Source: an uncultured Actinomycetes bacterium (GTDB lineage: Bacteria; Actinomycetota; Acidimicrobiia; Spongiisociales; DATADW01). Taken from it: a DNA stretch of 64,000 bases. The stretch is from the NCBI GenBank assembly GCA_963780745.1, contig CAWACT010000010.1, positions 305,318-369,317 of the forward strand, in the 5' to 3' direction. The translations under genes and the position numbers were made by a program. Positions within the stretch are counted from its first letter, which is position 1. The number at the start of each line of letters is the position of its first letter. Below are positions 1 to 64,000 of this stretch, piece after piece. A model generated the notes under the pieces. The model ran no database searches, was not told the DNA's origin, and saw only the letters and a list, made by a program, of their open reading frames with translations.

Positions 1-2490
<2,490 letters not shown>

Positions 2491-2610
2491 CTCCTGAGAG
2501 CAGTCCGGCCGGAGACAGCAACATGACAGCATAGCAACGCTACGCCGTCATCAGAACGTAACCTGATCAGCTCGCCCCGTATTCCTGCCGAGCGGCTTAC
2601 TTGAGCGCGA

Positions 2611-2640
2611 ATCCTATATCAGTGGAACTGACGGGGTCAA
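2611..2640 (-). promoter_or_regulatory. Candidate sigma-70-type promoter for rpoB
   Basis: Reverse strand reads TTGACC (2640..2635), 18 nt spacer, TAGGAT (2616..2611), about 120 nt upstream of the rpoB ATG. Sequence match only. Confidence 0.3.
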
Positions 2641-2651
2641 GGGGGCAAACC

Positions 2652-2686
2652 AAGACGGAAGGCGGAAGACGGAAGACGGAAGACGG
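2652..2686. repeat. Heptanucleotide tandem array, AAGACGG x5 (one AAGGCGG variant)
   Basis: Read directly: aagacgg aaggcgg aagacgg aagacgg aagacgg. It is intergenic and lies immediately upstream of the putative rpoB -35 box. The same unit recurs at 5335, 17286, 17499 and 57131. Confidence 0.9.
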
Positions 2687-2701
2687 CGGCGGGCCAGCGA
2701 A

Positions 2702-2744
2702 CTTGCGTGGCTGAGTTGTCGGTCCGACTCGCCAGTCACGCAAG
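2702..2744. other. Hairpin with conserved arms (CTTGCGTG, 27 nt loop, CACGCAAG), copy 1 of 2
   Basis: 8 bp perfect inverted repeat. The flanks CGAA-CTTGCGTG and CACGCAAG-AA are identical to the element at 6393..6431, but the loop differs. It starts about 18 nt after the stop of the reverse-strand gene ending at 2762. Confidence 0.6.
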
Positions 2745-2761
2745 AAAGGGTGGGACGCTGA

Positions 2762-3176
2762 CTACCAGGAGCGGAGCGAATTCGGCGCCACCCTGATGGC
2801 GACGCGGTAGGCGGTTGCGAACGCTTCGACCGTCGTCGCCAGTTCGCCCTCGATCAACGAGCGGTACTTCTCTACGTATCGCTGGTTCCTCGCCGGGTCG
2901 TCATCGTCCGGGCTGAGCCGCGCCTCTCCGGCGAACACTGCCACTCCCCCGTCACCGATCGAGTTCAGGTTCAGGGAGACGACCGGGTTGTTGGACATGT
3001 TGCGCAGCTTTGCCTTCCCCGGCTCGCTGTAGATGAGGAACTCGCCACCGTCCCAGAGGAACCAGACCAGCGATGCCTGAGGGGTGGCATCCGACCGAAC
3101 CGTGGTCAGCCAGACGACGAGCTCATCTTCAAGCCTCCGAGCCAGACCGTCCGAGATCTCGATCGGCGCCGGTCAT
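2762..3176 (-). pseudogene. PPOX-class (pyridoxamine 5'-phosphate oxidase-like) probable F420-dependent enzyme; frame broken right after the start codon
   Basis: ATG 3176 has GGGAGGG upstream but reaches a stop after 15 codons. The +1 frame reads PAPIEISDGLARRLEDELVVWLTTVRSDATPQASLVWFLWDGGEFLIYSEPGKAKLRNMSNNPVVSLNL...YRVAIRVAPNSLRSW, typical of the Rv1155/Rv3369-like PPOX family. The track shows only the distal ORF 2762..2998. Confidence 0.7.
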
Positions 3177-3251
3177 GTTCACCCTCCCTGTCGGTCTGCG
3201 CACGCTAAGAGCAAAACGTCACGCTACGTTCCGCTTCCCCGAAAAGGAGCA

Positions 3252-4031
3252 GTGTTGAGCGACCGCATCCGCATCGCCATCCAGTTCCACCCCCAGCACG
3301 GCGCTTGGAGCGACCTGCGGGCGGCGGTGGTGAGAGCCGAGGAGCTCGGCGTCGATATCGTCTACAACTGGGACCACTTCTCACCGCTGAGCGGTCCGCC
3401 TGACGGTGAGCACTTCGAGTGCTGGACCATGCTCGGGGCCTTCGCCGAAATAACCGAGCGGGTCGAGATCGGCGCCCTCGTCACCTGCAACAGCTACCGA
3501 AACCCCGACCTGCTCGCCGACATGGCCCGGACCGTCGACCACATGTCCCAAGGGCGGCTCATCCTCGGGATCGGTGCCGGGTGGTTCGACCGGGACTATG
3601 AGGAGTACGGATACGAGTTCGGCACCGCCGGGTCGCGGCTGGCGGCGCTCGCCGAGGCGCTCCCCCGCATCAAGGCCCGCTGGAAGAAGCTCAACCCGCC
3701 GCCCACCCGGCAGATCCCGATCCTCATCGGCGGTGGTGGCGAGAGGAAGACGCTGCGGATCACGGCGGAGCATGCCCAGGTCTGGCACGGGTTCGGCGAC
3801 GCCAACCAACTCCGACACAAGAACGGAGTGCTCGACCGCTGGTGCTCGGAGATCGGACGTGATCCCAAGGAGATCGAGCGCTCGATTGGTGCCAATCTGC
3901 GCGACCCGAGCGCTGGAGACGACCTGGTCGCCGCCGGCGCCCAGCAGATCACCCTCGGGGTCGACGGACGCACGAAGTGGGACGTGAGCCCGGCGGTCGA
4001 CTGGCTCGCCTGGCGCGACAGCCGGGGATAG
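3252..4031 (+). CDS. LLM-class (luciferase-like) F420-dependent oxidoreductase
   Basis: GTG 3252 or TTG 3255 follows AAAGGAG. Reads LSDRIRIAIQFHPQHGAWSDLRAAVVRAEELGVDIVYNWDHF...GRLILGIGAGWFDRDYEEYGYEF. The upstream part of track ORF 3084..4031 overlaps the reverse-strand PPOX gene and is not coding. Confidence 0.8.
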   Translation: MLSDRIRIAIQFHPQHGAWSDLRAAVVRAEELGVDIVYNWDHFSPLSGPPDGEHFECWTMLGAFAEITERVEIGALVTCNSYRNPDLLADMARTVDHMSQGRLILGIGAGWFDRDYEEYGYEFGTAGSRLAALAEALPRIKARWKKLNPPPTRQIPILIGGGGERKTLRITAEHAQVWHGFGDANQLRHKNGVLDRWCSEIGRDPKEIERSIGANLRDPSAGDDLVAAGAQQITLGVDGRTKWDVSPAVDWLAWRDSRG

Positions 4032-4094
4032 CCACCCTCCGTTCTGTGGGCCCGAAGCGCGCCACAGCAGCTTGTCGAACCCTGGGTTGGCGGC

Positions 4095-5132
4095 CTACTC
4101 CTGGCGAGCGCGGCGCTGGGCTTCCCGGGATTCCTCGAGGATCGACTCAAAGAGTGCGATGGTGTGGTCGGGGTCGAGCCCATGGTGCTCAGCCTCGGTG
4201 CGGATGATTTCGAGCAACTCAGCCTCTCGAGACGGGGCGTAGACAGGTATCCGTCGTGCTGCCTTGACCCTCCCGATGGCGAGAGCCAGTCGGCGGCGCT
4301 CGGCGAGAAGCCGGACGATGTCGCGGTCAACCATGTCCACCTCGCGCCGCATCCGGCCGACCCCGAGGACGTCCATCAGAGCGCGGAAGCCCGAGGCGTC
4401 GAGTTGTGAGGGGCCGCCGCTGCGAGCTTGGTCCGGGTGGGCGTGGACCTCGACGATGAGCCCGTCTGCTCCCACTCCCTGGGCAGCGAGCGCCAACGGC
4501 GGCACCCGGCTGGTACCGCCGGCGGGACCACTCGGGTCGACCAGCACGGGTAGGTGGCTGCGCTCCTTGACCATTGGGATGGCGCCGATGTCGAGGGTCA
4601 CGCCATGGTCGCCGAAGGTGCGGATGCCCCGCTCGACCAACACGACTTGGTCGTTGCCGCCGTCCAGGACGTACTCCGCCGCCCACAGCCACTCATCGAT
4701 CGTTGCCGAAGGGCCCCTGCGGAGCAGGACCGGCTTGCCCGACGACCCCACGGCGCGGAGCAGCTCGAAATCCTGCATGTTCCCCGCCCCGACCTCGAGC
4801 ATGTCAACCCGGTCGGACACCGCTTCGACATCACCTGGCGCCGCAACCTGGGTCACCACCGGGAGCCCCACTTCCTTGGCGGCGGCCGCAAGCATGTCGA
4901 GCCCTGCCATCCCGAGCCCGGCGAAACCGTAAGTGCTCCCGGTCACGGTCCCCCCACGCAACACGGCGCCTCCCCCTTCAGCCACGGCGCGGGCAGCCGC
5001 CATCACTTGGTCGGGATCCTCGACCGAGCTGGGGCCGGCGATGACGGGGAAGGGATCGCGCCCGAACCTCACCGGGCCAACCGTCACCACCGTTGGCGGA
5101 CTCGATCCATTCCGCTCCGCTTTGCGCTCCAT
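4095..5132 (-). CDS. DAHP-synthase-like (type I-beta) domain with degenerate active site, fused to a C-terminal AroQ chorismate mutase
   Basis: 345 aa ORF. The N-terminal 260 aa are colinear with Thermotoga-type DAHPS, but the motifs read AGPSSVE (Cys lost), RGGTVTGSTYGFAG (KPRTSP lost), DPSG (His lost) and ARSGG (Asp lost). The C-terminal 85 aa, RREVDMVDRDIVRLLAERRRLALAIGRVK...SREAELL...ESREAQ, keep the AroQ signature residues. Confidence 0.8.
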   Translation of the reverse strand: MERKAERNGSSPPTVVTVGPVRFGRDPFPVIAGPSSVEDPDQVMAAARAVAEGGGAVLRGGTVTGSTYGFAGLGMAGLDMLAAAAKEVGLPVVTQVAAPGDVEAVSDRVDMLEVGAGNMQDFELLRAVGSSGKPVLLRRGPSATIDEWLWAAEYVLDGGNDQVVLVERGIRTFGDHGVTLDIGAIPMVKERSHLPVLVDPSGPAGGTSRVPPLALAAQGVGADGLIVEVHAHPDQARSGGPSQLDASGFRALMDVLGVGRMRREVDMVDRDIVRLLAERRRLALAIGRVKAARRIPVYAPSREAELLEIIRTEAEHHGLDPDHTIALFESILEESREAQRRARQE

Positions 5133-5135
5133 CCT

Positions 5136-5200
5136 CAGGCTCCTGCTCGTTCAAAGCCTGGGCTCCGGGAAATGAAAGACCCGGAGCCTTCGGCTCCGGG
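5136..5200 (-). promoter_or_regulatory. Structured 5' leader of the DAHPS-like/CM gene with mutually exclusive hairpins
   Basis: GGCTCCGG (5161-5168), CCGGAGCC (5181-5188) and GGCTCCGG (5193-5200): the middle segment can pair with either neighbour. A further stem CAGGCT/AGCCTG (5136-5141/5155-5160) encloses the AGGAG Shine-Dalgarno complement just before ATG 5132. Confidence 0.35.
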
Positions 5201-5334
5201 TACTCGGGTTCTGGCTGTGCAGATGGCTCTGTCTAGCGCGCTCCCTCGGCCCGGGCCTCAGGCCCGGTAAAGGCGAAGGTGGCATAGCCGTAGAGCTTGT
5301 CCATCGGTACGTGAAGCGTATCAGAGGAACACCG

Positions 5335-5359
5335 CAGACGGAAGACGGAAGACGGAAGT
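5335..5359. repeat. Heptanucleotide tandem array, (C/A)AGACGG x3 plus a partial unit
   Basis: cagacgg aagacgg aagacgg aagt..., located in the lgt / DAHPS-like spacer. Confidence 0.85.
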
Positions 5360-5406
5360 ATGAGTGCTTCGTCACCGTTGGGGTTTACTCGCCCAGGGCG
5401 AAGTGG

Positions 5407-6303
5407 CTACTCCGGGGGGAGGTCTAGGGGTTCGTCGACTGCCGGTGGCGTGATGGTCTTCTCGGGGCGGCGCCCAAGCCACCAAATGAGGACGGCAGCG
5501 CCCATGGCGGCCACCAGCCCGGACACCTGGTTCCATGTAAATGGGCCAACGGTGGCGTCGCCCGAGCCGTACCGCACCGAGTCGATGAGGAAGCGCTGCA
5601 GCCCGTACCACCCCACCCAGAAGGCGAATAGCTGGCCGGGACGGCGGTTGACCCACACCTGGCGCAACAGGAGGAGCACGGCGAACAGCAGGGCGGCACC
5701 GAGCATGTCGTAGAGAGCGGCGTGGTGGTAGACGGCAGGCAGCCCGGTGGTGGTGTCGGTACACAGAGTTCCGACCGAACCGGTGCACTCCAGTGCGTCG
5801 TGCTGCGGAGCCAAGTCGTAACCGGCTTTGACCGCGAATCCGAGGAAGAAGTCGGTGCGGCTCCCCAGGTGTTCGACGATGGCGAGGTCGCCGATCCGGC
5901 CGATCACCGTCCCCAAGGCGAGACCGGTGGTCGAGGAATCGAGCATCGGCAGGACGGGAAGACCCAGCATCCGCATCCTCCAACCACCAGCCAGGATCCC
6001 CCCGGCGAAGCCGCCGAGGATGGAGAAGTTGCCGGTCAGGCTGAAGAGCGACCAGCTGAACCCCTCGTCGATTATCTCCGCCGGGATCGTGAGCAGCCTG
6101 GCGCCGAGCAACGCGCCGATCAGCCCCCAGGTGAGCGCCGACTGGTACCCGGCGCTGTCGAGCCCGCGGCGGCGAACGTCTCGGGTTGCGATCCATGCAC
6201 CCGCCAGGAACCCGAGGGCGGCGAAGACACCGTGCAGCGATAGCCGAAGTGGACCGACTTCGACAAGGGGTACCGGCGGATAGCTGATCAAGGCGAGGAG
6301 CAC
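5407..6303 (-). CDS. lgt: Prolipoprotein diacylglyceryl transferase
   Basis: 298 aa polytopic ORF: LSLHGVFAALGFLAGAWIATR...GRIGDLAIVEHLG...LYDMLGAALLF, colinear with Lgt. GTG start. Confidence 0.85.
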   Translation of the reverse strand: MLLALISYPPVPLVEVGPLRLSLHGVFAALGFLAGAWIATRDVRRRGLDSAGYQSALTWGLIGALLGARLLTIPAEIIDEGFSWSLFSLTGNFSILGGFAGGILAGGWRMRMLGLPVLPMLDSSTTGLALGTVIGRIGDLAIVEHLGSRTDFFLGFAVKAGYDLAPQHDALECTGSVGTLCTDTTTGLPAVYHHAALYDMLGAALLFAVLLLLRQVWVNRRPGQLFAFWVGWYGLQRFLIDSVRYGSGDATVGPFTWNQVSGLVAAMGAAVLIWWLGRRPEKTITPPAVDEPLDLPPE

Positions 6304-6392
6304 GGAGCGATTGTACGGGTACCGGTACTACCGCTCGCCGTCGACACCGACGATCCATGGCATTCCGAGGTGGACCGCACCGCTGTTTCGAA

Positions 6393-6431
6393 CTTGCGTG
6401 ACAGAACGATCCGGTACACCAGCCACGCAAG
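6393..6431. other. Hairpin with conserved arms (CTTGCGTG, 23 nt loop, CACGCAAG), copy 2 of 2
   Basis: Same arms and immediate flanks as 2702..2744. Located in the ctaB / lgt spacer. Confidence 0.6.
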
Positions 6432-6509
6432 AATCGCGACGTCGTCCGGGACCGCCGCCGACGCCATCTCCCTCCGACCGGAACGGGGACCGCTTTGAGA
6501 ACGAGCCCC

Positions 6510-7475
6510 CTAGACCACCACGTCGAGCCAGATCGCTCCAAAGAGCGCAGCCAGATAGATGGTCGAGACGCGGAATAGGACCATCGCCCGTTCGTGGTGC
6601 CGGGACATGCGGAATGCCTCGATGAGGAACCACGCTCCGAGACCGATGGCGGCGACGAGGTAGACCCATCCCATTCCAGCCGCCGGGACGAGCATCAGGC
6701 TCACCAGGACCATCACCCCCGAGTAGACGAGGATCTGCCGCGCCGTCCGTTGCACCCCGACCACAACCGGGAGCATCGGTATCGAAGCCCGGGCGTAATC
6801 GCCTTGGTACCGCACAGCCAGCGCCCAGAAGTGGGGAGGTGTCCAGTAGAAGACGATGGCGAAGAGGATCCAAGCGGGGAGTGCCACCCCACCCGTGACC
6901 GCCGCCCACCCGACCAGTGTGGGGGCGGCGCCAGCCGCTCCGCCGATCACGATGTTGTGCGTCGTGGTCCGCTTCAACGCCAACGTATAGACGAAGACGT
7001 AGAACAGCAGGGCGGCTCCGGAGATGAGCGCAGCCATCAGGTTGACCAGCAGCCAGAGCCAGACGAAGCCGGCGACTCCAAGCGCTGCGCCGAACACCAA
7101 GGCGGCGCGCGGCTCCACCCGGTGACGGGGCAGAGGCCGCCGGGAGGTGCGGCCCATGACCTCGTCGATGTCCCTATCGGCCCAGGAGTTGAGGGTGTTG
7201 GCCCCAGCCGCCGAGAGGGTCCCGCCGATGAGCGTGGCCACCACCAGCCAGGTGCCTGGCCACCCCCCTGCGGCGAGCACCATGGCCGGCACCGTGGTGA
7301 CGAGGAGCAGCTCGATGATCCGCGGCTTGGTGAGTGCCACGTACGACTTGACTCGATCGAGCGCGCCCGATCGGGCGACAGCGGGGTCGCTCACCACGAT
7401 GCGCCTGGGCAGATCGGGTGGGGCGGCCATAGTCGCCAGCGTACCGGCCGGGTCACTGTCGACTGCTGCGACCAA
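6510..7475 (-). CDS. ctaB: Protoheme IX farnesyltransferase (heme O synthase)
   Basis: 321 aa: YVALTKPRIIELLLVTTVPAM...NSWADRDIDEVMGRTSRRPLP...WTPPHFWALA. The true start may be internal (MAAPPDL). Confidence 0.9.
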   Translation of the reverse strand: MVAAVDSDPAGTLATMAAPPDLPRRIVVSDPAVARSGALDRVKSYVALTKPRIIELLLVTTVPAMVLAAGGWPGTWLVVATLIGGTLSAAGANTLNSWADRDIDEVMGRTSRRPLPRHRVEPRAALVFGAALGVAGFVWLWLLVNLMAALISGAALLFYVFVYTLALKRTTTHNIVIGGAAGAAPTLVGWAAVTGGVALPAWILFAIVFYWTPPHFWALAVRYQGDYARASIPMLPVVVGVQRTARQILVYSGVMVLVSLMLVPAAGMGWVYLVAAIGLGAWFLIEAFRMSRHHERAMVLFRVSTIYLAALFGAIWLDVVV

Positions 7476-7515
7476 CAGGGATGCCTACCCCGGAGCCCTC
7501 GGTACCCTGCCCAAC

Positions 7516-8376
7516 GTGCGCAGGTGGATCCTCACGATGGTGGTGCTCGCCCTCGCCGCCTGCTCGGCAGACAACGGCGCTGGCGGCTCTTCGTCCCCGG
7601 CATCCGAAACCGCACCACTGGTGATCGTGGCCAACGCCCCTGGAACGCTCGGCACCGGTCAACAGCGGATGGTCCTCGGGCTGGTGTCAAGAGACTCCTC
7701 TTCTTTGGCTTCGCCCGACCTCGCCGTCACCTTCCACCTCAGTGACGCCGAGGGCACCGGTGTGGGCGAGGTCGACGGCGTGTTCCAATGGACCATCCCG
7801 GATGTCCGCGGCGTCTACACGATCCGGCACGAATTCGCCGACCCGGGGGTGTACGGGATTCAGGCGTTCCCTTCCGACGGTGAGCCCAGCGTCTCGGCGA
7901 ACTTCACGGTAAGCGACGACCCGGTTGTCCCCGAGGTCGGCGATCCGGCAATTGCCGCTCCGAGCCCCACCGGCGACCAAGCCGCCCTCGAGACCATCAC
8001 CACTGACCCGAACCCCGACCCATCCTTCTACGAGGTCTCGCTCGACGACGCCATCGAGTCCGGCCGGCCGACGGTTGTTGTCTTCGCCACGCCGGCGTTC
8101 TGCCAGTCTCAGACGTGCGGTCCGATGCTCGACCAGGTCAAGGCCGCCGCACCCGAGCATCCAGACACCACCTTCATCCATGTCGAGGTGTACGAGGACT
8201 TCCAGGGTGCCACCAGCGCCGAGGAGCTCACGCCGGCGCCTGCCGCAGTCGCCTGGGGGCTCCCCAGCGAGCCCTGGCTCTACTTCATCGACAGCGACGG
8301 GATCGTCACCGCGCGGTACGAGGGAACGGTGAGCCCTGAAGAGCTCACGGAGGGTTTCGGAACCCTCGATGCCTGA
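7516..8376 (+). CDS. Thioredoxin-fold lipoprotein, probably oxidase-biogenesis associated
   Basis: GTG 7516. Signal peptide plus lipobox RRWILTMVVLALAACS; C-terminal VVVFATPAFCQSQTCGP thioredoxin-like motif. Sits between ctaB and ctaC. The upstream part of track ORF 7147.. is antisense to ctaB. Confidence 0.65.
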   Translation: MRRWILTMVVLALAACSADNGAGGSSSPASETAPLVIVANAPGTLGTGQQRMVLGLVSRDSSSLASPDLAVTFHLSDAEGTGVGEVDGVFQWTIPDVRGVYTIRHEFADPGVYGIQAFPSDGEPSVSANFTVSDDPVVPEVGDPAIAAPSPTGDQAALETITTDPNPDPSFYEVSLDDAIESGRPTVVVFATPAFCQSQTCGPMLDQVKAAAPEHPDTTFIHVEVYEDFQGATSAEELTPAPAAVAWGLPSEPWLYFIDSDGIVTARYEGTVSPEELTEGFGTLDA

Positions 8377-8444
8377 CCTGGGGGCGGGCCGCAATCCTGC
8401 TTTCACCAGGGCGGTCCAACCTCGTAACATCGCCCCTGGTCACC

Positions 8445-9488
8445 GTGGTCAGGAAGCAGCGCGACGTGCCACAGCAGCCGAGGCGAAGCCGATTCCCAGC
8501 CCTCGCCGTAGCCGCCGTCCTCCTCAGCGCCTGCATCCAGGACAGCCCGCTCGACTCGCTCGACCCCCAGGGGCCCTTCGCCCAGACGATCGACGACCTG
8601 TTCTGGGTCACCTTCTGGATCGCGACCGGGATCTTCGTGCTCGTCCAGGGTGGGATCCTCTTGGCTGTCTTCTTGTTCCGCGAGAAACCCGATAGCAAGG
8701 AGCCACGCCAGATCCACGGCAACACCCGGCTCGAGGTGGCATGGACTGTCATACCGGCGCTGATCCTCGCCGGGATCGCGGTGCCGACGGTCCGCACCGT
8801 CTTCGATCTGACCGAGTGCGGCGCGGGCGCCATGCCCATCGAGGTGATCGGCCACCAATGGTGGTTCGAGTACCGCTACCCCGAGAGCGGTGTGATCAGC
8901 GCCAATGTGCTGGTCATCCCCGCCGGGCAGGAGGTCTGCCTCACCATGACCTCCGATGACGTGATCCACAACTACTGGATTCCCAAGCTCAACGGGAAGC
9001 GGTACTTGGTCCCCGGCGAGGAGACCTTCCTTCGGCTCCAGGCTGACGAACCGGGCGAGTACTGGGGGCAGTGCGGCGAGTTCTGCGGTCTGTCCCACGC
9101 CATGATGCGTGCCAGGGTCGAGGCACTCACTCCCGAGGAGTTCGAGGTGTGGAGCGCCGCCCAGCTCGAGCCGGCGCTCGAGCCCGAGGAAGGCTCACCG
9201 GCGGCAAGGGGCAGGGAGGTGTTCCTCGGGCAGGCATGTATCGGCTGCCACAACATCTCGGGGGTCAACCCGCTCGACACCGCAACCGTCGAGATCTACG
9301 GGCCCGACCTGACCCACTACGCCAGCCGCAACGTGTTCGCCGGCGCCACCCTCGACAACACGCCCGAGAACCTGGCGGTCTGGCTGGCCAACCCACCCGC
9401 GGTGAAACCCGGCTCGTACATGCCGAACCTCGGATTGTCGCAAGGTGACATCGACGACCTCATCGCCTATCTGGAGAGCCTGCGGTGA
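8445..9488 (+). CDS. ctaC: Cytochrome c oxidase subunit II with fused C-terminal cytochrome c domain (caa3 type)
   Basis: CuA motif HNYWIPKLNGK...GQCGEFCGLSHAMM, and heme c motif CIGCHNISG in the C-terminal domain. Confidence 0.93.
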   Translation: MVRKQRDVPQQPRRSRFPALAVAAVLLSACIQDSPLDSLDPQGPFAQTIDDLFWVTFWIATGIFVLVQGGILLAVFLFREKPDSKEPRQIHGNTRLEVAWTVIPALILAGIAVPTVRTVFDLTECGAGAMPIEVIGHQWWFEYRYPESGVISANVLVIPAGQEVCLTMTSDDVIHNYWIPKLNGKRYLVPGEETFLRLQADEPGEYWGQCGEFCGLSHAMMRARVEALTPEEFEVWSAAQLEPALEPEEGSPAARGREVFLGQACIGCHNISGVNPLDTATVEIYGPDLTHYASRNVFAGATLDNTPENLAVWLANPPAVKPGSYMPNLGLSQGDIDDLIAYLESLR

Positions 9489-11473
9489 CCGCTACCACCC
9501 GCCCGGTACCAACCACAACCATCTTCCGCCGTCCCAAGGCGAAGACGGGAATGCTCGGCTGGTTGACCACCGTCGACCATAAGCGGATCGGCATCATGTA
9601 CGGGTACACGGCCTTCATCTTCTTCATCGTCGGAGGCGTCGAGGCCTTGTTGCTCAGGGTCCAACTCTCCTCGGCCGACGCCACCTTCCTGACCGCGGAT
9701 CAATACAACGCCATGTTCACCATGCACGGCACCACCATGATCTTCCTCTTCGTCATGCCGGTCGGCGCCGCCTTCTTCAACTACCTACTTCCACTGATGA
9801 TCGGCGCCCGGGACGTGGCGTTCCCACGTCTCAACGCGCTTAGCTATTGGATCTTCCTCTTCGGCGGAATCTTCCTCTATTCGTCGTTCATCTTCGGCAC
9901 CTCACTGGCGCCGACCGGGGGAAATCTCGATCCGATAGATGCCGGCGCCTTGCTGAACGGGAGCCCAAACGGGGGGTGGTTCGGGTATCAGCCAAACGCC
10001 GGCCCCACCTACTCGGTCGGGACCGCTCTGGACTACTGGGCGCTCGGGCTGCAGATCCTCGGGCTCGCATCGCTGATCTCAGCGGTCAACTTCATCACCA
10101 CCATCCTCAACCTGCGAGCCAGGGGGATGCGGCTGCTGAGGATGCCGGTGTTCGTGTGGATGACGATGATCGTGGCCTTCCTGCTGCTCTTCTCGCTCCC
10201 CATCATCGCGGTGGCGCTGTTCATGGTCACCGCCGATCGGCAGTTCGGCACGCTCTTCTTCCAGCCCGCCGGGGGTGGGAGCGCCATGCTCTGGCAGCAC
10301 CTGTTCTGGTTGTTCGGCCATCCCGAGGTCTACATCCTCATCCTCCCCGCGATGGGGATCGTCTCCGAGGTGCTCCCGGTGTTCAGTCGAAAGCCGCTTT
10401 TCGGATATGCCGCCGTGGTCTTCGCCGGCGCCGCCATCGCCTTTCTCGGCTTCGGGGTGTGGGCCCACCACATGTTCTCCTCGGGCATCGGGACCGTGGC
10501 CCAAGCGGCGTTCGGTCTATCGACGATGACCATCGCCATCCCCACGGGCATCAAGATCTTCAACTGGTTGGGGACCATGTGGCTGGGGAGACTCCGCTTG
10601 CAGACACCCATGTTGTTCGCCATCGGATTCGTGGCCATGTTCGTCATAGGCGGATTGTCGGGAGTGACCCATGCGGTCGTGCCCGCCGACTGGCAGCAGA
10701 CCGACACCTACTACGTGGTGGCGCATTTCCACTACGTGCTCTTTGGTGGTGCTGTGTTCGGGATCTTTGCCGGGCTCTATTACTGGTTCCCCAAGTTCGC
10801 CGGTCGGATGTTCTCCGAGCGTCTCGGCAAGCTCCATTTCTGGTTGATGTTCATCGGGTTCAATCTGACGTTCGGCCCGATGCACTGGCTGGGTTTGCAG
10901 GGAATGGTTCGTCGCACCTGGCGTTACCCCGCCGACTACGGGTTCGAGTTCTGGAACCAGGTGGTGACCGCGGGGGCCTTTCTCATCGCCGTCTCGATAG
11001 CGATCTTCATGGTGAACTGGTCGATGTCACGCCGCCGGGGTGCGATCGCCCCGATGGACCCCTGGGATGCCCGCACCTTGGAATGGACCATCCCCTCACC
11101 TCCCCCTGAGTACAACTTCGGCGTGGAGCCGGTCGTCCACTCTCTCGATGACTTCTGGCACCAGAAGTACTCAGAAGGCGAGGACGGCAGACCGGTGAGG
11201 AACGAGGACGCCGACGAGTTGATCGCCCGGTTGGAGAGGGACGGAACCGACCCGCCGCAGCCGATCCACCTACCGGCTTCCTCCTACTTCCCTGTCATCA
11301 TGGCGGCGGGGTTACCGCTGATCGCCTACGGGATCATCTATCACACTCTGCCGTGGGGAATCCCGCTCATCGTCATCGGCGCCATAGTCACTATGGCGGG
11401 GGCCTTCGGGTGGGCGGTCGAGCCCGCCGAGGAGGATGCGCCCCATGACACAGAGCACGCCGGAGCCCATTGA
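9485..11473 (+). CDS. ctaD: Cytochrome c oxidase subunit I (A1 type, with two extra C-terminal helices as in Bacillus CtaD)
   Basis: 662 aa: WLFGHPEVYILILPAMG, HHMF, VAHFHYVLFGG. GTG start overlaps the ctaC stop. Confidence 0.95.
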   Translation: MTATTRPVPTTTIFRRPKAKTGMLGWLTTVDHKRIGIMYGYTAFIFFIVGGVEALLLRVQLSSADATFLTADQYNAMFTMHGTTMIFLFVMPVGAAFFNYLLPLMIGARDVAFPRLNALSYWIFLFGGIFLYSSFIFGTSLAPTGGNLDPIDAGALLNGSPNGGWFGYQPNAGPTYSVGTALDYWALGLQILGLASLISAVNFITTILNLRARGMRLLRMPVFVWMTMIVAFLLLFSLPIIAVALFMVTADRQFGTLFFQPAGGGSAMLWQHLFWLFGHPEVYILILPAMGIVSEVLPVFSRKPLFGYAAVVFAGAAIAFLGFGVWAHHMFSSGIGTVAQAAFGLSTMTIAIPTGIKIFNWLGTMWLGRLRLQTPMLFAIGFVAMFVIGGLSGVTHAVVPADWQQTDTYYVVAHFHYVLFGGAVFGIFAGLYYWFPKFAGRMFSERLGKLHFWLMFIGFNLTFGPMHWLGLQGMVRRTWRYPADYGFEFWNQVVTAGAFLIAVSIAIFMVNWSMSRRRGAIAPMDPWDARTLEWTIPSPPPEYNFGVEPVVHSLDDFWHQKYSEGEDGRPVRNEDADELIARLERDGTDPPQPIHLPASSYFPVIMAAGLPLIAYGIIYHTLPWGIPLIVIGAIVTMAGAFGWAVEPAEEDAPHDTEHAGAH

Positions 11474-12093
11474 TGGCCGAGCTTACCCCGGAGATGACCA
11501 CTGATACGACCGGGGTCGGCCATGCCCACGAGGGGACCGGCGTCGACAACCGCAAGCTGGGGATGTGGGTGTTCCTCTCCTCGGAGTTCCTTTTCTTCGG
11601 GGCGCTCATCACCAATTACCTGTTGTTCAAGAACCGGCCCGGCTTCCCGCCCCCCTACCCCAAAGAGCTCTACGACATCCCCTTCACTTCGGTGAGCTCG
11701 TTCGTGCTGCTGATGAGCTCGCTGACCATGGTGCTTGGTCACAGCGCCCTGGAGCGAGACGACCAACAGGGGGTGCGCACCTGGCTGGCGGCAACCGCGC
11801 TGCTCGGTGCCACGTTCCTCGGCGGGCAGTTCTTCGAGTTCAGCGAGTTCATCGCCGAGGGAATGACCCTTTCGACCAACCCGGCGGCATCGAGCTTCTA
11901 TCTGCTCACCGGGTTCCATGGGATCCACGTCGCAATTGGCGTGCTGATGCTGCTCTCGCTCTTCGGCATCTCGATGCGGTACGAGCGGCTCAGCGAGCAC
12001 CGGGGTCTCAACGTGGAGCTCGTCGGGCTGTATTGGCACTTCGTCGACATCATCTGGATCGTCATCTTCACCCTCGTCTACCTGATCCCGTGA
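11473..12093 (+). CDS. ctaE: Cytochrome c oxidase subunit III
   Basis: MWVFLSSEFLFFGALI...GFHGIHVAIG...YWHFVDIIWIVIF. ATG 11473 overlaps the ctaD stop (TTG 11470 is the alternative start). Confidence 0.9.
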   Translation: MAELTPEMTTDTTGVGHAHEGTGVDNRKLGMWVFLSSEFLFFGALITNYLLFKNRPGFPPPYPKELYDIPFTSVSSFVLLMSSLTMVLGHSALERDDQQGVRTWLAATALLGATFLGGQFFEFSEFIAEGMTLSTNPAASSFYLLTGFHGIHVAIGVLMLLSLFGISMRYERLSEHRGLNVELVGLYWHFVDIIWIVIFTLVYLIP

Positions 12094-12100
12094 GAGCCGA

Positions 12101-12415
12101 ATGACTGATTCAGACACCAGAGCCCACACCTACCCCACCCCGAAGCTGTACGTCCGGATCGCCATCCTGCTGGCGATCATGACCGCGGTCGAAGTGGGGC
12201 TGTATTACCTGGAGCCGGTCGTCGGAGGGCTGGTCATCCCCTTCCTGCTGGTCCTCTCTGCGCTGAAGTTCCTCATCGTGATCGGGTACTACATGCACCT
12301 CCGCTTCGAGCCCGCCACCCTGAGCCGATTCTTCGCCTTCGGCTTCGTGCTGGCGATCAGCCTGTACGCCGTGGTGCTCGCCGCATTCGGCATCCTGGCG
12401 GTGGCGATCGGGTGA
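12101..12415 (+). CDS. ctaF: Cytochrome c oxidase subunit IV (Bacillus CtaF-like)
   Basis: 104 aa protein with three TM helices directly after ctaE. Call rests on position and size. Confidence 0.75.
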   Translation: MTDSDTRAHTYPTPKLYVRIAILLAIMTAVEVGLYYLEPVVGGLVIPFLLVLSALKFLIVIGYYMHLRFEPATLSRFFAFGFVLAISLYAVVLAAFGILAVAIG

Positions 12416-13233
12416 CACCGCTGCCCGCCTTCGCCGCGCACCCCGACGTTTGGCTGGTGCTCGGCGGTGTGGTGGGGATCTACCTCTATGCGGTGATCAG
12501 GATCGGGCCGCTGATGGTGGAGAGCGGGGCCAAACCCGCCACCGCCCGACAGATCGGGTCATTCCTCGCCGGGATGGGTGTCCTCTGGCTGGTGTCCGAC
12601 TGGCCGGTCCACGACATCGCCGAGCAGTCGCTCTACTCGGTCCATATGGCGCAGCATATGGCCATCACGCTCATCGCTCCCCCGCTGCTTCTGGTCGGCA
12701 CCCCCCGCTGGCTGGCTGAGTTGCTGATCCCGTCTCGCATCCGGCCGGCGGTCCGCGCCGTCTGTGCCCCTGTCCCGGCACTGCTCATATCGATCGCAGT
12801 TCTCGTTTTCACCCACTGGCCGGCGGTGGTCACCCTCGCCGTGACCTCGGGCCCGGCACACTTTGCGTTGCATTCCCTGGCGTTCGTCGCAGCGATCGTG
12901 ATGTGGATGCCGATCCTCAGCCCGACCCCCGTGATCCCGAGGGCCCGGCCACTGGTGCAGATCGGCTACCTGTTCGCCCAGTCCGTCATCCCGACGATCC
13001 CTGCCTCGTTCCTCACCTTCGGACACGAGCCGCTCTACCGGGTATATGGAGACGCCGCCGAGATCTGGGGAATCTCGGCAGTAACCGACCAGACGATGGC
13101 CGGCTTGCTCATGAAGATCGGCGGCGGGCTCATCCTGTGGGGCTGGATCGCTGTCATCTGGTTCCGCTGGTATCGGGAGGAGCAGACCTGGGAGAGCCTG
13201 GAGCGGGAGCTGCGGCGCCCCACGGTCTCCTGA
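12412..13233 (+). CDS. ctaG: Cytochrome c oxidase assembly factor CtaG (caa3/Bacillus type)
   Basis: 273 aa polytopic protein, SLYSVHMAQHMAITLIAPPLLLVGTP motif. GTG overlaps the ctaF stop. Confidence 0.8.
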   Translation: MTPLPAFAAHPDVWLVLGGVVGIYLYAVIRIGPLMVESGAKPATARQIGSFLAGMGVLWLVSDWPVHDIAEQSLYSVHMAQHMAITLIAPPLLLVGTPRWLAELLIPSRIRPAVRAVCAPVPALLISIAVLVFTHWPAVVTLAVTSGPAHFALHSLAFVAAIVMWMPILSPTPVIPRARPLVQIGYLFAQSVIPTIPASFLTFGHEPLYRVYGDAAEIWGISAVTDQTMAGLLMKIGGGLILWGWIAVIWFRWYREEQTWESLERELRRPTVS

Positions 13234-13235
13234 GC

Positions 13236-13544
13236 TTGGTGGCCCGGCTCGCTGCCGGCGCGGCGTTGACGATCGTCGTGGCCTGCTCGGCCCAGACAAC
13301 AGTGGTGGGCCGAGTGATCGAGGTCGATGGCGACCTCAGCGCTGTCGAGTCGTTCACCATCATCACCGAGGACGGTGAGACCCTGACCTTCGAGCCGGAC
13401 CCGTTCGGCCGCTATCCGTTCCCGTTGCCGCACATACGAGAGCACCTGCTGAGCGGGGAGCAGCTTCGGGTCGACTACCGCCCGGCCGAAGATGGCACGC
13501 TGTTGGCCGTGGCCCTAGACGACGCCGACGATGCCCACGGCTGA
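13236..13544 (+). CDS. Small lipoprotein, function unknown
   Basis: TTG/GTG start 3 nt after ctaG. LVARLAAGAALTIVVACSAQ lipobox, then a ~80 aa soluble domain. Confidence 0.5.
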   Translation: MVARLAAGAALTIVVACSAQTTVVGRVIEVDGDLSAVESFTIITEDGETLTFEPDPFGRYPFPLPHIREHLLSGEQLRVDYRPAEDGTLLAVALDDADDAHG

Positions 13545-14702
13545 CGCCTCTGCCGGCTCCTCGCCACCTTCCTCACCACCGCCGAGTGCGCCGGCCACGA
13601 CGACGATGAGCACCACAACCGCCAAGATCCCGGCAGCGGCGGCCAGCAACTCGCCGAGCGAGAGCCGGCTGTTGGGGCGGGAGGCGGTGAGCCCGGCGAA
13701 GGCGAGGATCCCGCCGGATATGACGATGGCGAGAAGGGGAGCGGCAACGTGGTAGGCGAGGAAGAGGCTCCCCAGCGAGACCACCACCAAGGCGAGCACG
13801 GCGAAGGCGGCAAGGGGGACACCGACCCCGGTGGAGAGGCGGCGGCGAACCGCACTTGACTCGTCGGCGGAGGCCGCGTCGAGCCCCACCGGAACGGCGA
13901 GCACCTGGACGACCGCAGCAGTGATCATCCCCAGCACAGCACCACCAAAAAGCACCAGCAACAGACCCGAACGCACCCCGATCTGGATCACCGTCTCGTC
14001 GGCCTCCGATGGCTGTCCTGCCAGGTTGAGCAGCAGGGCGGCGCCAACGACGCCGACCAACAACCCGGTGATTGCGCCGACGAGAGCAGCTACTCCGGAC
14101 CGCCCCTCGATCCGCATCTCCGGACGGAACCACGCCGGGACGATCCGCACCGCCACCCCCACCAGTGCGCCGAACAGCAGCGAGACGACAGCGCCGACCA
14201 CCACCACGGGAAGCGCGGTGACCTCGATGGCGGGGCGGAATGCGCCGGGCTCACCGACCAACGTGACCCGGTCGACCACGAGCGGCGTCACCGCCACCGC
14301 GGCGACAATCCCCAGCGCAGCACCTGCAAAACCGCCGACACCCGCGGCCCAGCGCAGCCGCTCCGACACGGAGGCTGCCTCCAAGTCCTCGTCCTCGACG
14401 ATCGCCGCTGCGCGCCCGGGCTCGGGTACAAGTGCCGGAAGGGGGGTAACCGACGGTGCAGATGGAGTCGCCTCGGGCGCCGATGGGGCAGCCTGCTCGG
14501 GTGGAGCCGCTGGCTCTGGCTCGGGCGCTGAGGCGGCGGCGGCGGTGTCTGGAGCCGGGGCCACCGACCCGCCCCCCGCCCATGCCATCAACACCTCGTC
14601 GACGGTGGTTCCCGAGGCTTGCGCCCGGGCGGCTGCCGAGCGCTGGACGATCGCCTCGGGCGCATTGAGCGCTCTCGCCACCGCCTCGAGGTACTCGCTC
14701 AT
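13515..14702 (-). CDS. Polytopic membrane protein, function unknown
   Basis: ATG 14702 (MSEYLEAVARALNAPEAIV...), Ala/Pro-rich linker, then 8 or more hydrophobic helices. The upstream extension of track ORF 13515..14957 has no support. Confidence 0.6.
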   Translation of the reverse strand: MSEYLEAVARALNAPEAIVQRSAAARAQASGTTVDEVLMAWAGGGSVAPAPDTAAAASAPEPEPAAPPEQAAPSAPEATPSAPSVTPLPALVPEPGRAAAIVEDEDLEAASVSERLRWAAGVGGFAGAALGIVAAVAVTPLVVDRVTLVGEPGAFRPAIEVTALPVVVVGAVVSLLFGALVGVAVRIVPAWFRPEMRIEGRSGVAALVGAITGLLVGVVGAALLLNLAGQPSEADETVIQIGVRSGLLLVLFGGAVLGMITAAVVQVLAVPVGLDAASADESSAVRRRLSTGVGVPLAAFAVLALVVVSLGSLFLAYHVAAPLLAIVISGGILAFAGLTASRPNSRLSLGELLAAAAGILAVVVLIVVVAGALGGGEEGGEEPAEASAVGIVGVV

Positions 14703-14787
14703 CGCCGGGGAGCATAGCCAGGGGGTCGGTGCGTGCCCTTGGCAGGGGCGGCCACACTCTCCTCGCCGAGCGGCCATAATTGGGCCG

Positions 14788-15591
14788 ATGGAACAGCGCA
14801 GCGCAGCCCGCAACGAAGAGGCCCCGAAGGCGAGCGGGCGGGTCGAGGAGAGACTCCACCGGCTCAGCGCCGAGAGCGCCCAGCGGGTATTGGAGCGCGC
14901 CATCGCCGAGCACGCACCGGATGACCCCGGACTCACCCGGTCGGACCTGCTCCGCATCGCTCAGGAGTTGGACATCGATCCGGCCGTGGTTGAGCGTGCG
15001 CTCGCCGAAGAGTTGTCAACCAGCCCGGAGCCTGAGCGGGTGGGGTTGCTCGCTCGGATCACGGGCCTCGGGCATTTGCACCAGCGCCGCATGAGCGACC
15101 GCCCGGTGCCTTGGCTCGAGCGCGCCGCGGTGTCCTGGCTGGCCGGAGAGGAGGGTCTGCGTCTGCAGCGCCGCACCGGCCAAGGCGGAGTTTGGATCGC
15201 CGACGGACGTCTGACGGCCCGGGTTCGGCTCGGGCTGCGGCTCACTCGGGGGACGCGGACGTTGCGATCCGCCGACCGGGTGCTGGTCGAGGTCCGAGCG
15301 CTCGGAGGCGGGCAGAGCTTGGTTGACATCCGAGCGGACGCTTCGAACCTGCTCGGGCGGGGCCGCACGGTCGTCCTGGCTGGGACCGCGGCCGGTTTTG
15401 TGCTCTTCCTCGTCGGAGCGATGTCCGGGGCGATCGGCGACGGCGCCGGCGCCGGGATCCTGGTGGCGCTGCTGTCGTGGACGGCCACGGTGGTGGCTTT
15501 GCGGGGGTGGGGTCGCCGGCTGCGCGCCGCATTGACGACGGCGGTCGAGGTGATCAGCTCGTCCGCCGCCCATCCCTGGAGCCGGTCCTAA
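14788..15591 (+). CDS. Hypothetical protein with C-terminal membrane anchor helices
   Basis: ATG 14788 (MEQRSAARNEEAPK...). The 5' 950 nt of track ORF 13831..15591 are antisense to the preceding gene. Confidence 0.5.
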   Translation: MEQRSAARNEEAPKASGRVEERLHRLSAESAQRVLERAIAEHAPDDPGLTRSDLLRIAQELDIDPAVVERALAEELSTSPEPERVGLLARITGLGHLHQRRMSDRPVPWLERAAVSWLAGEEGLRLQRRTGQGGVWIADGRLTARVRLGLRLTRGTRTLRSADRVLVEVRALGGGQSLVDIRADASNLLGRGRTVVLAGTAAGFVLFLVGAMSGAIGDGAGAGILVALLSWTATVVALRGWGRRLRAALTTAVEVISSSAAHPWSRS

Positions 15592-15620
15592 CCTGGGAGC
15601 AGAGCGGAGAGGAGAACTCC

Positions 15621-15701
15621 ATGAAGAAGGCCTTGCTTATCCTCAGCATCCTCGGTGTGATCGCACTGATTGCTTGGAAGATGATGGAGGAGACCGAGTA
15701 G
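15621..15701 (+). CDS. 26-aa hydrophobic small protein
   Basis: MKKALLILSILGVIALIAWKMMEETE, preceded by a strong SD GGAGAGGAG. A single TM helix with charged ends, and codons that are AT-richer than the surroundings. Confidence 0.45.
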   Translation: MKKALLILSILGVIALIAWKMMEETE

Positions 15702-15712
15702 CGGCCTCGCCG

Positions 15713-16657
15713 TCACCCGACCTGGTCCACCACTACCCGTAGATCGGGCCGATCCCTGAGGAAGAGGTTGATCGACCTGGCGATTTCCTCATGGTGTGTC
15801 AGCGGCGCCTCGTGGCGAGCATCGAGCTCGACCACCTTGGCCTCGGGGATCAGCGCAGCTAGCCGGTACTGAGCGGCGACCGGCACTAGTTGGTCGTGGG
15901 CGGTGATGATCACCAAAGCTGGTTGGTCAAGTCGGCCGATCCAGCGGGTGCTGTCAAAGGAGAGCGCGGCGAACCCGGACAGCCAATAGAGGTCGGGGTC
16001 GCGACTCATCTGGTGCGCCCACATCCAGCGCTGGTGTCTGGGCTGCAACGCTCCCACCCGGCCCAGGTAGTGATACCGGATCCGCGACAACTCCACCCGG
16101 CTCACCCGGTCGAGGGCCCGCCCGAGGAGAAAGAGGGCTCGTGCCCCCCAGCGCTCTCGTGCCCCCGGGGCGGGTTGGGCGGCGGTCCCGCCCAGAATCA
16201 ACTTGACCACCATGTGCGGATGACGGTGGGCCAGTTCCTGGGCGACCATCCCGCCGAGGCTGTAGCCGGCGACCACTGCGCTGTCGACGCCGAGCGCATC
16301 CATCACCTGAGCTACCTCGTCGGCCAGTCGGGACACGTCGAACCGCTCCCGAACCAATTCGGAGTGCCCTGAATTGCGGTTGTCGAGAGCGATGATCCGG
16401 TGTTTTTGGTCGAGCGAAGGGATGATCCGCTGCCACACCACCGCCGAGTGATCGCCCCAGCCGTGGATCAGCACCAGCGGCTGACCGTCAGGGTCGCCCG
16501 TCTCGCGAAAGAACATCTCCTGATCGCCGATGAAGACCGACCTGCCGGGGAGCCGCATCGGCGCCTCTTGGGGGCCATCGAACGTCGGCGGGACCTCCGG
16601 ACCGAACAGCCGCCATATCAACCAGGCGCCGAGCAGCCGCCGCAGCCAACGCAGCAT
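15713..16657 (-). CDS. Alpha/beta-fold hydrolase
   Basis: LVLIHGWGDH oxyanion region and GYSLGG nucleophile elbow. Confidence 0.8.
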   Translation of the reverse strand: MLRWLRRLLGAWLIWRLFGPEVPPTFDGPQEAPMRLPGRSVFIGDQEMFFRETGDPDGQPLVLIHGWGDHSAVVWQRIIPSLDQKHRIIALDNRNSGHSELVRERFDVSRLADEVAQVMDALGVDSAVVAGYSLGGMVAQELAHRHPHMVVKLILGGTAAQPAPGARERWGARALFLLGRALDRVSRVELSRIRYHYLGRVGALQPRHQRWMWAHQMSRDPDLYWLSGFAALSFDSTRWIGRLDQPALVIITAHDQLVPVAAQYRLAALIPEAKVVELDARHEAPLTHHEEIARSINLFLRDRPDLRVVVDQVG

Positions 16658-17097
16658 CAGACACCTCGCAGCTGATCTATGGCAAACACATGGTCGGCCA
16701 CCGGCCGACCTCCCACCAGGTGCTCGTCGATGATCCGGTCGATGACCTCTTCTGTGACGGAGTGGTACCAGATACCGTCGGGGTATACCACGGCGATTGG
16801 CCCCTGCTCGCAGATCCTCAGGCAGTCGGCCTTGGTGCGGAGCACCACACCCGACCCCGGTTGCGCCACCGGATCGGCATCCATGTCACCCTTCCAGGCG
16901 GGTGGAGCGCTTGCCAGCCCGAGCGCCTTGAGCCGGGACTTCAGGTGCTTCCACACCCGGCCCGATTCGTCATATCCGGAACATCGTGGGTTGGACTGCT
17001 CGGCGCAGATGAAAAGGTGACGCTGAAGTCCCCCGATGGAGAGCGCCTGTGCGATGGTTTGCAGCCGCTGGTCGAGGTCCGGTGAGCGGTCAGCCAC
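16657..17097 (-). CDS. Thioredoxin-like [2Fe-2S] ferredoxin domain protein
   Basis: [15 protein letters not shown] ... [20 protein letters not shown] cysteine pattern. Start uncertain (GTG 17097 proposed); the longer track ORF runs into the tandem repeat. Confidence 0.65.
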
Positions 17098-17116
17098 GGC
17101 CAGGACGGTAGTTATA

Positions 17117-17538
17117 TGCAGGAGGGGGGCAGGCCCCTCCTGAGCCACCCCCCTCGCGACCGGAGTCGCCAGCGATTGTCGGGCCGGCAAAGCCGGCCCT
17201 CGGGCGAGCTAGGCACCGTCGCCGTCGGTCACCCACGCGGCCGCCGGGATGCCCACTCTGGCAGCAGTCTGCCGTCCGGCTTCTCCGTTCCGTCTTCCGT
17301 CCTCCGTCTTCCGTCTGACTGCGTGCAGGAGGGGGGCAGGCCCCCCTCCTGAGCCACCCCCCTTCGCGACCGGAGTCGCCAGCGATTGTCGGGCCGGCAA
17401 AGCCGGCCCTCGGGCGAGCTCAGGCACCGTCGCCGTCGGTCACCCACGTGGCCGCCAGGATGCGCCCACTCTGGCAGCAGTCTGCCGTCCGGCTTCTCCG
17501 TTCCGTCTTCCGTCTTCCGTCTTCCGACTTCCGTCTAA
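17117..17538. repeat. Tandem duplication of a ~207-215 bp structured intergenic unit, each copy ending in a CGTCTTC heptamer array
   Basis: Copy 1 (17117-17323) and copy 2 (17324-17538) align with only a few mismatches or indels. Each contains AGGAGGGG..CCCCTCCT, GCGAC-CGGA-GTCGC, GGGCCGGC-AAA-GCCGGCCC and GGCAG-CAGT-CTGCC hairpins, followed by 4-6 heptamers. Confidence 0.9.
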
Positions 17539-17547
17539 CTCTGGGTT

Positions 17548-18591
17548 TCACACCAGGGAGATCCGCCCGGGCACACCGCCGGTCACCTCGCCGACTAGAG
17601 CGGCCGCCGGAGTTCCCGCGGCGACCAGGTCGGTGATCACGGCGTCGACCCGGGAGGGATCGACCGCCGCCAACAACCCGCCGCTCGTCTGGGCATCGGC
17701 CAGCAGCATCCGATCCGCCTCCGTCGCCGATCCGAAGTCGGTGAAGCGGGATGCGCTTTCCAGGTTGCGCCGACTCCCACCTGCGTAGACCCCGGAGGCG
17801 ATCATCCGCCTGGCGCCGGGGAGCTCGGGGACCGATTCCCTCCGCACCACGGCGGCGGTGCCGCTGGCGCGCATCATCGACCCCAGGTGGCCGAGCAGCC
17901 CGAACCCGGTCACGTCGGTTGCCGCCTTCACCTGGTGCGCCCCGAGCACGTCGGCAGCTGTGGCGTTGAGCGTTGCCATGACCTCGGTGGCCGCCGCCAC
18001 CTCGCCTGCCGAGGCCTCAGCCCGCTTCACCCCGGTGGCCACCACACCCGATCCAAGCGGCTTGGTGAGGACCAGTTGGTCTCCCGGACGGGCAGCGCGG
18101 TTGGTCATGAGCCGGTCCTCGTCGACCACGCCGGTCACCGCCAGCCCGTATTTCGGTTCGGGGTCGTCGATGGAATGCCCGCCGGCTATGACGCAGCCAG
18201 CCAGCCCGCAGACCGCGGCGCCGCCCTCCAGCACCTCCCTCAAGAGGTCGAAGGGCAAATCGCCCCGCGGCCAGGCCACGATCTGCAGGGCGCTCACCGG
18301 CCGACCGCCCATGGCGTAGACATCGGAGAGGGCGTTGGCGGCGGCGATGCGGCCCCAGTCGTAGGCGTCATCGACGATCGGGGTGAAGAAGTCGACCGTC
18401 TGCACCAACAGCTGCCCGTCGAGACGGAAGACAGCGGCGTCGTCCCCCGTCTCGATCCCCACCACGAGATCGGGGTGACGTGCAGCCGGATGGCTCCTCA
18501 GCCGGGAAAGCGCCTCATTGAGGTCTTCGGGACCGAGCTTGCAAGCGCAACCGGCGCCGTGCGAATAGGAGGTGAGCTTCACCGCCGCCAT
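17548..18591 (-). CDS. selD: Selenide, water dikinase (selenophosphate synthetase), Cys-type
   Basis: ATG 18591: MAAVKLTSYSHGAGCACKLGP...GIETGDDAAVF...DFFTPIVDD...GGHSIDD. The longer track ORF (to 19311) is unsupported upstream read-through. Confidence 0.92.
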   Translation of the reverse strand: MAAVKLTSYSHGAGCACKLGPEDLNEALSRLRSHPAARHPDLVVGIETGDDAAVFRLDGQLLVQTVDFFTPIVDDAYDWGRIAAANALSDVYAMGGRPVSALQIVAWPRGDLPFDLLREVLEGGAAVCGLAGCVIAGGHSIDDPEPKYGLAVTGVVDEDRLMTNRAARPGDQLVLTKPLGSGVVATGVKRAEASAGEVAAATEVMATLNATAADVLGAHQVKAATDVTGFGLLGHLGSMMRASGTAAVVRRESVPELPGARRMIASGVYAGGSRRNLESASRFTDFGSATEADRMLLADAQTSGGLLAAVDPSRVDAVITDLVAAGTPAAALVGEVTGGVPGRISLV

Positions 18592-18681
18592 TCCATGAGA
18601 CGGTAGCCCCGGGGGAACTCCAGCCCGGCTGGTCCTTGCCCGACGCGCAACTACTCTTGTCCGCTCACCGAGGCGAACAAC

Positions 18682-19158
18682 ATGTCCGAAGACACCGTTT
18701 GGCTCACCAGGGCCGCACACGACAAGCTGAAGGTCGAGCTCGAGGATCTCCTCGGCAACGGCCGCCGCGACATGGAGGAGCGGCTTTCCGAGGCGCGGTC
18801 GCACGGTGACATCAGGGAGAACGCCGACTACGACGCCGCCAAGGACGAGCAGGCATTGATGGAGGCGCGCATCCGCCAGCTGCAGCACATCCTCGATACG
18901 GCGGAGGTGCGCGATGTCAAGGACACCGGAACGGTCCAGGTGGGCTCGGTGGTGACGGTGGTTGACGGCGACGGCGACCCTATCGAATACCTGGTGGCTC
19001 CCCAGGAGAACAAGGTGCCCGGGTTCCTCCTCGCCTCCCCTGGTAGCCCGCTTGGCCGGGCGCTGATCGGTGCTGCCGTGGGTGACGACGTCAGCTACGA
19101 AGCGCCGGGCGGTGTCTTCACCCTTCGGATAGCCGATATCCGCCCCTTCGAGGGGTAG
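18682..19158 (+). CDS. greA: Transcription elongation factor GreA
   Basis: WLTRAAHDKLKVELEDL...HGDIRENADYDAAKDEQ...SPLGRALIG. Confidence 0.92.
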   Translation: MSEDTVWLTRAAHDKLKVELEDLLGNGRRDMEERLSEARSHGDIRENADYDAAKDEQALMEARIRQLQHILDTAEVRDVKDTGTVQVGSVVTVVDGDGDPIEYLVAPQENKVPGFLLASPGSPLGRALIGAAVGDDVSYEAPGGVFTLRIADIRPFEG

Positions 19159-19212
19159 GGATCGCCAGCCGGCAGTACGCTCACCGACCGCCTCACCAAG
19201 GGACCGGCGTCG

Positions 19213-20610
19213 GTGCGGATTCGTCTGCTCAAGCCTCGAGAACTCGCAGCCCGCCTCCTTGACCTGGCGCGCCGTCGTCCCGACGAAGTCGAGGAGTACC
19301 TCGACACCCACGGTGAGGAATGGGAAGCACTAGCCGGCGCCAACCCGCACGATGTAGCCGACATCCTCGAGGAGCTGGGCGAGGAGGCGGCGACCGAGCT
19401 GCTCATCGACCTGCCACCGGCCGAGGCGGCCGAGATCCTCGAGGAGATGCGCACCGAGCTTGCCGCCGACATCCTCGAGGTCCTTCCTCCAGAGGATGCC
19501 GCCGACCTCTTGGAGGGGATGGACACCTCGGAGGCGGCCGACCTCCTCGCCGAGGTCGAGCCGGAGGTGCGGAGCAGGCTCATTGCAGAACTGGAAGAGG
19601 AGTTCGCCGGCGAGGTTCTCGAGTTGCTCGCCTACTCGGCGGACTCCGCCGGCGGCATCATGACCACCGAGATCGCCGCACTTCCCGTAGGGATGAGCGC
19701 CGGCGAGGCGATCGAGGCCATCCGCCGCCTCCACGACGAGTTGGAGGATCTCTCGTACGTCTACGTGGTCGATGGGCAGCAACGGCTGGTCGGCGTCCTG
19801 TCCTTCAGGGACTTGGTGTTCAATCGACCCGGCGTAGGGCTCGATGAGGTGATGGTCGCCGATCCGATCACGGTCGCGGCCGAGTCCGATCGTGGCGAGG
19901 TCGCAGACTTGATCCAGCGGTATCACCTCTTTGGTCTTCCGGTGGTCGACAGTTCCCGGCGGCTGCTGGGGATGGTGACCACAGAGGCTGCGCTCGAGGT
20001 CGTGCAAGAGGAGGCGAGCGAGGACTTCGCCGTTGCGGTCGGTGCCGGAGCGGAGGAGACGGTGCACACCCCGGTGCCCCGCTCGATCCGGAGCAGGCTT
20101 CCGTGGATCTCCTTCGATGTAGTGATCTCGTCGGTGGTGGTGGTGGCGATCAGCCGGTTCAGCGGAATCCTGGAGCAGTTCACCGTTCTTGCCGCGTTGA
20201 TGCCTCTCGTGGCGCGGGTCGGTGGTGACGCCGGCGCCCAGAGCCTCGCCGTGGTCATACGCGGGCTGGCCTCCGACGACATCTCGAGTTCCGCCGTGCC
20301 CAGAGTGATCCGACGAGAGACGCTGATCGGTGCGCTCAACGGGCTGGCTATCGCGGTCCTCGCAGGAATCCTGGGCTACGTGCTCCAGAAGATCCGGGGA
20401 GGCCCCGACCCTTTGCAGATCGGGTTGGCGATGACCATCGCCGCATGGGCCAACCTATTGATCGCCGGATTGGCAGGCGCCGGCATCCCCCTGGCGCTGC
20501 GAGCGCTCGGCTTCGACCCGGCGCTTGGCTCGAATCTCTTCCTGACCACAGTCACCGACCTGCTCGGGTTCGCCGGGTTCCTCGCCGTGGCATCGGCCCT
20601 GCTCACCTGA
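19213..20610 (+). CDS. mgtE: Magnesium transporter MgtE
   Basis: 465 aa: acidic MgtE N-domain, tandem CBS region (YVYVVDGQQRLVGVLSFRDL), C-terminal TM domain (DAGAQSLAVVIRGLA). Confidence 0.9.
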   Translation: MRIRLLKPRELAARLLDLARRRPDEVEEYLDTHGEEWEALAGANPHDVADILEELGEEAATELLIDLPPAEAAEILEEMRTELAADILEVLPPEDAADLLEGMDTSEAADLLAEVEPEVRSRLIAELEEEFAGEVLELLAYSADSAGGIMTTEIAALPVGMSAGEAIEAIRRLHDELEDLSYVYVVDGQQRLVGVLSFRDLVFNRPGVGLDEVMVADPITVAAESDRGEVADLIQRYHLFGLPVVDSSRRLLGMVTTEAALEVVQEEASEDFAVAVGAGAEETVHTPVPRSIRSRLPWISFDVVISSVVVVAISRFSGILEQFTVLAALMPLVARVGGDAGAQSLAVVIRGLASDDISSSAVPRVIRRETLIGALNGLAIAVLAGILGYVLQKIRGGPDPLQIGLAMTIAAWANLLIAGLAGAGIPLALRALGFDPALGSNLFLTTVTDLLGFAGFLAVASALLT

Positions 20611-20734
20611 GGCCTCGGACGGGTTGCCGTGTCGCGCCGGTCCCACAACTCGCCAATCCGCTTCTCGTACACCGAGAACGCCTCGTGAGGCGTACCGCCG
20701 ACGTCCAAGAGGTGGACGATCGGCTCAAGCGACA

Positions 20735-21268
20735 TCACGAGCCGATGATGAACGACCCTAGATCGGAATACGGGCCGAGGAACACAACCCGATTGCCGTT
20801 CTCCAGCCGGAGGACGTAATGGCGGGTCTGTTGGGGGGTCAGGTTCTCCGGGTTGCGGATGACGGCGCGCAGCGCCTGCTGTGAGTCGACCACGTCGAGC
20901 TGGGCGACAGGCTCATTTGCCTCGATGATGTCAAGAACCAGGTTCGAAAGGTCGATCTCCGTGTAGTCACCAGGTTCGATCAGGACCACAAGCCGGTCCC
21001 CGCTGTCGGAGGGCTCGCGGTGACGGATGTCATAGGAGATCTCGATGGGTTCCCGAATGCTGGTAGACGTGCTGCGGTTCGCGCCGCCCCGAGGCCGCGT
21101 CGTATCGGGAGCCGCTGCCACGGTCGTGACCGGGGCGAGCGAGGTATTCGTGACAGCGGTGGATGCGGCTGGCTCATCGTCGGAGCACGCGGCGAGGACG
21201 ATCACCGCAAGAGCGGCGGCGGTGACGCCGCGCAACGCTCGACCGGAGACCGGAGAAAGTCGTTGCAT
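20735..21268 (-). CDS. Lipoprotein, function unknown
   Basis: Signal peptide with lipobox ALAVIVLAACSDD; 177 aa. Confidence 0.55.
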   Translation of the reverse strand: MQRLSPVSGRALRGVTAAALAVIVLAACSDDEPAASTAVTNTSLAPVTTVAAAPDTTRPRGGANRSTSTSIREPIEISYDIRHREPSDSGDRLVVLIEPGDYTEIDLSNLVLDIIEANEPVAQLDVVDSQQALRAVIRNPENLTPQQTRHYVLRLENGNRVVFLGPYSDLGSFIIGS

Positions 21269-21404
21269 GCTGGTATCTCCCTCGAGTTGGACGGATCTTC
21301 AACGCCGTGGTTTTACAGCAGGTTCCCCCCAGCCCCGCACCGACGGCGGCTGCCTGGCCGCTCATGGTTTCTGGGCGAGAGCCTATTGTGGCAGGACCGG
21401 ATAG

Positions 21405-22892
21405 ATGGGTAGCCTGACTCGAGTGCGAGTGCAGATGAGGCGAGCCGCCGCCGCGGTGGTGGTATGCCTGCTTCTCGGGCTGTTGCCGGCCGCTGGCTTT
21501 TCCAGGCCTGCCGTTGCCAGCGCGCCGAATTGTCGACCCACCACGATCAGCGATCTGACCCCGGACGAGGACGACTCCACTACAACGACCACCGTCCCCA
21601 CGACGGTTCCCGCCGATGAGCCGACCATCCAACCCGTGGACGGGAGGGATGGCGGAGAAGCATCGGCCCCCGGTGGCGTGCTCTTCGGCGTCGGGGTCGG
21701 GGTGACAACTCCGGTGCTCGCCCGGGTCACCGCGCTGGCAGCGTCGCTCTCACAGACCCCTCCGGGGGGCCCGGGACCTGAGACCACAACCACTACCGTG
21801 CCGGGGCCCCCGACCACGACCCCGGGCCCGCCGACGACAACTGTCCCGCCGGTCACCACGACGACCATGCCGGGGCCGGCAGACACCACGATTCCGGAGC
21901 CGACGAACACGACGATGCCACTCGTCACCGTGCCGACGACGACCGTCCCCGAGACCACGACGACGGTCCCGGAGACGACCATGGTCCCACCCACGACGAC
22001 CACGGTGCCTCCGACCACGACGACCTCGCCGGGAGCCGTCGTAAATAGAGGGACCTGCTTCGTCTATCGGATGACCTATCCCATAGTGGGAGAGTCGGCC
22101 AACGTGTCTCCGTTTGGCGCAGCGCGCGATGGCGGGGCGAGGCTCCATGCCGGGAACGACCTCATGGCACCGAGGATGAGCCCGGTGGTTGCGGTGCGAA
22201 GCGGGCTCGTGGAGAAGATCGAGTACGGCGGCTACCTCTCCGGGACGTCGATCCGGATCCGTCACGACGACGGATGGTCCTCGCACTACATCCATCTCAA
22301 CAACGACCTCTACGGGACCGATGACGGCAGGGGAGAGGGCGTTAGGCCCGGGCTGGCCGTAGGGGACCGGGTCAAGAGGGGCGAACTGATCGGATGGGTT
22401 GGTGACAGCGGCAACGCCGAGGGAACCATCCCCCACCTCCACTTCGAGCTCCGCAACCCGTCGGCGCTTCCGGTCGATCCGGAGGCAAGCCTGAAAGCCG
22501 CCCGCAACATCAAAGTCTCTTTCGACGGACCGTCACCTGCCTTCATCGACATCGCCGGTCATCCTCATGAAGTCATGATCAACCTGCTGGCCTCGGCCGG
22601 ATTGGCGACGTCATGCGGCAAGCGGAGCCTCGACTTCTGTCCCAACAGCGCGGTCACCGGGCGGGCGCTCCGTGAGGTCGTCACTGCCTGGCAGGGAGAT
22701 GGTGTCCGGATCGCCCGGCTCATCCCCTACAGCGTGCCCTTCGACACCAGCCACCTCGCCGCAAGCGAACCCGGTGCTCCCGTGGCGGCCGAAGATACCG
22801 ACGCCACTCCGGCAGGGACGGTTCTGTTGACCGCCCCGGCTGAGGCGCGGCCCGGCAGATGGTGCCGCCGGCCGCGAGGCTCTCGCCGATGA
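21405..22892 (+). CDS. Secreted M23 family metallopeptidase with long Pro/Thr-rich linker and Cys-containing SLH-like repeat
   Basis: Signal peptide, a ~90 aa P/T tract, then M23 motifs HAGNDLMAP...HYIHLNN...GDSGNAEGTIPHLHFELR, then FIDIAGHPHEVMINLLASAGL..C....FCP. Confidence 0.8.
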   Translation: MGSLTRVRVQMRRAAAAVVVCLLLGLLPAAGFSRPAVASAPNCRPTTISDLTPDEDDSTTTTTVPTTVPADEPTIQPVDGRDGGEASAPGGVLFGVGVGVTTPVLARVTALAASLSQTPPGGPGPETTTTTVPGPPTTTPGPPTTTVPPVTTTTMPGPADTTIPEPTNTTMPLVTVPTTTVPETTTTVPETTMVPPTTTTVPPTTTTSPGAVVNRGTCFVYRMTYPIVGESANVSPFGAARDGGARLHAGNDLMAPRMSPVVAVRSGLVEKIEYGGYLSGTSIRIRHDDGWSSHYIHLNNDLYGTDDGRGEGVRPGLAVGDRVKRGELIGWVGDSGNAEGTIPHLHFELRNPSALPVDPEASLKAARNIKVSFDGPSPAFIDIAGHPHEVMINLLASAGLATSCGKRSLDFCPNSAVTGRALREVVTAWQGDGVRIARLIPYSVPFDTSHLAASEPGAPVAAEDTDATPAGTVLLTAPAEARPGRWCRRPRGSRR

Positions 22893-22977
22893 GAAGCGCC
22901 AGAGCGCAGCGGCCGCTCCTGCTACAGCCCAGGTCGACACCGGATGCGGCCAGTGGAGGCTGTGCGACTCAACAGCG

Positions 22978-23292
22978 GTGTCGCTCGAAGAGGTTGCGGC
23001 TGTCATCGACGGCGTACTCGGCCTGAAACAGGTCCCAGGCAGGACGGCCCCCAATGCGCCGATGCTGGATGCGGTCCGGGCGCTCACCTACCACGGTGTG
23101 CTCTCCACCTGCACCGATCGGCCGGCGGCGCTGCTCGGGCAGCGAGTCAGCCGCGGTGCGCTCGCATCGCTGATGACCAGGGCGGCAGGTATAGCCGAGA
23201 CCGAGCCTTGCGACACCGCCGCTATCGCAGAGATGCACATGTACGGCGGCCCCTACCGGCTCCCGGTCAGCACCCGCCCCTTCGTCGACTGA
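22978..23292 (+). CDS. Possible continuation of the M23 protein (further SLH-like repeats), or a separate small ORF
   Basis: This frame is open from 22831 and overlaps the end of the M23 ORF. It contains CGQWRLCDSTAVSLEEVAAVIDGVL and ALTYHGVLSTCTD repeat-like segments. A frame shift near 22850 would join the two. Confidence 0.3.
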   Translation: MSLEEVAAVIDGVLGLKQVPGRTAPNAPMLDAVRALTYHGVLSTCTDRPAALLGQRVSRGALASLMTRAAGIAETEPCDTAAIAEMHMYGGPYRLPVSTRPFVD

Positions 23293-23296
23293 CGAA

Positions 23297-24140
23297 TCAC
23301 CAACTGGTCCGGGTCTCCGCCTGGACCCGCGCCGCGTAGGCCTCTGCCAGCTTGATGGACACCTCGCCGATCGGATAGTTGCGGTCATCGACCTCGATCA
23401 CCGGAGTGACCTCCTTGACCGTTGAGAAGGCGAGAGCCTCATCGGCGCCGAGCAGCCGGTCGAGATCAAACGTGCCTTCGACAACGGCCACCCCTCGCCC
23501 CACCGCCTCTTCGAGCAGCACCCTTCGAGTGATCGAGTCGAGGATCCCCAGGTCGAGGGTTGGCGTCTCCAGGACCCCGTCGCGCACCCAGCCCACCGAG
23601 AAGGTCGGGCCCTCCAGAACCCATCCCTCATTGCTTACCAGCAGCGCATCGGACTTCCCCGAGCGGCGTGCAGCGCGGGTCGCAGCCATGTTGGGCGCAT
23701 AGCTGAGCGTCTTCGCCCCGGACAGTTCCCACGCTGCCCCGCCGGCATGCCATGGCGCCGGGACCGCAGCCAGCGTGACGGTCGGCTCGGTCGGTGGAAG
23801 AGACAGGGCCATCACCACCACCCGAGGTTGGCCCGTCGGGTTGGTCGGAGGTGCCGCCCCGGGTGGCCAGGATCCGGACGATCCCGTCGCCGGCTGCCGC
23901 AGACACCTCGTCCACCCATCCAGCGATCTCAGCGCTGTCGGGGAGATCGAGCTCGAGCATCGCCGCGCTCCGTCGGAGACGGGCGAGATGGGCATCGCTC
24001 TGGAAGGGAACTCCCCGATAGGAGCGGATGGCCTCGAAGCACCCGTCACCCCGCAGCACCACGCCGTCAAAGACGGGGAGGACGGCGTCGCCCGCGGAGA
24101 AGGCGACACCGTCGACCAAAACCGGGGGAGCGGTCGTCAT
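23297..24140 (-). pseudogene. Class IV aminotransferase (branched-chain/D-amino-acid aminotransferase or aminodeoxychorismate-lyase-like), one frame shift
   Basis: N-terminal half in track ORF 23628..24191 (from MTTAPPVLVDGVAF...GCFEAIRSYRG...ILATRGG). C-terminal half in ORF 23297..24109 (VVVMALSLPP...AKTLSYAPNMAATRAA...EGPTFSVGWV...GILDSITR). The shift lies about 23825-23865, near a GGGGCGG run. Confidence 0.8.
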
Positions 24141-24141
24141 C

Positions 24142-25853
24142 TCACCCGCCGCGGTACCTGTTGGTGATGGGCATTCGTCGCTCCTTGCCAAAAGCTCTGG
24201 TGGTGATCTTCACCCCGGGCGCCGCCTGGCGACGCTTGTACTCGTTGCGATCGACCAGTCGCGTCACCCACTCGACCACTTCTCTGTCCATCCCCTGATC
24301 GACGATCTGGTCGACCGAGAGATCGGACTCGATGTATCCGGCGAGAATCGGGTCGAGCACGTCATAAGGGGGAAGGCTGTCGCTGTCCTTCTGCCCCGGT
24401 CTCAACTCCGCTGAAGGCGGTTTCTCGATGCTGCTCGGCGGTATCACCTCGGCCTGGAGGTTGCGCCATCGGGCGAGCCGGTAGACCAGCGTCTTGAAGA
24501 CGTCCTTGAGCACGGCGTAGCCCCCGACCATGTCGCCGTAGAGGGTCGAGTACCCCACTGCCATCTCCGACTTGTTCCCGGTGGCAACCACCATCGCCCC
24601 GAACTTGTTGGAGAGCGCCATGAGGATGGCCCCCCTGATCCGTGCTTGGAGGTTCTCCTCGGTGACCCCTGGGGCGGAGCCGGCAAACAGCGGCTCGAGC
24701 ACTTCGAGGTAGGCGGACAAGACCTGGTCCATAGGGACGAGGTCGAACCGGATCCCGAGCCTGGCGGCCAAGTCCTTAGCGTCGAGCACCGACCCCTCCG
24801 AGCTGTGACGGGAAGGCATGCCCACCCCCCAAATCGACTCCGGCCCGAGAGCGTCCACCGCAATGGCGGCGGTGAGTGCCGAGTCGATCCCACCGGAGAG
24901 GCCGATAAGCACGTGGGTGAACCCGTTCTTGCGGACGTAGTCGCCGAGGGCGAGGGTGAGGGCGCGGTAGACCTCTGCCTCCTCGGGTTCCAGCAGCCCG
25001 GCGACATCGGGCTGCAACGGGGTCCGCGGAGACGCAAGCGGCCCGGGCCGCACCGGCACCGCATCCTCGACCCGTTGGTCGTCCACCTCGAGATCGACCA
25101 GCATGCGGTGCTCCTCGAACTGAGGTGACCGAGCCACGACCTGACCGTCGGCCGTGATCGCCACCGAGGCGCCGTCGAATACCAGCTCGTCCTGTCCACC
25201 GACAAGGTTGAGGTAGACCACCGGCACTCCGCAGGCTCGGGCGCGGTCGGCCAACATCGCCTCGCGAGCTACCGCTTTTCCGTAGTGAAAGGGCGAGGCG
25301 TTGATGTTGAGCAGCACCTTTGCCCCAGCGGCGGCCTGCCTGGAGGGGGGACCATCCGGTAGCCAGATGTCCTCGCATATTGAGATGCCGACGACGACAC
25401 CGCCGATGTCCCAGACCCGATCGGGGGCGGCTCCGACCGAGAAGTAACGGTCCTCGTCGAACACGCCGTAGTTGGGGAGCAACACCTTGTGATAGACACC
25501 CTGCAGCCGTCCCCGACACAGCACCGCCGCCGCGTTGGCCACGTTACGAGGAACCGAGTCGGCGGCGTGGCGACCCGCCCCCGTCCTGCCGGTCCACGAA
25601 ACCGACAATCGTGGTCGTCTCTCCGGAAACAGCAGCAAGGCGGTCTACGACCTTCCGGTTGGCCTCGATGAACCCCGGTCGGAGGACAAGGTCCTCGGGG
25701 GGATAGCCGGTCACAGCCAACTCGGGAAGGAGCAAGACGTGGGCACCGGCCTCCTCTGCCCAACGCATCGCCTCGAGGATCCGATGCCTCGTTGCCCTCG
25801 AGGTCGCCAACCACCAAGTCGAGTTGGGCGCCCGCCACCCGCAAGACGGTCAT
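24142..25853 (-). pseudogene. nadE: Glutamine-dependent NAD+ synthetase, two frame shifts in the N-terminal CN-hydrolase domain
   Basis: MTVLRVAGAQLDLVVGDLEGN (frame 1), then RILEAMRWAEEAGAHVLLLPELAVTGYPPEDL (frame 2, shift ~25780), then NVANAAAVLCRG...LPNYGVFDE...SGGIDSAL...KPPSAELRPGQ.DSDSLPPY...ITNRYRGG (frame 3, shift ~25575-25585 in a C5/G5 run). Confidence 0.9.
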
Positions 25854-25909
25854 GCGCTCAGCTTAGGAATGGCCCGGAGCCAGCCATAGATGTCAGTACT
25901 TACCCTCCG

Positions 25910-25944
25910 GTACTAAGTACTAAGTACTGAGTACTAAGTACTGC
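25910..25944. repeat. Heptanucleotide tandem array, GTACTAA x5 (two variants)
   Basis: gtactaa gtactaa gtactga gtactaa gtactgc. An AT-rich island in the spacer upstream of nadE, followed by hairpin GCAGCCTCA-CA-TGAGGaCTGC, which overlaps the stop of the next gene. Confidence 0.9.
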
Positions 25945-25948
25945 AGCC

Positions 25949-26389
25949 TCACATGAGGACTGCGGTCTTGCCCTTCTCGGCGTCGCGCAGCCGGCTGCAC
26001 ATGGTCACCAACAGCTTGAAGGTGATGCTCGGGGACGACTTCAGCAACGGATGGAAGTCCCACGACGGCACACCAAACGTGCGGAGCGGGGTGGCCGCGG
26101 TCACGGTTGCCGTGCGAGGCCCGCCGTCGATCATCGAGACCTCGCCGAACCACTCGCCTGCTCCGAGCTTGGCCACGGTCCGGTCTCCCTTGATGACGCG
26201 AGCCTCGCCATCGAGGATGAGGTGGAACCCGACCCCCTTCTCGCCCTCGGTAACCACGACATGACCTTCGGCATGGTCCACCACCCGTCCCGTCCTGGCG
26301 AGTTGGTCGAGCTCTCGTCGAGTGAGATCGGAGAACAACGGCACTCGCCGCAGCATCTCGATCTGCTGCTTCCTCGACACCACAGACAT
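25949..26389 (-). CDS. Stand-alone cyclic-nucleotide-binding domain protein
   Basis: ATG 26389 with GGAGG. RRVPLFSDLTRRELDQLA...GEKGVGFHLILDGEARV...FGEVSMIDGGPRTATVTA, a Crp/cNMP-binding fold of about 146 aa with no HTH. Confidence 0.8.
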   Translation of the reverse strand: MSVVSRKQQIEMLRRVPLFSDLTRRELDQLARTGRVVDHAEGHVVVTEGEKGVGFHLILDGEARVIKGDRTVAKLGAGEWFGEVSMIDGGPRTATVTAATPLRTFGVPSWDFHPLLKSSPSITFKLLVTMCSRLRDAEKGKTAVLM

Positions 26390-26462
26390 CACCTCCGTCC
26401 CGCGGGGATGCCAGCCTACGCACACCAGGGAGGCGCACGGGAGTGGGGCGTACCCTGTCCAC

Positions 26463-29387
26463 GTGCGTTTGCATGACGATTCACCGGCCCGCCTCGGCAT
26501 CTGGGACGGACTCCTGCCGAGGTTGGCCGCCATCGGATGGGTCGACTCTGGTGGTTTGGTGATCGAGCCTGCTGCCGGGCTATTACGTCTCTTGCGAGGT
26601 GGGCCCGATCCCGAGGGGGCGCTGGAGCGGCTCACCGCCGTGGTCGAATCGGATCGCCGCTTGGCGGGACTTGCTCTTGCCGACGAGGAGATCGGATCAG
26701 CGCTGGTTGCGCTGTGCGGAGCCAGCCGTGCTCTGTCGGCGAACATCGCCGCCCACCCCAACTGGCTCGATGCCCTGTACGACGGCGATCCTCACCTTCG
26801 ACTTGAAGTTGAAGCTGAGGAGAGAGCCTCAGAGCTGCGAACCTTCGCCCGTCGCTCGTTGCTTCGCGTCGCGGTCGATGACCTCAGTGGGCGGCTCGAG
26901 ATGCCCGAGGTCGGCAGGAGATTGGCCGATGTGGCAGACACCGCGGCGAGGGCGGCCCTCGCCTGGTCGAAGGAAGAGGTGCTGTCATCGCCCCGTTTCG
27001 AGAGCCTGGCCGATGTCCCCATCGCTGTCGTCGCCATGGGCAAGTGGGGCGCCGCCGAGCTCAACTACTCCTCAGACATCGACTGCCTTTTTGTCTACGA
27101 CCTCGTCGCCGATTCCGACCGGGCCCGCCATGCGGCTCAGCGCATCTCCGCTGCGTTCAAGAACTTGCTCACCCGGCCCACACCCGATGGCATCGTCTTC
27201 CGCGTGGACGTCGACCTGCGGCCCGAAGGCAAGAACGGGCCGTTGGCCCGGAGCCTGGCCTCCTACACCGCCTACTACCAGAAATGGGGCGAGCCGTGGG
27301 AATCCCAGGCGCTGCTCAAAGCGCGGCCCGTGGCCGGCGACGCCGACCTTGGGGAGCGCTTCACCCAAATGGCAGCAGGAGTCGTGTGGCCCGACACCCT
27401 CGACCCGGCGGCGATCCGGTCGATCAGAGCGATGAAGGCTCGCAGCGAGGCGAGTGTGGAGCAACGGGGTCATACCGCCACCGAGATCAAACGGGGATTC
27501 GGTGGGATACGCGACGCCGAGTTCGCCGTGCAGCTACTCCAGCTGGTCCACGGTCGGTTTGATGCCTCGCTGCGACCTCGAGCAACCCTCGATTCTCTTG
27601 CCTCGTTGGCTGCCGGCGGCTACGTGCGGGAGGAGGACGCCGAGGCACTCGCCGCCTCGTACCGATGGCTGCGCACCCTGGAGCACCGACTCCAGCTGTG
27701 GGATATGCGGCAGACCCACGCCCTGCCCACTGCAGCTGCCGGAAGAGAGAGGGTGGCAAAGGCCATGGGGTACCGCGACATGACTGGGAGCCCGGCGATC
27801 GATCAGTTCGAGCATGACCTCCAAATCCACCGATCCAGCGTCCGAGGTATCCACGAGCGGCTCTTCTACCGGCCACTGCTCGACGCCCTCGCCGCCTCGC
27901 CGACTGTGCGGCTCACCTCCGATGAGATCGCCCGCCAGCTGGCGGCGCTCGGATTCGAGGACGTCGTGTCGGCGCGGCGTGCAGTCGACGAGTTGACCGG
28001 TGGGCTGTCTCGTCGCTCGCGGCTCATGCGGCAAACCCTCCCGCTCGTGCTCGACTGGCTCTCGTCCTCCCCCGACCCCGATCTGGGGCTCAACCAACTT
28101 CGAGTGCTGGTCACCTCCACCACGGACAACGCCCCGATCATCGGTTTGCTGCGCGACGACCCGGTCGCAGCGGAGAGGCTCTGCCGGTTGCTCGGTGACA
28201 GCTTGCTGGTCGGCCGGTACATCGACCGGCTCCCCGACCTGCTTCCGGAGCTAGGAGACGACCGTCGCCTCGGGTTGGCGCCCAACATCGATGAGCTCAA
28301 GACCGAGGTGACCGGCGCCTTGGCGCACCGACCGACCTGGGAGCAGCAGCTCGATGGTCTGCGTCGCGTTGTCCGTCGGCACGTCCTGAGGGTGGCGGCC
28401 AGGGATCTGCTCGGGTTGGCTGACGAGGATGAGGTCGGCAGCGAGCTGTCGGCCATCGCCGACGCTGCCACCGAAGCAGCGGTCTTGCTCTCGCGGGAGC
28501 GACTCCAACTCCGGTATCCGTCTTCGGTTCCGTTCGCAGTGATCGCGATGGGGCGTTGGGGCGGGGGAGAACTGGGGTATGCCTCCGATCTCGATCTTCT
28601 CTACGTGTACGACGTGCTCGAGGGTGATGATCCGGTGGAGGCAAGGGAGCAAGCGTTGAAGCTCGCCAACCTGCTCGGCAAGGCTCTCGGTGGCGTCCGC
28701 CCCGAGGGAATCGCATACCGGGTCGACGCCGGGCTCAGGCCCGAGGGAAGGGCCGGTCCCTTGGCCCGGACACTCGACTCCTACGTTGCCTACTGGGAGC
28801 GTTGGGCGGAGCCGTGGGAGCTCCAAGCCCTCATCAGAGCGCGGCCTGCTGCGGGCGACGAGGCATTGGCCGCCCGGTTCCTCGCTGCGGCTGCTCCCTG
28901 GGTCTGGCCCGAGCGCCTCTCGGCCGATCGGGTGCGTGCGATTCGGACGATGAAAGCGCGCGTCGAGCGAGAGCGCATCCCGCCCGGTGAGGACCCAGAT
29001 TTCCACCTCAAGCTCGGGCCGGGAGGCCTGGTCGACGTTGAGTTCACCACACAGCTCATCCAGCAGCGACACGGCGGGGCTATCCCTGCGCTGCGTAACC
29101 CGGGAACACTCGGTGCGTTGCTGGCGGTGGCCACAGCAGGACTGCTGCCCGCCCCCGAGGTGGTAGCGCTCGAAGAGGCCTACCGGTTTTGCACACGCGC
29201 CCGCAACCGGCTTTTCCTCCAGACGACTCAGAGCCGCGACTCGCTCCCAACCGATCCCAACGAGGCGATCCGACTCGGTCTGTCGCTCGGCCTGCTGGAT
29301 GCCCCACGCGCCAGCCTGCGCGAGGACTATCGCCGGCTCACCAGGCGGGCTCGACGAGTCGTCGAGCGGCGGTTCTACAGGGACTGA
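26463..29387 (+). CDS. glnE: Bifunctional glutamine synthetase adenylyltransferase/adenylyl-removing enzyme
   Basis: Two tandem nucleotidyltransferase modules (GKWGAAELNYSSDIDCLFVY... and GRWGGGELGYASDLDLLYVY...). Start placed at GTG 26463 because the track start 26322 overlaps the opposite-strand gene. Confidence 0.9.
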   Translation: MRLHDDSPARLGIWDGLLPRLAAIGWVDSGGLVIEPAAGLLRLLRGGPDPEGALERLTAVVESDRRLAGLALADEEIGSALVALCGASRALSANIAAHPNWLDALYDGDPHLRLEVEAEERASELRTFARRSLLRVAVDDLSGRLEMPEVGRRLADVADTAARAALAWSKEEVLSSPRFESLADVPIAVVAMGKWGAAELNYSSDIDCLFVYDLVADSDRARHAAQRISAAFKNLLTRPTPDGIVFRVDVDLRPEGKNGPLARSLASYTAYYQKWGEPWESQALLKARPVAGDADLGERFTQMAAGVVWPDTLDPAAIRSIRAMKARSEASVEQRGHTATEIKRGFGGIRDAEFAVQLLQLVHGRFDASLRPRATLDSLASLAAGGYVREEDAEALAASYRWLRTLEHRLQLWDMRQTHALPTAAAGRERVAKAMGYRDMTGSPAIDQFEHDLQIHRSSVRGIHERLFYRPLLDALAASPTVRLTSDEIARQLAALGFEDVVSARRAVDELTGGLSRRSRLMRQTLPLVLDWLSSSPDPDLGLNQLRVLVTSTTDNAPIIGLLRDDPVAAERLCRLLGDSLLVGRYIDRLPDLLPELGDDRRLGLAPNIDELKTEVTGALAHRPTWEQQLDGLRRVVRRHVLRVAARDLLGLADEDEVGSELSAIADAATEAAVLLSRERLQLRYPSSVPFAVIAMGRWGGGELGYASDLDLLYVYDVLEGDDPVEAREQALKLANLLGKALGGVRPEGIAYRVDAGLRPEGRAGPLARTLDSYVAYWERWAEPWELQALIRARPAAGDEALAARFLAAAAPWVWPERLSADRVRAIRTMKARVERERIPPGEDPDFHLKLGPGGLVDVEFTTQLIQQRHGGAIPALRNPGTLGALLAVATAGLLPAPEVVALEEAYRFCTRARNRLFLQTTQSRDSLPTDPNEAIRLGLSLGLLDAPRASLREDYRRLTRRARRVVERRFYRD

Positions 29388-29388
29388 A

Positions 29389-29423
29389 GGTTCTGGGTTC
29401 TGGGTTCTGGGTTCTGGGTTCTG
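29389..29423. repeat. Heptanucleotide tandem array, GGTTCTG x5 (perfect)
   Basis: Begins 2 nt after the glnE stop codon; five identical contiguous units. Confidence 0.95.
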
Positions 29424-29432
29424 AACTCATGA

Positions 29433-29467
29433 CCCATAACTCACTACCCATAACCCATAACCCATGA
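29433..29467. repeat. Heptanucleotide tandem array, CCCATAA x5 (three perfect units, two variants)
   Basis: cccataa ctcacta cccataa cccataa cccatga. Lies 9 nt after the GGTTCTG array and just upstream of the amidohydrolase gene. Confidence 0.9.
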
Positions 29468-29485
29468 TGAAGTCGGCGGGCATCG

Positions 29486-30712
29486 ATGCCGATACCATGG
29501 ACTCCCCCAGCGAGTCGTCGAGCAACCGTGCCCTCGAACATCACCGATCGTCTCAAAGCCCTTGCCTCCTCCGTCGCACCCGAGGCGGTTGCGCTGCGGC
29601 GCGAGATCCACCGTCATCCCGAACTGGGCAACCAGGAGTTCCACACGACTGATCTGGTCGCCGAGGCGCTTGGCTCTGCGGGCGTCGGGGTCCGTCGGCG
29701 GTCGGGCAGGACTGGTTTGGTCGCCGAGGTGGGCTCCCCCGGCCCAGTGGTGGCGTTTCGGGCCGATCTGGACGCTCTCCCCATCGAGGAGCGGACCGGC
29801 TTGGCCTTCTCCTCTCGCATCCCAGGTGTGATGCACGCCTGTGGACACGATGTCCACACCGCGATCGCCTTTGGGATCGCCAAGGTGATGTCGCAGGTGG
29901 AGGAGCTCCATGGCCGCGTTCGGTTCATCTTCCAGCCCGCCGAGGAGACGTTCCCCGGCGGTGCGGCCGAGCTCATCCGTGAGGGCGCCATGACCAGCGT
30001 GAGCGCCGTGCTCGGCTTCCATGTCGATCCGACTCTTCCGCCCGGTAAGGTGGCGCTGCTCGCCGGAGCGGTCACCAGCTCCTCGGACCGCGTCTCGGTG
30101 GTCATCGAGGGTCCGGGGGGCCATACCGCTCGGCCACACCAGACGGTCGATACCGTTTACGCCGCCTCCCGGGTGGCGACAGAGCTACCTGGGCTGCTGG
30201 CTCGTCTCACCGACCCCCGTTCGCCACAGTGCCTCGTCTTTGGACAGATCCACGGTGGCGAGGCAGACAACGTGATCCCGACCTCGGTCGAGCTCTCGGG
30301 GACATCGCGCACCCTGTCGCGGTCGCTCTGGGAAGAGATGCCTGCGCTGGTCGACCGGCTCGTGGCCGACCTGGTGGCGCCGACCGGCGCCAAGGCAAAG
30401 GTCGAGTTTCAACGCGGCATCCCGCCCGTCGTCAACGATGCGGCCATTACCGCCCTCGCAGAGATGGCGGTGGCCGAGACGCTGGGAGTGTCGGCCGTGG
30501 CGTCGACCGAGCCGAGCATGGGGGCAGAGGACTTCGCCCGCTACCTCGAGTTGGGTCCCGGCGCCTTGCTGAGGCTCGGCGCCGCCCCCACCGGCCGACG
30601 GGTGGACCTCCACAGCGCCACGTTCGACGTAGACGAGGGCGCCATCGAAATCGGCATCCTCGCCGGCAGCGCCATTTTGGCCAGGCTCCTCCGCTCCAAC
30701 ACAAAGACCTGA
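29486..30712 (+). CDS. M20D family amidohydrolase (N-acyl-amino-acid/hippurate hydrolase-like)
   Basis: ALRREIHRHPELGNQEF...MHACGHDVHTA...FQPAEE. Start uncertain (GTG near 29527 is the alternative). Confidence 0.85.
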   Translation: MPIPWTPPASRRATVPSNITDRLKALASSVAPEAVALRREIHRHPELGNQEFHTTDLVAEALGSAGVGVRRRSGRTGLVAEVGSPGPVVAFRADLDALPIEERTGLAFSSRIPGVMHACGHDVHTAIAFGIAKVMSQVEELHGRVRFIFQPAEETFPGGAAELIREGAMTSVSAVLGFHVDPTLPPGKVALLAGAVTSSSDRVSVVIEGPGGHTARPHQTVDTVYAASRVATELPGLLARLTDPRSPQCLVFGQIHGGEADNVIPTSVELSGTSRTLSRSLWEEMPALVDRLVADLVAPTGAKAKVEFQRGIPPVVNDAAITALAEMAVAETLGVSAVASTEPSMGAEDFARYLELGPGALLRLGAAPTGRRVDLHSATFDVDEGAIEIGILAGSAILARLLRSNTKT

Positions 30713-30748
30713 GCCGGGACACACCGACCTCGGTACGCTCGCCACGAC

Positions 30749-31407
30749 ATGACCAGGGCATCGATCGGTCTCACCGACGAGCTGCAGACATACATCCTCG
30801 AGCACTCCACGCCACTCGATGTGGTGGACCTCGGGTTGATCGAGGAGACATCGCGCCTCGGATCTGCCGCATCAATGCAGGTCGCACCCGAGCAGGCGCT
30901 GCTGATCAGGCTCCTGGTGGCGGCGACCGGGACGCGCCAGGCTCTCGAGATCGGGACCTTCACCGGTCTCTCCTCGCTGGCTATTGCCCGCGCCCTACCA
31001 CCCGATGGCCGGCTGCTCTGCTGTGACATCAACCGCGAGTGGACGGCCATCGCCAAGAGCGCCTGGGAGGCAGCGGGCGTTGCCGATCGCATCGAATTGA
31101 GGCTCGGCCCGGCCATCGACACCCTTCGTCAGCTCCCCGAGGAGCCGATCTTCGACTTTGCCTTCCTCGACGCCGACAAGGGGATGTACCCCGAGTACCG
31201 GGAGGAGATCATCATCCGGCTCAACCGCGGCGGCCTATTCCTCGCAGACAACGTGCTGTGGGGGGGCGACGTGGTTGCTGCCGCCGAAGACGACCCCGAC
31301 GTCACGCGGCGCTGCGGCGCTTCAACCAGGAAATGGCCGAGGACGATCGGTTGGTGACCGTGATGCTCCCGGTCGGGGACGGTCTGACCATCGCCCGTCG
31401 CGTCTGA
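30749..31407 (+). pseudogene. Class I SAM-dependent O-methyltransferase (caffeoyl-CoA OMT-like), one frame shift near the 3' end
   Basis: ALEIGTFTGLSSLAIARAL...FAFLDADK...GGLFLADNVLWGG in ORF 30749... The conserved tail ALRRFNQEMAEDDRLVTVMLPVGDGLTIARRV is in the ORF 31039..31407 frame. Shift about 31305. Confidence 0.85.
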
Positions 31408-31799
31408 TGCCACCTGACGTGCTTGGACTGGCGGGCGTGCTGCTCTGGACATCGGATGAGCGGCACCCGGCGATGCGCGCCTTTTACGCCGAGACGCTGA
31501 GGATGCGACCCCGGTCCGACCGGTCTGGGTTCGTCAACTTCGAGTTGGGTGAGGCACGACTCACCGTGGCGGTGCACGCGGAGGTGACCGGGCCGGCACG
31601 AGATCCGCTTCGGATCATGGTCAACCTGTCGGTGGATGGGCTGGACGAGATGCATCACCGGCTGATGGACGAGGGCGTTCCTTGTCTGCGGCCCCCGGAG
31701 CGGGAAAGCTGGGGCGGGCGAGTCGCCACCTACACCGATCCCGACGGGAACGTCGTCCAGCTCTTCGAGCTGCCGGACAGCTCCTCCGATGGGGGCTAG
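31407..31799 (+). CDS. VOC/glyoxalase-family protein
   Basis: ATG 31407 overlaps the preceding stop (TGATG). GLAGVLLWTSD...ESWGGRVATYTDPDGNVVQLFE. Confidence 0.7.
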   Translation: MPPDVLGLAGVLLWTSDERHPAMRAFYAETLRMRPRSDRSGFVNFELGEARLTVAVHAEVTGPARDPLRIMVNLSVDGLDEMHHRLMDEGVPCLRPPERESWGGRVATYTDPDGNVVQLFELPDSSSDGG

Positions 31800-32815
31800 T
31801 CCACCAGCGAGAAGCCTTCGTCGAACAGCGCCCTGCGCAGCGCACCAGCCTCACCGGGCCGCACCGAGACGGCCAGCACACCGCCGCCACCATGAGGCGC
31901 GTGCCTGAGTTGAAGGTCTCGCACATCAACCCGGCTCGCGGCCAACGCCCTACCAACCGCGGCGAGCTCGCCGGGCTCATCGCGCAGCAAGACCTCGACC
32001 AATACGACCGGCGGTGCCAAGCGGCGTCGCCCATCCCGGGCCCGCTCGAGACGTCGGAGCACCGCCTCGGGTTTTTCGGCGGAGAGATCCAGGGACCAGC
32101 CTCCCAGCGATGTGACCAGCTCACCGAGCGCTCTCTCCACTTCAGTGCGGTTCTCGAGCAGCACCTCGGACGACCAGCCCGGCTCCGACAGGGCAACCCT
32201 GGTCAGGTCGCGGAAGCTGCCCGAGGCGAGATCCATGGCCTCGGGTTCTCCTTCCAGCGATTCGATCAGCGCTGCAGCAAGTAGCTGTGGCAAATGGCTG
32301 ATCACCGCTACCGCCCTGTCGTGGCGCTCCGCCGACATCACCACCGGCCGGGCCCCCAGCGAGGAAACCAGATCCGAGAGCTCGGCTATGTCGGCGGGTT
32401 GGGCGCCGTCGTCGCACAGGACCCAGGCCGAGCCGCGGAAGAGACCTGCTGAGGCCGCCCCAGGCCCGGCGTGCTCCCTCCCCGCCATCGGGTGGCCGCC
32501 GATAAAACGGTCGAGGTGCGCTCCGGCAGCCACCACCGGCCGCTTCACCCCGGCGACGTCGGTGACCAGGGCGTCGGTGCGGAGCAGGGCCAGATGGTCG
32601 ACTATGGCGGCTGGCGGCCCCGCCAGGACGACGAGATCCGCCCTGTCGTAAGCCTGCTCGGCGGACGATGCCACCACCCTCACCGCACCCATCTCGAGAG
32701 CCTCCTCCAGGGCGGTGTGATCGGGATCCCAACCCACCACCTCCCACCCAAGATCGCTCAGACCAAGCGCGGTCGACGTCCCGATCAGCCCGGTGCCGAT
32801 GACCGCAGCCCGCAC
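31796..32815 (-). CDS. tyrA: Prephenate dehydrogenase with C-terminal ACT domain
   Basis: MRAAVIGTGLIGTSTALGL...VTDVAGVK...GGHPMAGRE...SHLPQLLAAAL. Confidence 0.88.
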   Translation of the reverse strand: MRAAVIGTGLIGTSTALGLSDLGWEVVGWDPDHTALEEALEMGAVRVVASSAEQAYDRADLVVLAGPPAAIVDHLALLRTDALVTDVAGVKRPVVAAGAHLDRFIGGHPMAGREHAGPGAASAGLFRGSAWVLCDDGAQPADIAELSDLVSSLGARPVVMSAERHDRAVAVISHLPQLLAAALIESLEGEPEAMDLASGSFRDLTRVALSEPGWSSEVLLENRTEVERALGELVTSLGGWSLDLSAEKPEAVLRRLERARDGRRRLAPPVVLVEVLLRDEPGELAAVGRALAASRVDVRDLQLRHAPHGGGGVLAVSVRPGEAGALRRALFDEGFSLVD

Positions 32816-32817
32816 CT

Positions 32818-33832
32818 TCAGAGCGTGATGCCGAGGGCGTCGGCCAGGGCACGCATCTGGTCCATGAGCTCGGCGAACTCAAAGGGAAGCAGCGCCTGGG
32901 CCCCATCGACCAGCGCCGACTCCGGTGCGGGATGGACGTCCACCATGAACCCGTCTGCCCCCACGGCGATGGCGGCGCGTGCCAACGGGGCTACCAATTC
33001 GCGCCGTCCGGCGGCATGTGATGGGTCGATCAGCACCGGGAGGTGGGAGAGCTGCTTGACGACCGGAACAGCGGTGATGTCGAGGGTATTTCGAGCGGCC
33101 GTCTCGAAGGTCCTGATGCCGCGCTCGACCAACACGATCTCGTGGTTGCCCGACTTGAAGATGTACTCGGCGGCATTGAGCCACTCCTCGACCGTGGCGG
33201 TCAGCCCCCGCTTGAGCTGGACCGGCTTCCCGGCCGCCCCGACCTCGGCGAGGAGGCTGAAGTTCGCCATGTTCCGGGTCCCGACTCGGATCATGTCGGC
33301 GTAGGAAGCCACAAGCTCGACGTGTCTGGGGTCCACCACCTCGGCCACGAAGGGGATGTCGAAGGCGTCGCGCGCCTCGGCGAGTAGCTCCAATCCCGCC
33401 TCGCCCATGCCCTGGAACGAGTAGGGCGATGTCCGCGGCTTGAAGGCGTCGCCACGGAGCACTGTGGCCCCCGCCTTCTTCACCGCCTCGGCGGTGCGCA
33501 GAACCTGATCCCTGCTCTCGACTGCACAGGGGCCGGCAATAGGTGCGAAGCTTCCCCCTCCGATGCGTGCCCCACCCACCGTCACCACGGTGTCGGTGTG
33601 CTGAAATTCCCGACTCACCAGCTTGAAAGGCCTGAGCACCGGGATCGCACGTTCAACCCCCGACATGGCCTCCCACGGCAGTTGCTGGATCCGATCACGA
33701 TCGCCAACCGCCCCGATGACTGTTCTCTCGCGGCCGTTGGAAACATGCGCTTCACACCCGATCCGGCTGGAGCCGGTCGCAGACGGCGGCGACATCCTCG
33801 GCGGTGGCCACCGGCGACATGACGATGATCAT
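32818..33832 (-). pseudogene. aroF: 3-deoxy-7-phosphoheptulonate (DAHP) synthase, type I-beta with N-terminal ferredoxin-like regulatory domain; one frame shift
   Basis: Canonical motifs AGPCAVES, RGDAFKPRTSPYSFQG, DPSHAAGRRE, VDVHPAPESALVDG. The N-terminal MIIVMSPVATAEDVAAVCDRLQ (ATG 33832) is in another frame from GCEAHVSNGRERTVIGAVGD. Shift about 33765-33772. Confidence 0.9.
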
Positions 33833-33967
33833 GGCCGGATTGTGCCAGGTCGGACCGCCGCGGACTCCGGCAACCCTGGGTTCGGCAGGTTGCAGAGGCG
33901 CGCTTGCAGCCCACACTTCGCACGGCCAACTGGGTACGTGTGCCGGCCCCTCCGTACACTCTCTGCA

Positions 33968-34932
33968 ATGCGGACCATCCTGGTCACCGGGGCGGCGACC
34001 TGGGTCGGCGGCCGATTGGTTCAGCGGCTCGAGGCCCGGTCCGGACACAACCGTGGTCCCAGTTGACGAGCTAGCTCCCCGGGTCCCCTTTGCCACGCCA
34101 CTGCTCAAGGCTTCGCTCGACACCCTCGAGTTCGCCCGCACCGTGATCGACATCCGACCCGACGTGGTGATCCATCTCCAGACCCTCGACCGAACCGCCG
34201 AACTGGGGAGGGTGCGGGCACGTGAAGGGAATGGTGCTGGGCGCCCAGGCGCTGTTCGGCGCCATCTCGAGGGTGCGGACGGTGCGGCAGGTCTTGGTCA
34301 AGTCGGACACCGCCATCTACGGAGCCGGGCCCCGCCATCCGTCGATCCTCAATGAGACGACGCGAGGTGGCAGAGCGGACCACCACCCGCTACGAGCGGA
34401 GCCTGCAGGAGGTGGAGCGGTTCGTCGCCGACGTCGCGGAGAAGATGCCCGATGTCGATTTCACCGTGCTCCGCTTCGTCGGGATCTTCGGCGAGGCCGT
34501 CGGGAACGGGATATCGCATTACCTCCGGCTGCCAGCGGTCCCCACGAACCTCGGATGGGACCCTCGTCTCCAGCTGATCCACGAGGACGAGGCGGTGCGG
34601 GCCGTCTGCACACGCTCGACCACCCGATCCCCGGCACGTTCAATGTCGCCGCCGACGGCCAGCTATACCTGTCGCGCATCCTCCGGTTGGGAAAGCGCCG
34701 GGTGCGGCCCGTACCTCGCCCGCAATTCGAGAGAGCGCTGCGGGTCCTCGGGGCCGGCGAGTTGGCCAAGCAGCGCCATCTGCTCTCCCTTCTCCAACAT
34801 GGAAGGGTGGTGGACACCACCAGAATGCGCGAGATTCTGGGATTCTCCTCGCTGCTCAACTGCAGGCAGACCGTGCTTGCCGGCTATGGCCGGCTCGACC
34901 GCGGCTCTGGCGGTGTGAATGGAGGACAGTGA
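33968..34932 (+). pseudogene. NAD-dependent epimerase/dehydratase family protein, four frame shifts
   Basis: MRTILVTGAATWVGGRLVQRLEA, then VVPVDELAPRVP...DVVIHLQTLD, then MVLGAQALFGAISRVRTVRQVLVKSDTAIYGAGP, then YERSLQEVERFVADVAEKMPDVDFTVLRFVGIFG, then HPIPGTFNVAADGQLYLSRILRL... These lie in alternating frames (shifts about 34040, 34220, 34365, 34600). Confidence 0.75.
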
Positions 34933-35018
34933 GCGACCCGATCGTCTTCGCCCTCGAGGCGCTTGAATGCCCCTGAGCTCGAGTTCGTGGCGGCGGCTCT
35001 TGGCGTGGTGACCGCCCG

Positions 35019-36121
35019 GTGCCTCGACCGCCGCATCTGGCCGGGGTTGGTCGCCGCCGAGCTGCGCCGACCGCGCCGGGCTCCCCAAGCCGAGAACGCT
35101 GGCCGTCACCGAGGCGCCGGATGCCGCCGACCCGCCGCTCGGCTCTGGCCGCCCGACTAGCCGAGACATGGTGGACGAAGGATCGCACCTGCCCGCATCG
35201 GACTTTGGAGGGCTTCACCTGCGGCCTGCCCGCGATCAAGGGCGAGGAGCAATGCTCGCTCCACGGCGGGGTCGACTCCTCGGACCTTGCCGTCCCTGCC
35301 CTCGGCAAGCTCGGGACGGATACCTGGCCGGCCCTGCTCAGACACCTGAGACTCGCCAGCTACGACATCGACGCTCTGGGGCTCGACCCGGTCCTGGCCG
35401 AACTCGCCTGGCACATCGGCAACGCCCTCTACTTCGAGTACTTCCATGTGCGCGTCGAGGGCATCGAGCACGTCCCGACGACGGGAGCTGCCGTGCTGGC
35501 GGCAAATCACGGCGGGGCGGCGATCCCATACGACGCCGCCATGCTCCAATTGGCCCTGCTCAACGAGCCAGCAATACCGCGGCGTGTCCGCGTCGTGGGG
35601 ACCGAGGTTTTCAACATGGTGCCCTTCGTGTCGCATCTCTACCGCAAGATCGGAGCGGCATACGCCTCACGGCAGGACGCCCGCTGGGTGCTCGGCAATG
35701 GCCAGCTTCTCGGGGTGTTCCCCGAAGGGGTGCGAGGCTTTCAGAAGCCGGTATCCGAGTCCTACCGGCTGCGCCGGTTCGGCCGGGGTGGGTTCGCATC
35801 GCTCGCCGCCGAAGCAGGGGCGCCGGTGGTCCCGGTGGCGATCCTCGGTTCCGAGGAAACGCACCCAGCCCTGTTCACGTCACGCACCCTGGCAAAGGCG
35901 GTGAGGACCGTCTTCCCCGACCAACGAGTGGACGAGATGGCGGTGTGGGTCAACCCGATACCGCTCCCCGTGCGGTGGGTGATCCGATTCCTACCTCCGG
36001 TGCCCACCGCCCCCGGACCGCTCGACGGGCTCGGCGGCCCTGGAGCTGGCCGAACGAGTGCGGACCCAGATCCAGGCGTGCGCTCGATGAGATGATCACG
36101 CTGCGGGGCCGCGCCTACTGA
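35019..36121 (+). pseudogene. Lysophospholipid (1-acyl-glycerol-3-phosphate-type) acyltransferase family protein; frame shifts at the 3' end, N-terminus unresolved
   Basis: VRVEGIEHVPTTGAAVLAANHGGAAIPYD...GVFPEGVRGFQK...PVVPVAILGSEE. The tail AALELAERVRTQIQAC then DEMITLRGRAY needs shifts about 36025 and 36080. The Cys/His-rich N-terminal segment CPHRTLEGFTCG...CSLHGG and the region 34929-35160 switch frames too. Confidence 0.7.
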
Positions 36122-36151
36122 ACCCAGGGTGTGCGCCCCGACAGCCCGTTC

Positions 36152-36165
36152 GTGAATTCATTCAC
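36152..36165. promoter_or_regulatory. Inverted repeat GTGAAT-TC-ATTCAC in an AT-rich region upstream of the XRE regulator gene (candidate operator)
   Basis: Perfect 6 bp arms. 36150-36211 is markedly AT-richer than the surroundings and contains TTGCAT and TATTAC hexamers. Confidence 0.3.
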
Positions 36166-36211
36166 AAAGACGCTTGCATTTGCTAGCACCAGCTATTACG
36201 TTTGCTACCAC

Positions 36212-36583
36212 ATGACCGACGTAAGGACCGAGTCCGAATCGGGGGTCGGGTCGTTCATCCGTCAGCAGCGGGAACGGGCCAACGTCTCGATTCGCAGGCT
36301 GGCGAAGCAGGCTGGTATCTCCAACCCCTACCTCAGCCAGATCGAGCGAGGGCTTCGCAAGCCCTCGGCCGAGATCCTGAAGTCGATCGCCCGAGCGCTG
36401 TCGATCCAGGCAGAGTCGCTCTACTCACAAGCCGGGCTCATCGAGCAGGGACCCCAGCCTCCGACCGTGATCGAATCGGTCGAGGCCGACCCCCAGCTCT
36501 CAGTGCGACACAAGCAACTACTCCTCGATCTGTACCGGACGCTGGTCGGGGAACAGGACGAAGTCCGGAAGGAGAACCCATGA
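36212..36583 (+). CDS. XRE-family helix-turn-helix transcriptional regulator
   Basis: FIRQQRERANVSIRRLAKQAGISNPYLSQIERGLRKPSAEILKSIARAL. ATG 36212 preferred over the track start GTG 36131. Confidence 0.85.
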   Translation: MTDVRTESESGVGSFIRQQRERANVSIRRLAKQAGISNPYLSQIERGLRKPSAEILKSIARALSIQAESLYSQAGLIEQGPQPPTVIESVEADPQLSVRHKQLLLDLYRTLVGEQDEVRKENP

Positions 36584-37137
36584 AGATGGATGCGACCAAG
36601 ACCGCTTTTTACGCCGCTGTCGGGTGCGCCCGTGGTGGCCACCCGCAAGCTGACCGACACTCTCACCGAGCTGAGCACCAAGTTCGCCGGTGACTTCCGC
36701 AAGGAGTACGGCGTGTGGGCAGCCGAGGGCGAGAAGGTCGTCGGCCGGATCGCCGACCAGAAGCTGGTCGAGGACTTCACGTCACGGGTCGACGTCGACA
36801 ACCTCTCCGAGCAGGTCGGCAAGCTGCGCGGCCAGCTCGAGGACCTGGTCGCCACATGGCGCCAGAACTTCAACCCGGAGAAGCCGGTCGCAACCGCCAA
36901 GGCAGTGAAGGTCGAGATCGACGATGCCGCCGAGAGCGCAGCGAACAAGGTGCGAGAAGGGCGCCGAGAAGGCTCGAGAGGCTCGGTCAAGAAGGCCACC
37001 AGCGAAGCTGCTCGAGACGGTGGAGAAGGCGGCCAAGGCCACCTCGGGCCACACGCAAACCGGCGACGCGCAAGCCCGCTGCCGCCAAGACCAAGACCGA
37101 GACCGACACCAAGACCGGGCCATCGACCGCAGCCTGA
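36580..37137 (+). pseudogene. HbhA-like (heparin-binding hemagglutinin family) coiled-coil protein with Lys/Ala/Pro/Thr-rich tail; at least 3 frame shifts
   Basis: ATG 36580 overlaps the regulator stop (ATGA). MKMDATKTAFYAAVG, then APVVATRKLTDTLTELSTKFAGDFRKEYGVWAAEGEKVVGRIADQKLVEDF...LRGQLEDLVATW. The basic tail RKPATRKPAAAKTKTETDTKTGPSTAA is in a third frame. Confidence 0.5.
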
Positions 37138-37224
37138 GCAACGACCTCTCCTGATCCGAGCCCGGGGCCGGTACCGCCCGGTACTCCTCAGGGGTTCATC
37201 GATTCCGGCCCGACCGAAGCAAGA

Positions 37225-37252
37225 CGACGAGGGACCTCCTCCGGTCCCTCGT
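37225..37252. terminator. Bidirectional terminator-like hairpin between convergent genes
   Basis: GACGAGGGACC-tcctcc-GGTCCCTCGTC, an 11 bp perfect stem with short T-containing tails on both strands. Confidence 0.5.
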
Positions 37253-37253
37253 C

Positions 37254-37688
37254 TTCAGTATGTGACCTCTAAAGACCCTGCCGTCGAGCTGGCCAGCGTG
37301 CTCGACCCAGCGCTCCACCATCGCCTCTGTGGGGAGCCGTCTCACCAGCTTCTTCTGCTCGTTGACCTGAGCCAACTTGGCGGCGAGGGCCGCCGCATTG
37401 CGCCGGCCGAGCTTCTCGACGGTGTCGACGCCCGATGCGTCGAGCATGTCGGCATACTCCGCACCGACCCCTCGCACTCTCATGAGGTCGGCCCGGTTGA
37501 CCCACGCCAGGACCTGCGCTTCGGTGCATTTCGCACGCGGCGGCAAGCTCGGTGCGGCCCCGCCGGGTGGCTCCTCGCCGTAGCAGCGCCTCGGTGGTGC
37601 GAACCCCGCTTCTCCGGAGCTTGGCGGCATCATTGGGGCCGATGCTCACGATGGCGGCGATGGAAGCCATCGCGATCCTTTCGCTCAT
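37254..37688 (-). pseudogene. DUF4332 domain protein, two frame shifts
   Basis: MSERIAMASIAAIVSIGPNDAAKLRRSGVRTTEALLRRGATRRGR, then AQVLAWVNRADLMRVRGVGAEYADMLDASGVDTVEKLGRRN...EQKKLVRRLP, then LEVTY-stop. Shifts about 37530 and 37275. Confidence 0.75.
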
Positions 37689-37719
37689 GCCGACCCTGGC
37701 ACGGAGGCTCCGAGCGAGA

Positions 37720-38359
37720 TTAGACGCCGCCCCGCCTGGTCCGTTCGTCGTCAGCGTCGTGCCGAACCTGCCGAGGCTGCAACTCCTCGACGTCGAAACT
37801 GGTGTCTACGTCCCGCGGCGGACAGGCTCTCTAACCAGACCTCGGTGACCCAGTCGGGATGGGCATCGAGCAAGCGACGGGCCCCCTCGTCGCCCTCGAG
37901 GCTCATGAGCCGAGGCCAGAGCAACCGGTCAACCAGAACCGGGTTGCCCCGGGTGTAGCGGTACTTGGGGACCACCGCCGGCGTCTTGCCTGGCCGGTAG
38001 GCCGCGATCACCTCGGCCACGGCCTCCTCGCTCACGTCGGGCTGGTCTCCCATCACGATCAGAGCGCCATCGACCTTCGACAGCCTGCCTATAGCGTCGA
38101 GACCAGCACGCAGCGACGAGGCAAGCCCCTCCTCCCACTCCGGGTTCTCCACCATACCCACCCCGGTCAGGTCGACCTGGTCGGCCGCACCGCATCGGCG
38201 TGGGCGCCCAGAACCACCCAGATCTCATCGATCCCCCAACCGCGCACCTGTGCGCAGCACATGATCGAGCAGGGTCGCCTCGCCCCAGCGGAGCAACTGC
38301 TTGGGCCGGCCCAGCCGGCTCGACCCGCCGCCGGCGAGGATCAGGGCGGCGACCGTCAC
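37720..38359 (-). pseudogene. mocA: MobA-like nucleotidyltransferase (molybdenum cofactor cytidylyltransferase MocA type), three frame shifts
   Basis: [31 protein letters not shown], then [16 protein letters not shown], then VENPEWEEGLASSLRAGL...LIVMGDQP...GNPVLV...GDEGARRLL, then PPRDVDTSFDVEEL. Shifts about 38255, 38190, 37790. Confidence 0.75.
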
Positions 38360-38379
38360 TTCGCACCAGGGTGAGTGCT

Positions 38380-39472
38380 TCAGATGTCGCCCTCGTCGTC
38401 GGTCCGCTGGCGGTGGATCCGTCCCTCGCGGCCCCGGAGCGACCGACCGGTGCCCGCCCCGTAGCGCACCTGGATCATCTCGGCCAGGATGGAGATGGCC
38501 ACCTCGGCCGGCGTCTCTGCGCCGATGTCGAGGCCGATCGGGCCATGGATCCGGTTGATCGCCTCGGTGTCGAATCCGGCGGCCCGGAGGCGCTCGCGCC
38601 GCGCCTGCGTGGGTGCGCCGGCTCCCCATGGCGCCGATGTACCGCACCGGGCTGCGCAACACCGCGGGGAACACCGGGTCCTCGAAGCGGGCGTCGTGGC
38701 TGAGGACCACGACATAGGTGCGGCGATCGAGCGTCGAGATCGGCGAGCACCTCCTCGGGGTGTCCCAACGCCACCTCGGCATCGGGAAACGCTCGGCGGT
38801 GGTGAAGGCAGGACGGGAATCGGAGACGGTGACGCGGAACCCGAGCTCGGTGGCGAAGGCGGCCAGCGGCTGGGCGATGTGGACCGCTCCGAAGATCACC
38901 AGCCTCGGCTGCGGGGCCACAGTCTCGATGAACACCGACACCGTCGTCGTACTCGAGCGTTCGGCTCTGCTCCTGGTCCATCAGCTGCGCGCGCATCGTC
39001 GAGAATGTGATCCTCGAGGCCCGGGGGGAGCTTCCCCTCGACCACCCCGACGTCTGCGTCGAGCACGGCGTGCGAGCCCTCGTCGGGACCGCTGAGCACG
39101 GTCACCGCAGCACCGAGCCGCTCCTCATCCTTGCAGCCGGCGGATCGCCTCGAGGTGGGCGCTCACCATCGCTCGACGTAGACCTGGATGGTCCCGCCGC
39201 AGGCAAGCCCGACCTCGAACGCCTCATCGTCGGCGATGCCGTAGGTGACGAGCCGCGGCTCGGCGCCTGCCAGCACCTCCTGGGCATGGAGGAAGACATC
39301 GTTCTCGACGCAACCGCCGCTGACCGAGCCCTCCATGTCGCCCGCCGACGAGACGAGGAACTTGCGCACCCTCCGGCCTGGGGGCGGACCCGGAGACGCG
39401 CACCACGGTCGCAACCGCGACGTCTTTGCCGTCCGCCGTCCAGCGGTCGTATACCTCGAGGGCGTCCTTCAT
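38380..39472 (-). pseudogene. xdhC: XdhC/CoxF-family molybdenum hydroxylase maturation factor, about 8 frame shifts
   Basis: [36 protein letters not shown], then [23 protein letters not shown]...[13 protein letters not shown], ... [35 protein letters not shown] ... [16 protein letters not shown]...[11 protein letters not shown], then [11 protein letters not shown]...[25 protein letters not shown]. The pieces are spread over all three frames. Confidence 0.8.
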
Positions 39473-40609
39473 GGTCTGCGCTACCTCCCGTCGACGCGCC
39501 GGCAGTGACTCTAGGAGCCGGATGACGTCGGCGAGGTGGGTGAGGTTGGCCGCTGGGAGGAGGTCGTCGATGTAGGGGAGCACGGTGCGCATCCCCCTCG
39601 TCTCGGGGGCGTATCCCTCGCGCCCGGCCAGCGGGTTCAGCCACACCACCCGATGGACGCTGCGGGCGAACCGGGCCATCTCCTCGCGGAGCAGATCGGG
39701 GTCGCCCCGGTCCCAACCGTCGGACACGATCAGCGCCACCGGTCCCCCCCGCCCCACCCGCCGGCTCCACTCGACGTTGAAGGTCTGGAGGGCCTCGCCG
39801 ATCCGGGTTCCGCCCGACCAGTCGACGACGTGCCCAGCGACCTCCTCCAGAGCCTGCGCCTGGGTCGCGGCGACGCAACTGGCGGGTTATCCGAGTGAGG
39901 CGGGTGGAGAAGACGAACGCCTCGAGATGGCCCAGCCGGTCGCGGGCGGCATGAGCGAAGTAGAGCAGCATCTCGACGTACCGCTCCATCGACCCGCTCA
40001 CATCGGCGATGACGATCAGTGGCCTGCGGCGGCGGCGGCGCTCGGACATGGCCAACCGGAGCAGCTCGCCCTCGGTGCCCGACGGCACCGCGCAGGGTGC
40101 GGCGAAGGTCCGGTTGCGACCCGCTCCGGGACGGGGCGTACCGACGGCTTCGGCGTCGGCCGGCCGCCACACCATCCTGGCGATGAGCCGGCGCACCTCC
40201 TCGCTCTCTGCCGCCGACATCTCGCCGAAGTCGCGCCGCCCCAGCCGCTCGGCGGCGGAGGCTCCCGTCCGGTCGGCGACGTCCTCGACGTCGGGCCCGA
40301 CAGCTCCCCGATGGAACAACGGATAGCCCGCTCGTGGTCGAGGCTGCCTGGGTGGTCGAGATCGCCGGTGCCGGTGCCACCGCGGCCCCCATGCCGAAGA
40401 AGAGGTCGAACGCCTCGTCGAAGAGAGGCACCTCCGAAGGACGGATCACGATGATCGAGCGGAAGGCGTGGTACACGTCGTCGCGCCGCTCCAGACCGAC
40501 GGCGACGGCGGCCCGTGACAACTCACCCGCCGACTGCGGGTGGGAGCCGAAAACCGAGACCCCGCAGGTGGCGGACGAACAGCACCAGGTTGTCGGCGAA
40601 TGCCGTCAT
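39473..40609 (-). pseudogene. coxE: VWA domain protein, CoxE-like; at least 3 frame shifts; no stop before the xdhC ATG in the current frame
   Basis: MTAFADNLVLFVRHLRGLGFRL, then AVAVGLERRDDVYHAFRSIIVIRPSEVPLFDEAFDLFF, then RRPLIVIADVSGSMERYVEMLLYFAHAA...AFVFSTRLTRIT, then VVDWSGGTRIGEALQTF...ALIVSDGWDRGDP...VVWLNPLAG. Alternative start 40636. Confidence 0.8.
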
Positions 40610-40641
40610 CGTGAGCCGGATCTTCGCGAGCGGCATCAGGG

Positions 40642-41760
40642 TCAATCGATCACCGGCAGTGGGAAGCGGAGCAGGGCGGCCGCCCCGGCGCTCATCGATC
40701 GGCGTGCCCTCGGCCAGACTGGACGAGCCTTCCCGCCCGATGCGATGACCCGCTCGATCGCCTCTGCCGCGATATCGGGGTGGTCGCGGGTGGCGCCACC
40801 GCATACCGGGCAACGGCTCCCTTTGCGACCGATCCACCCACAGCGACTGCACACAACGCCCGGCTCGGGCCTGGTGCCGGCGACGCCAAGAAGATCGACG
40901 GCGGCCGAGATTGACCGCTGCCAGGACCTGGTCGAGACCCCAGGCCACGGTATCCCCGCGCCCCGGAGCCGGCCAGGAGCTGGTCGGCCACCGCCTGGGC
41001 TTTGCGGCCCGCGCCGACCCTTCGAGTGTGGACGACTGCCTCCTTGACCGTGTGCGGGGTCGCCGTCGCCGGGTCGATCACGAAGGTGCCGAGCATGCGC
41101 TTCTGCAGGTAGGGGTGCAGGTGACCGGCAAGCTCGTTCCACCTGGTCCTGGTGACCGCCTATCGCCACCCAGGTGACGGGCTCGCTCTTGTGCATCTCG
41201 AAGAAGCGCTCGGCGACACGATCGAAGTGCCGACGCGCCATCTCCTCGGCGGCGTTGCGTGCCCCGTGCTCGGCAAGGCCCTTCCACCCGCCATAGTTCG
41301 CCTTGTGCCCGGTCTCCTCCTCGACCACTCCGGCCGGGGTCATCTCGCCGTCCCGCTTGACGAAGATGTCGGCACGGCGGCGGTCGGTGGTCGCGATCAG
41401 GGTCACCGTCGGCTCGGGTAGGGCACGCAGCGGTCGCAGGTAAGGGGCGTCGGCCAGCATGGCCACATCCCAGACCTCGCCGGGAAGCGTCTCGTAGCTC
41501 ACCTCGCCATTGGTGGCGAAGATGGCCACGCCCGGCGCCGGCTCGGTCTCCAGCCTCCAGCTCAGCTCCATGACCGAACGCAGTGCCTGCCGGACCGCCT
41601 TTTCCTCGCGGTGCTCACTCTCGGCCGCCGCCTCGCGGATCGGCCGGAGCAGGTCGGTGAGCCGGGCGGACGGGTTGACCTGCATCGGTCGGGACAGGTA
41701 GACGGAGAGAACCGGCGCCTCGGCCTCGGTGAGCCGGTCGAGCGTTTCAGCGTCGAGCAT
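40642..41760 (-). pseudogene. eRF1/Pelota-like (bacterial archaeo-eukaryotic release factor, baeRF-type) protein with C-terminal CxxC..CxxC zinc ribbon; at least 4 frame shifts
   Basis: TLIATTDRRRADIFV...GHKANYGGWKGLAEHGARNAAEEMARRHFDRVAERF aligns by eye with the eRF1 M domain (GGQ loop reads YGGW). WVAIGGHQDQVE/ELAGHLHPYLQKRMLGTFVID and AWGLDQVLAAVNLGAVDLL resemble the eRF1 C domain. CSRCGWIGRKGSRCPVCGG is an insert, and the end GAAALLRFPL resembles aRF1 GGIAAILRY. Confidence 0.6.
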
Positions 41761-41877
41761 CGAGACCCCTCTATCGCCAGGGAACCTAATGCAATAGGTG
41801 AGTTCTGGCGCCCTGCGCGTTCGAAGATCTGGCGATCAATAACCCACACCACCCCTTCGATACAGATCGTGGGCCGC

Positions 41878-42771
41878 TCAGCCGGCGAGCAGCGCCTCCA
41901 GCCCGGAGGCGCGGACCCGCTCGATGTCCTCGCGGTACTTGAGCGCCACACCGACGGTCTGCTCGATCACCTCCGGGCGTGAGCCGGGTGGCGTCGAGCA
42001 CGTTCAGCGCCTGCGCCCAGTCGAGCGTCTCCGCCACCCCCGGCGGCTTGAACAGGTCCATTTCGCGCAGCCGTTCCATCGACACGCGCCAGCTCGGAGG
42101 CGAGGACATCGCTGATCCCGGGGACCTTGCGCCCGACGATGGCGACCTCGCGCTCGAACGTTGGGTAATCGATCCAGTAGTAGATGCACCGCCGCTTGAG
42201 CGCATCGTGAATCTCGCGGGTGCGGTTGGAGGTGAGGATGACGACCGGCGGCTCCTCGGCGGCGATGGTCCCCACCTCGGGGATGGTGACCTGGAAGTCG
42301 GAAAGCAGCTCGAGCAGGTATGCCTCGAACTCCTCGTCTGCCCGGTCGATCTCGTCGATGAGCAGCACGGGCCGCTGCCCGAGCGCAGCCAGCTCGACCG
42401 CTTTGAGCAAGGGGTCGAGCCACCAGGTAGTCGCGGCTCATGATGTCCTTGACATCGGCGGCGTGGCCCTCGCCGCGCGCCTCGAGCAGCCTGATGGCAA
42501 GCATCTGCCTGGCGTAGTCCCATTCGTAGAGGGCATGCCCGGCGTCGAGGCCCTCGTAGCACTGCAGTCGGATGAGCGGGGCCTCGAGGAATCCGGCCAG
42601 CACCTTGGCTACCTCGGTCTTCCCCACCCCCGCCTCTCCCTCGAGGAAGAGCGGCCTGCCCAGTTGCAGGGCGAGGTGGATGGCGACGGCCAGGCTGCGA
42701 TCGGCGATGTACTCGCACTCGTCGAGCGCTTCTTGGACGGCGGCAACGTCGGCGGGAAGTGGGTTGGCCAT
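41878..42771 (-). pseudogene. coxD: MoxR-family AAA+ ATPase, CoxD-like; three frame shifts
   Basis: MANPLPADV...RPLFLEGEAGVGKTEVAKVLA (Walker A)...RLQCYEGLD, then PVLLIDEIDRADEEFEAYLLELLSDFQVTIPE...VILTSNRTREIHDALKRRC, then REMDLFKPPGVAETLDWAQAL, then EVIEQTVGVALKYREDIERV. Shifts about 42425, 42075, 41975. Confidence 0.85.
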
Positions 42772-42857
42772 GGGCAGGGCCACGTTAGTGGGGCGGCGGT
42801 GAACCGCTCCTCTCTGTGCGTCGTAGTGTCACCGCACGATCTCTCGGAGGAGGAGTG

Positions 42858-43310
42858 ATGAGACGCGGCCTTGGCGTGCTGACGATGGTGGGTTTGCTGG
42901 CACTGGCGGCCTGTGGCGGGTCCAATGGCGGGTCCGACACCACGGCGGGAGGTGGGTCCGACACCACGGCGGGAGGTGGGTCCGACACCACGGCGGGAGG
43001 TGGGTCCGACACGACCGCCGCCGAGGAGGGTGGGGGACCGCATCGGTGAGCATCATCGACTTCGAGTTCAGCGCACCTGCCAGCGTCGCCGCCGGAGCCG
43101 AGATCACCGTGGTCAACAACGGCGACGGCCACCCACACGTGGACCGAGCCGGGCGGCGCCTTCGATACCGGCCAGATCGCACCGGGATCGAGCGCCACCG
43201 TCACCATCGACGCCCCGGGCACATACGACTACGTCTGCTCGATCCACGCCAACATGACCGGTACGATCGAGGTCACCGACGGCCTAGGTGACCGCTTGCC
43301 CGACATCCCA
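42858..43310 (+). pseudogene. Type-1 copper (cupredoxin, amicyanin/plastocyanin-like) lipoprotein with a GGGSDTTA repeat linker; two frame shifts
   Basis: ATG 42858 after GGAGGAGGAG. MRRGLGVLTMVGLLALAACGG lipobox; the 8-aa unit x4; then IIDFEFSAPASVAAGAEITVVNNGDGHPH, then TWTEPGGAFDTGQIAPGSSATVTIDAPGTYDYVCSIHANMTGTIEV (C-x2-H-x2-M copper site). Shifts about 43035 and 43135. The 3' end is uncertain because the frame stays open into the rhodanese. Confidence 0.65.
42927..43017 (+). repeat. 24 bp in-frame tandem repeat (about 4 units) encoding (G/N)GGSDTTA
   Basis: ggtgggtccgacaccacggcggga repeated contiguously inside the cupredoxin lipoprotein linker. Confidence 0.9.
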
Positions 43311-43313
43311 TCG

Positions 43314-43617
43314 GTGAACCCCGCCGAGGTGCCCGACCTGATCCAAGACGGGTGCGCTGCTGATCGACGTGCGCGAGGAGGTCGAGTGGGATGAAGCCCG
43401 CATCGCCGGTGCGGTGCATCGTCCCATGACCGACTTCGCCGCCTGGTGGGCCGAGGTCCCCGACGACCGCACCGTGGTCGTCTACTGCCGGACGGGCAGC
43501 CGTTCGGGCCAGGTAGTCGAGGCTCTTGCCGAGCAGGTCGGGTTGGACAACGTCGTCAATCTCGAGGGCGGCATCGTCGCCTGGGCCGAGCACGGGTTCG
43601 AGGTTGAAGAAGGCTGA
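43314..43617 (+). pseudogene. Single-domain rhodanese (sulfurtransferase), one frame shift near the 5' end; possibly fused to the cupredoxin
   Basis: VNPAEVPDLIQDG, then ALLIDVREEVEWDEARIAGAVH...VVVYCRTGSRSGQVVEAL...NLEGGIVAWAEHGF (active-site CRTGSRS). Shift about 43345. No stop separates it from the upstream cupredoxin frame. Confidence 0.75.
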
Positions 43618-43620
43618 GAG

Positions 43621-44565
43621 CTAGAGGTCTCCCCTGCGGCGGAGCGATTCCCAGGCCCAGGCGCCAATAGGGAGCGGCAACCAGAACGTGACCAGACGGA
43701 AGCTGAGCGAGGCGGCGATCGCCGTCCCGGCGTCCAAACCGAGCCGGGTGAGTCCTGCAGCGAGCGCCGCCTCGAAGGCACCCAGTCCACCCGGTGTCGG
43801 GCTGATGGTCCCCACCACCACCGCCGTAAGGTAGGCAAAGGCAACACCGGCGATCGGGGCCCGGCCACCGAATGCGGCCAGCGAAGCCAGCAGCGCCGCC
43901 ACGTAGAGGACGTTGACCACGACCGCGGTCCCGATCATTCCCGCCGCCCGGCCCGGCTCGGAGAAGACCGCCGGGATGCTGCGGAGCATGGGGAGGGCTT
44001 CCGCCAAGACCTTGCGCCGAACACCGGGGACCAGCCACAAGACGATCCCAGCCACGCCCAGAGCCGCGGCGACGACTTCGGCGACCACCAGGACGGTCCC
44101 GGGCTCGATCTTGGGGAGGACCAGAGATCGGAGCAACGCCGCCAGCACGATCATCAGAGCGATGTGGGTGACCAGGGCGACCACCATCGAGGCGGTGAGC
44201 GTGGCGGTGGCTCGGGGCGGGTCGATCCCCTTCTTCTCGAGCCAGCGCCCGCCTACGGCAACCGCCCCCAGCCCCTCGGGGGTGAGCACAGAAGCAGCCC
44301 CTGCGGCGAGCTGGGCCATGGTCGCCCCGAGCAACGGCAGCCTCACCCCAGCGGCGACGATGATCCCTAGCCCCCCTGCCACATAGGTAGCCGCCGACGC
44401 CACGGTCGCCGCAAGGGTCCACGGCCATCTTCCCTCGCGGAACCTGTCCAGCGTCTGCCCCAGCTCTCCGAGTTGGGGAAGAAGCAAATGGACCGCCACG
44501 GCCAGACCCGCCAGCCAGGCCAGCACCCAGACAGCGGTGCGGGGTTTCATCAGGTGCCGCGTCAT
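43621..44565 (-). CDS. UPF0104 / lysylphosphatidylglycerol-synthase-TM-region-like (flippase-like) membrane protein
   Basis: 314 aa, about 8 TM helices, PTPGGLGAFEAALAAGL motif near the C-terminus. Confidence 0.65.
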   Translation of the reverse strand: MTRHLMKPRTAVWVLAWLAGLAVAVHLLLPQLGELGQTLDRFREGRWPWTLAATVASAATYVAGGLGIIVAAGVRLPLLGATMAQLAAGAASVLTPEGLGAVAVGGRWLEKKGIDPPRATATLTASMVVALVTHIALMIVLAALLRSLVLPKIEPGTVLVVAEVVAAALGVAGIVLWLVPGVRRKVLAEALPMLRSIPAVFSEPGRAAGMIGTAVVVNVLYVAALLASLAAFGGRAPIAGVAFAYLTAVVVGTISPTPGGLGAFEAALAAGLTRLGLDAGTAIAASLSFRLVTFWLPLPIGAWAWESLRRRGDL

Positions 44566-44607
44566 CCCAGGCGGTCAGCCCGCGTCTGCTGGAATCGGGC
44601 GAGCGCG

Positions 44608-44639
44608 GGAGGAGGCCCCCTTGTCGGGGGGCCTCCTCC
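44608..44639 (-). terminator. Strong GC hairpin after coxM (terminator-like, no clear U tract)
   Basis: GGAGGAGGCCCCC-ttgtcg-GGGGGCCTCCTCC, a 13 bp perfect stem 19 nt downstream of the coxM stop. Confidence 0.45.
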
Positions 44640-44657
44640 GTCGTGGCGGCGGTTGCC

Positions 44658-45518
44658 TCAGCTCGCCGCCGCCAGCGCCTGACTCAGCGCCCTGCGGGCG
44701 AAGACCTTGGCGAGGTGGGTCTTGTATTCCACCGAACCGTACAGGTCCTCGAGCACCGTGACCCCCTCAGCGACCCGATCCGCTGCGGCCGCGATGGCAT
44801 CCTCGCTGGCATCCGCTCCCTGGATCGCCTCTATCACTCCTTGGGCCAGTGTCGGCTTGGTGCCCACCCCGGTCAGCGCCACCGAGGCCTCGGCGATACT
44901 CCCGTTCTCGCGCCGCACCCATGCGGCAGCCCCGGCCACGGCGTAGTCGGAGTGGCCGCCCCGCCGCCCCATCTTGTCGTAGGCGGATCCACCACCGCGC
45001 TTGGGCAGCTTGATCTCCACCAGGATCTCATTGGGTTCCAACGCAGAGGTCATCACATCGACCACGAAGTCGCCCGCAGCGATCTCGCGCGACCCGCCCG
45101 ACGACCGCACCACCATGGTCGCCCCGAGGGCGATCACCGCCGCTGGCTGGTCGGCGGCCACATCGGCGTGGGCCATCGAGCCGCACAGCGTCCCGCGGTT
45201 ACGTACCTGGACGTCACCGGTCCACGAAGCCGCCTGCGACAGCGCCTTGGCGTGCTGCTGGATCACCTCGCTCGAGGCGATCTGGTTGTGACGGACCAGC
45301 GCCCCGATCGAGATGTGGTCGCCCTTGTCCTCTATCTGGTCGAGCCCTGGGATCCGCCCTATGTCCACCACCAGCTCGGGAGAGAGGAGGCGGAGCTTCA
45401 TCAGGGGGAGGAGTGACATTCCGCCGGCAAGCACCTTCGCCCCGGGGTTGTCGGCAAGAACGGTGAGCGCCTCATCGATGTTCGCCGGGGCGACATACTC
45501 GAAGCTCCTCGGGTACAT
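44658..45518 (-). CDS. coxM: Molybdenum hydroxylase (CO dehydrogenase/xanthine dehydrogenase family) FAD-binding medium subunit
   Basis: [44 protein letters not shown]...RNRGTLCGS...YGSVEYKTHLA. Confidence 0.9.
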   Translation of the reverse strand: MYPRSFEYVAPANIDEALTVLADNPGAKVLAGGMSLLPLMKLRLLSPELVVDIGRIPGLDQIEDKGDHISIGALVRHNQIASSEVIQQHAKALSQAASWTGDVQVRNRGTLCGSMAHADVAADQPAAVIALGATMVVRSSGGSREIAAGDFVVDVMTSALEPNEILVEIKLPKRGGGSAYDKMGRRGGHSDYAVAGAAAWVRRENGSIAEASVALTGVGTKPTLAQGVIEAIQGADASEDAIAAAADRVAEGVTVLEDLYGSVEYKTHLAKVFARRALSQALAAAS

Positions 45519-47872
45519 CAGCCCTCACCTCCCTGACTTGCGTCCTGTATCACCTGCCACACATTCTTTGGTCGAAGCGGCATGTCGATGCTCTCCACCC
45601 CCAGTGGTCGGAGGGCGTCGAGAACGGCGGCCACGATGGTTTGTGCCGACCCGATGGTCCCTGCCTCGCCGATCCCCTTCACCCCGAGGGGATTGGCGTC
45701 GGTCGGGGTCACCGTCATGTCCATCTCGAACGACGGCACGTCTGCTGCCGTCGGGATCTGATAGTCGGCCAGCGAAGGTGTCAGCAGGCTTCCGTTTTCG
45801 TCGTAGACCGCCTCCTCGAAGAGCGCCTGTCCGATCCCCTGGACGATCCCTCCTTGGATCTGGCCGGCGACGATCATCGGGTTGATCACCGTCCCACAGT
45901 CGTCCACCGCGAGGTACCGAAGCAACTCGACGTTGCCCGTCTCCACGTCTACCTCAACCACCGCCAGGTGGGCTCCGTACGGCCACGTGGCGTTGGTGGG
46001 ATCGAAGAAGGCGACGTCCTCCAGACCGGCCTCCACCCCCTCGGGCAGCTGGTACTGCTGGTAGGCGGTGGCGACCAGGTTGTCCCAGTCGACGGACTGC
46101 TCGGGAGAACCGGCCACAAAGGCCTTGCCGTCCTCGAACCGGATGTCCTCGGCAGCGGCCTCGAGCATGTGGGCGGCGATCCGGGCGGCCTTCTCCTGGA
46201 CCCGCCCGGCGGCACGAGCCACTGCCGGCCCGCCGACTGCGGCAGATCGGCTTCCGAACGTGCCGATCCCCATCGGCGAGTCATGGGTGTCGCCGTGCCG
46301 GACCTTCACCCGATCGAAGGCAACCCCCAGCGTGTCGCTGGCGATCTGGGCCCAGGTGGTCTCGTGCCCCTGCCCCGTCGGCCCCGTGCCCGTCACCACG
46401 GTGACGCTCCCGTCGGGATTGCACCGCACCGTCGCCGACTCGTTGAAGGCGGAGGGGAGCCCGTACCCGGCCCATGAGAACCCACCCTCGAACATAGCCG
46501 AAGGAGCTAGCCCGCAGTTCTCCACGTAGGTAGTGAGCCCTATGCCGAGATAGCGTCCCTTCTCTCTGGCCTTGGTCTGCTCGGCGCGAAGTCCTTCGAC
46601 GTCCGCCATCTCCAGCAGCCGATCGAGCGTGGCGGCGTACTGACCCGAGTCCATCACCATCCCCACCTTGGTGGTGAAAGGGAAGTCCTCGGGCTTCACG
46701 TAGTTGCGACGTCGCAGTTCGGCAGGATCCATGTCGAGCTCGGCGGCCAAGGCGTCGACCGACCGCTCGAGGTAGTAGGCCGCCTCGGGTCGTCCGGCAC
46801 CGCGGTACGCATCCGTCGGCGGCGTGTTGGTGTAGACGCAGTCGATCTTGAAATGGACGTTGGGTATGTCGTACTGACCCGGTGCGGTGAACTGCCCCAG
46901 CACCGGGATGGCGATGGTGAAGTTCTGCGAGTACGCCCCCATATCGGCCAACCCGGCCAGCTCATAGGCGACCATGTCTCCTTCTCGTGTCGCCGCGATC
47001 TTGGCTGTCGCCACCCAGCCTCTCCCCTGGATGGTGGAGACGGCAGCTTCCCGCCTCGTTTCGGTCCAGCGGACCGGGCTTCCCAGCATCTTGCTGGCGA
47101 AGGTGCAGAGCATCTCGTCGGGATAGACGTTGAGCTTGCACCCGAACCCGCCGCCGACCTCGGGTGCGATGACCCTGACGTCGTTGGCGTCGAGACCGAA
47201 GGTGGTGGCGATAGCCCCGGCCAGAGCATGTGGGATTTGGGTGGTTGACCACAGGTTCACCCTGCCGTAGCCGGGGTTCCATTCAGCCAGCACCGCCCTG
47301 GGCTCGATTGGGACCGGGATGAGGCGCTGGTTGACCATCTTGCGCTCCACGACCACCACGTCGTCCCGGCCAAAGGCCTCGGCGCAGCCGTCGCCGTCCC
47401 CCGCCTCCCACGTGTGGATGACGTTGGAGGCGTCGTGAACGGTGATCCGATCGGTGGCGGCGTCTTCGAGGTCAACGGCGGCGTCCATTGGGTCGTAATC
47501 GACCTCCACCGCGTCTGCGGCATCGCGGGCCAAGTACTTGTCGTCGCCCACCACCATGGCAACTGCCTCGCCGACGTGGCGGATCTGGCCGTCTGCCAGC
47601 AGAGGCTTCAGAGTCCCTACTGGAACCTGTGCCAGCAGGCTGCCCAGGTGACGGACATCCTCGATCGTGTAGACGGCGTGCACCCCGGGCATTTCGAGGG
47701 CCGCCGACGTGTCGATCGAGTTGACGCTGGCCCGGGCATAAGGGCTACGCACGAAGACAGCGGACAACTCCCCAGGGAGCCGGACGTCGTCGACATAGCG
47801 GCCGGTCCCTGCGATCAGCGCCGGATCTTCCTTGCGCTTGATCGCCTTGCCGAACAGCCGGGTGGTCGTCAT
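45518..47872 (-). CDS. coxL: Molybdenum hydroxylase large (molybdopterin) subunit, form-II CoxL-like (AYRGAGR motif)
   Basis: ATG 47872 ([29 protein letters not shown]). The active-site loop reads [20 protein letters not shown] rather than the form-I VAYRCSFR. The 120-aa N-terminal extension in track ORF 45518..48235 overlaps coxS and is rejected. Confidence 0.9.
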
Positions 47873-48372
47873 ACCGGCACCTCCTCCCATTCGGCGGGTG
47901 CCGGGGTATCGCCGCGCATCTTGGCGGAGGCGTACTCGATGGCGCGCACGATGTTGTGGTAGCCGGTGCACCGGCAGAGGTTCCCGTCGATCCCGTGGCG
48001 GATCTCGTCCTCGGATGGGTCGGGGTTCTCGGCGAGCAAGCCGACCGCCGACATGATCATCCCTGGGGTGCAGAAGCCGCACTGCAGACCGTGGCGCTCC
48101 CAGAACCCCTCCTGGACGGGGTGGAGCTCGCCGTCTTCGGCAAGCCCTTCGATGGTGGTTATCTCGGCACCCTCGGCCTGCACCGCCAGCATGGTGCAGG
48201 ACTTGATCGTCGTCCCGTCCACAAGGACCGTGCACGCCCCGCAGTACGAGGTCTCACACCCGATGTGGGTGCCGGTCAGATGCAGGTTCTCCCTGATGAG
48301 GTGTACGAGGAGCGTTCTCGGCTCGACGTCCACGCTCACGGGTCGCCCGTTGACGGTGAGGCCTACCTGCAT
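47869..48372 (-). CDS. coxS: Molybdenum hydroxylase [2Fe-2S] small subunit
   Basis: [16 protein letters not shown] and [11 protein letters not shown]...NLCRCTGY motifs. The stop overlaps the coxL ATG (ATGA). Confidence 0.93.
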
Positions 48373-48527
48373 AGCTCCTCCTCCTAACCCCCTTGCGAAA
48401 CGGCCTCCGACGTCGCAGTCGGCCCGTCAGCCGAAGTTATCAGAGCCGGAGCGGCGATGTCGGCCGTGGGGCCTCTTTGCGGCAAAGTGGTGATGATGGG
48501 CGCTTGCACTACGGTGATCGCGGATCC

Positions 48528-49934
48528 ATGCTGCATCGCCTATTCGCCCTGGTAGCAGCGGTGGTGGCGGTCGTCACCTCGATCGCCTCGCCCGCCCGCG
48601 CCGACCGCATCATGGACGAGCACTTCGAGGAGTACCCCTGGTCGGCCGATGGCGACAACGCCCCGTGGTCGGATGTGCGCTCCGCCGACCTCACCAACAG
48701 CAGTCTCGGGAGAGGTTTCCTCGAGTCCGGGTTGTCCGTGACGATCCCGGCCGGCGCGCAGCGCGGTGTCGGTCCCTTCTACGGGTTCAAGGGCAAGGGG
48801 CCCATCGAGGCCTGGTTCCGCTACTACGTGTGGCTCGAGCGGTGGCGCCCCACCTACTCGGGGAAGCTCCCGGGTTTCTCCGGCGTGTACGGCTCATCGG
48901 CCAAGGGCTGCATTCCTCCTGAGCAGGGAAATCCGGGGTGGTCGGCCCGGCTCTATTGGCTGCCGCCAGGGGTCGACGGGGTGGGTGTCGGTGAGACGGC
49001 GATCGGATCGTACGTGTACCACCTCGATCAGCCGACCGAGTGCGGAAATGCCCTCGCCTGGAATCCCGGTGAGCTGGTGCGGCAGCGATGGCATTGCATC
49101 CAGGGTCACGTGCGGATGAACACGCTTGGCCAGTCCAACGGCGTCCTCGAGGGGTGGATCGACGGGGTCAAGGCGTTTCGGCGCGCCGACCTCAGATTCC
49201 GCCTCGAAGGGCAGAAGTCCGTCCGGATCAAGCAGTTCTGGCTCGACGTGTTCTTCGGCGGTCCCTCGGCCACCCCGAACAAGCTGGTGCTCAGGCTCGA
49301 CGAGATCGCCGTCTCCAAGGACGCGAGGCCCGGTTGCATCGATCCATTCACCGATGACAACACCTCGACTCACGAGGCCGACCTCACCGACCTCCACGCC
49401 CGAGGCTTCATCGAGGGGTGCAGCCGCCGTCTTGCCTGTCCCGAAGACAACCTCACCAGGGCGGAGATGGCGGTGCTCTTGGTTCGTGTGCTCTCGCTAC
49501 CCAAGTCCGACACCAACCACTTCCGCGACGACAACGATCACTGGGCGGAGCCGTACATAGATCGGCTAGCCGCCAGCGGGATCACCATGGGGTGCGACCG
49601 ACGTCTCTTCTGTCCCGAGGACCCGGTGACCCGTGCCGAGCTCGCCACCTTCCTCGATCGCGCCTACGACCCACCGGGCACGACCCAGGACTTCTTCGGC
49701 GACGACGACGATCACTGGGCGCGCCACGGCATAAACCGGCTCGCCGCCGCCGGCGTGATCAACGGGTGCACCGCCACGGCGTTCTGTCCGGAGGCGACGA
49801 TCACCCGCGGGCAGACGGCAGCGCTGCTCGCCAGGGCGGTCCGCTGGGCAGAGGGCCTGACCGACGATGTCGTGGTGTCTACGACGCTCAGCGACTCGGA
49901 GCGTGATGCCCTCACCGCCGGGGACCACGACTAG
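48528..49934 (+). CDS. Secreted polysaccharide-lyase-like (PF14099/PL14-like jelly roll) protein with three Cys-containing SLH-like repeats
   Basis: Signal peptide MLHRLFALVAAVVAVVTSIASPARA. GKLPGFSG...WSARLYW...WHCIQGHVRMNTLGQSNGVLEGWIDG...FWLDVFFGG. Then three copies of F.DD..HWA...I..L...GI..GC....FCPE..(V/I)TR.E.A. Confidence 0.6.
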   Translation: MLHRLFALVAAVVAVVTSIASPARADRIMDEHFEEYPWSADGDNAPWSDVRSADLTNSSLGRGFLESGLSVTIPAGAQRGVGPFYGFKGKGPIEAWFRYYVWLERWRPTYSGKLPGFSGVYGSSAKGCIPPEQGNPGWSARLYWLPPGVDGVGVGETAIGSYVYHLDQPTECGNALAWNPGELVRQRWHCIQGHVRMNTLGQSNGVLEGWIDGVKAFRRADLRFRLEGQKSVRIKQFWLDVFFGGPSATPNKLVLRLDEIAVSKDARPGCIDPFTDDNTSTHEADLTDLHARGFIEGCSRRLACPEDNLTRAEMAVLLVRVLSLPKSDTNHFRDDNDHWAEPYIDRLAASGITMGCDRRLFCPEDPVTRAELATFLDRAYDPPGTTQDFFGDDDDHWARHGINRLAAAGVINGCTATAFCPEATITRGQTAALLARAVRWAEGLTDDVVVSTTLSDSERDALTAGDHD

Positions 49935-50395
49935 CTCGAGCGGGTGAGCGCCATGGCGAGCGAGGCCTGCAGGTAGCCGAGATAGTCCAGAGTCGCCATC
50001 TCGGCGCCACCATCACGCCGCGCCCGGTCGTAGTCGCTCTCCTTATTGATCCCCAACCGCACGGCGAGAACGAGGCGAGCTTCTCCCAGGACGCGCAACC
50101 AGGACTCGGCCTCGCCCTCTGAAAGCACCGCGCCCCGCTCGGCGCCGCCGAGGGTCTCCTCGAAACGAGTCCGGTCATCCGCCCTGTCGCTGGTGAGCTC
50201 GCTCCCCATCAGCCGCCAGAACTCGTCGTCGTCCCCGGGTGAACCCGGATAGACCGGGAGCCGGCCCCGAGGCTCGGTAGGTGAAGGCGACTCGGCAACC
50301 AAGAGCGGTACCAACTGGCCGAGCACCGCCACCTCGTTGATGTCGAGCTTGACCTTGATCCGGCCCTTGCGGTCCAGGGCAAACGGCTCCCTCAC
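49931..50395 (-). CDS. DUF2017 domain protein (usual ClpS partner in Actinomycetota)
   Basis: 154 aa acidic protein translationally coupled to clpS (4 nt overlap). [14 protein letters not shown]...[18 protein letters not shown] pattern. Confidence 0.6.
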
Positions 50396-50694
50396 GTCTT
50401 CTCCAGAGTGGCCCAGAGCCCGTAATGGTGCAGGCGGTAGCAGTCGACCTCCGACTTCTCCCTCGGGCCGGAGGCAACCACAGCCCGCCCTTCGTGGTGG
50501 ACGGCGAGCATCAAGCGCGTGGCCTCCTCAGGCGAGTGGCCGAAGAGCTTCCTGAAAACGTAGACGACGTACTCCATGAGGTTGACCGGGTCGTTCCACA
50601 CCACCACATTCCACGGTGAGTCCCCGGCAACCACATCGTCCACATCGGGGCGGTCGGTGCGAACCGGCAGCGCCGAGGTGAGTTCACCAACCAT
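50392..50694 (-). CDS. clpS: ATP-dependent Clp protease adaptor ClpS
   Basis: ATG 50694. [46 protein letters not shown]. Confidence 0.9.
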
Positions 50695-50893
50695 CGCTGT
50701 GTGCCAGCCGACGCCGGTTGAGCCAGTCCTCCAGGTCCTGGCGCGCCACCCGCCACTCCCTCCCCACCTTGACACCGGGAAGGTCACCCGATCGCAGACG
50801 GGCGGTGACCACGAATGGAGACACCTCGAGATATGCGCACACATCAGCCACTGAGAGCCAGTCCTTGGGGATCGTCACCCGGATCGGGTCCAC
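50684..50893 (-). CDS. Excisionase-family (MerR-like) helix-turn-helix DNA-binding protein
   Basis: [47 protein letters not shown]; 69 aa. Confidence 0.75.
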
Positions 50894-51004
50894 GCCGTTC
50901 AGGCTAGTGGTCGTCGACCCCGCGGAGAGAGGCCGGTGCGCGAAACCTCACTGTTCCTCCAGTGATCATGTGGCGTATGTTTGCGATATCTTGCGTTCCA
51001 TAGG

Positions 51005-51337
51005 ATGAGTCGGTTTATCAGCATGGTCCTGAGCCCCGATGACCCACTCCGCCACCCGGATCTCATCGAGATGGCGCGTCGGCTGCGATCGCAACTCGAG
51101 TCCGTGCTCGACGCCGAGCGAGCCGCGGCACACGCCATCGCCCGGCGGAGCGAGACCATGCGCGACCGGCTGATCATGGCGGAGGACAACGGGGACCGGG
51201 TCGTCATCACCTGCTGCGACGGGGGACGGCGGGTGGGCCGCCTTGGCGGAGTTGGGCTCGATCTCGTCGTCGTCCTGGGGCCCGACAGGGAGCAGGTAGT
51301 GGCACTCCGTCATATCGTGACCCTGGAGACGGTGTGA
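51005..51337 (+). CDS. Hypothetical protein
   Basis: MSRFISMVLSPDDPLRHPDLIEMARRLRSQ...; translationally coupled to the next gene. Start uncertain (TTG 50981 / ATG 51005 / ATG 51023). Confidence 0.4.
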   Translation: MSRFISMVLSPDDPLRHPDLIEMARRLRSQLESVLDAERAAAHAIARRSETMRDRLIMAEDNGDRVVITCCDGGRRVGRLGGVGLDLVVVLGPDREQVVALRHIVTLETV

Positions 51338-52395
51338 TGACCAGTCGCCCCATGGTGGCCACCGTCCTCTCGGCACGTCCGTGGGAGGCGCGGTTGGTGG
51401 CTATGGCGCGCGCCGCCGGGAGCATCAGGGTGGTCGGGCGTCTCTACCAGCCCGAGGACTTGGACCGCCTCCGCCAGGTCGACGTGCTCGTGGTCGGGGC
51501 AGAGACCAGCTGGGCGACACCGGCAAGGGTGCGCTCATGGCGGAACCGAGGGATTGCCGTCCTCGGTGTGGTTCCGGAGGGAGACATGCCCGCCGCTGCT
51601 CGTTTCACCGCATCGGGGGCGATGGTCACACTGGAGCAAGCCCCACTTCAGTCGCTCCTGGCAGCGATTCGCATCGCTGCCAGGAGTCGCAACCTGGTAT
51701 CGGGCGGCCAGGGTCGGTTGGCGGTGGTGGTGGGGACGAGGGGTGCCCCCGGGGTTACCGAGGTGTCGTTGGCGCTCGCCACTGGCATCTCCGACAACCT
51801 GCGGACGCTCCTCGTCGACCTCGACCTGAGCGCTCCCAGCCTCGGCCTCAGGCTCGGGCTCCCGCCGCGGAGCGGGTTGGCGGAGGTGAGCGAGCGGCTG
51901 CGGTGCGATGCCGGCTCGCTCCAGCACGCAGCCCATCGGGTGGGCGCACTGAGCGTCGTCCCCGGCGAGGGACCGCCCAGCACACCCACCGACATCGACG
52001 ACCTTGTTGTGGCGTCCCGGTCGGGTTTCCAGATGGTGGTCGCCGATCGTGGTCCGGTGGCGGGCGACGACCCGGTCCTCGTCGCCGCCGACTCGGCAGT
52101 GCTGGTGTGCCGCCCCTCGCCCATCGGCTTGATGAGGACGGCACGTCTTGTCGACGCTTGGAGCGGTCCGATTCCCTGGCTCGTGCTCAACCAGGTGGAG
52201 GACCGAGAGGCGGCGACGAACGCTGCTCGCCGTTTTGTCGGGCTGGAGCCGGCGGTGGTGCTCGATGCGGATCCAACGGTGGGTCTCCCCGGTGCGGGGC
52301 CGTCGAGTTGGATGGTCGAGGCGCTACGACCACTCCACGCCGCGCTCACCGAGCCCGATGGTGGACGCTGCCCGGTAGGAGCCGAGATGGCGTAG
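51334..52395 (+). CDS. ParA/MinD/CpaE-like protein with degenerate P-loop (actinobacterial Ssd / CpaE-homolog type)
   Basis: N-terminal receiver-like segment, then LAVVVGTRGAPGVTEVSLALA where the deviant Walker A GxxGxGK(S/T) is expected (no Lys), LLVDLDL, VVADRG. Confidence 0.55.
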   Translation: MMTSRPMVATVLSARPWEARLVAMARAAGSIRVVGRLYQPEDLDRLRQVDVLVVGAETSWATPARVRSWRNRGIAVLGVVPEGDMPAAARFTASGAMVTLEQAPLQSLLAAIRIAARSRNLVSGGQGRLAVVVGTRGAPGVTEVSLALATGISDNLRTLLVDLDLSAPSLGLRLGLPPRSGLAEVSERLRCDAGSLQHAAHRVGALSVVPGEGPPSTPTDIDDLVVASRSGFQMVVADRGPVAGDDPVLVAADSAVLVCRPSPIGLMRTARLVDAWSGPIPWLVLNQVEDREAATNAARRFVGLEPAVVLDADPTVGLPGAGPSSWMVEALRPLHAALTEPDGGRCPVGAEMA

Positions 52396-53181
52396 CTCGA
52401 CCAGCGTCGCCGGCATCGGCTCGAAGATGGCGGCGTAACCGTCCGGACCAGGGGCGTGCATCAGGTCAACGAAGAAGCGGTGGCGCCACGCCTCTTCACT
52501 GGGTCGGGACTCGATCCGGGTCAGGTTGGCGCCGCGCAGCCCCAGCTCAGTGAGCGCCAAAGCCAGCGCCCCCGGCTGATGGAGGGTTATGAAGCTGATC
52601 GTCGTCTTGTCGGCGTCGGGCGCCACCGGCTCGGGGCCAGGGGCCAACACCGCAAACCGGGTGGTGTTGTGCCATCGGTCCATGACCTCGGTAGCGAGTA
52701 CCTCGAGCCCAAACCGCTCGGCGGCCATCTCCGGTGCCAGCGCCGCTTCGTGAGGATCGCCCTGCTCGGCCACCTCGCGCACTGCACCGGCGGTATCCGA
52801 CGAGGTGACCGCCTTCCACCCCCGCTCGGCTATCACCAGCTCCGCCTGCCCCAACGCCTCGGGATGGGACCGCACCCGCGTCACCGCGTCGAGCGACGAC
52901 CCGGGCACGCCGAGCAGGGCGTGACGGACCTCGAGCATGTGCTCGGCGACGATCGACGCCGAGGACCGGAGCAACCGATCGAGCACAGGGAGCACGCTCC
53001 CCGTTGTCGAGTTCTCGATGGGGAGAACCAATCGGTCGACGTCGCCTCGCTCGAGTGAGGCAAAGGCATCCGAGAACGAGGCCAAACCGGTCCGGGGGCA
53101 CCCGGGGAACAACTCGCCCACCGCCTGGTGACTGTAGGAGAGCTCCTCGCCCTGGTAACCGACACGGAGGGTCCGATCCAT
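52324..53181 (-). CDS. pheA: Prephenate dehydratase with ACT domain
   Basis: RVGYQGEELSYSHQA...LPIENSTTGSV...TRF..L...TSISF-like TTISFITLHQPGALALAL...NLTRIESRPS. Confidence 0.9.
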   Translation of the reverse strand: MDRTLRVGYQGEELSYSHQAVGELFPGCPRTGLASFSDAFASLERGDVDRLVLPIENSTTGSVLPVLDRLLRSSASIVAEHMLEVRHALLGVPGSSLDAVTRVRSHPEALGQAELVIAERGWKAVTSSDTAGAVREVAEQGDPHEAALAPEMAAERFGLEVLATEVMDRWHNTTRFAVLAPGPEPVAPDADKTTISFITLHQPGALALALTELGLRGANLTRIESRPSEEAWRHRFFVDLMHAPGPDGYAAIFEPMPATLVELRHLGSYRAASTIGLGERGVEWS

Positions 53182-53263
53182 CCCCGGTGGACAGTAGGGC
53201 GCTGGTGGCCCGGCACGTGCCCTATGGCTAGCCGCCCGGTGGTACCTCTACCCTGCCCCGCCC

Positions 53264-54721
53264 ATGCCAGCGCTTCCCGACCGGCCACCAGAGTGGGTGG
53301 CTGACGCCGTCTTCTATCAGATCTTCCCCGACCGATTCGCCCGCTCTGGCCGGGTAGCCCAACCCGGCAACCTCGAGCCCTGGGACTCCCCGCCGACCCA
53401 CCACGGATACAAGGGAGGCGACCTGATCGGGATCGCCGAGAGGCTCGACTGGATCGAGGATCTTGGCGCCAACGCCATCTACCTCAACCCCATCTTCCGA
53501 TCTGGCTCCAACCACAGGTACCACACCCACGACTACTTCGTTGTCGACCCGCTGCTCGGGGGCGACGAGGGATTCGACCGCCTCATGGAATCGTGCCGGT
53601 CGCGGGGGATCCGGGTGGTGCTCGACGGCGTCCTCAATCACGCCTCGCGTGGGTTCTTCCCATTTCACGACATCATGGAGAACGGCGCCCGATCGCCTTG
53701 GATCGAGTGGTTCCACGTCAACGGCTTCCCGATGAGGGCGTACGAGGAGGATCGGCCGCCCAACTACGCGGCGTGGTGGGGGCTCCACGCCCTTCCCAAG
53801 TTCAACACTGAGAACCCCCAGGTGGTCGAGTACCTCTACTCAGTCGGCGAGCACTGGGCGGGGCGCGGCATCGATGGATGGAGACTCGACGTGCCCACCG
53901 AGATCTCCACACCGGGTTTCTGGGAGGGTTTTCGGCAAAGGGTGCGGGCGGTGAACCCCGATCTCTACATCGTCGGTGAGATCTGGGAGCACGCCACCGA
54001 TTGGATCGCTCGGGGTGACCGGTTCGACGCCACCATGAACTACCTGTTTGGTGGTTGGACCCTCGCCTTCACCATCGGCGGAGAGATCGACTCCGAGCTC
54101 GCTCGCGGGCTCCACTACCCCATCACCCCGCCGCTCGATGCCGCGGCCTACGGCGCCGCCGTCGAACGTCTGCTCGACATCTACCCCGACCACGCCAACC
54201 GAGCCAACCTCAACCTGCTCGGCTCGCACGACACGCCTCGGGTGCTCAGCCTGGCTCGGGGCGACGTCACCGCAGTGGTGCTGGCGATGGTCTTGCTGCT
54301 CACCTTCCCCGGGGCCCCCTGTATCTACTACGGCGACGAGATCGGCCTGGAGGGGGGCCAGGAGCCGGCGTCGCGGGCCGCCTTCCCTTGGAATGATCCC
54401 GGCGACTGGAGCACGGGGATCCTCTCGTCGGTGCGCTCCCTGGTGGCGCTGCGCCACGCCCACCCGGCGCTCCGCCATGGCACCTACCTACGGCTGCCTA
54501 CCGGATCGGGTGCCGGGCTTCACTGGTTTCTCCTCGACCATCCCGAGGAGCGGGTGGTGGTGGCCGTCAACGCCGGGCGGGACGCGGCATCGGTGGCCAC
54601 TCAATCCATCGGCGACCGGTTCGAGACGCTCTGGGGCTTTGGCGGCATCGCCACCGACGGCGGGACCACGCGAGCCGCTCTCGGGCCGCGCTCGGCCGCG
54701 GTTTGGCTGGCCGAGCGCTGA
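53264..54721 (+). CDS. GH13 alpha-amylase-family glycoside hydrolase (neopullulanase/alpha-glucosidase-like)
   Basis: VFYQIFPDRFA, GGDLIGIAERLDWIEDLGANAIYLNPIF, VVLDGVLNH, GIDGWRLDVP, VGEIW, LGSHDTPR. Confidence 0.88.
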   Translation: MPALPDRPPEWVADAVFYQIFPDRFARSGRVAQPGNLEPWDSPPTHHGYKGGDLIGIAERLDWIEDLGANAIYLNPIFRSGSNHRYHTHDYFVVDPLLGGDEGFDRLMESCRSRGIRVVLDGVLNHASRGFFPFHDIMENGARSPWIEWFHVNGFPMRAYEEDRPPNYAAWWGLHALPKFNTENPQVVEYLYSVGEHWAGRGIDGWRLDVPTEISTPGFWEGFRQRVRAVNPDLYIVGEIWEHATDWIARGDRFDATMNYLFGGWTLAFTIGGEIDSELARGLHYPITPPLDAAAYGAAVERLLDIYPDHANRANLNLLGSHDTPRVLSLARGDVTAVVLAMVLLLTFPGAPCIYYGDEIGLEGGQEPASRAAFPWNDPGDWSTGILSSVRSLVALRHAHPALRHGTYLRLPTGSGAGLHWFLLDHPEERVVVAVNAGRDAASVATQSIGDRFETLWGFGGIATDGGTTRAALGPRSAAVWLAER

Positions 54722-54724
54722 CTG

Positions 54725-56920
54725 TCAGTCGACGGGTTCGGGGAGGGCGGCGCTATCGAGGGCGGCGGCGAGGATCATGGCGATGTCCTGGACACGGACA
54801 TCATCGCCTCGCCCGATCTCCTTGACCCCGTCGTCGATCATCACGAGGCAGTACGGACAGGCGACGGCAACTGTAGAGGCGCCGGTGGCGACGGCCTCCT
54901 CCGCACGCTCCACGTTGACCTTCTTCCCGGTGTGCTCCTCCATCCAGAATCGGGCGCCACCCGCCCCACAGCACATGGCGCGGTTGCCACTGCGCGGCAT
55001 CTCGATCAGGCTTCCGGCTGCACCGGAGGCGGCAACCTCACGGGGCGGCAGGTACACGTCGTTGTGCCTCCCCAGATAACACGGGTCGTGGTAGGTGATC
55101 GCCCCATCACCGCCATCGGGCACCGGGACCAGACCACGCCGCATGAGCTCGGCCAGTAGCTGGCTGTGGTGAATCACCTCGTATGTGCCGCCGAGTTGGG
55201 GGTACTCGTTGGCCAGCGTGTTGAAGCAATGCGGGCACTGGGTCACCACGGTGCGCACCCCGAACTCGTCGAGGGTGGCGATGTTCTGCAGGGCGAGCTG
55301 CTGGAACACGTATTCGTTTCCGGACCGACGGGCAGGGTCACCGGTGCACAGCTCGCGGGGGCCGAGGATGGCGAAGTCGAGCCCGGCGTGGTGCATGAGC
55401 CGGGCCATCGACAACGTGACCGCCCGGTTGCGATCGTCAAAGGAGCCGGCGCACCCCACCCAGTAGAGGTAGTCGGCCGACTCAACACCGTCGCGACCGA
55501 GGACCGGTACCTCGAAGTCGAGTGACGCCGTCCAATCCGCCCTGGTCTGCTGACTCATTGCCCATGGGTTCGACTGGTTCTCCATGGCCAGATACGCCTT
55601 GCCCAACTCGGGTGGGAAGTCGGACATCATGAGAGAGAGATGGCGTCGCATGTCGAGGATCTTGTCGAGGATCTCGATGTTCACCGGGCAGATCTCGTCG
55701 CATGCCTTGCAGCTGGTGCACGACCACACCTCTTCGGGCTGGATCCGCTCGAAGACGCTCGCCGAGCTGACCGTTATCCCATCGACGGTCTCTACCGGCG
55801 GCGACACTGCTGGATCACCGGTGAGGGCGGCGACCTCGCCGAGCTTGATGACGATCTCGCGGGGGTCGAGCGGCTTCCCGGTGAGCTGCGCGGGGCACAC
55901 GGACGTGCAGCGACCGCAGATGGTGCAGGCATCGGTGTCGAGCAACTGCTTCCAGGTGAACTCGGTGATCTCGGCGGCGCCGACGGACTCGATGTCGTCG
56001 GTCTCCATCAGGTTGGGGACCGGCCGCATCGCCCCCTTGGGGCGCTGGCGTGGCGAGAGGACCATGTTCGCCGGTGAGGTGAACATGTGCCGCAGCTTCG
56101 TGGTGGGGAGAATCACCAGGAAGCCGCCGAAGGCGACGACATGTGCCACCCAGAACGTGCGGTGGAGAGCAACGGCCGCCGTCTCGGGGACGAGGAAACT
56201 CAGCGGATAACCGACGAATGACCAAACCTCGAACGCGGGCCGCCCGTCAACGACGATGCGAGCCGCCTCGGTGGCCAGCCCGCTGAGGCCGATGACCGCC
56301 AGGATCGCCAGGATCCATGCGTCCTCGGGCTTGGTCTTGGAGCGGATCCGCCACGGGCGCTGCCCATAACGGCGGAGCGCTCCGAGGGCCAGCCCTCCCA
56401 GGAACACGAGCGACGCCAGGTCGAGGATCGCCGAGTAACCCTGGTACACCCTCCCCTCGAGGAACTTGAACTGGTCGGGGAGGATGTGGTCGATCTCCAG
56501 AGTCACCGTCCCCAGGAAGAGGACGACGAAGCCCCAGTAGATCATGGAGTGCATCAACCCGGCGGCGGGGTCGCGCATCAGGGTCCGCATCGACAAACCG
56601 CGCAGGAGCTGGCGGAGCCGCTCCTTCCAGAGGCCGAGACGCCGGTCGGCCCCGCCCCGTCCCCAGTTGCGCGCTCTCAGAGCGAACAGATACGCCGCGA
56701 TGAACACCGCCGCGGTTACCGCCACATAGAAGAGGACTACGACTGCCCCCGGGATGTTGCCGAAGACCTCGCGCCCGACCTCAGGACGTCTGTCGTCGAA
56801 GAGCTCTCCCAGCCACCAGAGCGCCAGCGTGCCACCTGCCAGCACAAATGCCAGACCGAGAAGGAACCCGGCGGCGGTGAATCTCCGCTTGCGCTCCTCG
56901 GTCGCCGCCGGCTCTGTCAT
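54725..56920 (-). CDS. Membrane-anchored (Fe-S)-binding heterodisulfide-reductase-like oxidoreductase (Rv0338c-like)
   Basis: ATG 56920. NarI/DsrM-like TM region, two 4Fe-4S motifs (CTICGRCTSVCP, CTSCKACDEICP) and two CCG domains (CPHCFNT, CCGAGG). Confidence 0.8.
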   Translation of the reverse strand: MTEPAATEERKRRFTAAGFLLGLAFVLAGGTLALWWLGELFDDRRPEVGREVFGNIPGAVVVLFYVAVTAAVFIAAYLFALRARNWGRGGADRRLGLWKERLRQLLRGLSMRTLMRDPAAGLMHSMIYWGFVVLFLGTVTLEIDHILPDQFKFLEGRVYQGYSAILDLASLVFLGGLALGALRRYGQRPWRIRSKTKPEDAWILAILAVIGLSGLATEAARIVVDGRPAFEVWSFVGYPLSFLVPETAAVALHRTFWVAHVVAFGGFLVILPTTKLRHMFTSPANMVLSPRQRPKGAMRPVPNLMETDDIESVGAAEITEFTWKQLLDTDACTICGRCTSVCPAQLTGKPLDPREIVIKLGEVAALTGDPAVSPPVETVDGITVSSASVFERIQPEEVWSCTSCKACDEICPVNIEILDKILDMRRHLSLMMSDFPPELGKAYLAMENQSNPWAMSQQTRADWTASLDFEVPVLGRDGVESADYLYWVGCAGSFDDRNRAVTLSMARLMHHAGLDFAILGPRELCTGDPARRSGNEYVFQQLALQNIATLDEFGVRTVVTQCPHCFNTLANEYPQLGGTYEVIHHSQLLAELMRRGLVPVPDGGDGAITYHDPCYLGRHNDVYLPPREVAASGAAGSLIEMPRSGNRAMCCGAGGARFWMEEHTGKKVNVERAEEAVATGASTVAVACPYCLVMIDDGVKEIGRGDDVRVQDIAMILAAALDSAALPEPVD

Positions 56921-57077
56921 GCGCCGCCGAGAATAGGTGGTAGGTGGTAGCAGTCGATTCCCTCCCCCGGCGGGGGGAGTACCCGACGCCGCAGGCGCGG
57001 GGGAGGGGGGCTGGTCATCTCCCACGATGCGATAGGCCCGGCGAGGCGAGCACCGTTGGGAGCTCGGCGGCACCCCT

Positions 57078-57098
57078 ACCCGCTGCTCCGCAGCGGGT
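57078..57098 (-). terminator. Hairpin downstream of pspA (terminator-like)
   Basis: ACCCGCTGC-tcc-GCAGCGGGT, 9 bp stem, no U tract. Confidence 0.3.
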
Positions 57099-57120
57099 CC
57101 CTTCCCCCCTCCGGGACGGA

Positions 57121-57147
57121 GAAAGACGTCCGTCTTCCGTCTTCCGC
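57121..57147. repeat. Short CGTCTTC heptamer array (x2 plus a partial unit) with adjacent inverted GAAAGACG
   Basis: gaaagacg tc cgtcttc cgtcttc cgcc; it abuts the pspA stop codon (57148). Confidence 0.8.
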
Positions 57148-57930
57148 CTAGGTCTCGGATTGCTCCCCGTCGCCGGTGGCGGGCATTGCCTCGATCGGGG
57201 TTGCTTCGGGGGCCTCGGTTTCGAGACCGAGCTCGCGCCGCAGCTCTTCCAGCTTGGCGTCGGCACCCGCCACCGAGATCGCCTCGCGCAGCTCGGCTTC
57301 GGCACCTGCGGGTGTCGCCTCTCTCAGCTCGGTGCGCGCCTTGGCCGAGGCGAGCCGCTGGTTGATCTTGTCCTCGACCTTTTCGAGCGAGGGCGCCTCG
57401 GACTCCATGTTGGCCGAGATCGACTCGACCGCCGAGTTGACCGCTTCCTGCATGCGGGCTTGTTGCAGCGAGCCGAGGAGCTGCATCCGCTTGGCGGCGA
57501 GCTCCTGAAGCCGCATGGCGTTCTGCTGGACGGCGCCCTTGGCGGCGTCGGCCTGACCCACCGCGATCTCGTACTGGTCTTTGAGTGACTCGAGGTTGTT
57601 CTCAGCCGCTTGGAGCTTGAGCGCCAGGCTCTGCGCCGCCTGGTTCCATTTGCTCTCCGCCGCGGCGTCGCCGGCAGTCTTGGCCGAATCTCCCCTGAGC
57701 AGCGCCTGCTTCGCCATCTCACGCGTCTCGCCGACCGAGTCAGCCGACTGCTCGAGCTTCTGCTCGAGTTGGGTGCGGTGAGCGATCACCTTCGCCGCCT
57801 GGTTGCGCAGCTCCTGGTCGCGCTTGCGGGCTTCGGTGATTGCGACCTCGATCTCGACCTCGGGGTCCATGACCCGCTCGGCCGTGCCGCGAAACCACTG
57901 CTTGATGTAGTTCCAGATGCGCCTGAACAT
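57148..57930 (-). CDS. pspA: PspA/IM30 family protein
   Basis: MFRRIWNYIKQWFRGTAERVMDPEVEIEVAI...; long coiled coil with an acidic tail. Confidence 0.88.
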   Translation of the reverse strand: MFRRIWNYIKQWFRGTAERVMDPEVEIEVAITEARKRDQELRNQAAKVIAHRTQLEQKLEQSADSVGETREMAKQALLRGDSAKTAGDAAAESKWNQAAQSLALKLQAAENNLESLKDQYEIAVGQADAAKGAVQQNAMRLQELAAKRMQLLGSLQQARMQEAVNSAVESISANMESEAPSLEKVEDKINQRLASAKARTELREATPAGAEAELREAISVAGADAKLEELRRELGLETEAPEATPIEAMPATGDGEQSET

Positions 57931-58024
57931 CGGTGCCCCGCCTCCTGACTGGTTAGAAAGCGATCCTAAACCCGCTCAGTCGCTTGGTCTCCAGCCTGGG
58001 CGCCACCCGGCCGGGCTTCCGCGG

Positions 58025-58489
58025 TCAGCCGCCGAGCAGCTCTGATGTGACCTTGGCGACGTGTCCCTTGGCCCTGACGTTTCGCCAGGCCCGGTCGAGG
58101 GTCCCGTCGGTCCCCACCAGAAACGTCGAGCGGATGAGGCCCTCGAACTTCTTCCCGTAGAGGCTCTTGGTCCCCCATGCTCCGAAGGCCTCTGCCACGG
58201 CATGGTCCTCGTCGGACAGGAGCTGGAAGGGAAGCCCCTCCTTCGCCTTGAACTTGGCGTTGCGGTCGGGACGGTCCGGGCTGATCCCCACCACGCGGTA
58301 CCCGGCATCCTGCAGCGTCTCATAGCTGTCCCTGAAGTCGCACGCCTCGGCGGTGCACCCCGGGGTCATGGCCGCCGGGTAAAAGAAGATGACCGTCGGA
58401 GTGCCGTAGAGCTCCGCAGACGACACCTCGGCTCCGGTCTCGTCGGCGAGTGTGAACGTGGGCGCGGGGTCGCCGACTTCGGTTGTCAT
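58025..58489 (-). CDS. bcp: Thiol peroxidase / peroxiredoxin Bcp
   Basis: VIFFYPAAMTPGCTAEACDFRD...KFKAKEGLPFQLLSDED. Confidence 0.9.
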   Translation of the reverse strand: MTTEVGDPAPTFTLADETGAEVSSAELYGTPTVIFFYPAAMTPGCTAEACDFRDSYETLQDAGYRVVGISPDRPDRNAKFKAKEGLPFQLLSDEDHAVAEAFGAWGTKSLYGKKFEGLIRSTFLVGTDGTLDRAWRNVRAKGHVAKVTSELLGG

Positions 58490-58603
58490 GTGTTCTCCAT
58501 ACGTGTGAGGTTATTGGTTTCTCGCCCCGGGTGACGCGAGGCTCCCGCCGGTTGATCCGTCGGTGTCCGCTCGGGGGACGGCATTGCGAGTCACCGATTT
58601 AGC

Positions 58604-59520
58604 TCAGCTGCCGAAAAGCGCCTGTAGGAAGAACGAGACATTGGCCGGACGCTCCGCCAGTCTCCTGGTGAGGTAGGGGTACCACTGCGAGCCATAGGGG
58701 ACGTACACCGCGGAGTCTCTGGCCCGCCTCCACCAGCCTGCCGCTGCAGCTGCTCCCTGACCCCGTACAACATCTGGAACTCGAAGTAGTTGGTTCGGCC
58801 CTGGGCGAGAATCAGCGCGATCTCCACCAGCCGCTCGTCGTGGGTGGCTATCGCAGGCATACAGCCCTCCTCCGCCATCAGACGAGACATGAGGAGGGCG
58901 AAGTTGCCGTCGACAGCTTCCTTGCTCTGCAAGGCGACTTCGGGAGGCTCGGCGTATGCCCCTTTGCATAGCCGGATGTGGCCACCGAGAGGCGCCAAGG
59001 CCGCGACGTCGGCGGCGCTGCGGTGCAGACAGGCCTGGATGGCGAGCCCCAGGTTGCCCGACTCCTGCTGGACCTCGCTGTAGAGACGGACCGTCGACTC
59101 TGTCCAACGGCTGTCTTCCATGTCCACCGACACCGACTGCCCGGCGTCAGCCGCCGCCGCCGCCAGCTCCTTCAGCTGCCTGCTTGCGAGGTCATCGTCC
59201 ACACCCATCCCAAGCTGGGTGAGCTTCACCGAGATGTTGCCGTCGATTCCTTGTTCGGAGATCTGCTCGATGCAGTCGAGGTAGACCCGCTGGGCGCTGC
59301 GACACGCAGCGGGATCACCCACTTCCTCGCCGAGGTGATCGAGCGACGCCCGAATACCCTGCTCGTTGAGCTCGCGGGCGGCCGCCAGCCCATCGGCCAG
59401 CGACTCCCCGGCGACAAATCGATGCGCCAGCGCCAGACCGGCCGAAGTGCGGGTGAAGGCGGCACGCACCGGTGGGAATCGGGTTGCTGCCAGCACTGAG
59501 CCAGTGAATGCACCCGGCAA
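58604..59520 (-). pseudogene. Proline dehydrogenase, two frame shifts near the 3' end
   Basis: TTG 59520. HRFVAGESLADGLAAARELNEQGIRASLDHLGEEV...SVKLTQLG...VDMEDSRWT...IRLCKGAY...ATHDERL...FQMLYGV. The tail LVEAGQRLR then [28 protein letters not shown] needs shifts about 58740 and 58710. Confidence 0.85.
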
Positions 59521-59522
59521 TG

Positions 59523-60347
59523 TCAGTCCTCGCTCTCCGCCGCCGAGCCGAGCTGACGGGCGCGTTCGGCGGCGGCCCGGACCGCGTCCTCGACGATCGC
59601 CCGGAAGCCTCGCTCCTCCAACACATGGACGGCGGCGGCGGTGGTCCCACCCGGCGATGTGACCTGGGACCGCAGCTCGAAGGGGCCGAGGTCGGTCTCG
59701 ACGAGCAGGGCACCGGCACCCTTGATGGTCTGGTTGACCAGGCGTTCGGCGAGATCGCGGGGTAGTCCCTCGCGGACCGCCGCCTCGGTCAGCGCCTCGG
59801 CGAGAAGGAAGGCATATGCCGGGACCCGTCCCGGATACGGCGGTCACCGCATCCAACAGGGCCTCGTCCATCACGGTCACCTCGCCGGCAGCCCGGAGCA
59901 CCGAGGCGGCGAGGTCGACCGCGTTCTGGTCGGCATGGCTACCGGGGGCGATCCCGGTGATCCCCTCCCCCACGAGAGCCGGGGTGTTGGGCATTGCCCG
60001 CACCACTCCGACCCGGCCAAGTGCCTCCTCGAGAAGCCTGGTACGAACCCCGGCGGCAAGCGTCAGCACGACCTGATGCTCGGTGACAGCACCAGCGATC
60101 TGGCCGAGCAGTGCCGGGACGTCGATCGGCTTCACCGAGACAACCACCAGATCCGCGCCTTCGAGCGCCTTGGCAGGATCGAGGAGACATCTCACCCCGA
60201 CCCTCTCCTCGACATCGGCGGCCCTTTCCGGCGGCGCGCCGCAAGCGTGATCTCATCAGCCTGCCAACCGGCGCGGAGCAGCCCGAGGGCCAGCGCCTGA
60301 CCCATGGCGCCAGCGCCGAGGATGGCGACAGTTGGTCGCTCGCTCAT
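59523..60347 (-). pseudogene. proC: Pyrroline-5-carboxylate reductase, two frame shifts
   Basis: MSERPTVAILGAGAMGQALALGLL, then ERAADVEERVGVRCLLDPAKALEGADLVVVSVKP...RAMPNTPALVGEG, then AYAFLLAEAL...SPGGTTAAAV. Shifts about 60230 and 59825. Track ORF 58591..60195 is an artefactual ProC/ProDH read-through. Confidence 0.88.
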
Positions 60348-61045
60348 GGCGTTGAGACAGTAGACAACGGCGATTGGCGCAGGTGGTCCCGCAGCATTCC
60401 TCCCACGGTGCGCACCGCGCTCGGCTTGAAGCCCTCGGGAATGATGATGTCGGCGTACCGCTTCGAGGGTTCGACGAACTGGAGGTGCATAGGCCGGACC
60501 GTCGCCTCGTACTGATCGATCACCGATGCATAGGTGCGCCCCCGGTCGCGGGTGTCGCGCCGCAGGCGGCGCAGCAATCGAAGGTCTGCGTCGGCATCGA
60601 CGTAGATCTTCAGATCGCACCGCCGGCGCAACTCGGGCTCGGCCAGGATCATCAGACCCTCGATCAAGATCACGGGGCGGGGGTCGACGACCACGGTCTC
60701 GTCCATCCGCAGGTGGGCGGCGAAGTCGTAGCGGGGCTTGAGCACACGCCTCCCGGCGAGCAGGTCCTCCAGGTGCTCGAGCATCAGGTCGGTCTCGAAG
60801 GAATCGGGGTGGTCGTAGTTGATGGCAGCCCGATCCTCGAAGGGGAGATCGGGACGGTGGTGGTAGTAGCCGTCGTGCTCGAGGACGGCGACCGCGTCGC
60901 TGCCCACTTGCGACACCAACTCCTGAGCGATGAGCGACTTCCCCGATGCCGAACCCCCGGCGATGCCCACCACGAGTGACTTGCCAAGCGGCCAGGAAGC
61001 GACCAGATCGGCGGTGAGCGGCGGGCGATGGCTGAGGCCGGACAC
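60344..61045 (-). CDS. udk: Uridine kinase
   Basis: VVGIAGGSASGKS (P-loop)...NYDHPDSF...ILIEGL...RRLRRDTRDRGR. Confidence 0.9.
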   Translation of the reverse strand: MSGLSHRPPLTADLVASWPLGKSLVVGIAGGSASGKSLIAQELVSQVGSDAVAVLEHDGYYHHRPDLPFEDRAAINYDHPDSFETDLMLEHLEDLLAGRRVLKPRYDFAAHLRMDETVVVDPRPVILIEGLMILAEPELRRRCDLKIYVDADADLRLLRRLRRDTRDRGRTYASVIDQYEATVRPMHLQFVEPSKRYADIIIPEGFKPSAVRTVGGMLRDHLRQSPLSTVSTP

Positions 61046-61065
61046 GGTGTGGGATCAGAGCGGTC

Positions 61066-61619
61066 TCATCGACCGCTCTTCATCTCGCGCTTGCGCGCCC
61101 TGAGGTCGGCCACGTCTTCCCATCTGGCGACATCGGCGATCGATGGCCAGTCGGCGGCCACTTCCTCCCAGCCGGGCGGGCCAAGGCCAAGACGCTTTCC
61201 CACGATGCCAACGAAAATGCGCGCCTTCTGCACACCAAATCCAGGGAGCTCACGCAGCCTCTTGAGGAGCTCGTCCCCACTTTCGGCGGACTCCCAGAGC
61301 AGCTCCGCCACCCCCCATACTTCTCGAGCAGCATGCCGCACAGCTCCTGGGTCCGCTTCGCCATCGAACCGGGGTAGCGGTGGATTGCCGGGGGTCCGCG
61401 GAAGATCGCTGCCAGGTGGTCGGGGTCCGTCTCGGCGATCACCGTGCAATCGAGCTGTTGCCCGAGCCTCTCTTGGAGCAGATAAGGACCGTAAAAAGCC
61501 CGCTCCATAGGGAACTGCTGGTCGAGCAGCATCCCGATGAGGAGCGCCAGCCCGCTCTCGGCGAGAAACCGGTCGGCGTCGGCGTTGCCTGTCCATGGCA
61601 GGCTTTCGGGCGTCGCCAC
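61066..61619 (-). pseudogene. HhH-GPD-type base-excision DNA repair protein, one frame shift
   Basis: LPWTGNADADRFLAESGLALLIGMLLDQQFPMERAF...HRYPGSMAKRTQELCGMLLEKYGG, then VAELLWESAESGDELLKRLRELPGFGVQKARIFVGIVGKRLG. The shift is at the C6 run near 61310-61317. Confidence 0.8.
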
Positions 61620-61802
61620 GGCGGCGACCCTAGCCCGCGGTCAACGGAGCCAGGCGATCAGCACCCAGATCACCAGCATCAAGGAGGGTGCGAGCCCCAA
61701 GACAGCGACGGTGTAGCGGGATGACAGGAGGAAACGGTCGTGCCATCGCTCCTGGTTCGCAACTTGCCGGAGAGCGGATTGGTGAGCAGGCCGATCGGGA
61801 TC

Positions 61803-61863
61803 TCCCAACCCAGGGCTGGCAGCTACCCAGGCGGTACTTCCCAACCCAGGGCTGGCAGCTACC
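61803..61863. repeat. Two perfect 25 bp direct repeats (TCCCAACCCAGGGCTGGCAGCTACC), 36 bp apart centre to centre, upstream of the carboxyltransferase gene
   Basis: Copies at 61803-61827 and 61839-61863. Each contains the palindromic core CCAGGGCTGG. TAGTCT lies at 61873-61878, only 7 nt before ATG 61886. Confidence 0.85.
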
Positions 61864-61885
61864 GCTCGGGCGATAGTCTCGCTGG

Positions 61886-63484
61886 ATGCGCCCCTTGCCC
61901 ACCCGGGTCGACCGAGCCGACCACGAGTTCGTCGCCAACCGGAGCTGGATGTTGGAGCGTCTCGACGAGTTCGAGGCGTTGCTGGCGCAGGCTCGCGCCG
62001 GCGGGGGCGAGAAGTACGTGGCTCGCCACCGCTCGCGGGGGAAGCTGCTGGCGCGGGAGCGGATCGAGATGCTGCTCGATCGCGACTCGCCCTTCCTGGA
62101 GCTGTCCACCCTGGCGGCGTGGGGTTCGGACAAGCCCCTCGGCGCCAATGTGGTCACCGGGATCGGGGTGATCTCCGGTGTGGAATGCGTCATCTCGGCC
62201 CACGATCCGACCAGCCAGGCAGGGTCGTCCAACCGCTACTCGCTGGCCAAGTCGCTGCGAGCGCAGGACATCGCGATGGAGAACCGGCTCCCTCTGGTCA
62301 ACCTGGTCGAGTCCGGTGGCGCCGACCTGCCCGACCAAGCCGAGGTGTTCATCACGGGCGGCAAGTGGTTTCGCAACCTCACCCAGCTGTCAAAGAAGGG
62401 CATCCCAACGATCGCCATCGTCTTCGGAAGCTCTACTGCGGGTGGGGCGTACGTCCCCGCCATGTGCGACTACTCCGTGATGGTCAAGGAGCGGGCCAAG
62501 GTATTCCTGGGCGGGCCACCCCTCGTCAGGATGGCCACCGGTGAGGAATCGACAGACGAGGAGCTGGGCGGGGCCGAAATGCACTCCCGGACCTCTGGGC
62601 TATCGGACTACTTCGCCGTCGACGAGCTCGACGCCATCCGCATCGGCCGCGAGATCGTGGTCCATCTCAACTGGCGGAAGATGGGTCCGGGGCCGAGCAT
62701 GCCGGCCGAAGAGCCCATTCACGATCCGGAGGACCTCCTCGGGCTCATCCCACGAGATCCGCGCGTCCCGTTCGACATGCGCGAAGTGCTGGCCAGAGTC
62801 CTCGACGGCTCGCTCTTCGACGAGTACAAGCCGCTCTACGGGACGTCGATGGTCACCGGTTGGGGGTCGATCCACGGTTTCCCGGTGGGGGTCGTGGCCA
62901 ACCAGCAGGGGGTCATCTTCTCCGAGGAAGCTCACAAGGCCACCGAGTTCATCCAGCTGTGCAACCGCTACGACACCCCGATCGTCTTCGTCCACAACAC
63001 AACCGGGTACATGGTCGGGAGGGACTACGAGCAGAGAGGGATCATCAAGGACGGGGCCAAGATGATCAATGCCGTGGCCAACTCCACGGTTCCCCATCTA
63101 GCGCTCATGGCCGGCGTCTCCTATGGGGCGGGCAACTACGGGATGAGCGGCAAGTCGTACAACCCCCGGTTCGTCTTTGGCTGGCCCACCCACAAGGTGG
63201 CGGTCATGGGCCCCAGGCAACTCGCCGGGGTGATGTCGATCATCGGAAGGCAGGCGGCCGAGGCGCAGGGACGACCCTTCGACGAGGACGCCGACGCCGC
63301 CATGCGTGCCTCCATCGAGCAACAGATCGAGCATGAGGAACTGGCCTATTTCTCCACCGCCCGAGTCCGCGACGACGGGCTGTTCGACCCGCGCGACACC
63401 AGGACCGTGCTCGGGATCGGTCTCTCTGCCGCCCACTCCGGCGAGGTGCGTGGCACCGCCGAGTTCGGCGTCTTCCGGATGTGA
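61886..63484 (+). CDS. Acyl-CoA carboxylase carboxyltransferase (beta) subunit, methylcrotonyl-CoA carboxylase-like
   Basis: 532 aa: GGGEKYVARHRSRGKLLARERIEMLLDRDSPFLELS...GSSTAGGAYVPAM...HNTTGYMVG...GAGNYGM. Confidence 0.88.
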   Translation: MRPLPTRVDRADHEFVANRSWMLERLDEFEALLAQARAGGGEKYVARHRSRGKLLARERIEMLLDRDSPFLELSTLAAWGSDKPLGANVVTGIGVISGVECVISAHDPTSQAGSSNRYSLAKSLRAQDIAMENRLPLVNLVESGGADLPDQAEVFITGGKWFRNLTQLSKKGIPTIAIVFGSSTAGGAYVPAMCDYSVMVKERAKVFLGGPPLVRMATGEESTDEELGGAEMHSRTSGLSDYFAVDELDAIRIGREIVVHLNWRKMGPGPSMPAEEPIHDPEDLLGLIPRDPRVPFDMREVLARVLDGSLFDEYKPLYGTSMVTGWGSIHGFPVGVVANQQGVIFSEEAHKATEFIQLCNRYDTPIVFVHNTTGYMVGRDYEQRGIIKDGAKMINAVANSTVPHLALMAGVSYGAGNYGMSGKSYNPRFVFGWPTHKVAVMGPRQLAGVMSIIGRQAAEAQGRPFDEDADAAMRASIEQQIEHEELAYFSTARVRDDGLFDPRDTRTVLGIGLSAAHSGEVRGTAEFGVFRM

Positions 63485-63525
63485 CGCGCCAGCCCCATCT
63501 CGGCACCACAACTACCCTCAGCCAA

Positions 63526-64000
63526 GTGACCCGCATCACCAAGCTGGTCGTGGCCAACCGGGGCGAGATCGCCCGACGGGTTGCCCGCACCGCCAAGGCG
63601 ATGGGGATAGCCACCGTCGCTGTCTTCTCCGAACCGGACTCCGATGCGCCGTTCGTCGCCGAAGCCGACGAGTCGGTGCCGCTTGGTGGGACCACCCCTG
63701 CCGAGTCCTATCTCCGAGGCGACCGCATCATCGCGGCCGCCAAGCTGACCGGAGCCGATGCAGTTCATCCGGGGTACGGGTTTCTCGCCGAGAGCGCGTC
63801 CTTTGCCCAGGCCGTCATCGACGCCGGACTGGTGTGGGTGGGACCCCCGCCGTCTGCGATCGCGGCGATGGGCTCGAAGCTCGAGGCGAAACGGATCATG
63901 GATGGGGCCGGGGTTCCCACCCTCCCCTCGATCGACTTGACCGGCCTTGACGAAGAGGGAATGGCGAACGCTGCTGAGCAGATCGGGTGGCCGGTCCTGG
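63526..64000 (+). CDS. Acyl-CoA carboxylase biotin carboxylase (alpha) subunit, N-terminal part (runs off the window end)
   Basis: GTG 63526. ITKLVVANRGEIARRVARTAKAMGIATVAVFSEPD...HPGYGFLAES..FA...GLVWVGPPPSAIAAMGSKLEAK. Absent from the track because it has no stop in the window. Confidence 0.88.
   Translation, partial: MTRITKLVVANRGEIARRVARTAKAMGIATVAVFSEPDSDAPFVAEADESVPLGGTTPAESYLRGDRIIAAAKLTGADAVHPGYGFLAESASFAQAVIDAGLVWVGPPPSAIAAMGSKLEAKRIMDGAGVPTLPSIDLTGLDEEGMANAAEQIGWPVL

Follow-up and report, generated by a model that had tools for sequence, protein, structure and literature searches.

The window, the whole stretch of 64,000 nucleotides that was analysed, carries a gene whose product joins a barrel of the type I-beta DAHP synthases (DAHPS) and an AroQ chorismate mutase (CM) in a single polypeptide, the barrel being N-terminal and the CM C-terminal both in the Pfam matches and in the AF2 model. 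The features of the locus are collected in Table 1. A Shine-Dalgarno sequence (AGGAG) is located about 10 nt 5' of the ATG and the N-terminus (MERKA..) is kept among homologs. Pfam places DAHP_synth_1 (PF00793) at residues 20-247 (1.2e-51) and CM_2 (PF01817) at residues 261-339 (3.4e-20; 72.5 bits against a cut-off of 27). The protein scores just above the cut-off of TIGR01361 (270.6 vs 267.75) and below those of the NCBIfam models PRK08673 (297 vs 335) and PRK12595 (271.5 vs 279).

Two I-beta DAHPS paralogs with a ferredoxin-like domain were identified in the same genome, one of them in the window. All PEP/E4P and metal residues are present in the latter, with Asp at the position of the Glu ligand. 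The original prediction had taken positions 32818-33832 as this canonical paralog; its catalytic residues are indeed there, but the span is not one open frame, the first 22 codons or so of its ferredoxin-like domain (33832..33755) lying in another frame (an extra G, a 1-nt insertion, at 33767). Next to it is a prephenate dehydrogenase-like gene; prephenate dehydrogenase consumes the product of CM. The pairing of a DAHPS-related gene with prephenate dehydrogenase was also found beside an intact DAHPS-CM fusion (P0123, described below), with Pfam PDH_N/PDH_C matches. Prephenate dehydratase was present in the 13 genomes tested for it.

Table 1. Features identified in the window, with positions counted from its first letter.
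Feature	Positions	Strand	Basis
Pseudo-DAHPS::chorismate mutase fusion gene, 345 aa	4095..5132	-	ORF, ATG at 5132
Degenerate type I-beta DAHP-synthase TIM barrel, residues ~12-256	4365..5099	-	Pfam, alignments, AF2, Foldseek
AroQ chorismate mutase domain, residues ~260-342	4107..4355	-	Pfam, 1ecm alignment
Third CCCGGAGCC copy and stem able to mask the Shine-Dalgarno in read-through RNA	5136..5169	-	MFE fold
Putative intrinsic terminator, ACCCGGAGC-CGAAG-GCTCCGGGT then CTTTCATTT	5170..5201	-	Alignment of loci
Leader ORF MDKLYGYATFAFTGPEARAEGAR, 2 Tyr and 2 Phe codons in 8	5233..5304	-	Sequence, comparison of loci
Hairpin 1:2, ACCGGGCC-TGA-GGCCCGGG, end of leader ORF	5250..5268	-	Conserved; partial covariation, e.g. 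L022
lgt, prolipoprotein diacylglyceryl transferase, upstream of fusion	5407..6303	-	
Prephenate dehydrogenase-like gene, overlaps canonical DAHPS stop	31796..32815	-	Sequence reading only
Canonical ferredoxin-like-domain DAHPS paralog	32818..33795	-	Alignments, Pfam
Prephenate dehydratase (PDT) domain, unfused to CM	52642..53163	-	Genome search

The active site of the barrel was aligned by HMMER to the solved DAHPS structures 1vs1, 5j6f and 4grs and by MAFFT to the paralog of the window. Three of the four metal ligands are replaced, Cys by S35 (AGPC to AGPS), His by G202 (DPSH to DPSG) and Asp by G239 (SDG to SGG), and only the Glu (E228) is left. The loop RGGAFKPRTSPYSFQG reads RGGTVTGSTYGFAG and is two residues shorter; the E4P-phosphate loop KPR(T/S) is absent, its K-P being deleted and the sequence reading TVTGST; GARN is GAGN (Arg to G117) and ATRNTLD is HGVTLD. 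Each of these changes, including the loss of the PEP/phosphate loop, had been listed in the original prediction and was confirmed by the alignments, which added one more, LKRG to LRRG (Lys to R138). In the numbering of E. coli DAHPS, the PEP binders R92 and R234 have kept equivalents, K97 is deleted, R165 is Gly and K186 is Arg; altogether four of the six aligned PEP/E4P-binding residues (K97, R99, R165 and K186) are lost. The same catalytic positions are 94-100% conserved in 126 intact representatives, so the substitutions are not a matter of chance; conservation there reaches 100% at the three lost metal ligands and at the K97, R99, R165 and K186 equivalents. Every substituted site is anchored by flanking motifs (AGP, LRGG, ERGIRT, DPS and VEVH), and a misalignment was ruled out by the agreement of HMMER, MAFFT and Foldseek. 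Nor are they sequencing errors, since three other species (L005-L007, 92-97% identical) carry them in intact ORFs. With three of four metal ligands and four of six substrate-binding residues gone, the barrel is predicted to have no DAHP synthase activity.

The fold has not followed the active site. The AF2 monomer model (pLDDT 89.6) has as its best Foldseek match the A. pernix DAHPS 1vs1, with an rmsd of 1.3 A and a TM of 0.92, and the barrel is 54% identical to that enzyme; as modelled, the TIM-barrel framework is retained despite the loss of the active site, in line with the original prediction. The dN/dS values were 0.059-0.098 for the pseudo-barrel, 0.042-0.082 for the CM domain and 0.044-0.086 for the barrel of the active paralog (genomes from the same four-species clade). 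The dead barrel is under purifying selection and is constrained about as tightly as its active paralog. Throughout the main family there is no variation at R59, R139, R171, E228 and H230, which occupy former PEP- or metal-site positions and include the R92 and R234 equivalents, and a family-specific set is invariant as well: D26-P29, E123, R126, D146, W148, W150, L215, Q218-V220, L256 and G257.

An ungapped alignment matches the CM domain to E. coli CM (1ecm), and the AF2 model gives the domain three helices (260-292, 300-316 and 321-344). Residues R262, R279, K290, R302, E303, S335 and Q339 correspond to R11', R28, K39, R51, E52, S84 and Q88 of 1ecm, and none of the seven varies among 55 relatives; the intact AroQ pattern read in the original prediction thus stands. 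The equivalent of D48 is Ala. The domain is predicted to be active in the conversion of chorismate to prephenate. It is the only AroQ (CM_2) match in its own genome (78% complete), and no AroH-type CM was found in the 13 genomes searched for one, the own genome included. In 28 of 31 relatives, a sample that took in complete chromosomes and genomes at least 95% complete, no CM besides the fusion was recognised either, which makes 29 of 32 genomes in all. The exceptions are two related genomes with a second, separate CM_2 match (G002 and G145) and one in which a match of equal score on a different contig is apparently a duplicate (G003). The fusion, first proposed as perhaps the chorismate mutase of the cell, appears to be the only one it has.

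The region upstream of the fusion contains the elements of a putative attenuator. A Phe/Tyr-rich ORF, taken as one with at least three Phe/Tyr per 10-residue window, was identified in 75 of 80 related loci, most of them with 4-6 Phe/Tyr within 10 residues. The second segment of the hairpin at its end, GGC(C/T)CGGG, is complementary by inspection to the 5' arm of the terminator; as it resembles the terminator 3' arm, it could pair with the 5' arm as an antiterminator. The 9-bp stem and the T-run of the terminator are invariant in 30 of 30 aligned loci, with a closing pair that covaries between A-U and G-C, and the MFE fold of the leader region shows alternative pairings. The same leader and terminator are present in P0123. 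An Rfam search of the leader gave no match at E <= 1. Together, leader and terminator point to a ribosome-mediated attenuator sensing Phe/Tyr. A similar arrangement is that of E. coli pheL-pheA (PMC3082878), where a short leader ORF with a run of aromatic codons and an intrinsic terminator also precede a CM-encoding gene, with alternative hairpins of a kind that may form here too, although the two have no sequence or Rfam similarity and the codons of the window mix Phe and Tyr. The phylum of this organism is one for which a survey of 2005 reported no attenuator responding to Phe or Tyr (PMC1262725), and the conserved leader would give it a classical one.

The decay of the barrel is not peculiar to the protein of the window. 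It is common to the whole pseudo-DAHPS::CM family, which is present in at least 141 species-representative genomes and across several families of one order, and the clade of the window is one among its more eroded branches. The original prediction had proposed looking for the degenerate fusion in relatives: among about 200 of them from Acidimicrobiia genomes (120 protein homologs and 80 species loci) the complete catalytic set is kept in none. The equivalent of R99 is Arg in none of the 200. No protein homolog among the 120 has Arg at the R165 equivalent; only 7 species loci of the 80 do, and these belong without exception to a sponge-associated clade that itself lacks the Cys, His and Lys. 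At the Lys186 equivalent, 13 protein homologs of the 120 retain Lys, and the replacement is mostly a conservative one, by Arg. Loss of the metal Cys occurred on at least four independent occasions, with S, A, R and G as the replacements. By clade, the losses are Cys, His, Asp and Lys97 in that of the window and Cys, His and Lys186 in the sponge-associated one. The barrel of one genus (g8) is hyper-eroded, lacking all four ligands, Glu included, and the R234 equivalent; there the CM residues are intact and the fusion is the only CM. Two genomes of this genus (G053 and G157) keep the fusion and contain no I-beta DAHPS, only a type II enzyme, from which DAHP in the genus would come.

In the phylogeny, a single clade (SH-aLRT 99) unites the 28 pseudo-barrels that were sampled, and its sister is the intact fusion P0123 (support 98), with all DAHPS catalytic residues and the same architecture as the fusion of the window. 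The family is thus a graded natural series, from an intact sister through barrels with most metal ligands but without the substrate binders to barrels in which no metal ligand is left. Dead I-beta barrels were also identified on metagenomic representatives of the P-protein type (P0210, P0182, P0229, P0152 and P0178), of independent origin according to the tree, and, again independently, in another C-terminal-CM lineage. On the more tentative reading given below, these independent cases would make the use of a DAHPS barrel as a chaperone or sensor of CM a recurrent evolutionary solution.

The fusion is probably a housekeeping CM with an obligate, non-catalytic partner domain that was formerly a DAHPS, under the control of an attenuator. 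The AroQ domain would be the catalyst, and the gene would encode the housekeeping chorismate mutase of the organism. The N-terminal 255 residues would be a former type I-beta DAHP synthase that ceased to be catalytic at an early stage in the evolution of this Acidimicrobiales family. The barrel would have been kept because CM needs it for stability or full activity, and probably holds or positions the CM dimer; this dependence may have been inherited from a bifunctional DAHPS-CM ancestor with domains already interdependent. Support comes from the Prevotella enzyme, in which splitting barrel and CM apart strongly attenuates both activities (PMC8408635). The barrel may accordingly be seen as a partner or activator of CM, and the scaffold role first proposed for it is likewise one that we infer. 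DAHP would be made by separate enzymes, the two ferredoxin-like-domain I-beta paralogs in this organism and the type II enzyme in g8, and expression of the fusion would be set by a ribosome reading the Phe/Tyr codons of the leader. More tentatively, it is possible that the former catalytic barrel now regulates or activates the CM that was once its own regulator, with a CM inactive or unstable without it and a pocket (Arg59, Arg139, Arg171, Glu228 and His230) that binds a pathway metabolite and tunes flux at the Phe/Tyr branch point. If this tentative reading is true, the family would show how, in nature, a domain can become entrenched once its function has been lost.

A modest chance is left to a barrel that acts as an allosteric sensor, its remodelled pocket binding an anionic metabolite (PEP, phosphate, prephenate, chorismate or an aromatic amino acid) and tuning CM, which would reverse the usual logic of a CM-like domain regulating an active DAHPS. 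The main family shows no variation at the R92 and R234 equivalents, E228, H230 or R139, so a ligand may still bind; the Lys186 equivalent is mostly exchanged conservatively for Arg; and in PniDAH7PS, the Prevotella nigrescens enzyme, occupancy of the site allosterically activates CM (PMC8408635). However, the pocket erodes differently in the clade of the window, the sponge-associated clade and g8, and no common ligand-binding set is left. The residues still conserved are conserved in active enzymes too and may therefore be structural.

An association of the pseudo-barrel with the canonical ferredoxin-like-domain DAHPS is improbable. Such hetero-oligomers would bring CM to the entry enzyme of the pathway and let the two cross-regulate, in the manner of the mycobacterial CM-DAHPS complex. 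Most fusion-bearing genomes contain a canonical I-beta DAHPS gene or two, I-beta DAHPS are homo-oligomers and many residues of the interface region are common to both types. The interaction cannot be universal, since the two g8 genomes keep the fusion with only the type II enzyme. In addition, the fusion is unlinked to the canonical DAHPS gene, its conserved neighbour being lgt, and the barrels of PniDAH7PS make no contact with each other (PMC8408635).

Very little credit is given to a barrel that is still catalytic, either through residual metal-independent DAHP synthesis or through a new reaction of the aldol type. The superfamily includes KDO8P synthases that work without a metal (PDB titles), and both the strong purifying selection on the barrel and its TIGR01361 score could be read in this direction. 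Against it, the K97, R99, R165 and K186 equivalents are all gone from the protein of the window, and its former active-site residues vary by clade, which is not how a conserved new chemistry would look. Non-metallo KDO8P synthases retain the Lys and Arg substrate binders. An assembly artefact or a gene in decay can practically be discarded: one or more single-base indels probably occur in this MAG, one of them within the canonical DAHPS, but the fusion ORF is intact, three other species share its substitutions, dN/dS is below 0.1 and the family extends over many species.

The closest known relatives appear to be the type I-beta DAH7PS with a C-terminal CM of Prevotella nigrescens (PniDAH7PS) and Porphyromonas gingivalis (PgiDAH7PS-CM), in which the CM dimer is what keeps the assembly joined and each domain depends on the other (PMC8408635, PMC12202928); judged by its residues, the family described here would be a pseudoenzyme variant of them. 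The original prediction had drawn its comparisons from N-terminal-CM and mycobacterial systems and had not named these. Like the fusion of the window, they comprise an I-beta barrel, a short linker and an AroQ CM in that order and are of similar length, but they are bifunctional with a fully active DAH7PS, whereas here the DAH7PS site is destroyed and CM alone is predicted to function. A 2025 paper calls the C-terminal-CM fusion specific to periodontal pathogens (PMC12202928), whereas this family is Acidimicrobiia-wide.

A full-text literature search gave no description of a fusion of a dead DAHPS with CM, the only precedent being one sentence on Shewanella oneidensis, whose AroQ-PheA carries a C-terminal aroA(I-beta) 'pseudogene' domain (Song et al. 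2005, BMC Biol 3:13, PMC1173090). This is also a dead I-beta barrel covalently attached to a CM-containing enzyme, but its order is CM-PDT-ACT-barrel, with the barrel C-terminal and of independent origin, and it was mentioned as an oddity without analysis. The five metagenomic representatives of the P-protein type listed above are proteins of this kind. The non-covalent CM-DAHPS complex of Mycobacterium tuberculosis and Corynebacterium glutamicum (PMC7762937) is a model for a barrel-dependent CM, as a weak AroQ CM needs the DAHPS partner for high activity there. The partner is, however, a type II DAHPS that is itself active, the association is not covalent and the CM is of the AroQ-delta type. 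Membership of the window CM in AroQ-delta was rejected, as it falls below the TIGR01808 cut-off (27.9 vs 52.15) and keeps the Lys39 equivalent. Finally, the N-terminal CM-linked DAH7PS of Bacillus, Listeria and Geobacillus (3nvt, 5j6f) share the I-beta barrel, the AroQ-type domain and interdomain regulation, but domain order and logic are reversed, with a CM-like domain regulating an active DAHPS.

For evolution, the family would illustrate cleanly how dependency can preserve a pseudoenzyme domain, of a sort that has arisen more than once. For enzymology, the graded series allows asking why CM needs a DAHPS barrel, a question central to the work on interdomain dependence in the Prevotella, Porphyromonas and mycobacterial systems. 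For annotation, the fusion proteins are named '3-deoxy-7-phosphoheptulonate synthase' or 'bifunctional DAHPS/CM' in the databases, and the protein of the window still passes the TIGR01361 cut-off. Metabolic reconstructions of the Acidimicrobiia, a large class of soil, marine and sponge-associated bacteria, consequently count a DAHPS that is predicted to be unable to work.

The surroundings of the fusion are conserved on the upstream side, where the neighbours are lgt and ctaB; in 60 or more of the 80 loci lgt precedes the fusion in the same orientation, mostly as its immediate neighbour. No aromatic-pathway gene was identified among the neighbours at the 80 loci. The downstream neighbour in the clade of the window reads as an F420/LLM-type oxidoreductase, named from its sequence only, and an oxidoreductase of this type recurs within a few kb of the fusion in 37 of the 80 loci.

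The fusion gene encodes a predicted protein of two domains, DAHP_synth_1 at residues 20-247 (1.2e-51) and CM_2, a chorismate mutase (CM), at residues 261-339 (3.4e-20; both Pfam). In NCBIfam the barrel falls in the Bacillus/Thermotoga type I-beta group, where it misses the PRK08673 and PRK12595 cut-offs and barely clears that of TIGR01361 (score 270.6, cut-off 267.75). The closest solved structures are the I-beta DAHP synthases (DAHPS) of Aeropyrum, Geobacillus, Pyrococcus, Listeria and Thermotoga. Each substitution listed in the original prediction was borne out by residue-by-residue HMMER alignment and by MAFFT alignment with the window paralog. The metal ligands Cys, His and Asp are replaced by S35, G202 and G239, K97 and P98 are deleted, R99 is gone and R165 became G117; a further loss is that of the catalytic Lys of LKRG (K186, now R138). 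Of these active-site residues the protein retains just the Glu ligand and the counterparts of R92 and R234; site names such as K97 follow E. coli DAHPS(Phe) numbering. Across 126 intact DAHPS taken from a set of 1.8 billion cluster representatives, the ten sites checked were all intact, the columns of R165, K186 and the metal Asp being 100% conserved and the other positions lost in the fusion 93-100%. The barrel is very probably not a DAHPS, and the fusion would be no DAHP synthase in the enzymatic sense, though profile models still name one. The TIM-barrel framework had also been claimed to be kept, and the AF2 model (monomer, alignment of 55 relatives) agrees, with a mean pLDDT of 89.6 and an rmsd of 1.3 A (TM 0.92) to A. 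pernix DAHPS. The remodelled loops 61-70, 171-180 and 201-210 are among its lower-confidence stretches. The model thus predicts that the fold survives the loss of the active site.

Coordinates of the features in the window and in loci from related genomes
Feature	Location	Strand	Remarks
Pseudo-DAHPS::CM fusion	4095..5132	-	single ORF, 345 aa
Leader ORF MDKLYGYATFAFTGPEARAEGAR	5304..5233	-	23 codons, Phe/Tyr-rich
Leader ORF, 1:2 hairpin and terminator	5170-5304	-	before fusion gene
Short tandem array	5335-5359	-	cttccgt units
Prephenate dehydrogenase-like gene	31796..32815		assigned by reading sequence only
Canonical paralog	32818-33795	-	ferredoxin-like-domain I-beta DAHPS
Canonical DAHPS, region of extra G	33755-33832	-	G at 33767
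PDT domain	52642..53163		within window
Hyper-degenerate fusion	L087 1116..2267	-	genome G053; also in G157
CM-PDT-ACT-DAHPS protein	L085 1950..4004	-	genome G097, 684 aa
Fusion ortholog with frameshift	L008 6001-7037		one related MAG

The C-terminal domain aligns without gaps with E. coli CM (1ecm) and the AroQ catalytic pattern is retained, as predicted: R262, R279, K290, R302, E303, S335 and Q339 match R11', R28, K39, R51, E52, S84 and Q88 (7/7 aligned positions), with no variation in the 55-sequence alignment. On every feature that could be tested, the protein is a predicted AroQ CM. The search for another CM gene gave none in its own genome (12 contigs, 78% complete), where the fusion is the one CM_2 match and no AroH-type CM was found. 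The fusion is also the sole CM_2 match in 13 of 15 related genomes, complete chromosomes included, and in 15 of 16 further genomes (at least 95% complete, 12 genera); in G003, one of the two exceptions among the 15, an equal-scoring match on a second contig looks like a duplicate. AroH-type CM was found in none of 13 genomes tested and prephenate dehydratase (PDT) in 13 of 13. The CM domain is likely to be active and to serve as the housekeeping CM of the cell.

DAHP would come from two canonical I-beta enzymes with a ferredoxin-like domain, of which one is encoded in the window and the other on contig 3. The former has Asp (MVDVHP) at the Glu metal-ligand position, which is VEVH in other I-beta DAHPS. 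Its gene reads tccaGccgg where four related genomes have tcca-ccgg, and this additional G puts the first ~22 codons (MIIVMSPVATAEDVAAVCDRL..) out of frame. Either the assembly is wrong here or the regulatory domain is truly truncated at its N-terminus. G097, a genome of a sister genus with no full-length pseudo-fusion match, encodes a CM-PDT-ACT-DAHPS protein in which the DAHPS site is complete, which would be a different solution to CM supply. Similar frames of 700-850 aa were identified in genera g2, g3, g9, g17, g21 and g27, only the G097 example being read.

The degenerate fusion proved to be conserved family-wide. Barrel and CM are common to all 120 best protein homologs, the named ones coming from Acidimicrobiia MAGs, with a frameshifted C-terminal part in P0003; a genome scan identified a relative in 141 species-representative genomes, from which 80 loci were fetched, sponge symbionts included. 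No family member in either set has Arg at the R99 position. Arg at the R165 equivalent is absent from the 120 homologs and present in 7 of the 80 loci, all in a sponge-associated clade where Cys, His and Lys186 are lost. Among the 120, Lys186 is kept in 13 and the metal Asp in 27. At least four independent losses of the metal Cys are seen, the residue now being Ser in the clade of the fusion, Ala in a second clade, Arg in the sponge clade (where Ala also replaces His) and Gly in genus g8. By these alignments active-site loss is a family trait and not a local accident. Sequencing error was ruled out as the source of the substitutions, since three other species of the window's clade (L005-L007, 92-97% identity) carry exactly the same ones. 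In the ortholog L008 the frame shifts near codon 48, which is probably an error of long-read assembly; the CM part of P0003 (93% identical) is similarly frameshifted.

The spacer between the upstream gene lgt and the fusion gene is 274 nt and contains the leader ORF; the tandem array lies between this ORF and the lgt stop. A short Phe/Tyr-rich ORF (consensus ..RF(F/Y)(G/A)Y(F/Y)(V/A)FTGP...) precedes the fusion gene in 75 of 80 loci. Where the motif search placed this ORF, its end lies about 73-142 nt upstream of the fusion start, in most cases 85-100 nt. The peptide is absent in genus g8 (L087, G053; also G157). A conserved 1:2 hairpin at the ORF 3' end is followed by a 9-bp terminator stem and T-run, unchanged in 30 of 30 aligned loci. 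Segment 2 is similar to the terminator 3' arm and could therefore compete for the 5' arm, apparently a classical attenuator layout. In the MFE fold, a third CCCGGAGCC copy takes part in an alternative pairing and a stem covers the Shine-Dalgarno. The leader region had no match in Rfam, and Actinobacteria had no attenuators for Phe or Tyr in a survey of 2005 (PMC1262725). Putative control by Phe/Tyr supply would fit a branch-point CM.

Among the intact relatives P0123 is the nearest. This 360-aa C-terminal-CM fusion, with 52% identity over residues 7-342, keeps all its DAHPS residues, and its gene overlaps a prephenate dehydrogenase gene directly downstream. A maximum-likelihood tree of 79 barrels (quick search) groups all 28 pseudo-barrels sampled in a single clade (SH-aLRT 99), which P0123 joins next (98). 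The leader peptide and terminator of the pseudo-family also precede the P0123 gene, which places it in the same lineage. Given the single clade and this shared leader, the simplest history would be a bifunctional DAHPS-CM ancestor under attenuator control, whose DAHPS catalysis was lost once via the R99 and R165 equivalents, the active site eroding differently per lineage ever since. Degenerate barrels also occur elsewhere in the tree, in P0204 (another C-terminal-CM fusion, 395 aa) and in several CM-PDT-ACT-barrel proteins, P-proteins of 667-688 aa with a degenerate I-beta barrel at the C-terminus (P0210, P0182, P0229, P0152, P0178), so dead barrels on CM-containing enzymes arose repeatedly. 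The literature search gave as sole precedent a remark that in Shewanella oneidensis an aroA(I-beta) 'pseudogene' is joined to aroQ-pheA (PMC1173090). An independent degenerate I-beta barrel was observed in a ferredoxin-like-domain protein, P0249 (337 aa).

The protein descends from the C-terminal-CM DAH7PS fusions and would work like them, but these are defined by two active sites, which it lacks. A 2025 P. gingivalis paper regarded the fusion architecture as specific to periodontal pathogens (PMC12202928), and no published description of a dead-DAHPS::CM family was found in the literature search. The family is rated, on sequence grounds, as a putative new pseudoenzyme form of these fusions. 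In the bifunctional enzyme of Prevotella nigrescens (PniDAH7PS) the dimer is formed by the CM domains and the barrels contact only CM, both activities are strongly attenuated once the domains are separated, and CM is activated by occupancy of the DAH7PS site (PMC8408635). By analogy, we infer that the Acidimicrobiia ancestor had a similar interdependence. With other DAHPS enzymes present, its synthase function would have become dispensable; catalysis by the barrel could then be lost but not the barrel itself, on which the CM would by then have relied for stability or activity. A mainly structural or activating role of the barrel is slightly favoured; ligand sensing as well, compatible with that role, is rather unlikely.

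Purifying selection acts on the dead barrel. In the metal-less clade its dN/dS (Nei-Gojobori) was 0.059-0.098, that of the CM domain 0.042-0.082, and that of the active paralog's barrel in genomes of the same four-species clade 0.044-0.086. New family-specific invariant residues are D26-P29, E123, R126, D146, W148, W150, L215, Q218-V220, L256 and G257. Genus g8 (G053, G157) is a natural experiment on barrel retention. Its fusion, 40% identical, retains none of the four ligands and no R234 equivalent, and its CM is intact and the sole one there. The same protein is the sole type I barrel match (E <= 1e-20) in both genomes; a type II DAHPS (PF01474) is present and would make the DAHP. Genus g8 keeps the barrel without an I-beta DAHPS, which argues that it is kept for CM and not for such a partner.

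Follow-up and report, generated by a model that had tools for sequence, protein, structure and literature searches.

Why does a gene for an eRF1-like protein lie between the MoxR ATPase and VWA protein genes of a cox-type maturation cluster? We examined this question for a baeRF gene in the window (the whole stretch of 64,000 nucleotides analyzed here). On balance, we lean toward the reading that the gene encodes a Balon-like factor for the ribosomal A site, which occupies an inherited slot, belongs to a transcription unit of its own, and has no mechanistic partnership with MoxR or VWA.

The genes of the locus are all on the minus strand, in the order MoxR, spacer, a baeRF gene of ∼370 codons, CoxE-type VWA, XdhC, MocA, and DUF4332. 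A first-pass annotation had given this order, the coordinates, and an AT-richer spacer of 117 nt correctly. The gene for the CoxD-like MoxR AAA+ ATPase (41878..42771; located by tblastn with the intact orthologue in the related locus L001) ends in a TGA stop at 41880-41878, is spread over three frames due to indels, and matches Pfam AAA_5 and a MadB-like NCBIfam model (278 bits). The 117-nt spacer (41761..41877) has a GC content of 58%, compared with 68 to 70% in the flanking genes, and its last ∼50 nt are kept among close relatives. The baeRF gene (40642..41760) has a raw open reading frame (ORF) of 372 codons in one open frame, while the corrected protein has 370 amino acids (the correction is described below). 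The VWA gene (39473..40609, over three frames; PF05762 VWA_CoxE, 197 bits for the L001 orthologue) starts 32 nt past the baeRF stop and is followed by XdhC (39472-38431), a MocA-like cytidylyltransferase gene (38359-37723), and DUF4332 (37670-37274); the last three are constant downstream neighbors of the baeRF gene across Acidimicrobiia. Upstream of MoxR, coxS (48372-47872), coxL (47872-45521), and coxM (45518-44661) are intact, and CoxL is of form II, with an AYRGAGR motif.

The middle protein had been read in the first pass as a member of the baeRF clade with an eRF1/Pelota fold, a reading that our analyses bear out. The peptide strings quoted for it were all found in the sequence: DRRRADIFV (41385-41359), KANYGGWKGLAE (41304-41269) in the GGQ-equivalent loop region, WVAIGGHQDQ (41172-41143), AWGLDQVLAAVNLG (40945-40904) in a different frame, CSRCGWIGRKGSRCPVCGG (40851-40795) in the zinc ribbon region, and AAALLRFPLPVID (40683-40645). 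PF18854 (baeRF_family10) matched residues 106 to 243 at 44.0 bits (stitched protein) and 44.4 bits (corrected protein), above the gathering threshold of 27.1, and precomputed matches to PF18854 are present on nearly all homologues. A search of the family profile against the PDB returned Balon of Mycobacterium smegmatis, Msmeg1130 (E value, 4.7e-35), Rv2629 (8e-25), and aRF1 (4af1; 6.6e-23), with weaker matches to Pelota (3j15; 3e-18) and Psychrobacter urativorans Balon (3.7e-13). The NCBIfam model of the Rv2629 family (NF052289) aligned end to end (protein residues 9 to 366 on model positions 2 to 357 of 357), with a score of 62.5 bits that falls below its equivalog cutoff of 320. The scores for aRF1/eRF1 (TIGR03676; 21.9 bits, cutoff 234.7) and Pelota (TIGR00111; 11.2 bits, cutoff 177.65) were likewise below their cutoffs. 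The structure was modeled with AF2 on P0001, the closest intact relative, which is 87% identical to the first stitched version (pLDDT, 92.6; pTM, 0.86). In Foldseek, the best structural match of this model was ribosome-bound Msmeg1130 Balon (8v9l_z; TM scores, 0.81/0.80), followed by P. urativorans Balon (8rd8/8rdv; 0.73 to 0.75), 8v9k (0.71), and aRF1/eRF1 (∼0.5). Taken together, the Pfam, profile, and Foldseek results place the eRF1-like reading far above chance. The subfamily is widespread, with 968 cluster representatives at an E value of ≤1e-30. Such genes are currently annotated as “hypothetical” or “peptide chain release factor subunit 1.”

We then surveyed the surroundings of the gene in 85 Acidimicrobiia loci. 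MoxR and VWA were both present in 21 loci, ∼57 had the gene in the same slot without MoxR, VWA, or coxSLM, and 7 had it elsewhere. One of these seven, L046, is a truncated contig from the same slot. In the slot, the baeRF gene adjoins the Moco genes (XdhC/MocA) at gaps of 0 to 230 nt, down to 31% identity, and its neighbors in the window and in 78 syntenic loci are Moco, cox, and ClpS genes. The persistence of the gene beside Moco genes, and of the MoxR-baeRF-VWA order, exceeds usual chance synteny and counts against the reading that we prefer.

Just upstream of the baeRF gene, a −10-like element is conserved whether MoxR is present or not. In the window, this is an intergenic TAGGTTC (41782..41788, minus strand; TANNNT type) located 21 to 27 nt upstream of the ATG. 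Of the 48 MoxR-less loci, 47 have the consensus TAG[GCT]TT[CG] upstream of the gene, as does the clade of the window, against a background of 0.007 per 181 nt. Judged from this consensus, TAGGTTC may act as the promoter of a baeRF-led unit. A generic sigma-70 scan of 39 to 46 kb gave no promoter, and terminators there were at chance level only. RNAalifold found no conserved structure in the leader, and Rfam returned nothing in the window between 36 and 46 kb or in seven related loci, which indicates that these regions contain no Moco riboswitch.

These observations bear on a purely regulatory explanation, in which the baeRF gene is coexpressed with Moco and cox-type genes in a starvation or persistence program, with ribosomes parked while a maintenance-energy dehydrogenase is made, and without physical contact between the products. 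Aerobic enzymes of the CO dehydrogenase type are induced by starvation, and a tight same-strand unit of baeRF, (VWA), XdhC, MocA, and DUF4332 following the conserved −10-like element would fit such a program. The location of Balon genes, typically within stress operons (PMC10901736), would fit as well. However, CoxL is of form II, cox genes are missing from the surroundings of most loci, and synteny across the class could by itself account for the adjacency. We therefore regard this explanation as doubtful, albeit the one that holds up best among the alternatives to a Balon-like factor.

A second alternative is that the protein actively releases peptides or rescues ribosomes, as either a peptidyl-tRNA hydrolase or a Pelota-like splitter acting on stalled ribosomes, and here the GGQ-equivalent loop is central. 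In the window, this loop (41269..41304, minus strand) reads K153-A-N-Y-G-G-W-K-G-L-A-E164, in line with the family motif K-x-N-[YF]-G-G-[FW]-x-G-[YL]-x-E. An HMM alignment places aRF1 GKQRKGGQSAQ onto hKaNygGfsGy such that GG[F/W] falls on GGQ, in agreement with the first-pass statement that the GGQ loop reads YGGW. Across the locus sequences, GG is invariant and the surrounding K, N, and G are nearly so, but this conservation is partly circular, since the pattern used for the genome scan was the GG[FW] loop itself. The pattern was derived from an alignment of 14 sequences, an alignment of 69 being too diverse for scanning. Position 159, the site of the Gln, is occupied by F (71 sequences), W (14), or M (1) in all 86 locus sequences. 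The NIKS-equivalent loop is unconserved in the alignment (R/H at position 50), and no equivalent of Pelota loop A was found there. The low pLDDT of the GGQ-equivalent loop in the P0001 model suggests that it is flexible.

The retention of an aRF1-type zinc ribbon along with the GG pair and its flanking residues could speak for release activity. Moreover, distant family 10 homologues carry GGWSQ, with the present subfamily having G at the Q position of that motif, and Burroughs and Aravind suggest that family 10 may be catalytic (PMC6514570). Most Gln-less baeRF families have poorly conserved loops (PMC6514570); because the GG is invariant and the loop constrained here, unlike in those families, catalytic activity or another activity specific to the PTC may be retained. 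Against a release factor stand the replaced Gln, the missing NIKS and loop A equivalents, and the nearest solved relatives, which are inhibitors without motifs for hydrolase activity (PMC10901736). Loss of the Gln had been taken in the first-pass annotation to favor binding over hydrolysis, and the Balon, Rv2629, and Msmeg1130 ribosome complexes support this view (PMC10901736). Overall, we consider release or rescue activity unlikely.

The zinc ribbon itself is of the Cys4 type, CSRCGW-x7-CPVCGG (40795..40851, minus strand), and is inserted in the C-terminal domain (eRF1_3/Pelota type). All four Cys occur together in 85 of the 86 locus sequences and in 58 of 69 database homologues, and in the HMM alignment the ribbon coincides with the C...CSDCG ribbon of aRF1. 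The first-pass annotation was thus right in placing a ribbon here, while its spacing after the W is 7 residues rather than the 8 proposed. Burroughs and Aravind locate either the zinc ribbon or an insert of two strands at this position (PMC6514570). Were ribosome silencing or pausing truly coupled to the maturation or expression of xanthine oxidase-family molybdoenzymes in dormancy, the zinc ribbon and the GG-aromatic loop would mark a mechanistically distinct branch of hibernation or rescue factors; we judge such coupling to be distinctly unlikely.

A third alternative, raised in the first pass, is that the baeRF protein functions as a third part of a MoxR-VWA (CoxD/CoxE-like) module or of molybdoenzyme maturation; it might then couple or pause translation of the Mo subunit for cofactor insertion or be remodeled by the ATPase. 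Among relatives, the gene does occur between MoxR and VWA, and the three genes have diverged as a block: pairwise distances of MoxR, baeRF, and VWA correlate with r values of 0.95 to 0.97 (17 loci; the triad is present in up to 21), and the order is kept at up to 70% protein divergence. The short gaps between baeRF and VWA (8 to 89 nt) and the class-wide proximity to XdhC/MocA also favor this alternative. Yet a functional dependence of the gene on the pair is unsupported: the gene is present in the ∼57 loci noted above that have no MoxR, VWA, or coxSLM, and VWA relatives also occur without the gene. In a reverse scan of the closest VWA relatives, the 70 informative loci comprised 45 with MoxR-VWA, 10 with peptidase-VWA, and 15 with baeRF-VWA; the baeRF gene was missing from 55 of the 70, in some cases within the same syntenic frame (L097/L099, L114, L157). 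At L143, a decayed baeRF remnant of 84 amino acids has VWA on one side and an intact gene for a peptidase on the other. The −10-like element accompanies the gene whether MoxR is present or not, and out-paralogs are located in unrelated or HPF contexts. L007 and L092 (38% and 26% identity) are the only ones to adjoin an HPF-like chimera, HPF(S30AE)+sigma-r4, of the kind reported beside Balon genes (bioRxiv 10.1101/2025.11.04.686544); this context favors the Balon-like reading, and it counts against that reading that no HPF gene adjoins the baeRF gene in the window.

Further, no fusion to an AAA+ or VWA domain was seen among the 150 best-scoring of 5,999 cluster representatives (lengths, 182 to 499 amino acids). 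A literature search returned no paper joining MoxR, eRF1, and VWA, and there is no mention of molybdenum, MoxR, XdhC, ClpS, or Acidimicrobiia in the Balon paper (PMC10901736). A link to MoxR-VWA conflict systems, which the first pass had mentioned, found no support in PADLOC, which gave no defense-system match for baeRF, VWA, the peptidase, or DUF4332 and only P-loop-level matches for MoxR. The MoxR-baeRF-VWA triad is old but not obligatory. Since the gene and the MoxR/VWA pair have each been lost without the other, the baeRF protein is probably outside the molybdoenzyme maturation machinery, and a role as a third component is very unlikely.

It is important to note that the copy in the window is disrupted in the deposited sequence. 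A DNA alignment to L001 (91.7% identical) placed eight single-base indels in the 3′ part of the gene (40690..41136, minus strand), seven insertions and one deletion, at 41136, 41032, 41004, 40958, 40909, 40731, 40719, and 40690, so that the middle and C-terminal parts of the raw ORF are out of frame. The sites were placed by this alignment; tblastn with an intact relative ran across the shifted frames and did not resolve them. The corrected translation is collinear with P0001 to P0004, and the uncorrected translation of 372 amino acids is present in the public protein database (P0005), so the frameshifts belong to the deposited assembly. Indels occur at ∼7 per kb over the ∼13 kb from 30.6 to 44 kb, with 65 insertions and 13 deletions, mostly outside homopolymers, and there are none at 44.5 to 51.8 kb; the stretch also covers the genes for DAHP synthase, an epimerase, and an acyltransferase. 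Gene decay in bacteria shows the opposite of an insertion bias. The dN/dS of the corrected gene is 0.16 (5′ part, 0.12; 3′ part, 0.21), and its close relatives (77 to 87% identity) are intact.

That the gene is a pseudogene within a decaying cox maturation region, the “dead gene” option of the first pass, is hardly credible: while eight frameshifting indels fall within 450 nt and MoxR, VWA, XdhC, MocA, and DUF4332 are likewise split, the equal indel density extends over at least 13 kb to a sharp edge at ∼44 kb and takes in housekeeping genes such as that for DAHP synthase, the indels are biased toward insertions and fall mostly outside homopolymers, the dN/dS indicates purifying selection, and all close relatives are intact. 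True pseudogenization of the region was rejected on these grounds, and the gene appears broken here solely through assembly errors.

The reading we prefer, a Balon-like A-site factor, can be outlined as follows. By homology, the product would be a three-domain bacterial protein of the aeRF1 clade, of the Balon/Rv2629 type, that attaches to the 70S ribosome at its A site and is probably delivered or contacted by EF-Tu. It would occupy the decoding and peptidyl-transferase regions, leave stop codons unread for want of NIKS, and most likely lack peptidyl-tRNA hydrolysis, with GG[W/F] in place of GGQ, and so might silence and protect ribosomes under starvation or stress. The A site is where Balon, Rv2629, and Msmeg1130 bind, and all three inhibit translation (PMC10901736). 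The function is carried over from distant Balons (62.5 bits against the cutoff of 320). In Acidimicrobiia, the gene has a fixed chromosomal slot, where it probably starts a unit of TAGGTTC, baeRF, (VWA), (XdhC), MocA, and DUF4332. We infer that in the ancestor of the sampled lineages this slot lay inside a form II cox-type cluster, between CoxD-like MoxR and CoxE-like VWA, and that the present placement would reflect inherited gene order, possibly with coregulation.

Balon-type factors were recognized in 2024, and their diversity is scarcely mapped. The subfamily described here combines a Gln-less loop of the Rv2629 type with the ancestral GG and Cys4 ribbon of aRF1 and is therefore a useful comparison point for the repurposing of a release factor into a hibernation factor. 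Throughout the part of the class that was sampled, Acidimicrobiia retain this Balon-like factor, whose gene probably heads a unit that includes XdhC and MocA. For annotation, such genes should not be taken as CoxD/E/F maturation machinery, and a long-kept “sandwich” gene order is possible without obligate functional coupling.

Compared with known systems, the protein is closest to Balon (P. urativorans Balon, Msmeg1130, and Rv2629; 8rd8, 8v9j/8v9l, and 8v9k; PMC10901736), with which it shares the fold, a length of ∼370 amino acids, the absence of NIKS and of the Gln of GGQ, and an ALLRF/Y C-terminal end. HKANYGGWKGL resembles HKPVTAGWNGY of Rv2629, and GG is kept, unlike in Msmeg1130. The invariant GG and the conserved K-x-N-[YF]-GG-[FW]-x-G loop are features of the subfamily, and no HP motif was identified in our protein. 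An intact Cys4 zinc ribbon probably takes the place of the reported EF-Tu-contacting β-hairpin in the C-domain of Balons, as the insertion site given by Burroughs and Aravind suggests (PMC6514570). The neighborhood consists of Moco and cox genes rather than RaiA, Hsp20, or RtcB. With baeRF family 10, the protein shares the Pfam match, the full N-M-C architecture, and the insert at the zinc ribbon site; the description of that family stresses a conserved Gln in the catalytic loop, where our subfamily has F/W, and reports no association with MoxR, VWA, XdhC, or MocA (PMC6514570).

Like aRF1/eRF1, the protein has the K...GG...R frame of the M domain and a zinc ribbon, but it lacks NIKS and the Gln, scores far below the aRF1/eRF1 cutoff, and is bacterial, existing alongside the usual RF1/RF2 system. 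It resembles Pelota/Dom34 in the central and C-terminal domains and has neither the signature of the Sm-like N-domain nor loop A. The flanking genes, finally, are of the CoxD/CoxE/XdhC accessory type (VWA_CoxE, AAA_5 MoxR, XdhC, and MocA, with coxSLM upstream). In canonical cox sets, however, MoxR is followed directly by VWA, as in the 45 MoxR-VWA loci of our reverse scan, and the eRF1-fold gene is lineage-specific in this position, a lodger rather than a recurrent member of the cox set.

On the minus strand of the window, a MoxR-type AAA+ gene (42771-41878) was followed by a 117-nt spacer (58% GC versus 68 to 70% in the flanking genes), the baeRF open reading frame (ORF) (41760-40642), and, starting 32 nt past this ORF, a CoxE-type VWA gene. 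XdhC, a MocA-like cytidylyltransferase, and DUF4332 came next on the same strand, and the gene order described in the first-pass annotation thus holds. Upstream of MoxR lay coxS, coxL, and coxM, with membrane protein, rhodanese, and cupredoxin genes intervening. CoxL (45521-47872, minus strand) carried the form II motif AYRGAGR and scored below the cut-off of both the aerobic CO-dehydrogenase NCBIfam model (674 bits; cut-off, 991) and the glyceraldehyde dehydrogenase model (666 bits; cut-off, 790). In the cupredoxin lipoprotein gene, a 24-nt unit repeated perfectly in tandem 3.5 times (42930-43012, plus strand) encodes the GGSDTTAG repeats of the protein's N-terminal linker; the orthologue in the related locus L001 was just 68% identical.

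The baeRF ORF was open in one frame for 372 codons, with its middle and C-terminal parts out of frame; all of the peptide strings quoted in the first-pass annotation were found, scattered across three reading frames. Alignment with the L001 relative (91.7% identical) located eight indels of one base each within the 3' part (41136-40690): seven were insertions and one was a deletion (net, +6 nt). Removing these indels, as had been proposed, yielded a 370-amino-acid protein collinear with four intact homologues (P0001 to P0004; 77 to 87% identical to a first stitched version). The public protein collection carries the uncorrected translation (P0005), so the frame errors are present in the deposited assembly. 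Compared with the Illumina-assembled locus L010, the window showed 78 gaps in 11.7 kb (66 single-base; 65 insertions versus 13 deletions), and L001 showed only 7 in the same comparison. Between 30.6 kb and ∼44 kb the density was ∼7 indels per kb, but 44.5 to 51.8 kb contained just one; over ∼30600-44000, the counts came to 65 to 72 insertions versus 13 to 23 deletions. The indels fell mostly outside homopolymers (21 of 69 inserted bases adjoined an identical base) and split at least 10 genes over two to three frames, including those for DAHP synthase, an acyltransferase, and an epimerase. The dN/dS of the corrected baeRF gene against two relatives was 0.16 (clean half, 0.12; indel-ridden half, 0.21). 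The insertion bias, the sharp bounds, the broken housekeeping genes, and the purifying selection on substitutions indicate that the frameshifts are an artefact, and, with close relatives intact, the dead-gene alternative was not upheld. The stretch at ∼30600-44000 has the appearance of long-read assembly sequence that was poorly polished.

The eRF1/Pelota fold first proposed from the sequence was confirmed by Pfam, by profile matches to PDB sequences, and by structural comparison. The protein matched Pfam baeRF_family10 at 44 bits (cut-off, 27.1), with weaker matches to baeRF families 2, 3, and 12 and to the NCBIfam aRF1 and Pelota models. The NCBIfam model for the Rv2629-family ribosome hibernation factor aligned end to end, yet scored only 62.5 bits (cut-off, 320). 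A profile built from 69 homologues retrieved Msmeg1130 Balon (4.7e-35), Rv2629 (8e-25), aRF1 (6.6e-23), Pelota (3e-18), and Psychrobacter (P.) urativorans Balon (3.7e-13). The AlphaFold model of P0001, the closest intact relative (95% identical to the corrected protein over residues 1 to 208 and 91% over residues 209 to 370), had a pLDDT of 92.6 and a pTM of 0.86, with low confidence in the GGQ-equivalent loop only. With this model, Foldseek ranked ribosome-bound Msmeg1130 first (TM, 0.81/0.80), followed by P. urativorans Balon (0.73 to 0.75), Rv2629 (0.71), and aRF1/eRF1 (near 0.5). Among the 5,999 cluster representatives that the profile matched, 968 reached E≤1e-30; the best-scoring 150 were 182 to 499 amino acids long (mostly about 360 to 400), too short for fusion to an AAA+ or VWA domain.

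HMM alignment with aRF1 placed GKQRKGGQSAQ on hKaNygGfsGy, showing that GGQ has turned into GG[F/W] in this subfamily, and aligned the aRF1 zinc ribbon with a CxxC-x9-CxxC motif. The ribbon was kept by 85 of the 86 sequences from the loci and by 58 of the 69 homologues from databases. No conserved residues were found at the NIKS-equivalent position. In more distant family members the loop read GGWSQ, and its glutamine is probably the conserved glutamine remarked for family 10 by Burroughs and Aravind (PMC6514570). This glutamine is gone from the subfamily in the window.

Scanning one genome per species for baeRF recovered 80 loci, nearly all from Acidimicrobiia MAGs; with five added from protein look-ups, 85 were sorted by tblastn with intact neighbor proteins. 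The arrangement coxSLM, MoxR, (VanY-like peptidase), baeRF, VWA, XdhC, MocA, DUF4332 occurred in 21 loci, and MoxR, VWA, and coxSLM always occurred together. Nine loci had peptidase, baeRF, XdhC, MocA, DUF4332; 33 had ClpS, DUF2017, baeRF, XdhC, MocA, DUF4332; and 15 had the latter order without XdhC. In the remaining seven, baeRF was placed elsewhere; the L046 contig, however, is truncated and has ClpS and DUF2017 immediately upstream, which leaves six in truly different contexts. A more distant member (31% identity) again grouped with MocA and DUF4332. The Peptidase_M15_4 (VanY-like) gene lay between MoxR and baeRF in ∼19 of the 85 loci (e.g., L002:3853-5010) and between MoxR and VWA, without baeRF, in 10 metagenome loci. 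L011 and L016, which come from a single MAG bin (MFD02360.bin.2.54) as separate contigs, each carried MoxR and then a baeRF-VWA-XdhC-MocA block (baeRF identity to the scan query, 84% and 82%); L016 matched the MoxR 3' end only, and its baeRF copy had three internal stops. The pair could be a strain mixture or a duplication.

In a neighbor-joining tree, loci containing MoxR and VWA lay on several deep branches, with loci lacking them as nested or sister clades. Pairwise distances of baeRF, MoxR, and VWA correlated (r = 0.95 to 0.97) across 17 loci with all three genes (L001, L002, L010 to L012, L015, L029, L032, L034, L038, L040, L043, L053, L060, L061, L082, and L083). Both results argue that the triad is old and was inherited as a block, and from the unrooted gene tree we infer that the cox/MoxR/VWA part was lost at least three times. 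Mean distances were 0.55 for baeRF, 0.38 for VWA, and 0.25 for MoxR; the rate of evolution is much higher for the baeRF protein than for these neighbors.

Searching metagenome contigs with a VWA protein alignment gave 70 informative loci, in which the gene directly upstream of VWA was MoxR in 45 (the canonical coxD-coxE order), the peptidase in 10, and baeRF in 15. Some VWA loci without baeRF shared the syntenic frame of MocA, DUF4332, and DAHP synthase downstream. At L143:6698-6949, just an 84-residue internal baeRF fragment (about residues 218 to 301) was left between an intact peptidase gene and the VWA gene, which we read as baeRF loss caught in progress. The suggested neighborhood survey thus bore out recurring triads and not an obligatory coupling, since 55 of 70 VWA loci lacked baeRF. 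As each partner has been lost while the other persists, we favor no obligate functional coupling, and neither the proposed MoxR/VWA partnership nor a role in molybdoenzyme maturation was sustained. Persistent adjacency to XdhC and MocA might reflect real regulatory or mechanistic coupling, which we consider improbable; the neighborhood is previously undescribed and probably incidental.

The final ∼50 nt ahead of the baeRF start codon were conserved in close relatives and contained TAGGTTC (41788-41782, minus strand), a TANNNT-type −10-like element. TAG[GCT]TT[CG] occurred within 160 nt upstream of baeRF in the window's clade and in 47 of the 48 loci where DUF2017 takes the upstream place of MoxR (chance rate, 0.007 per 181 nt), 15 to 120 nt from the start and always intergenic (loci L030 to L089 and the window's clade). 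At the level of a consensus, the element suggests that baeRF may head its own unit, baeRF-(VWA)-(XdhC)-MocA-DUF4332, independent of MoxR. A generic sigma-70 scan found no promoter in 39 to 46 kb, Rfam gave no match in 36 to 46 kb or seven related loci, and RNAalifold found no conserved structure in the baeRF leader.

By analogy with its relatives, the baeRF protein would occupy the ribosomal A site under stress, as Balon does, and on balance we consider this its most likely mechanism. The main alternative, suggested by the invariance of GG and the constraint on the loop, is a residual catalytic or rescue activity; homology to solved Balon-ribosome complexes backs the earlier inference of binding rather than hydrolysis. 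Balon, Msmeg1130, and Rv2629 lack NIKS and GGQ, bind the A site, contact EF-Tu, and inhibit translation (PMC10901736), a role that Burroughs and Aravind had predicted from HPF linkage (PMC6514570). Balon-type genes usually lie in stress operons, most often beside RaiA/HPF (PMC10901736), and a "chimeric HPF" has been reported adjoining them (bioRxiv 10.1101/2025.11.04.686544). Two baeRF out-paralogs, P0031 (38% identity) and P0065 (26%), each directly adjoined a gene for a chimera of ∼340 amino acids (L007:9087-10100 and L092:4945-5985) with an N-terminal S30AE/HPF-like region at the Pfam threshold (22 to 23.5 bits) and a C-terminal sigma-70 region 4/PhyR-sigma-like domain; these chimeras are of the published type. 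The loop of Rv2629, HKPVTAGWNGY, is of the same kind as the GG[F/W] loop. The window protein is a Balon relative with variant features, a zinc ribbon and a GG-aromatic loop.
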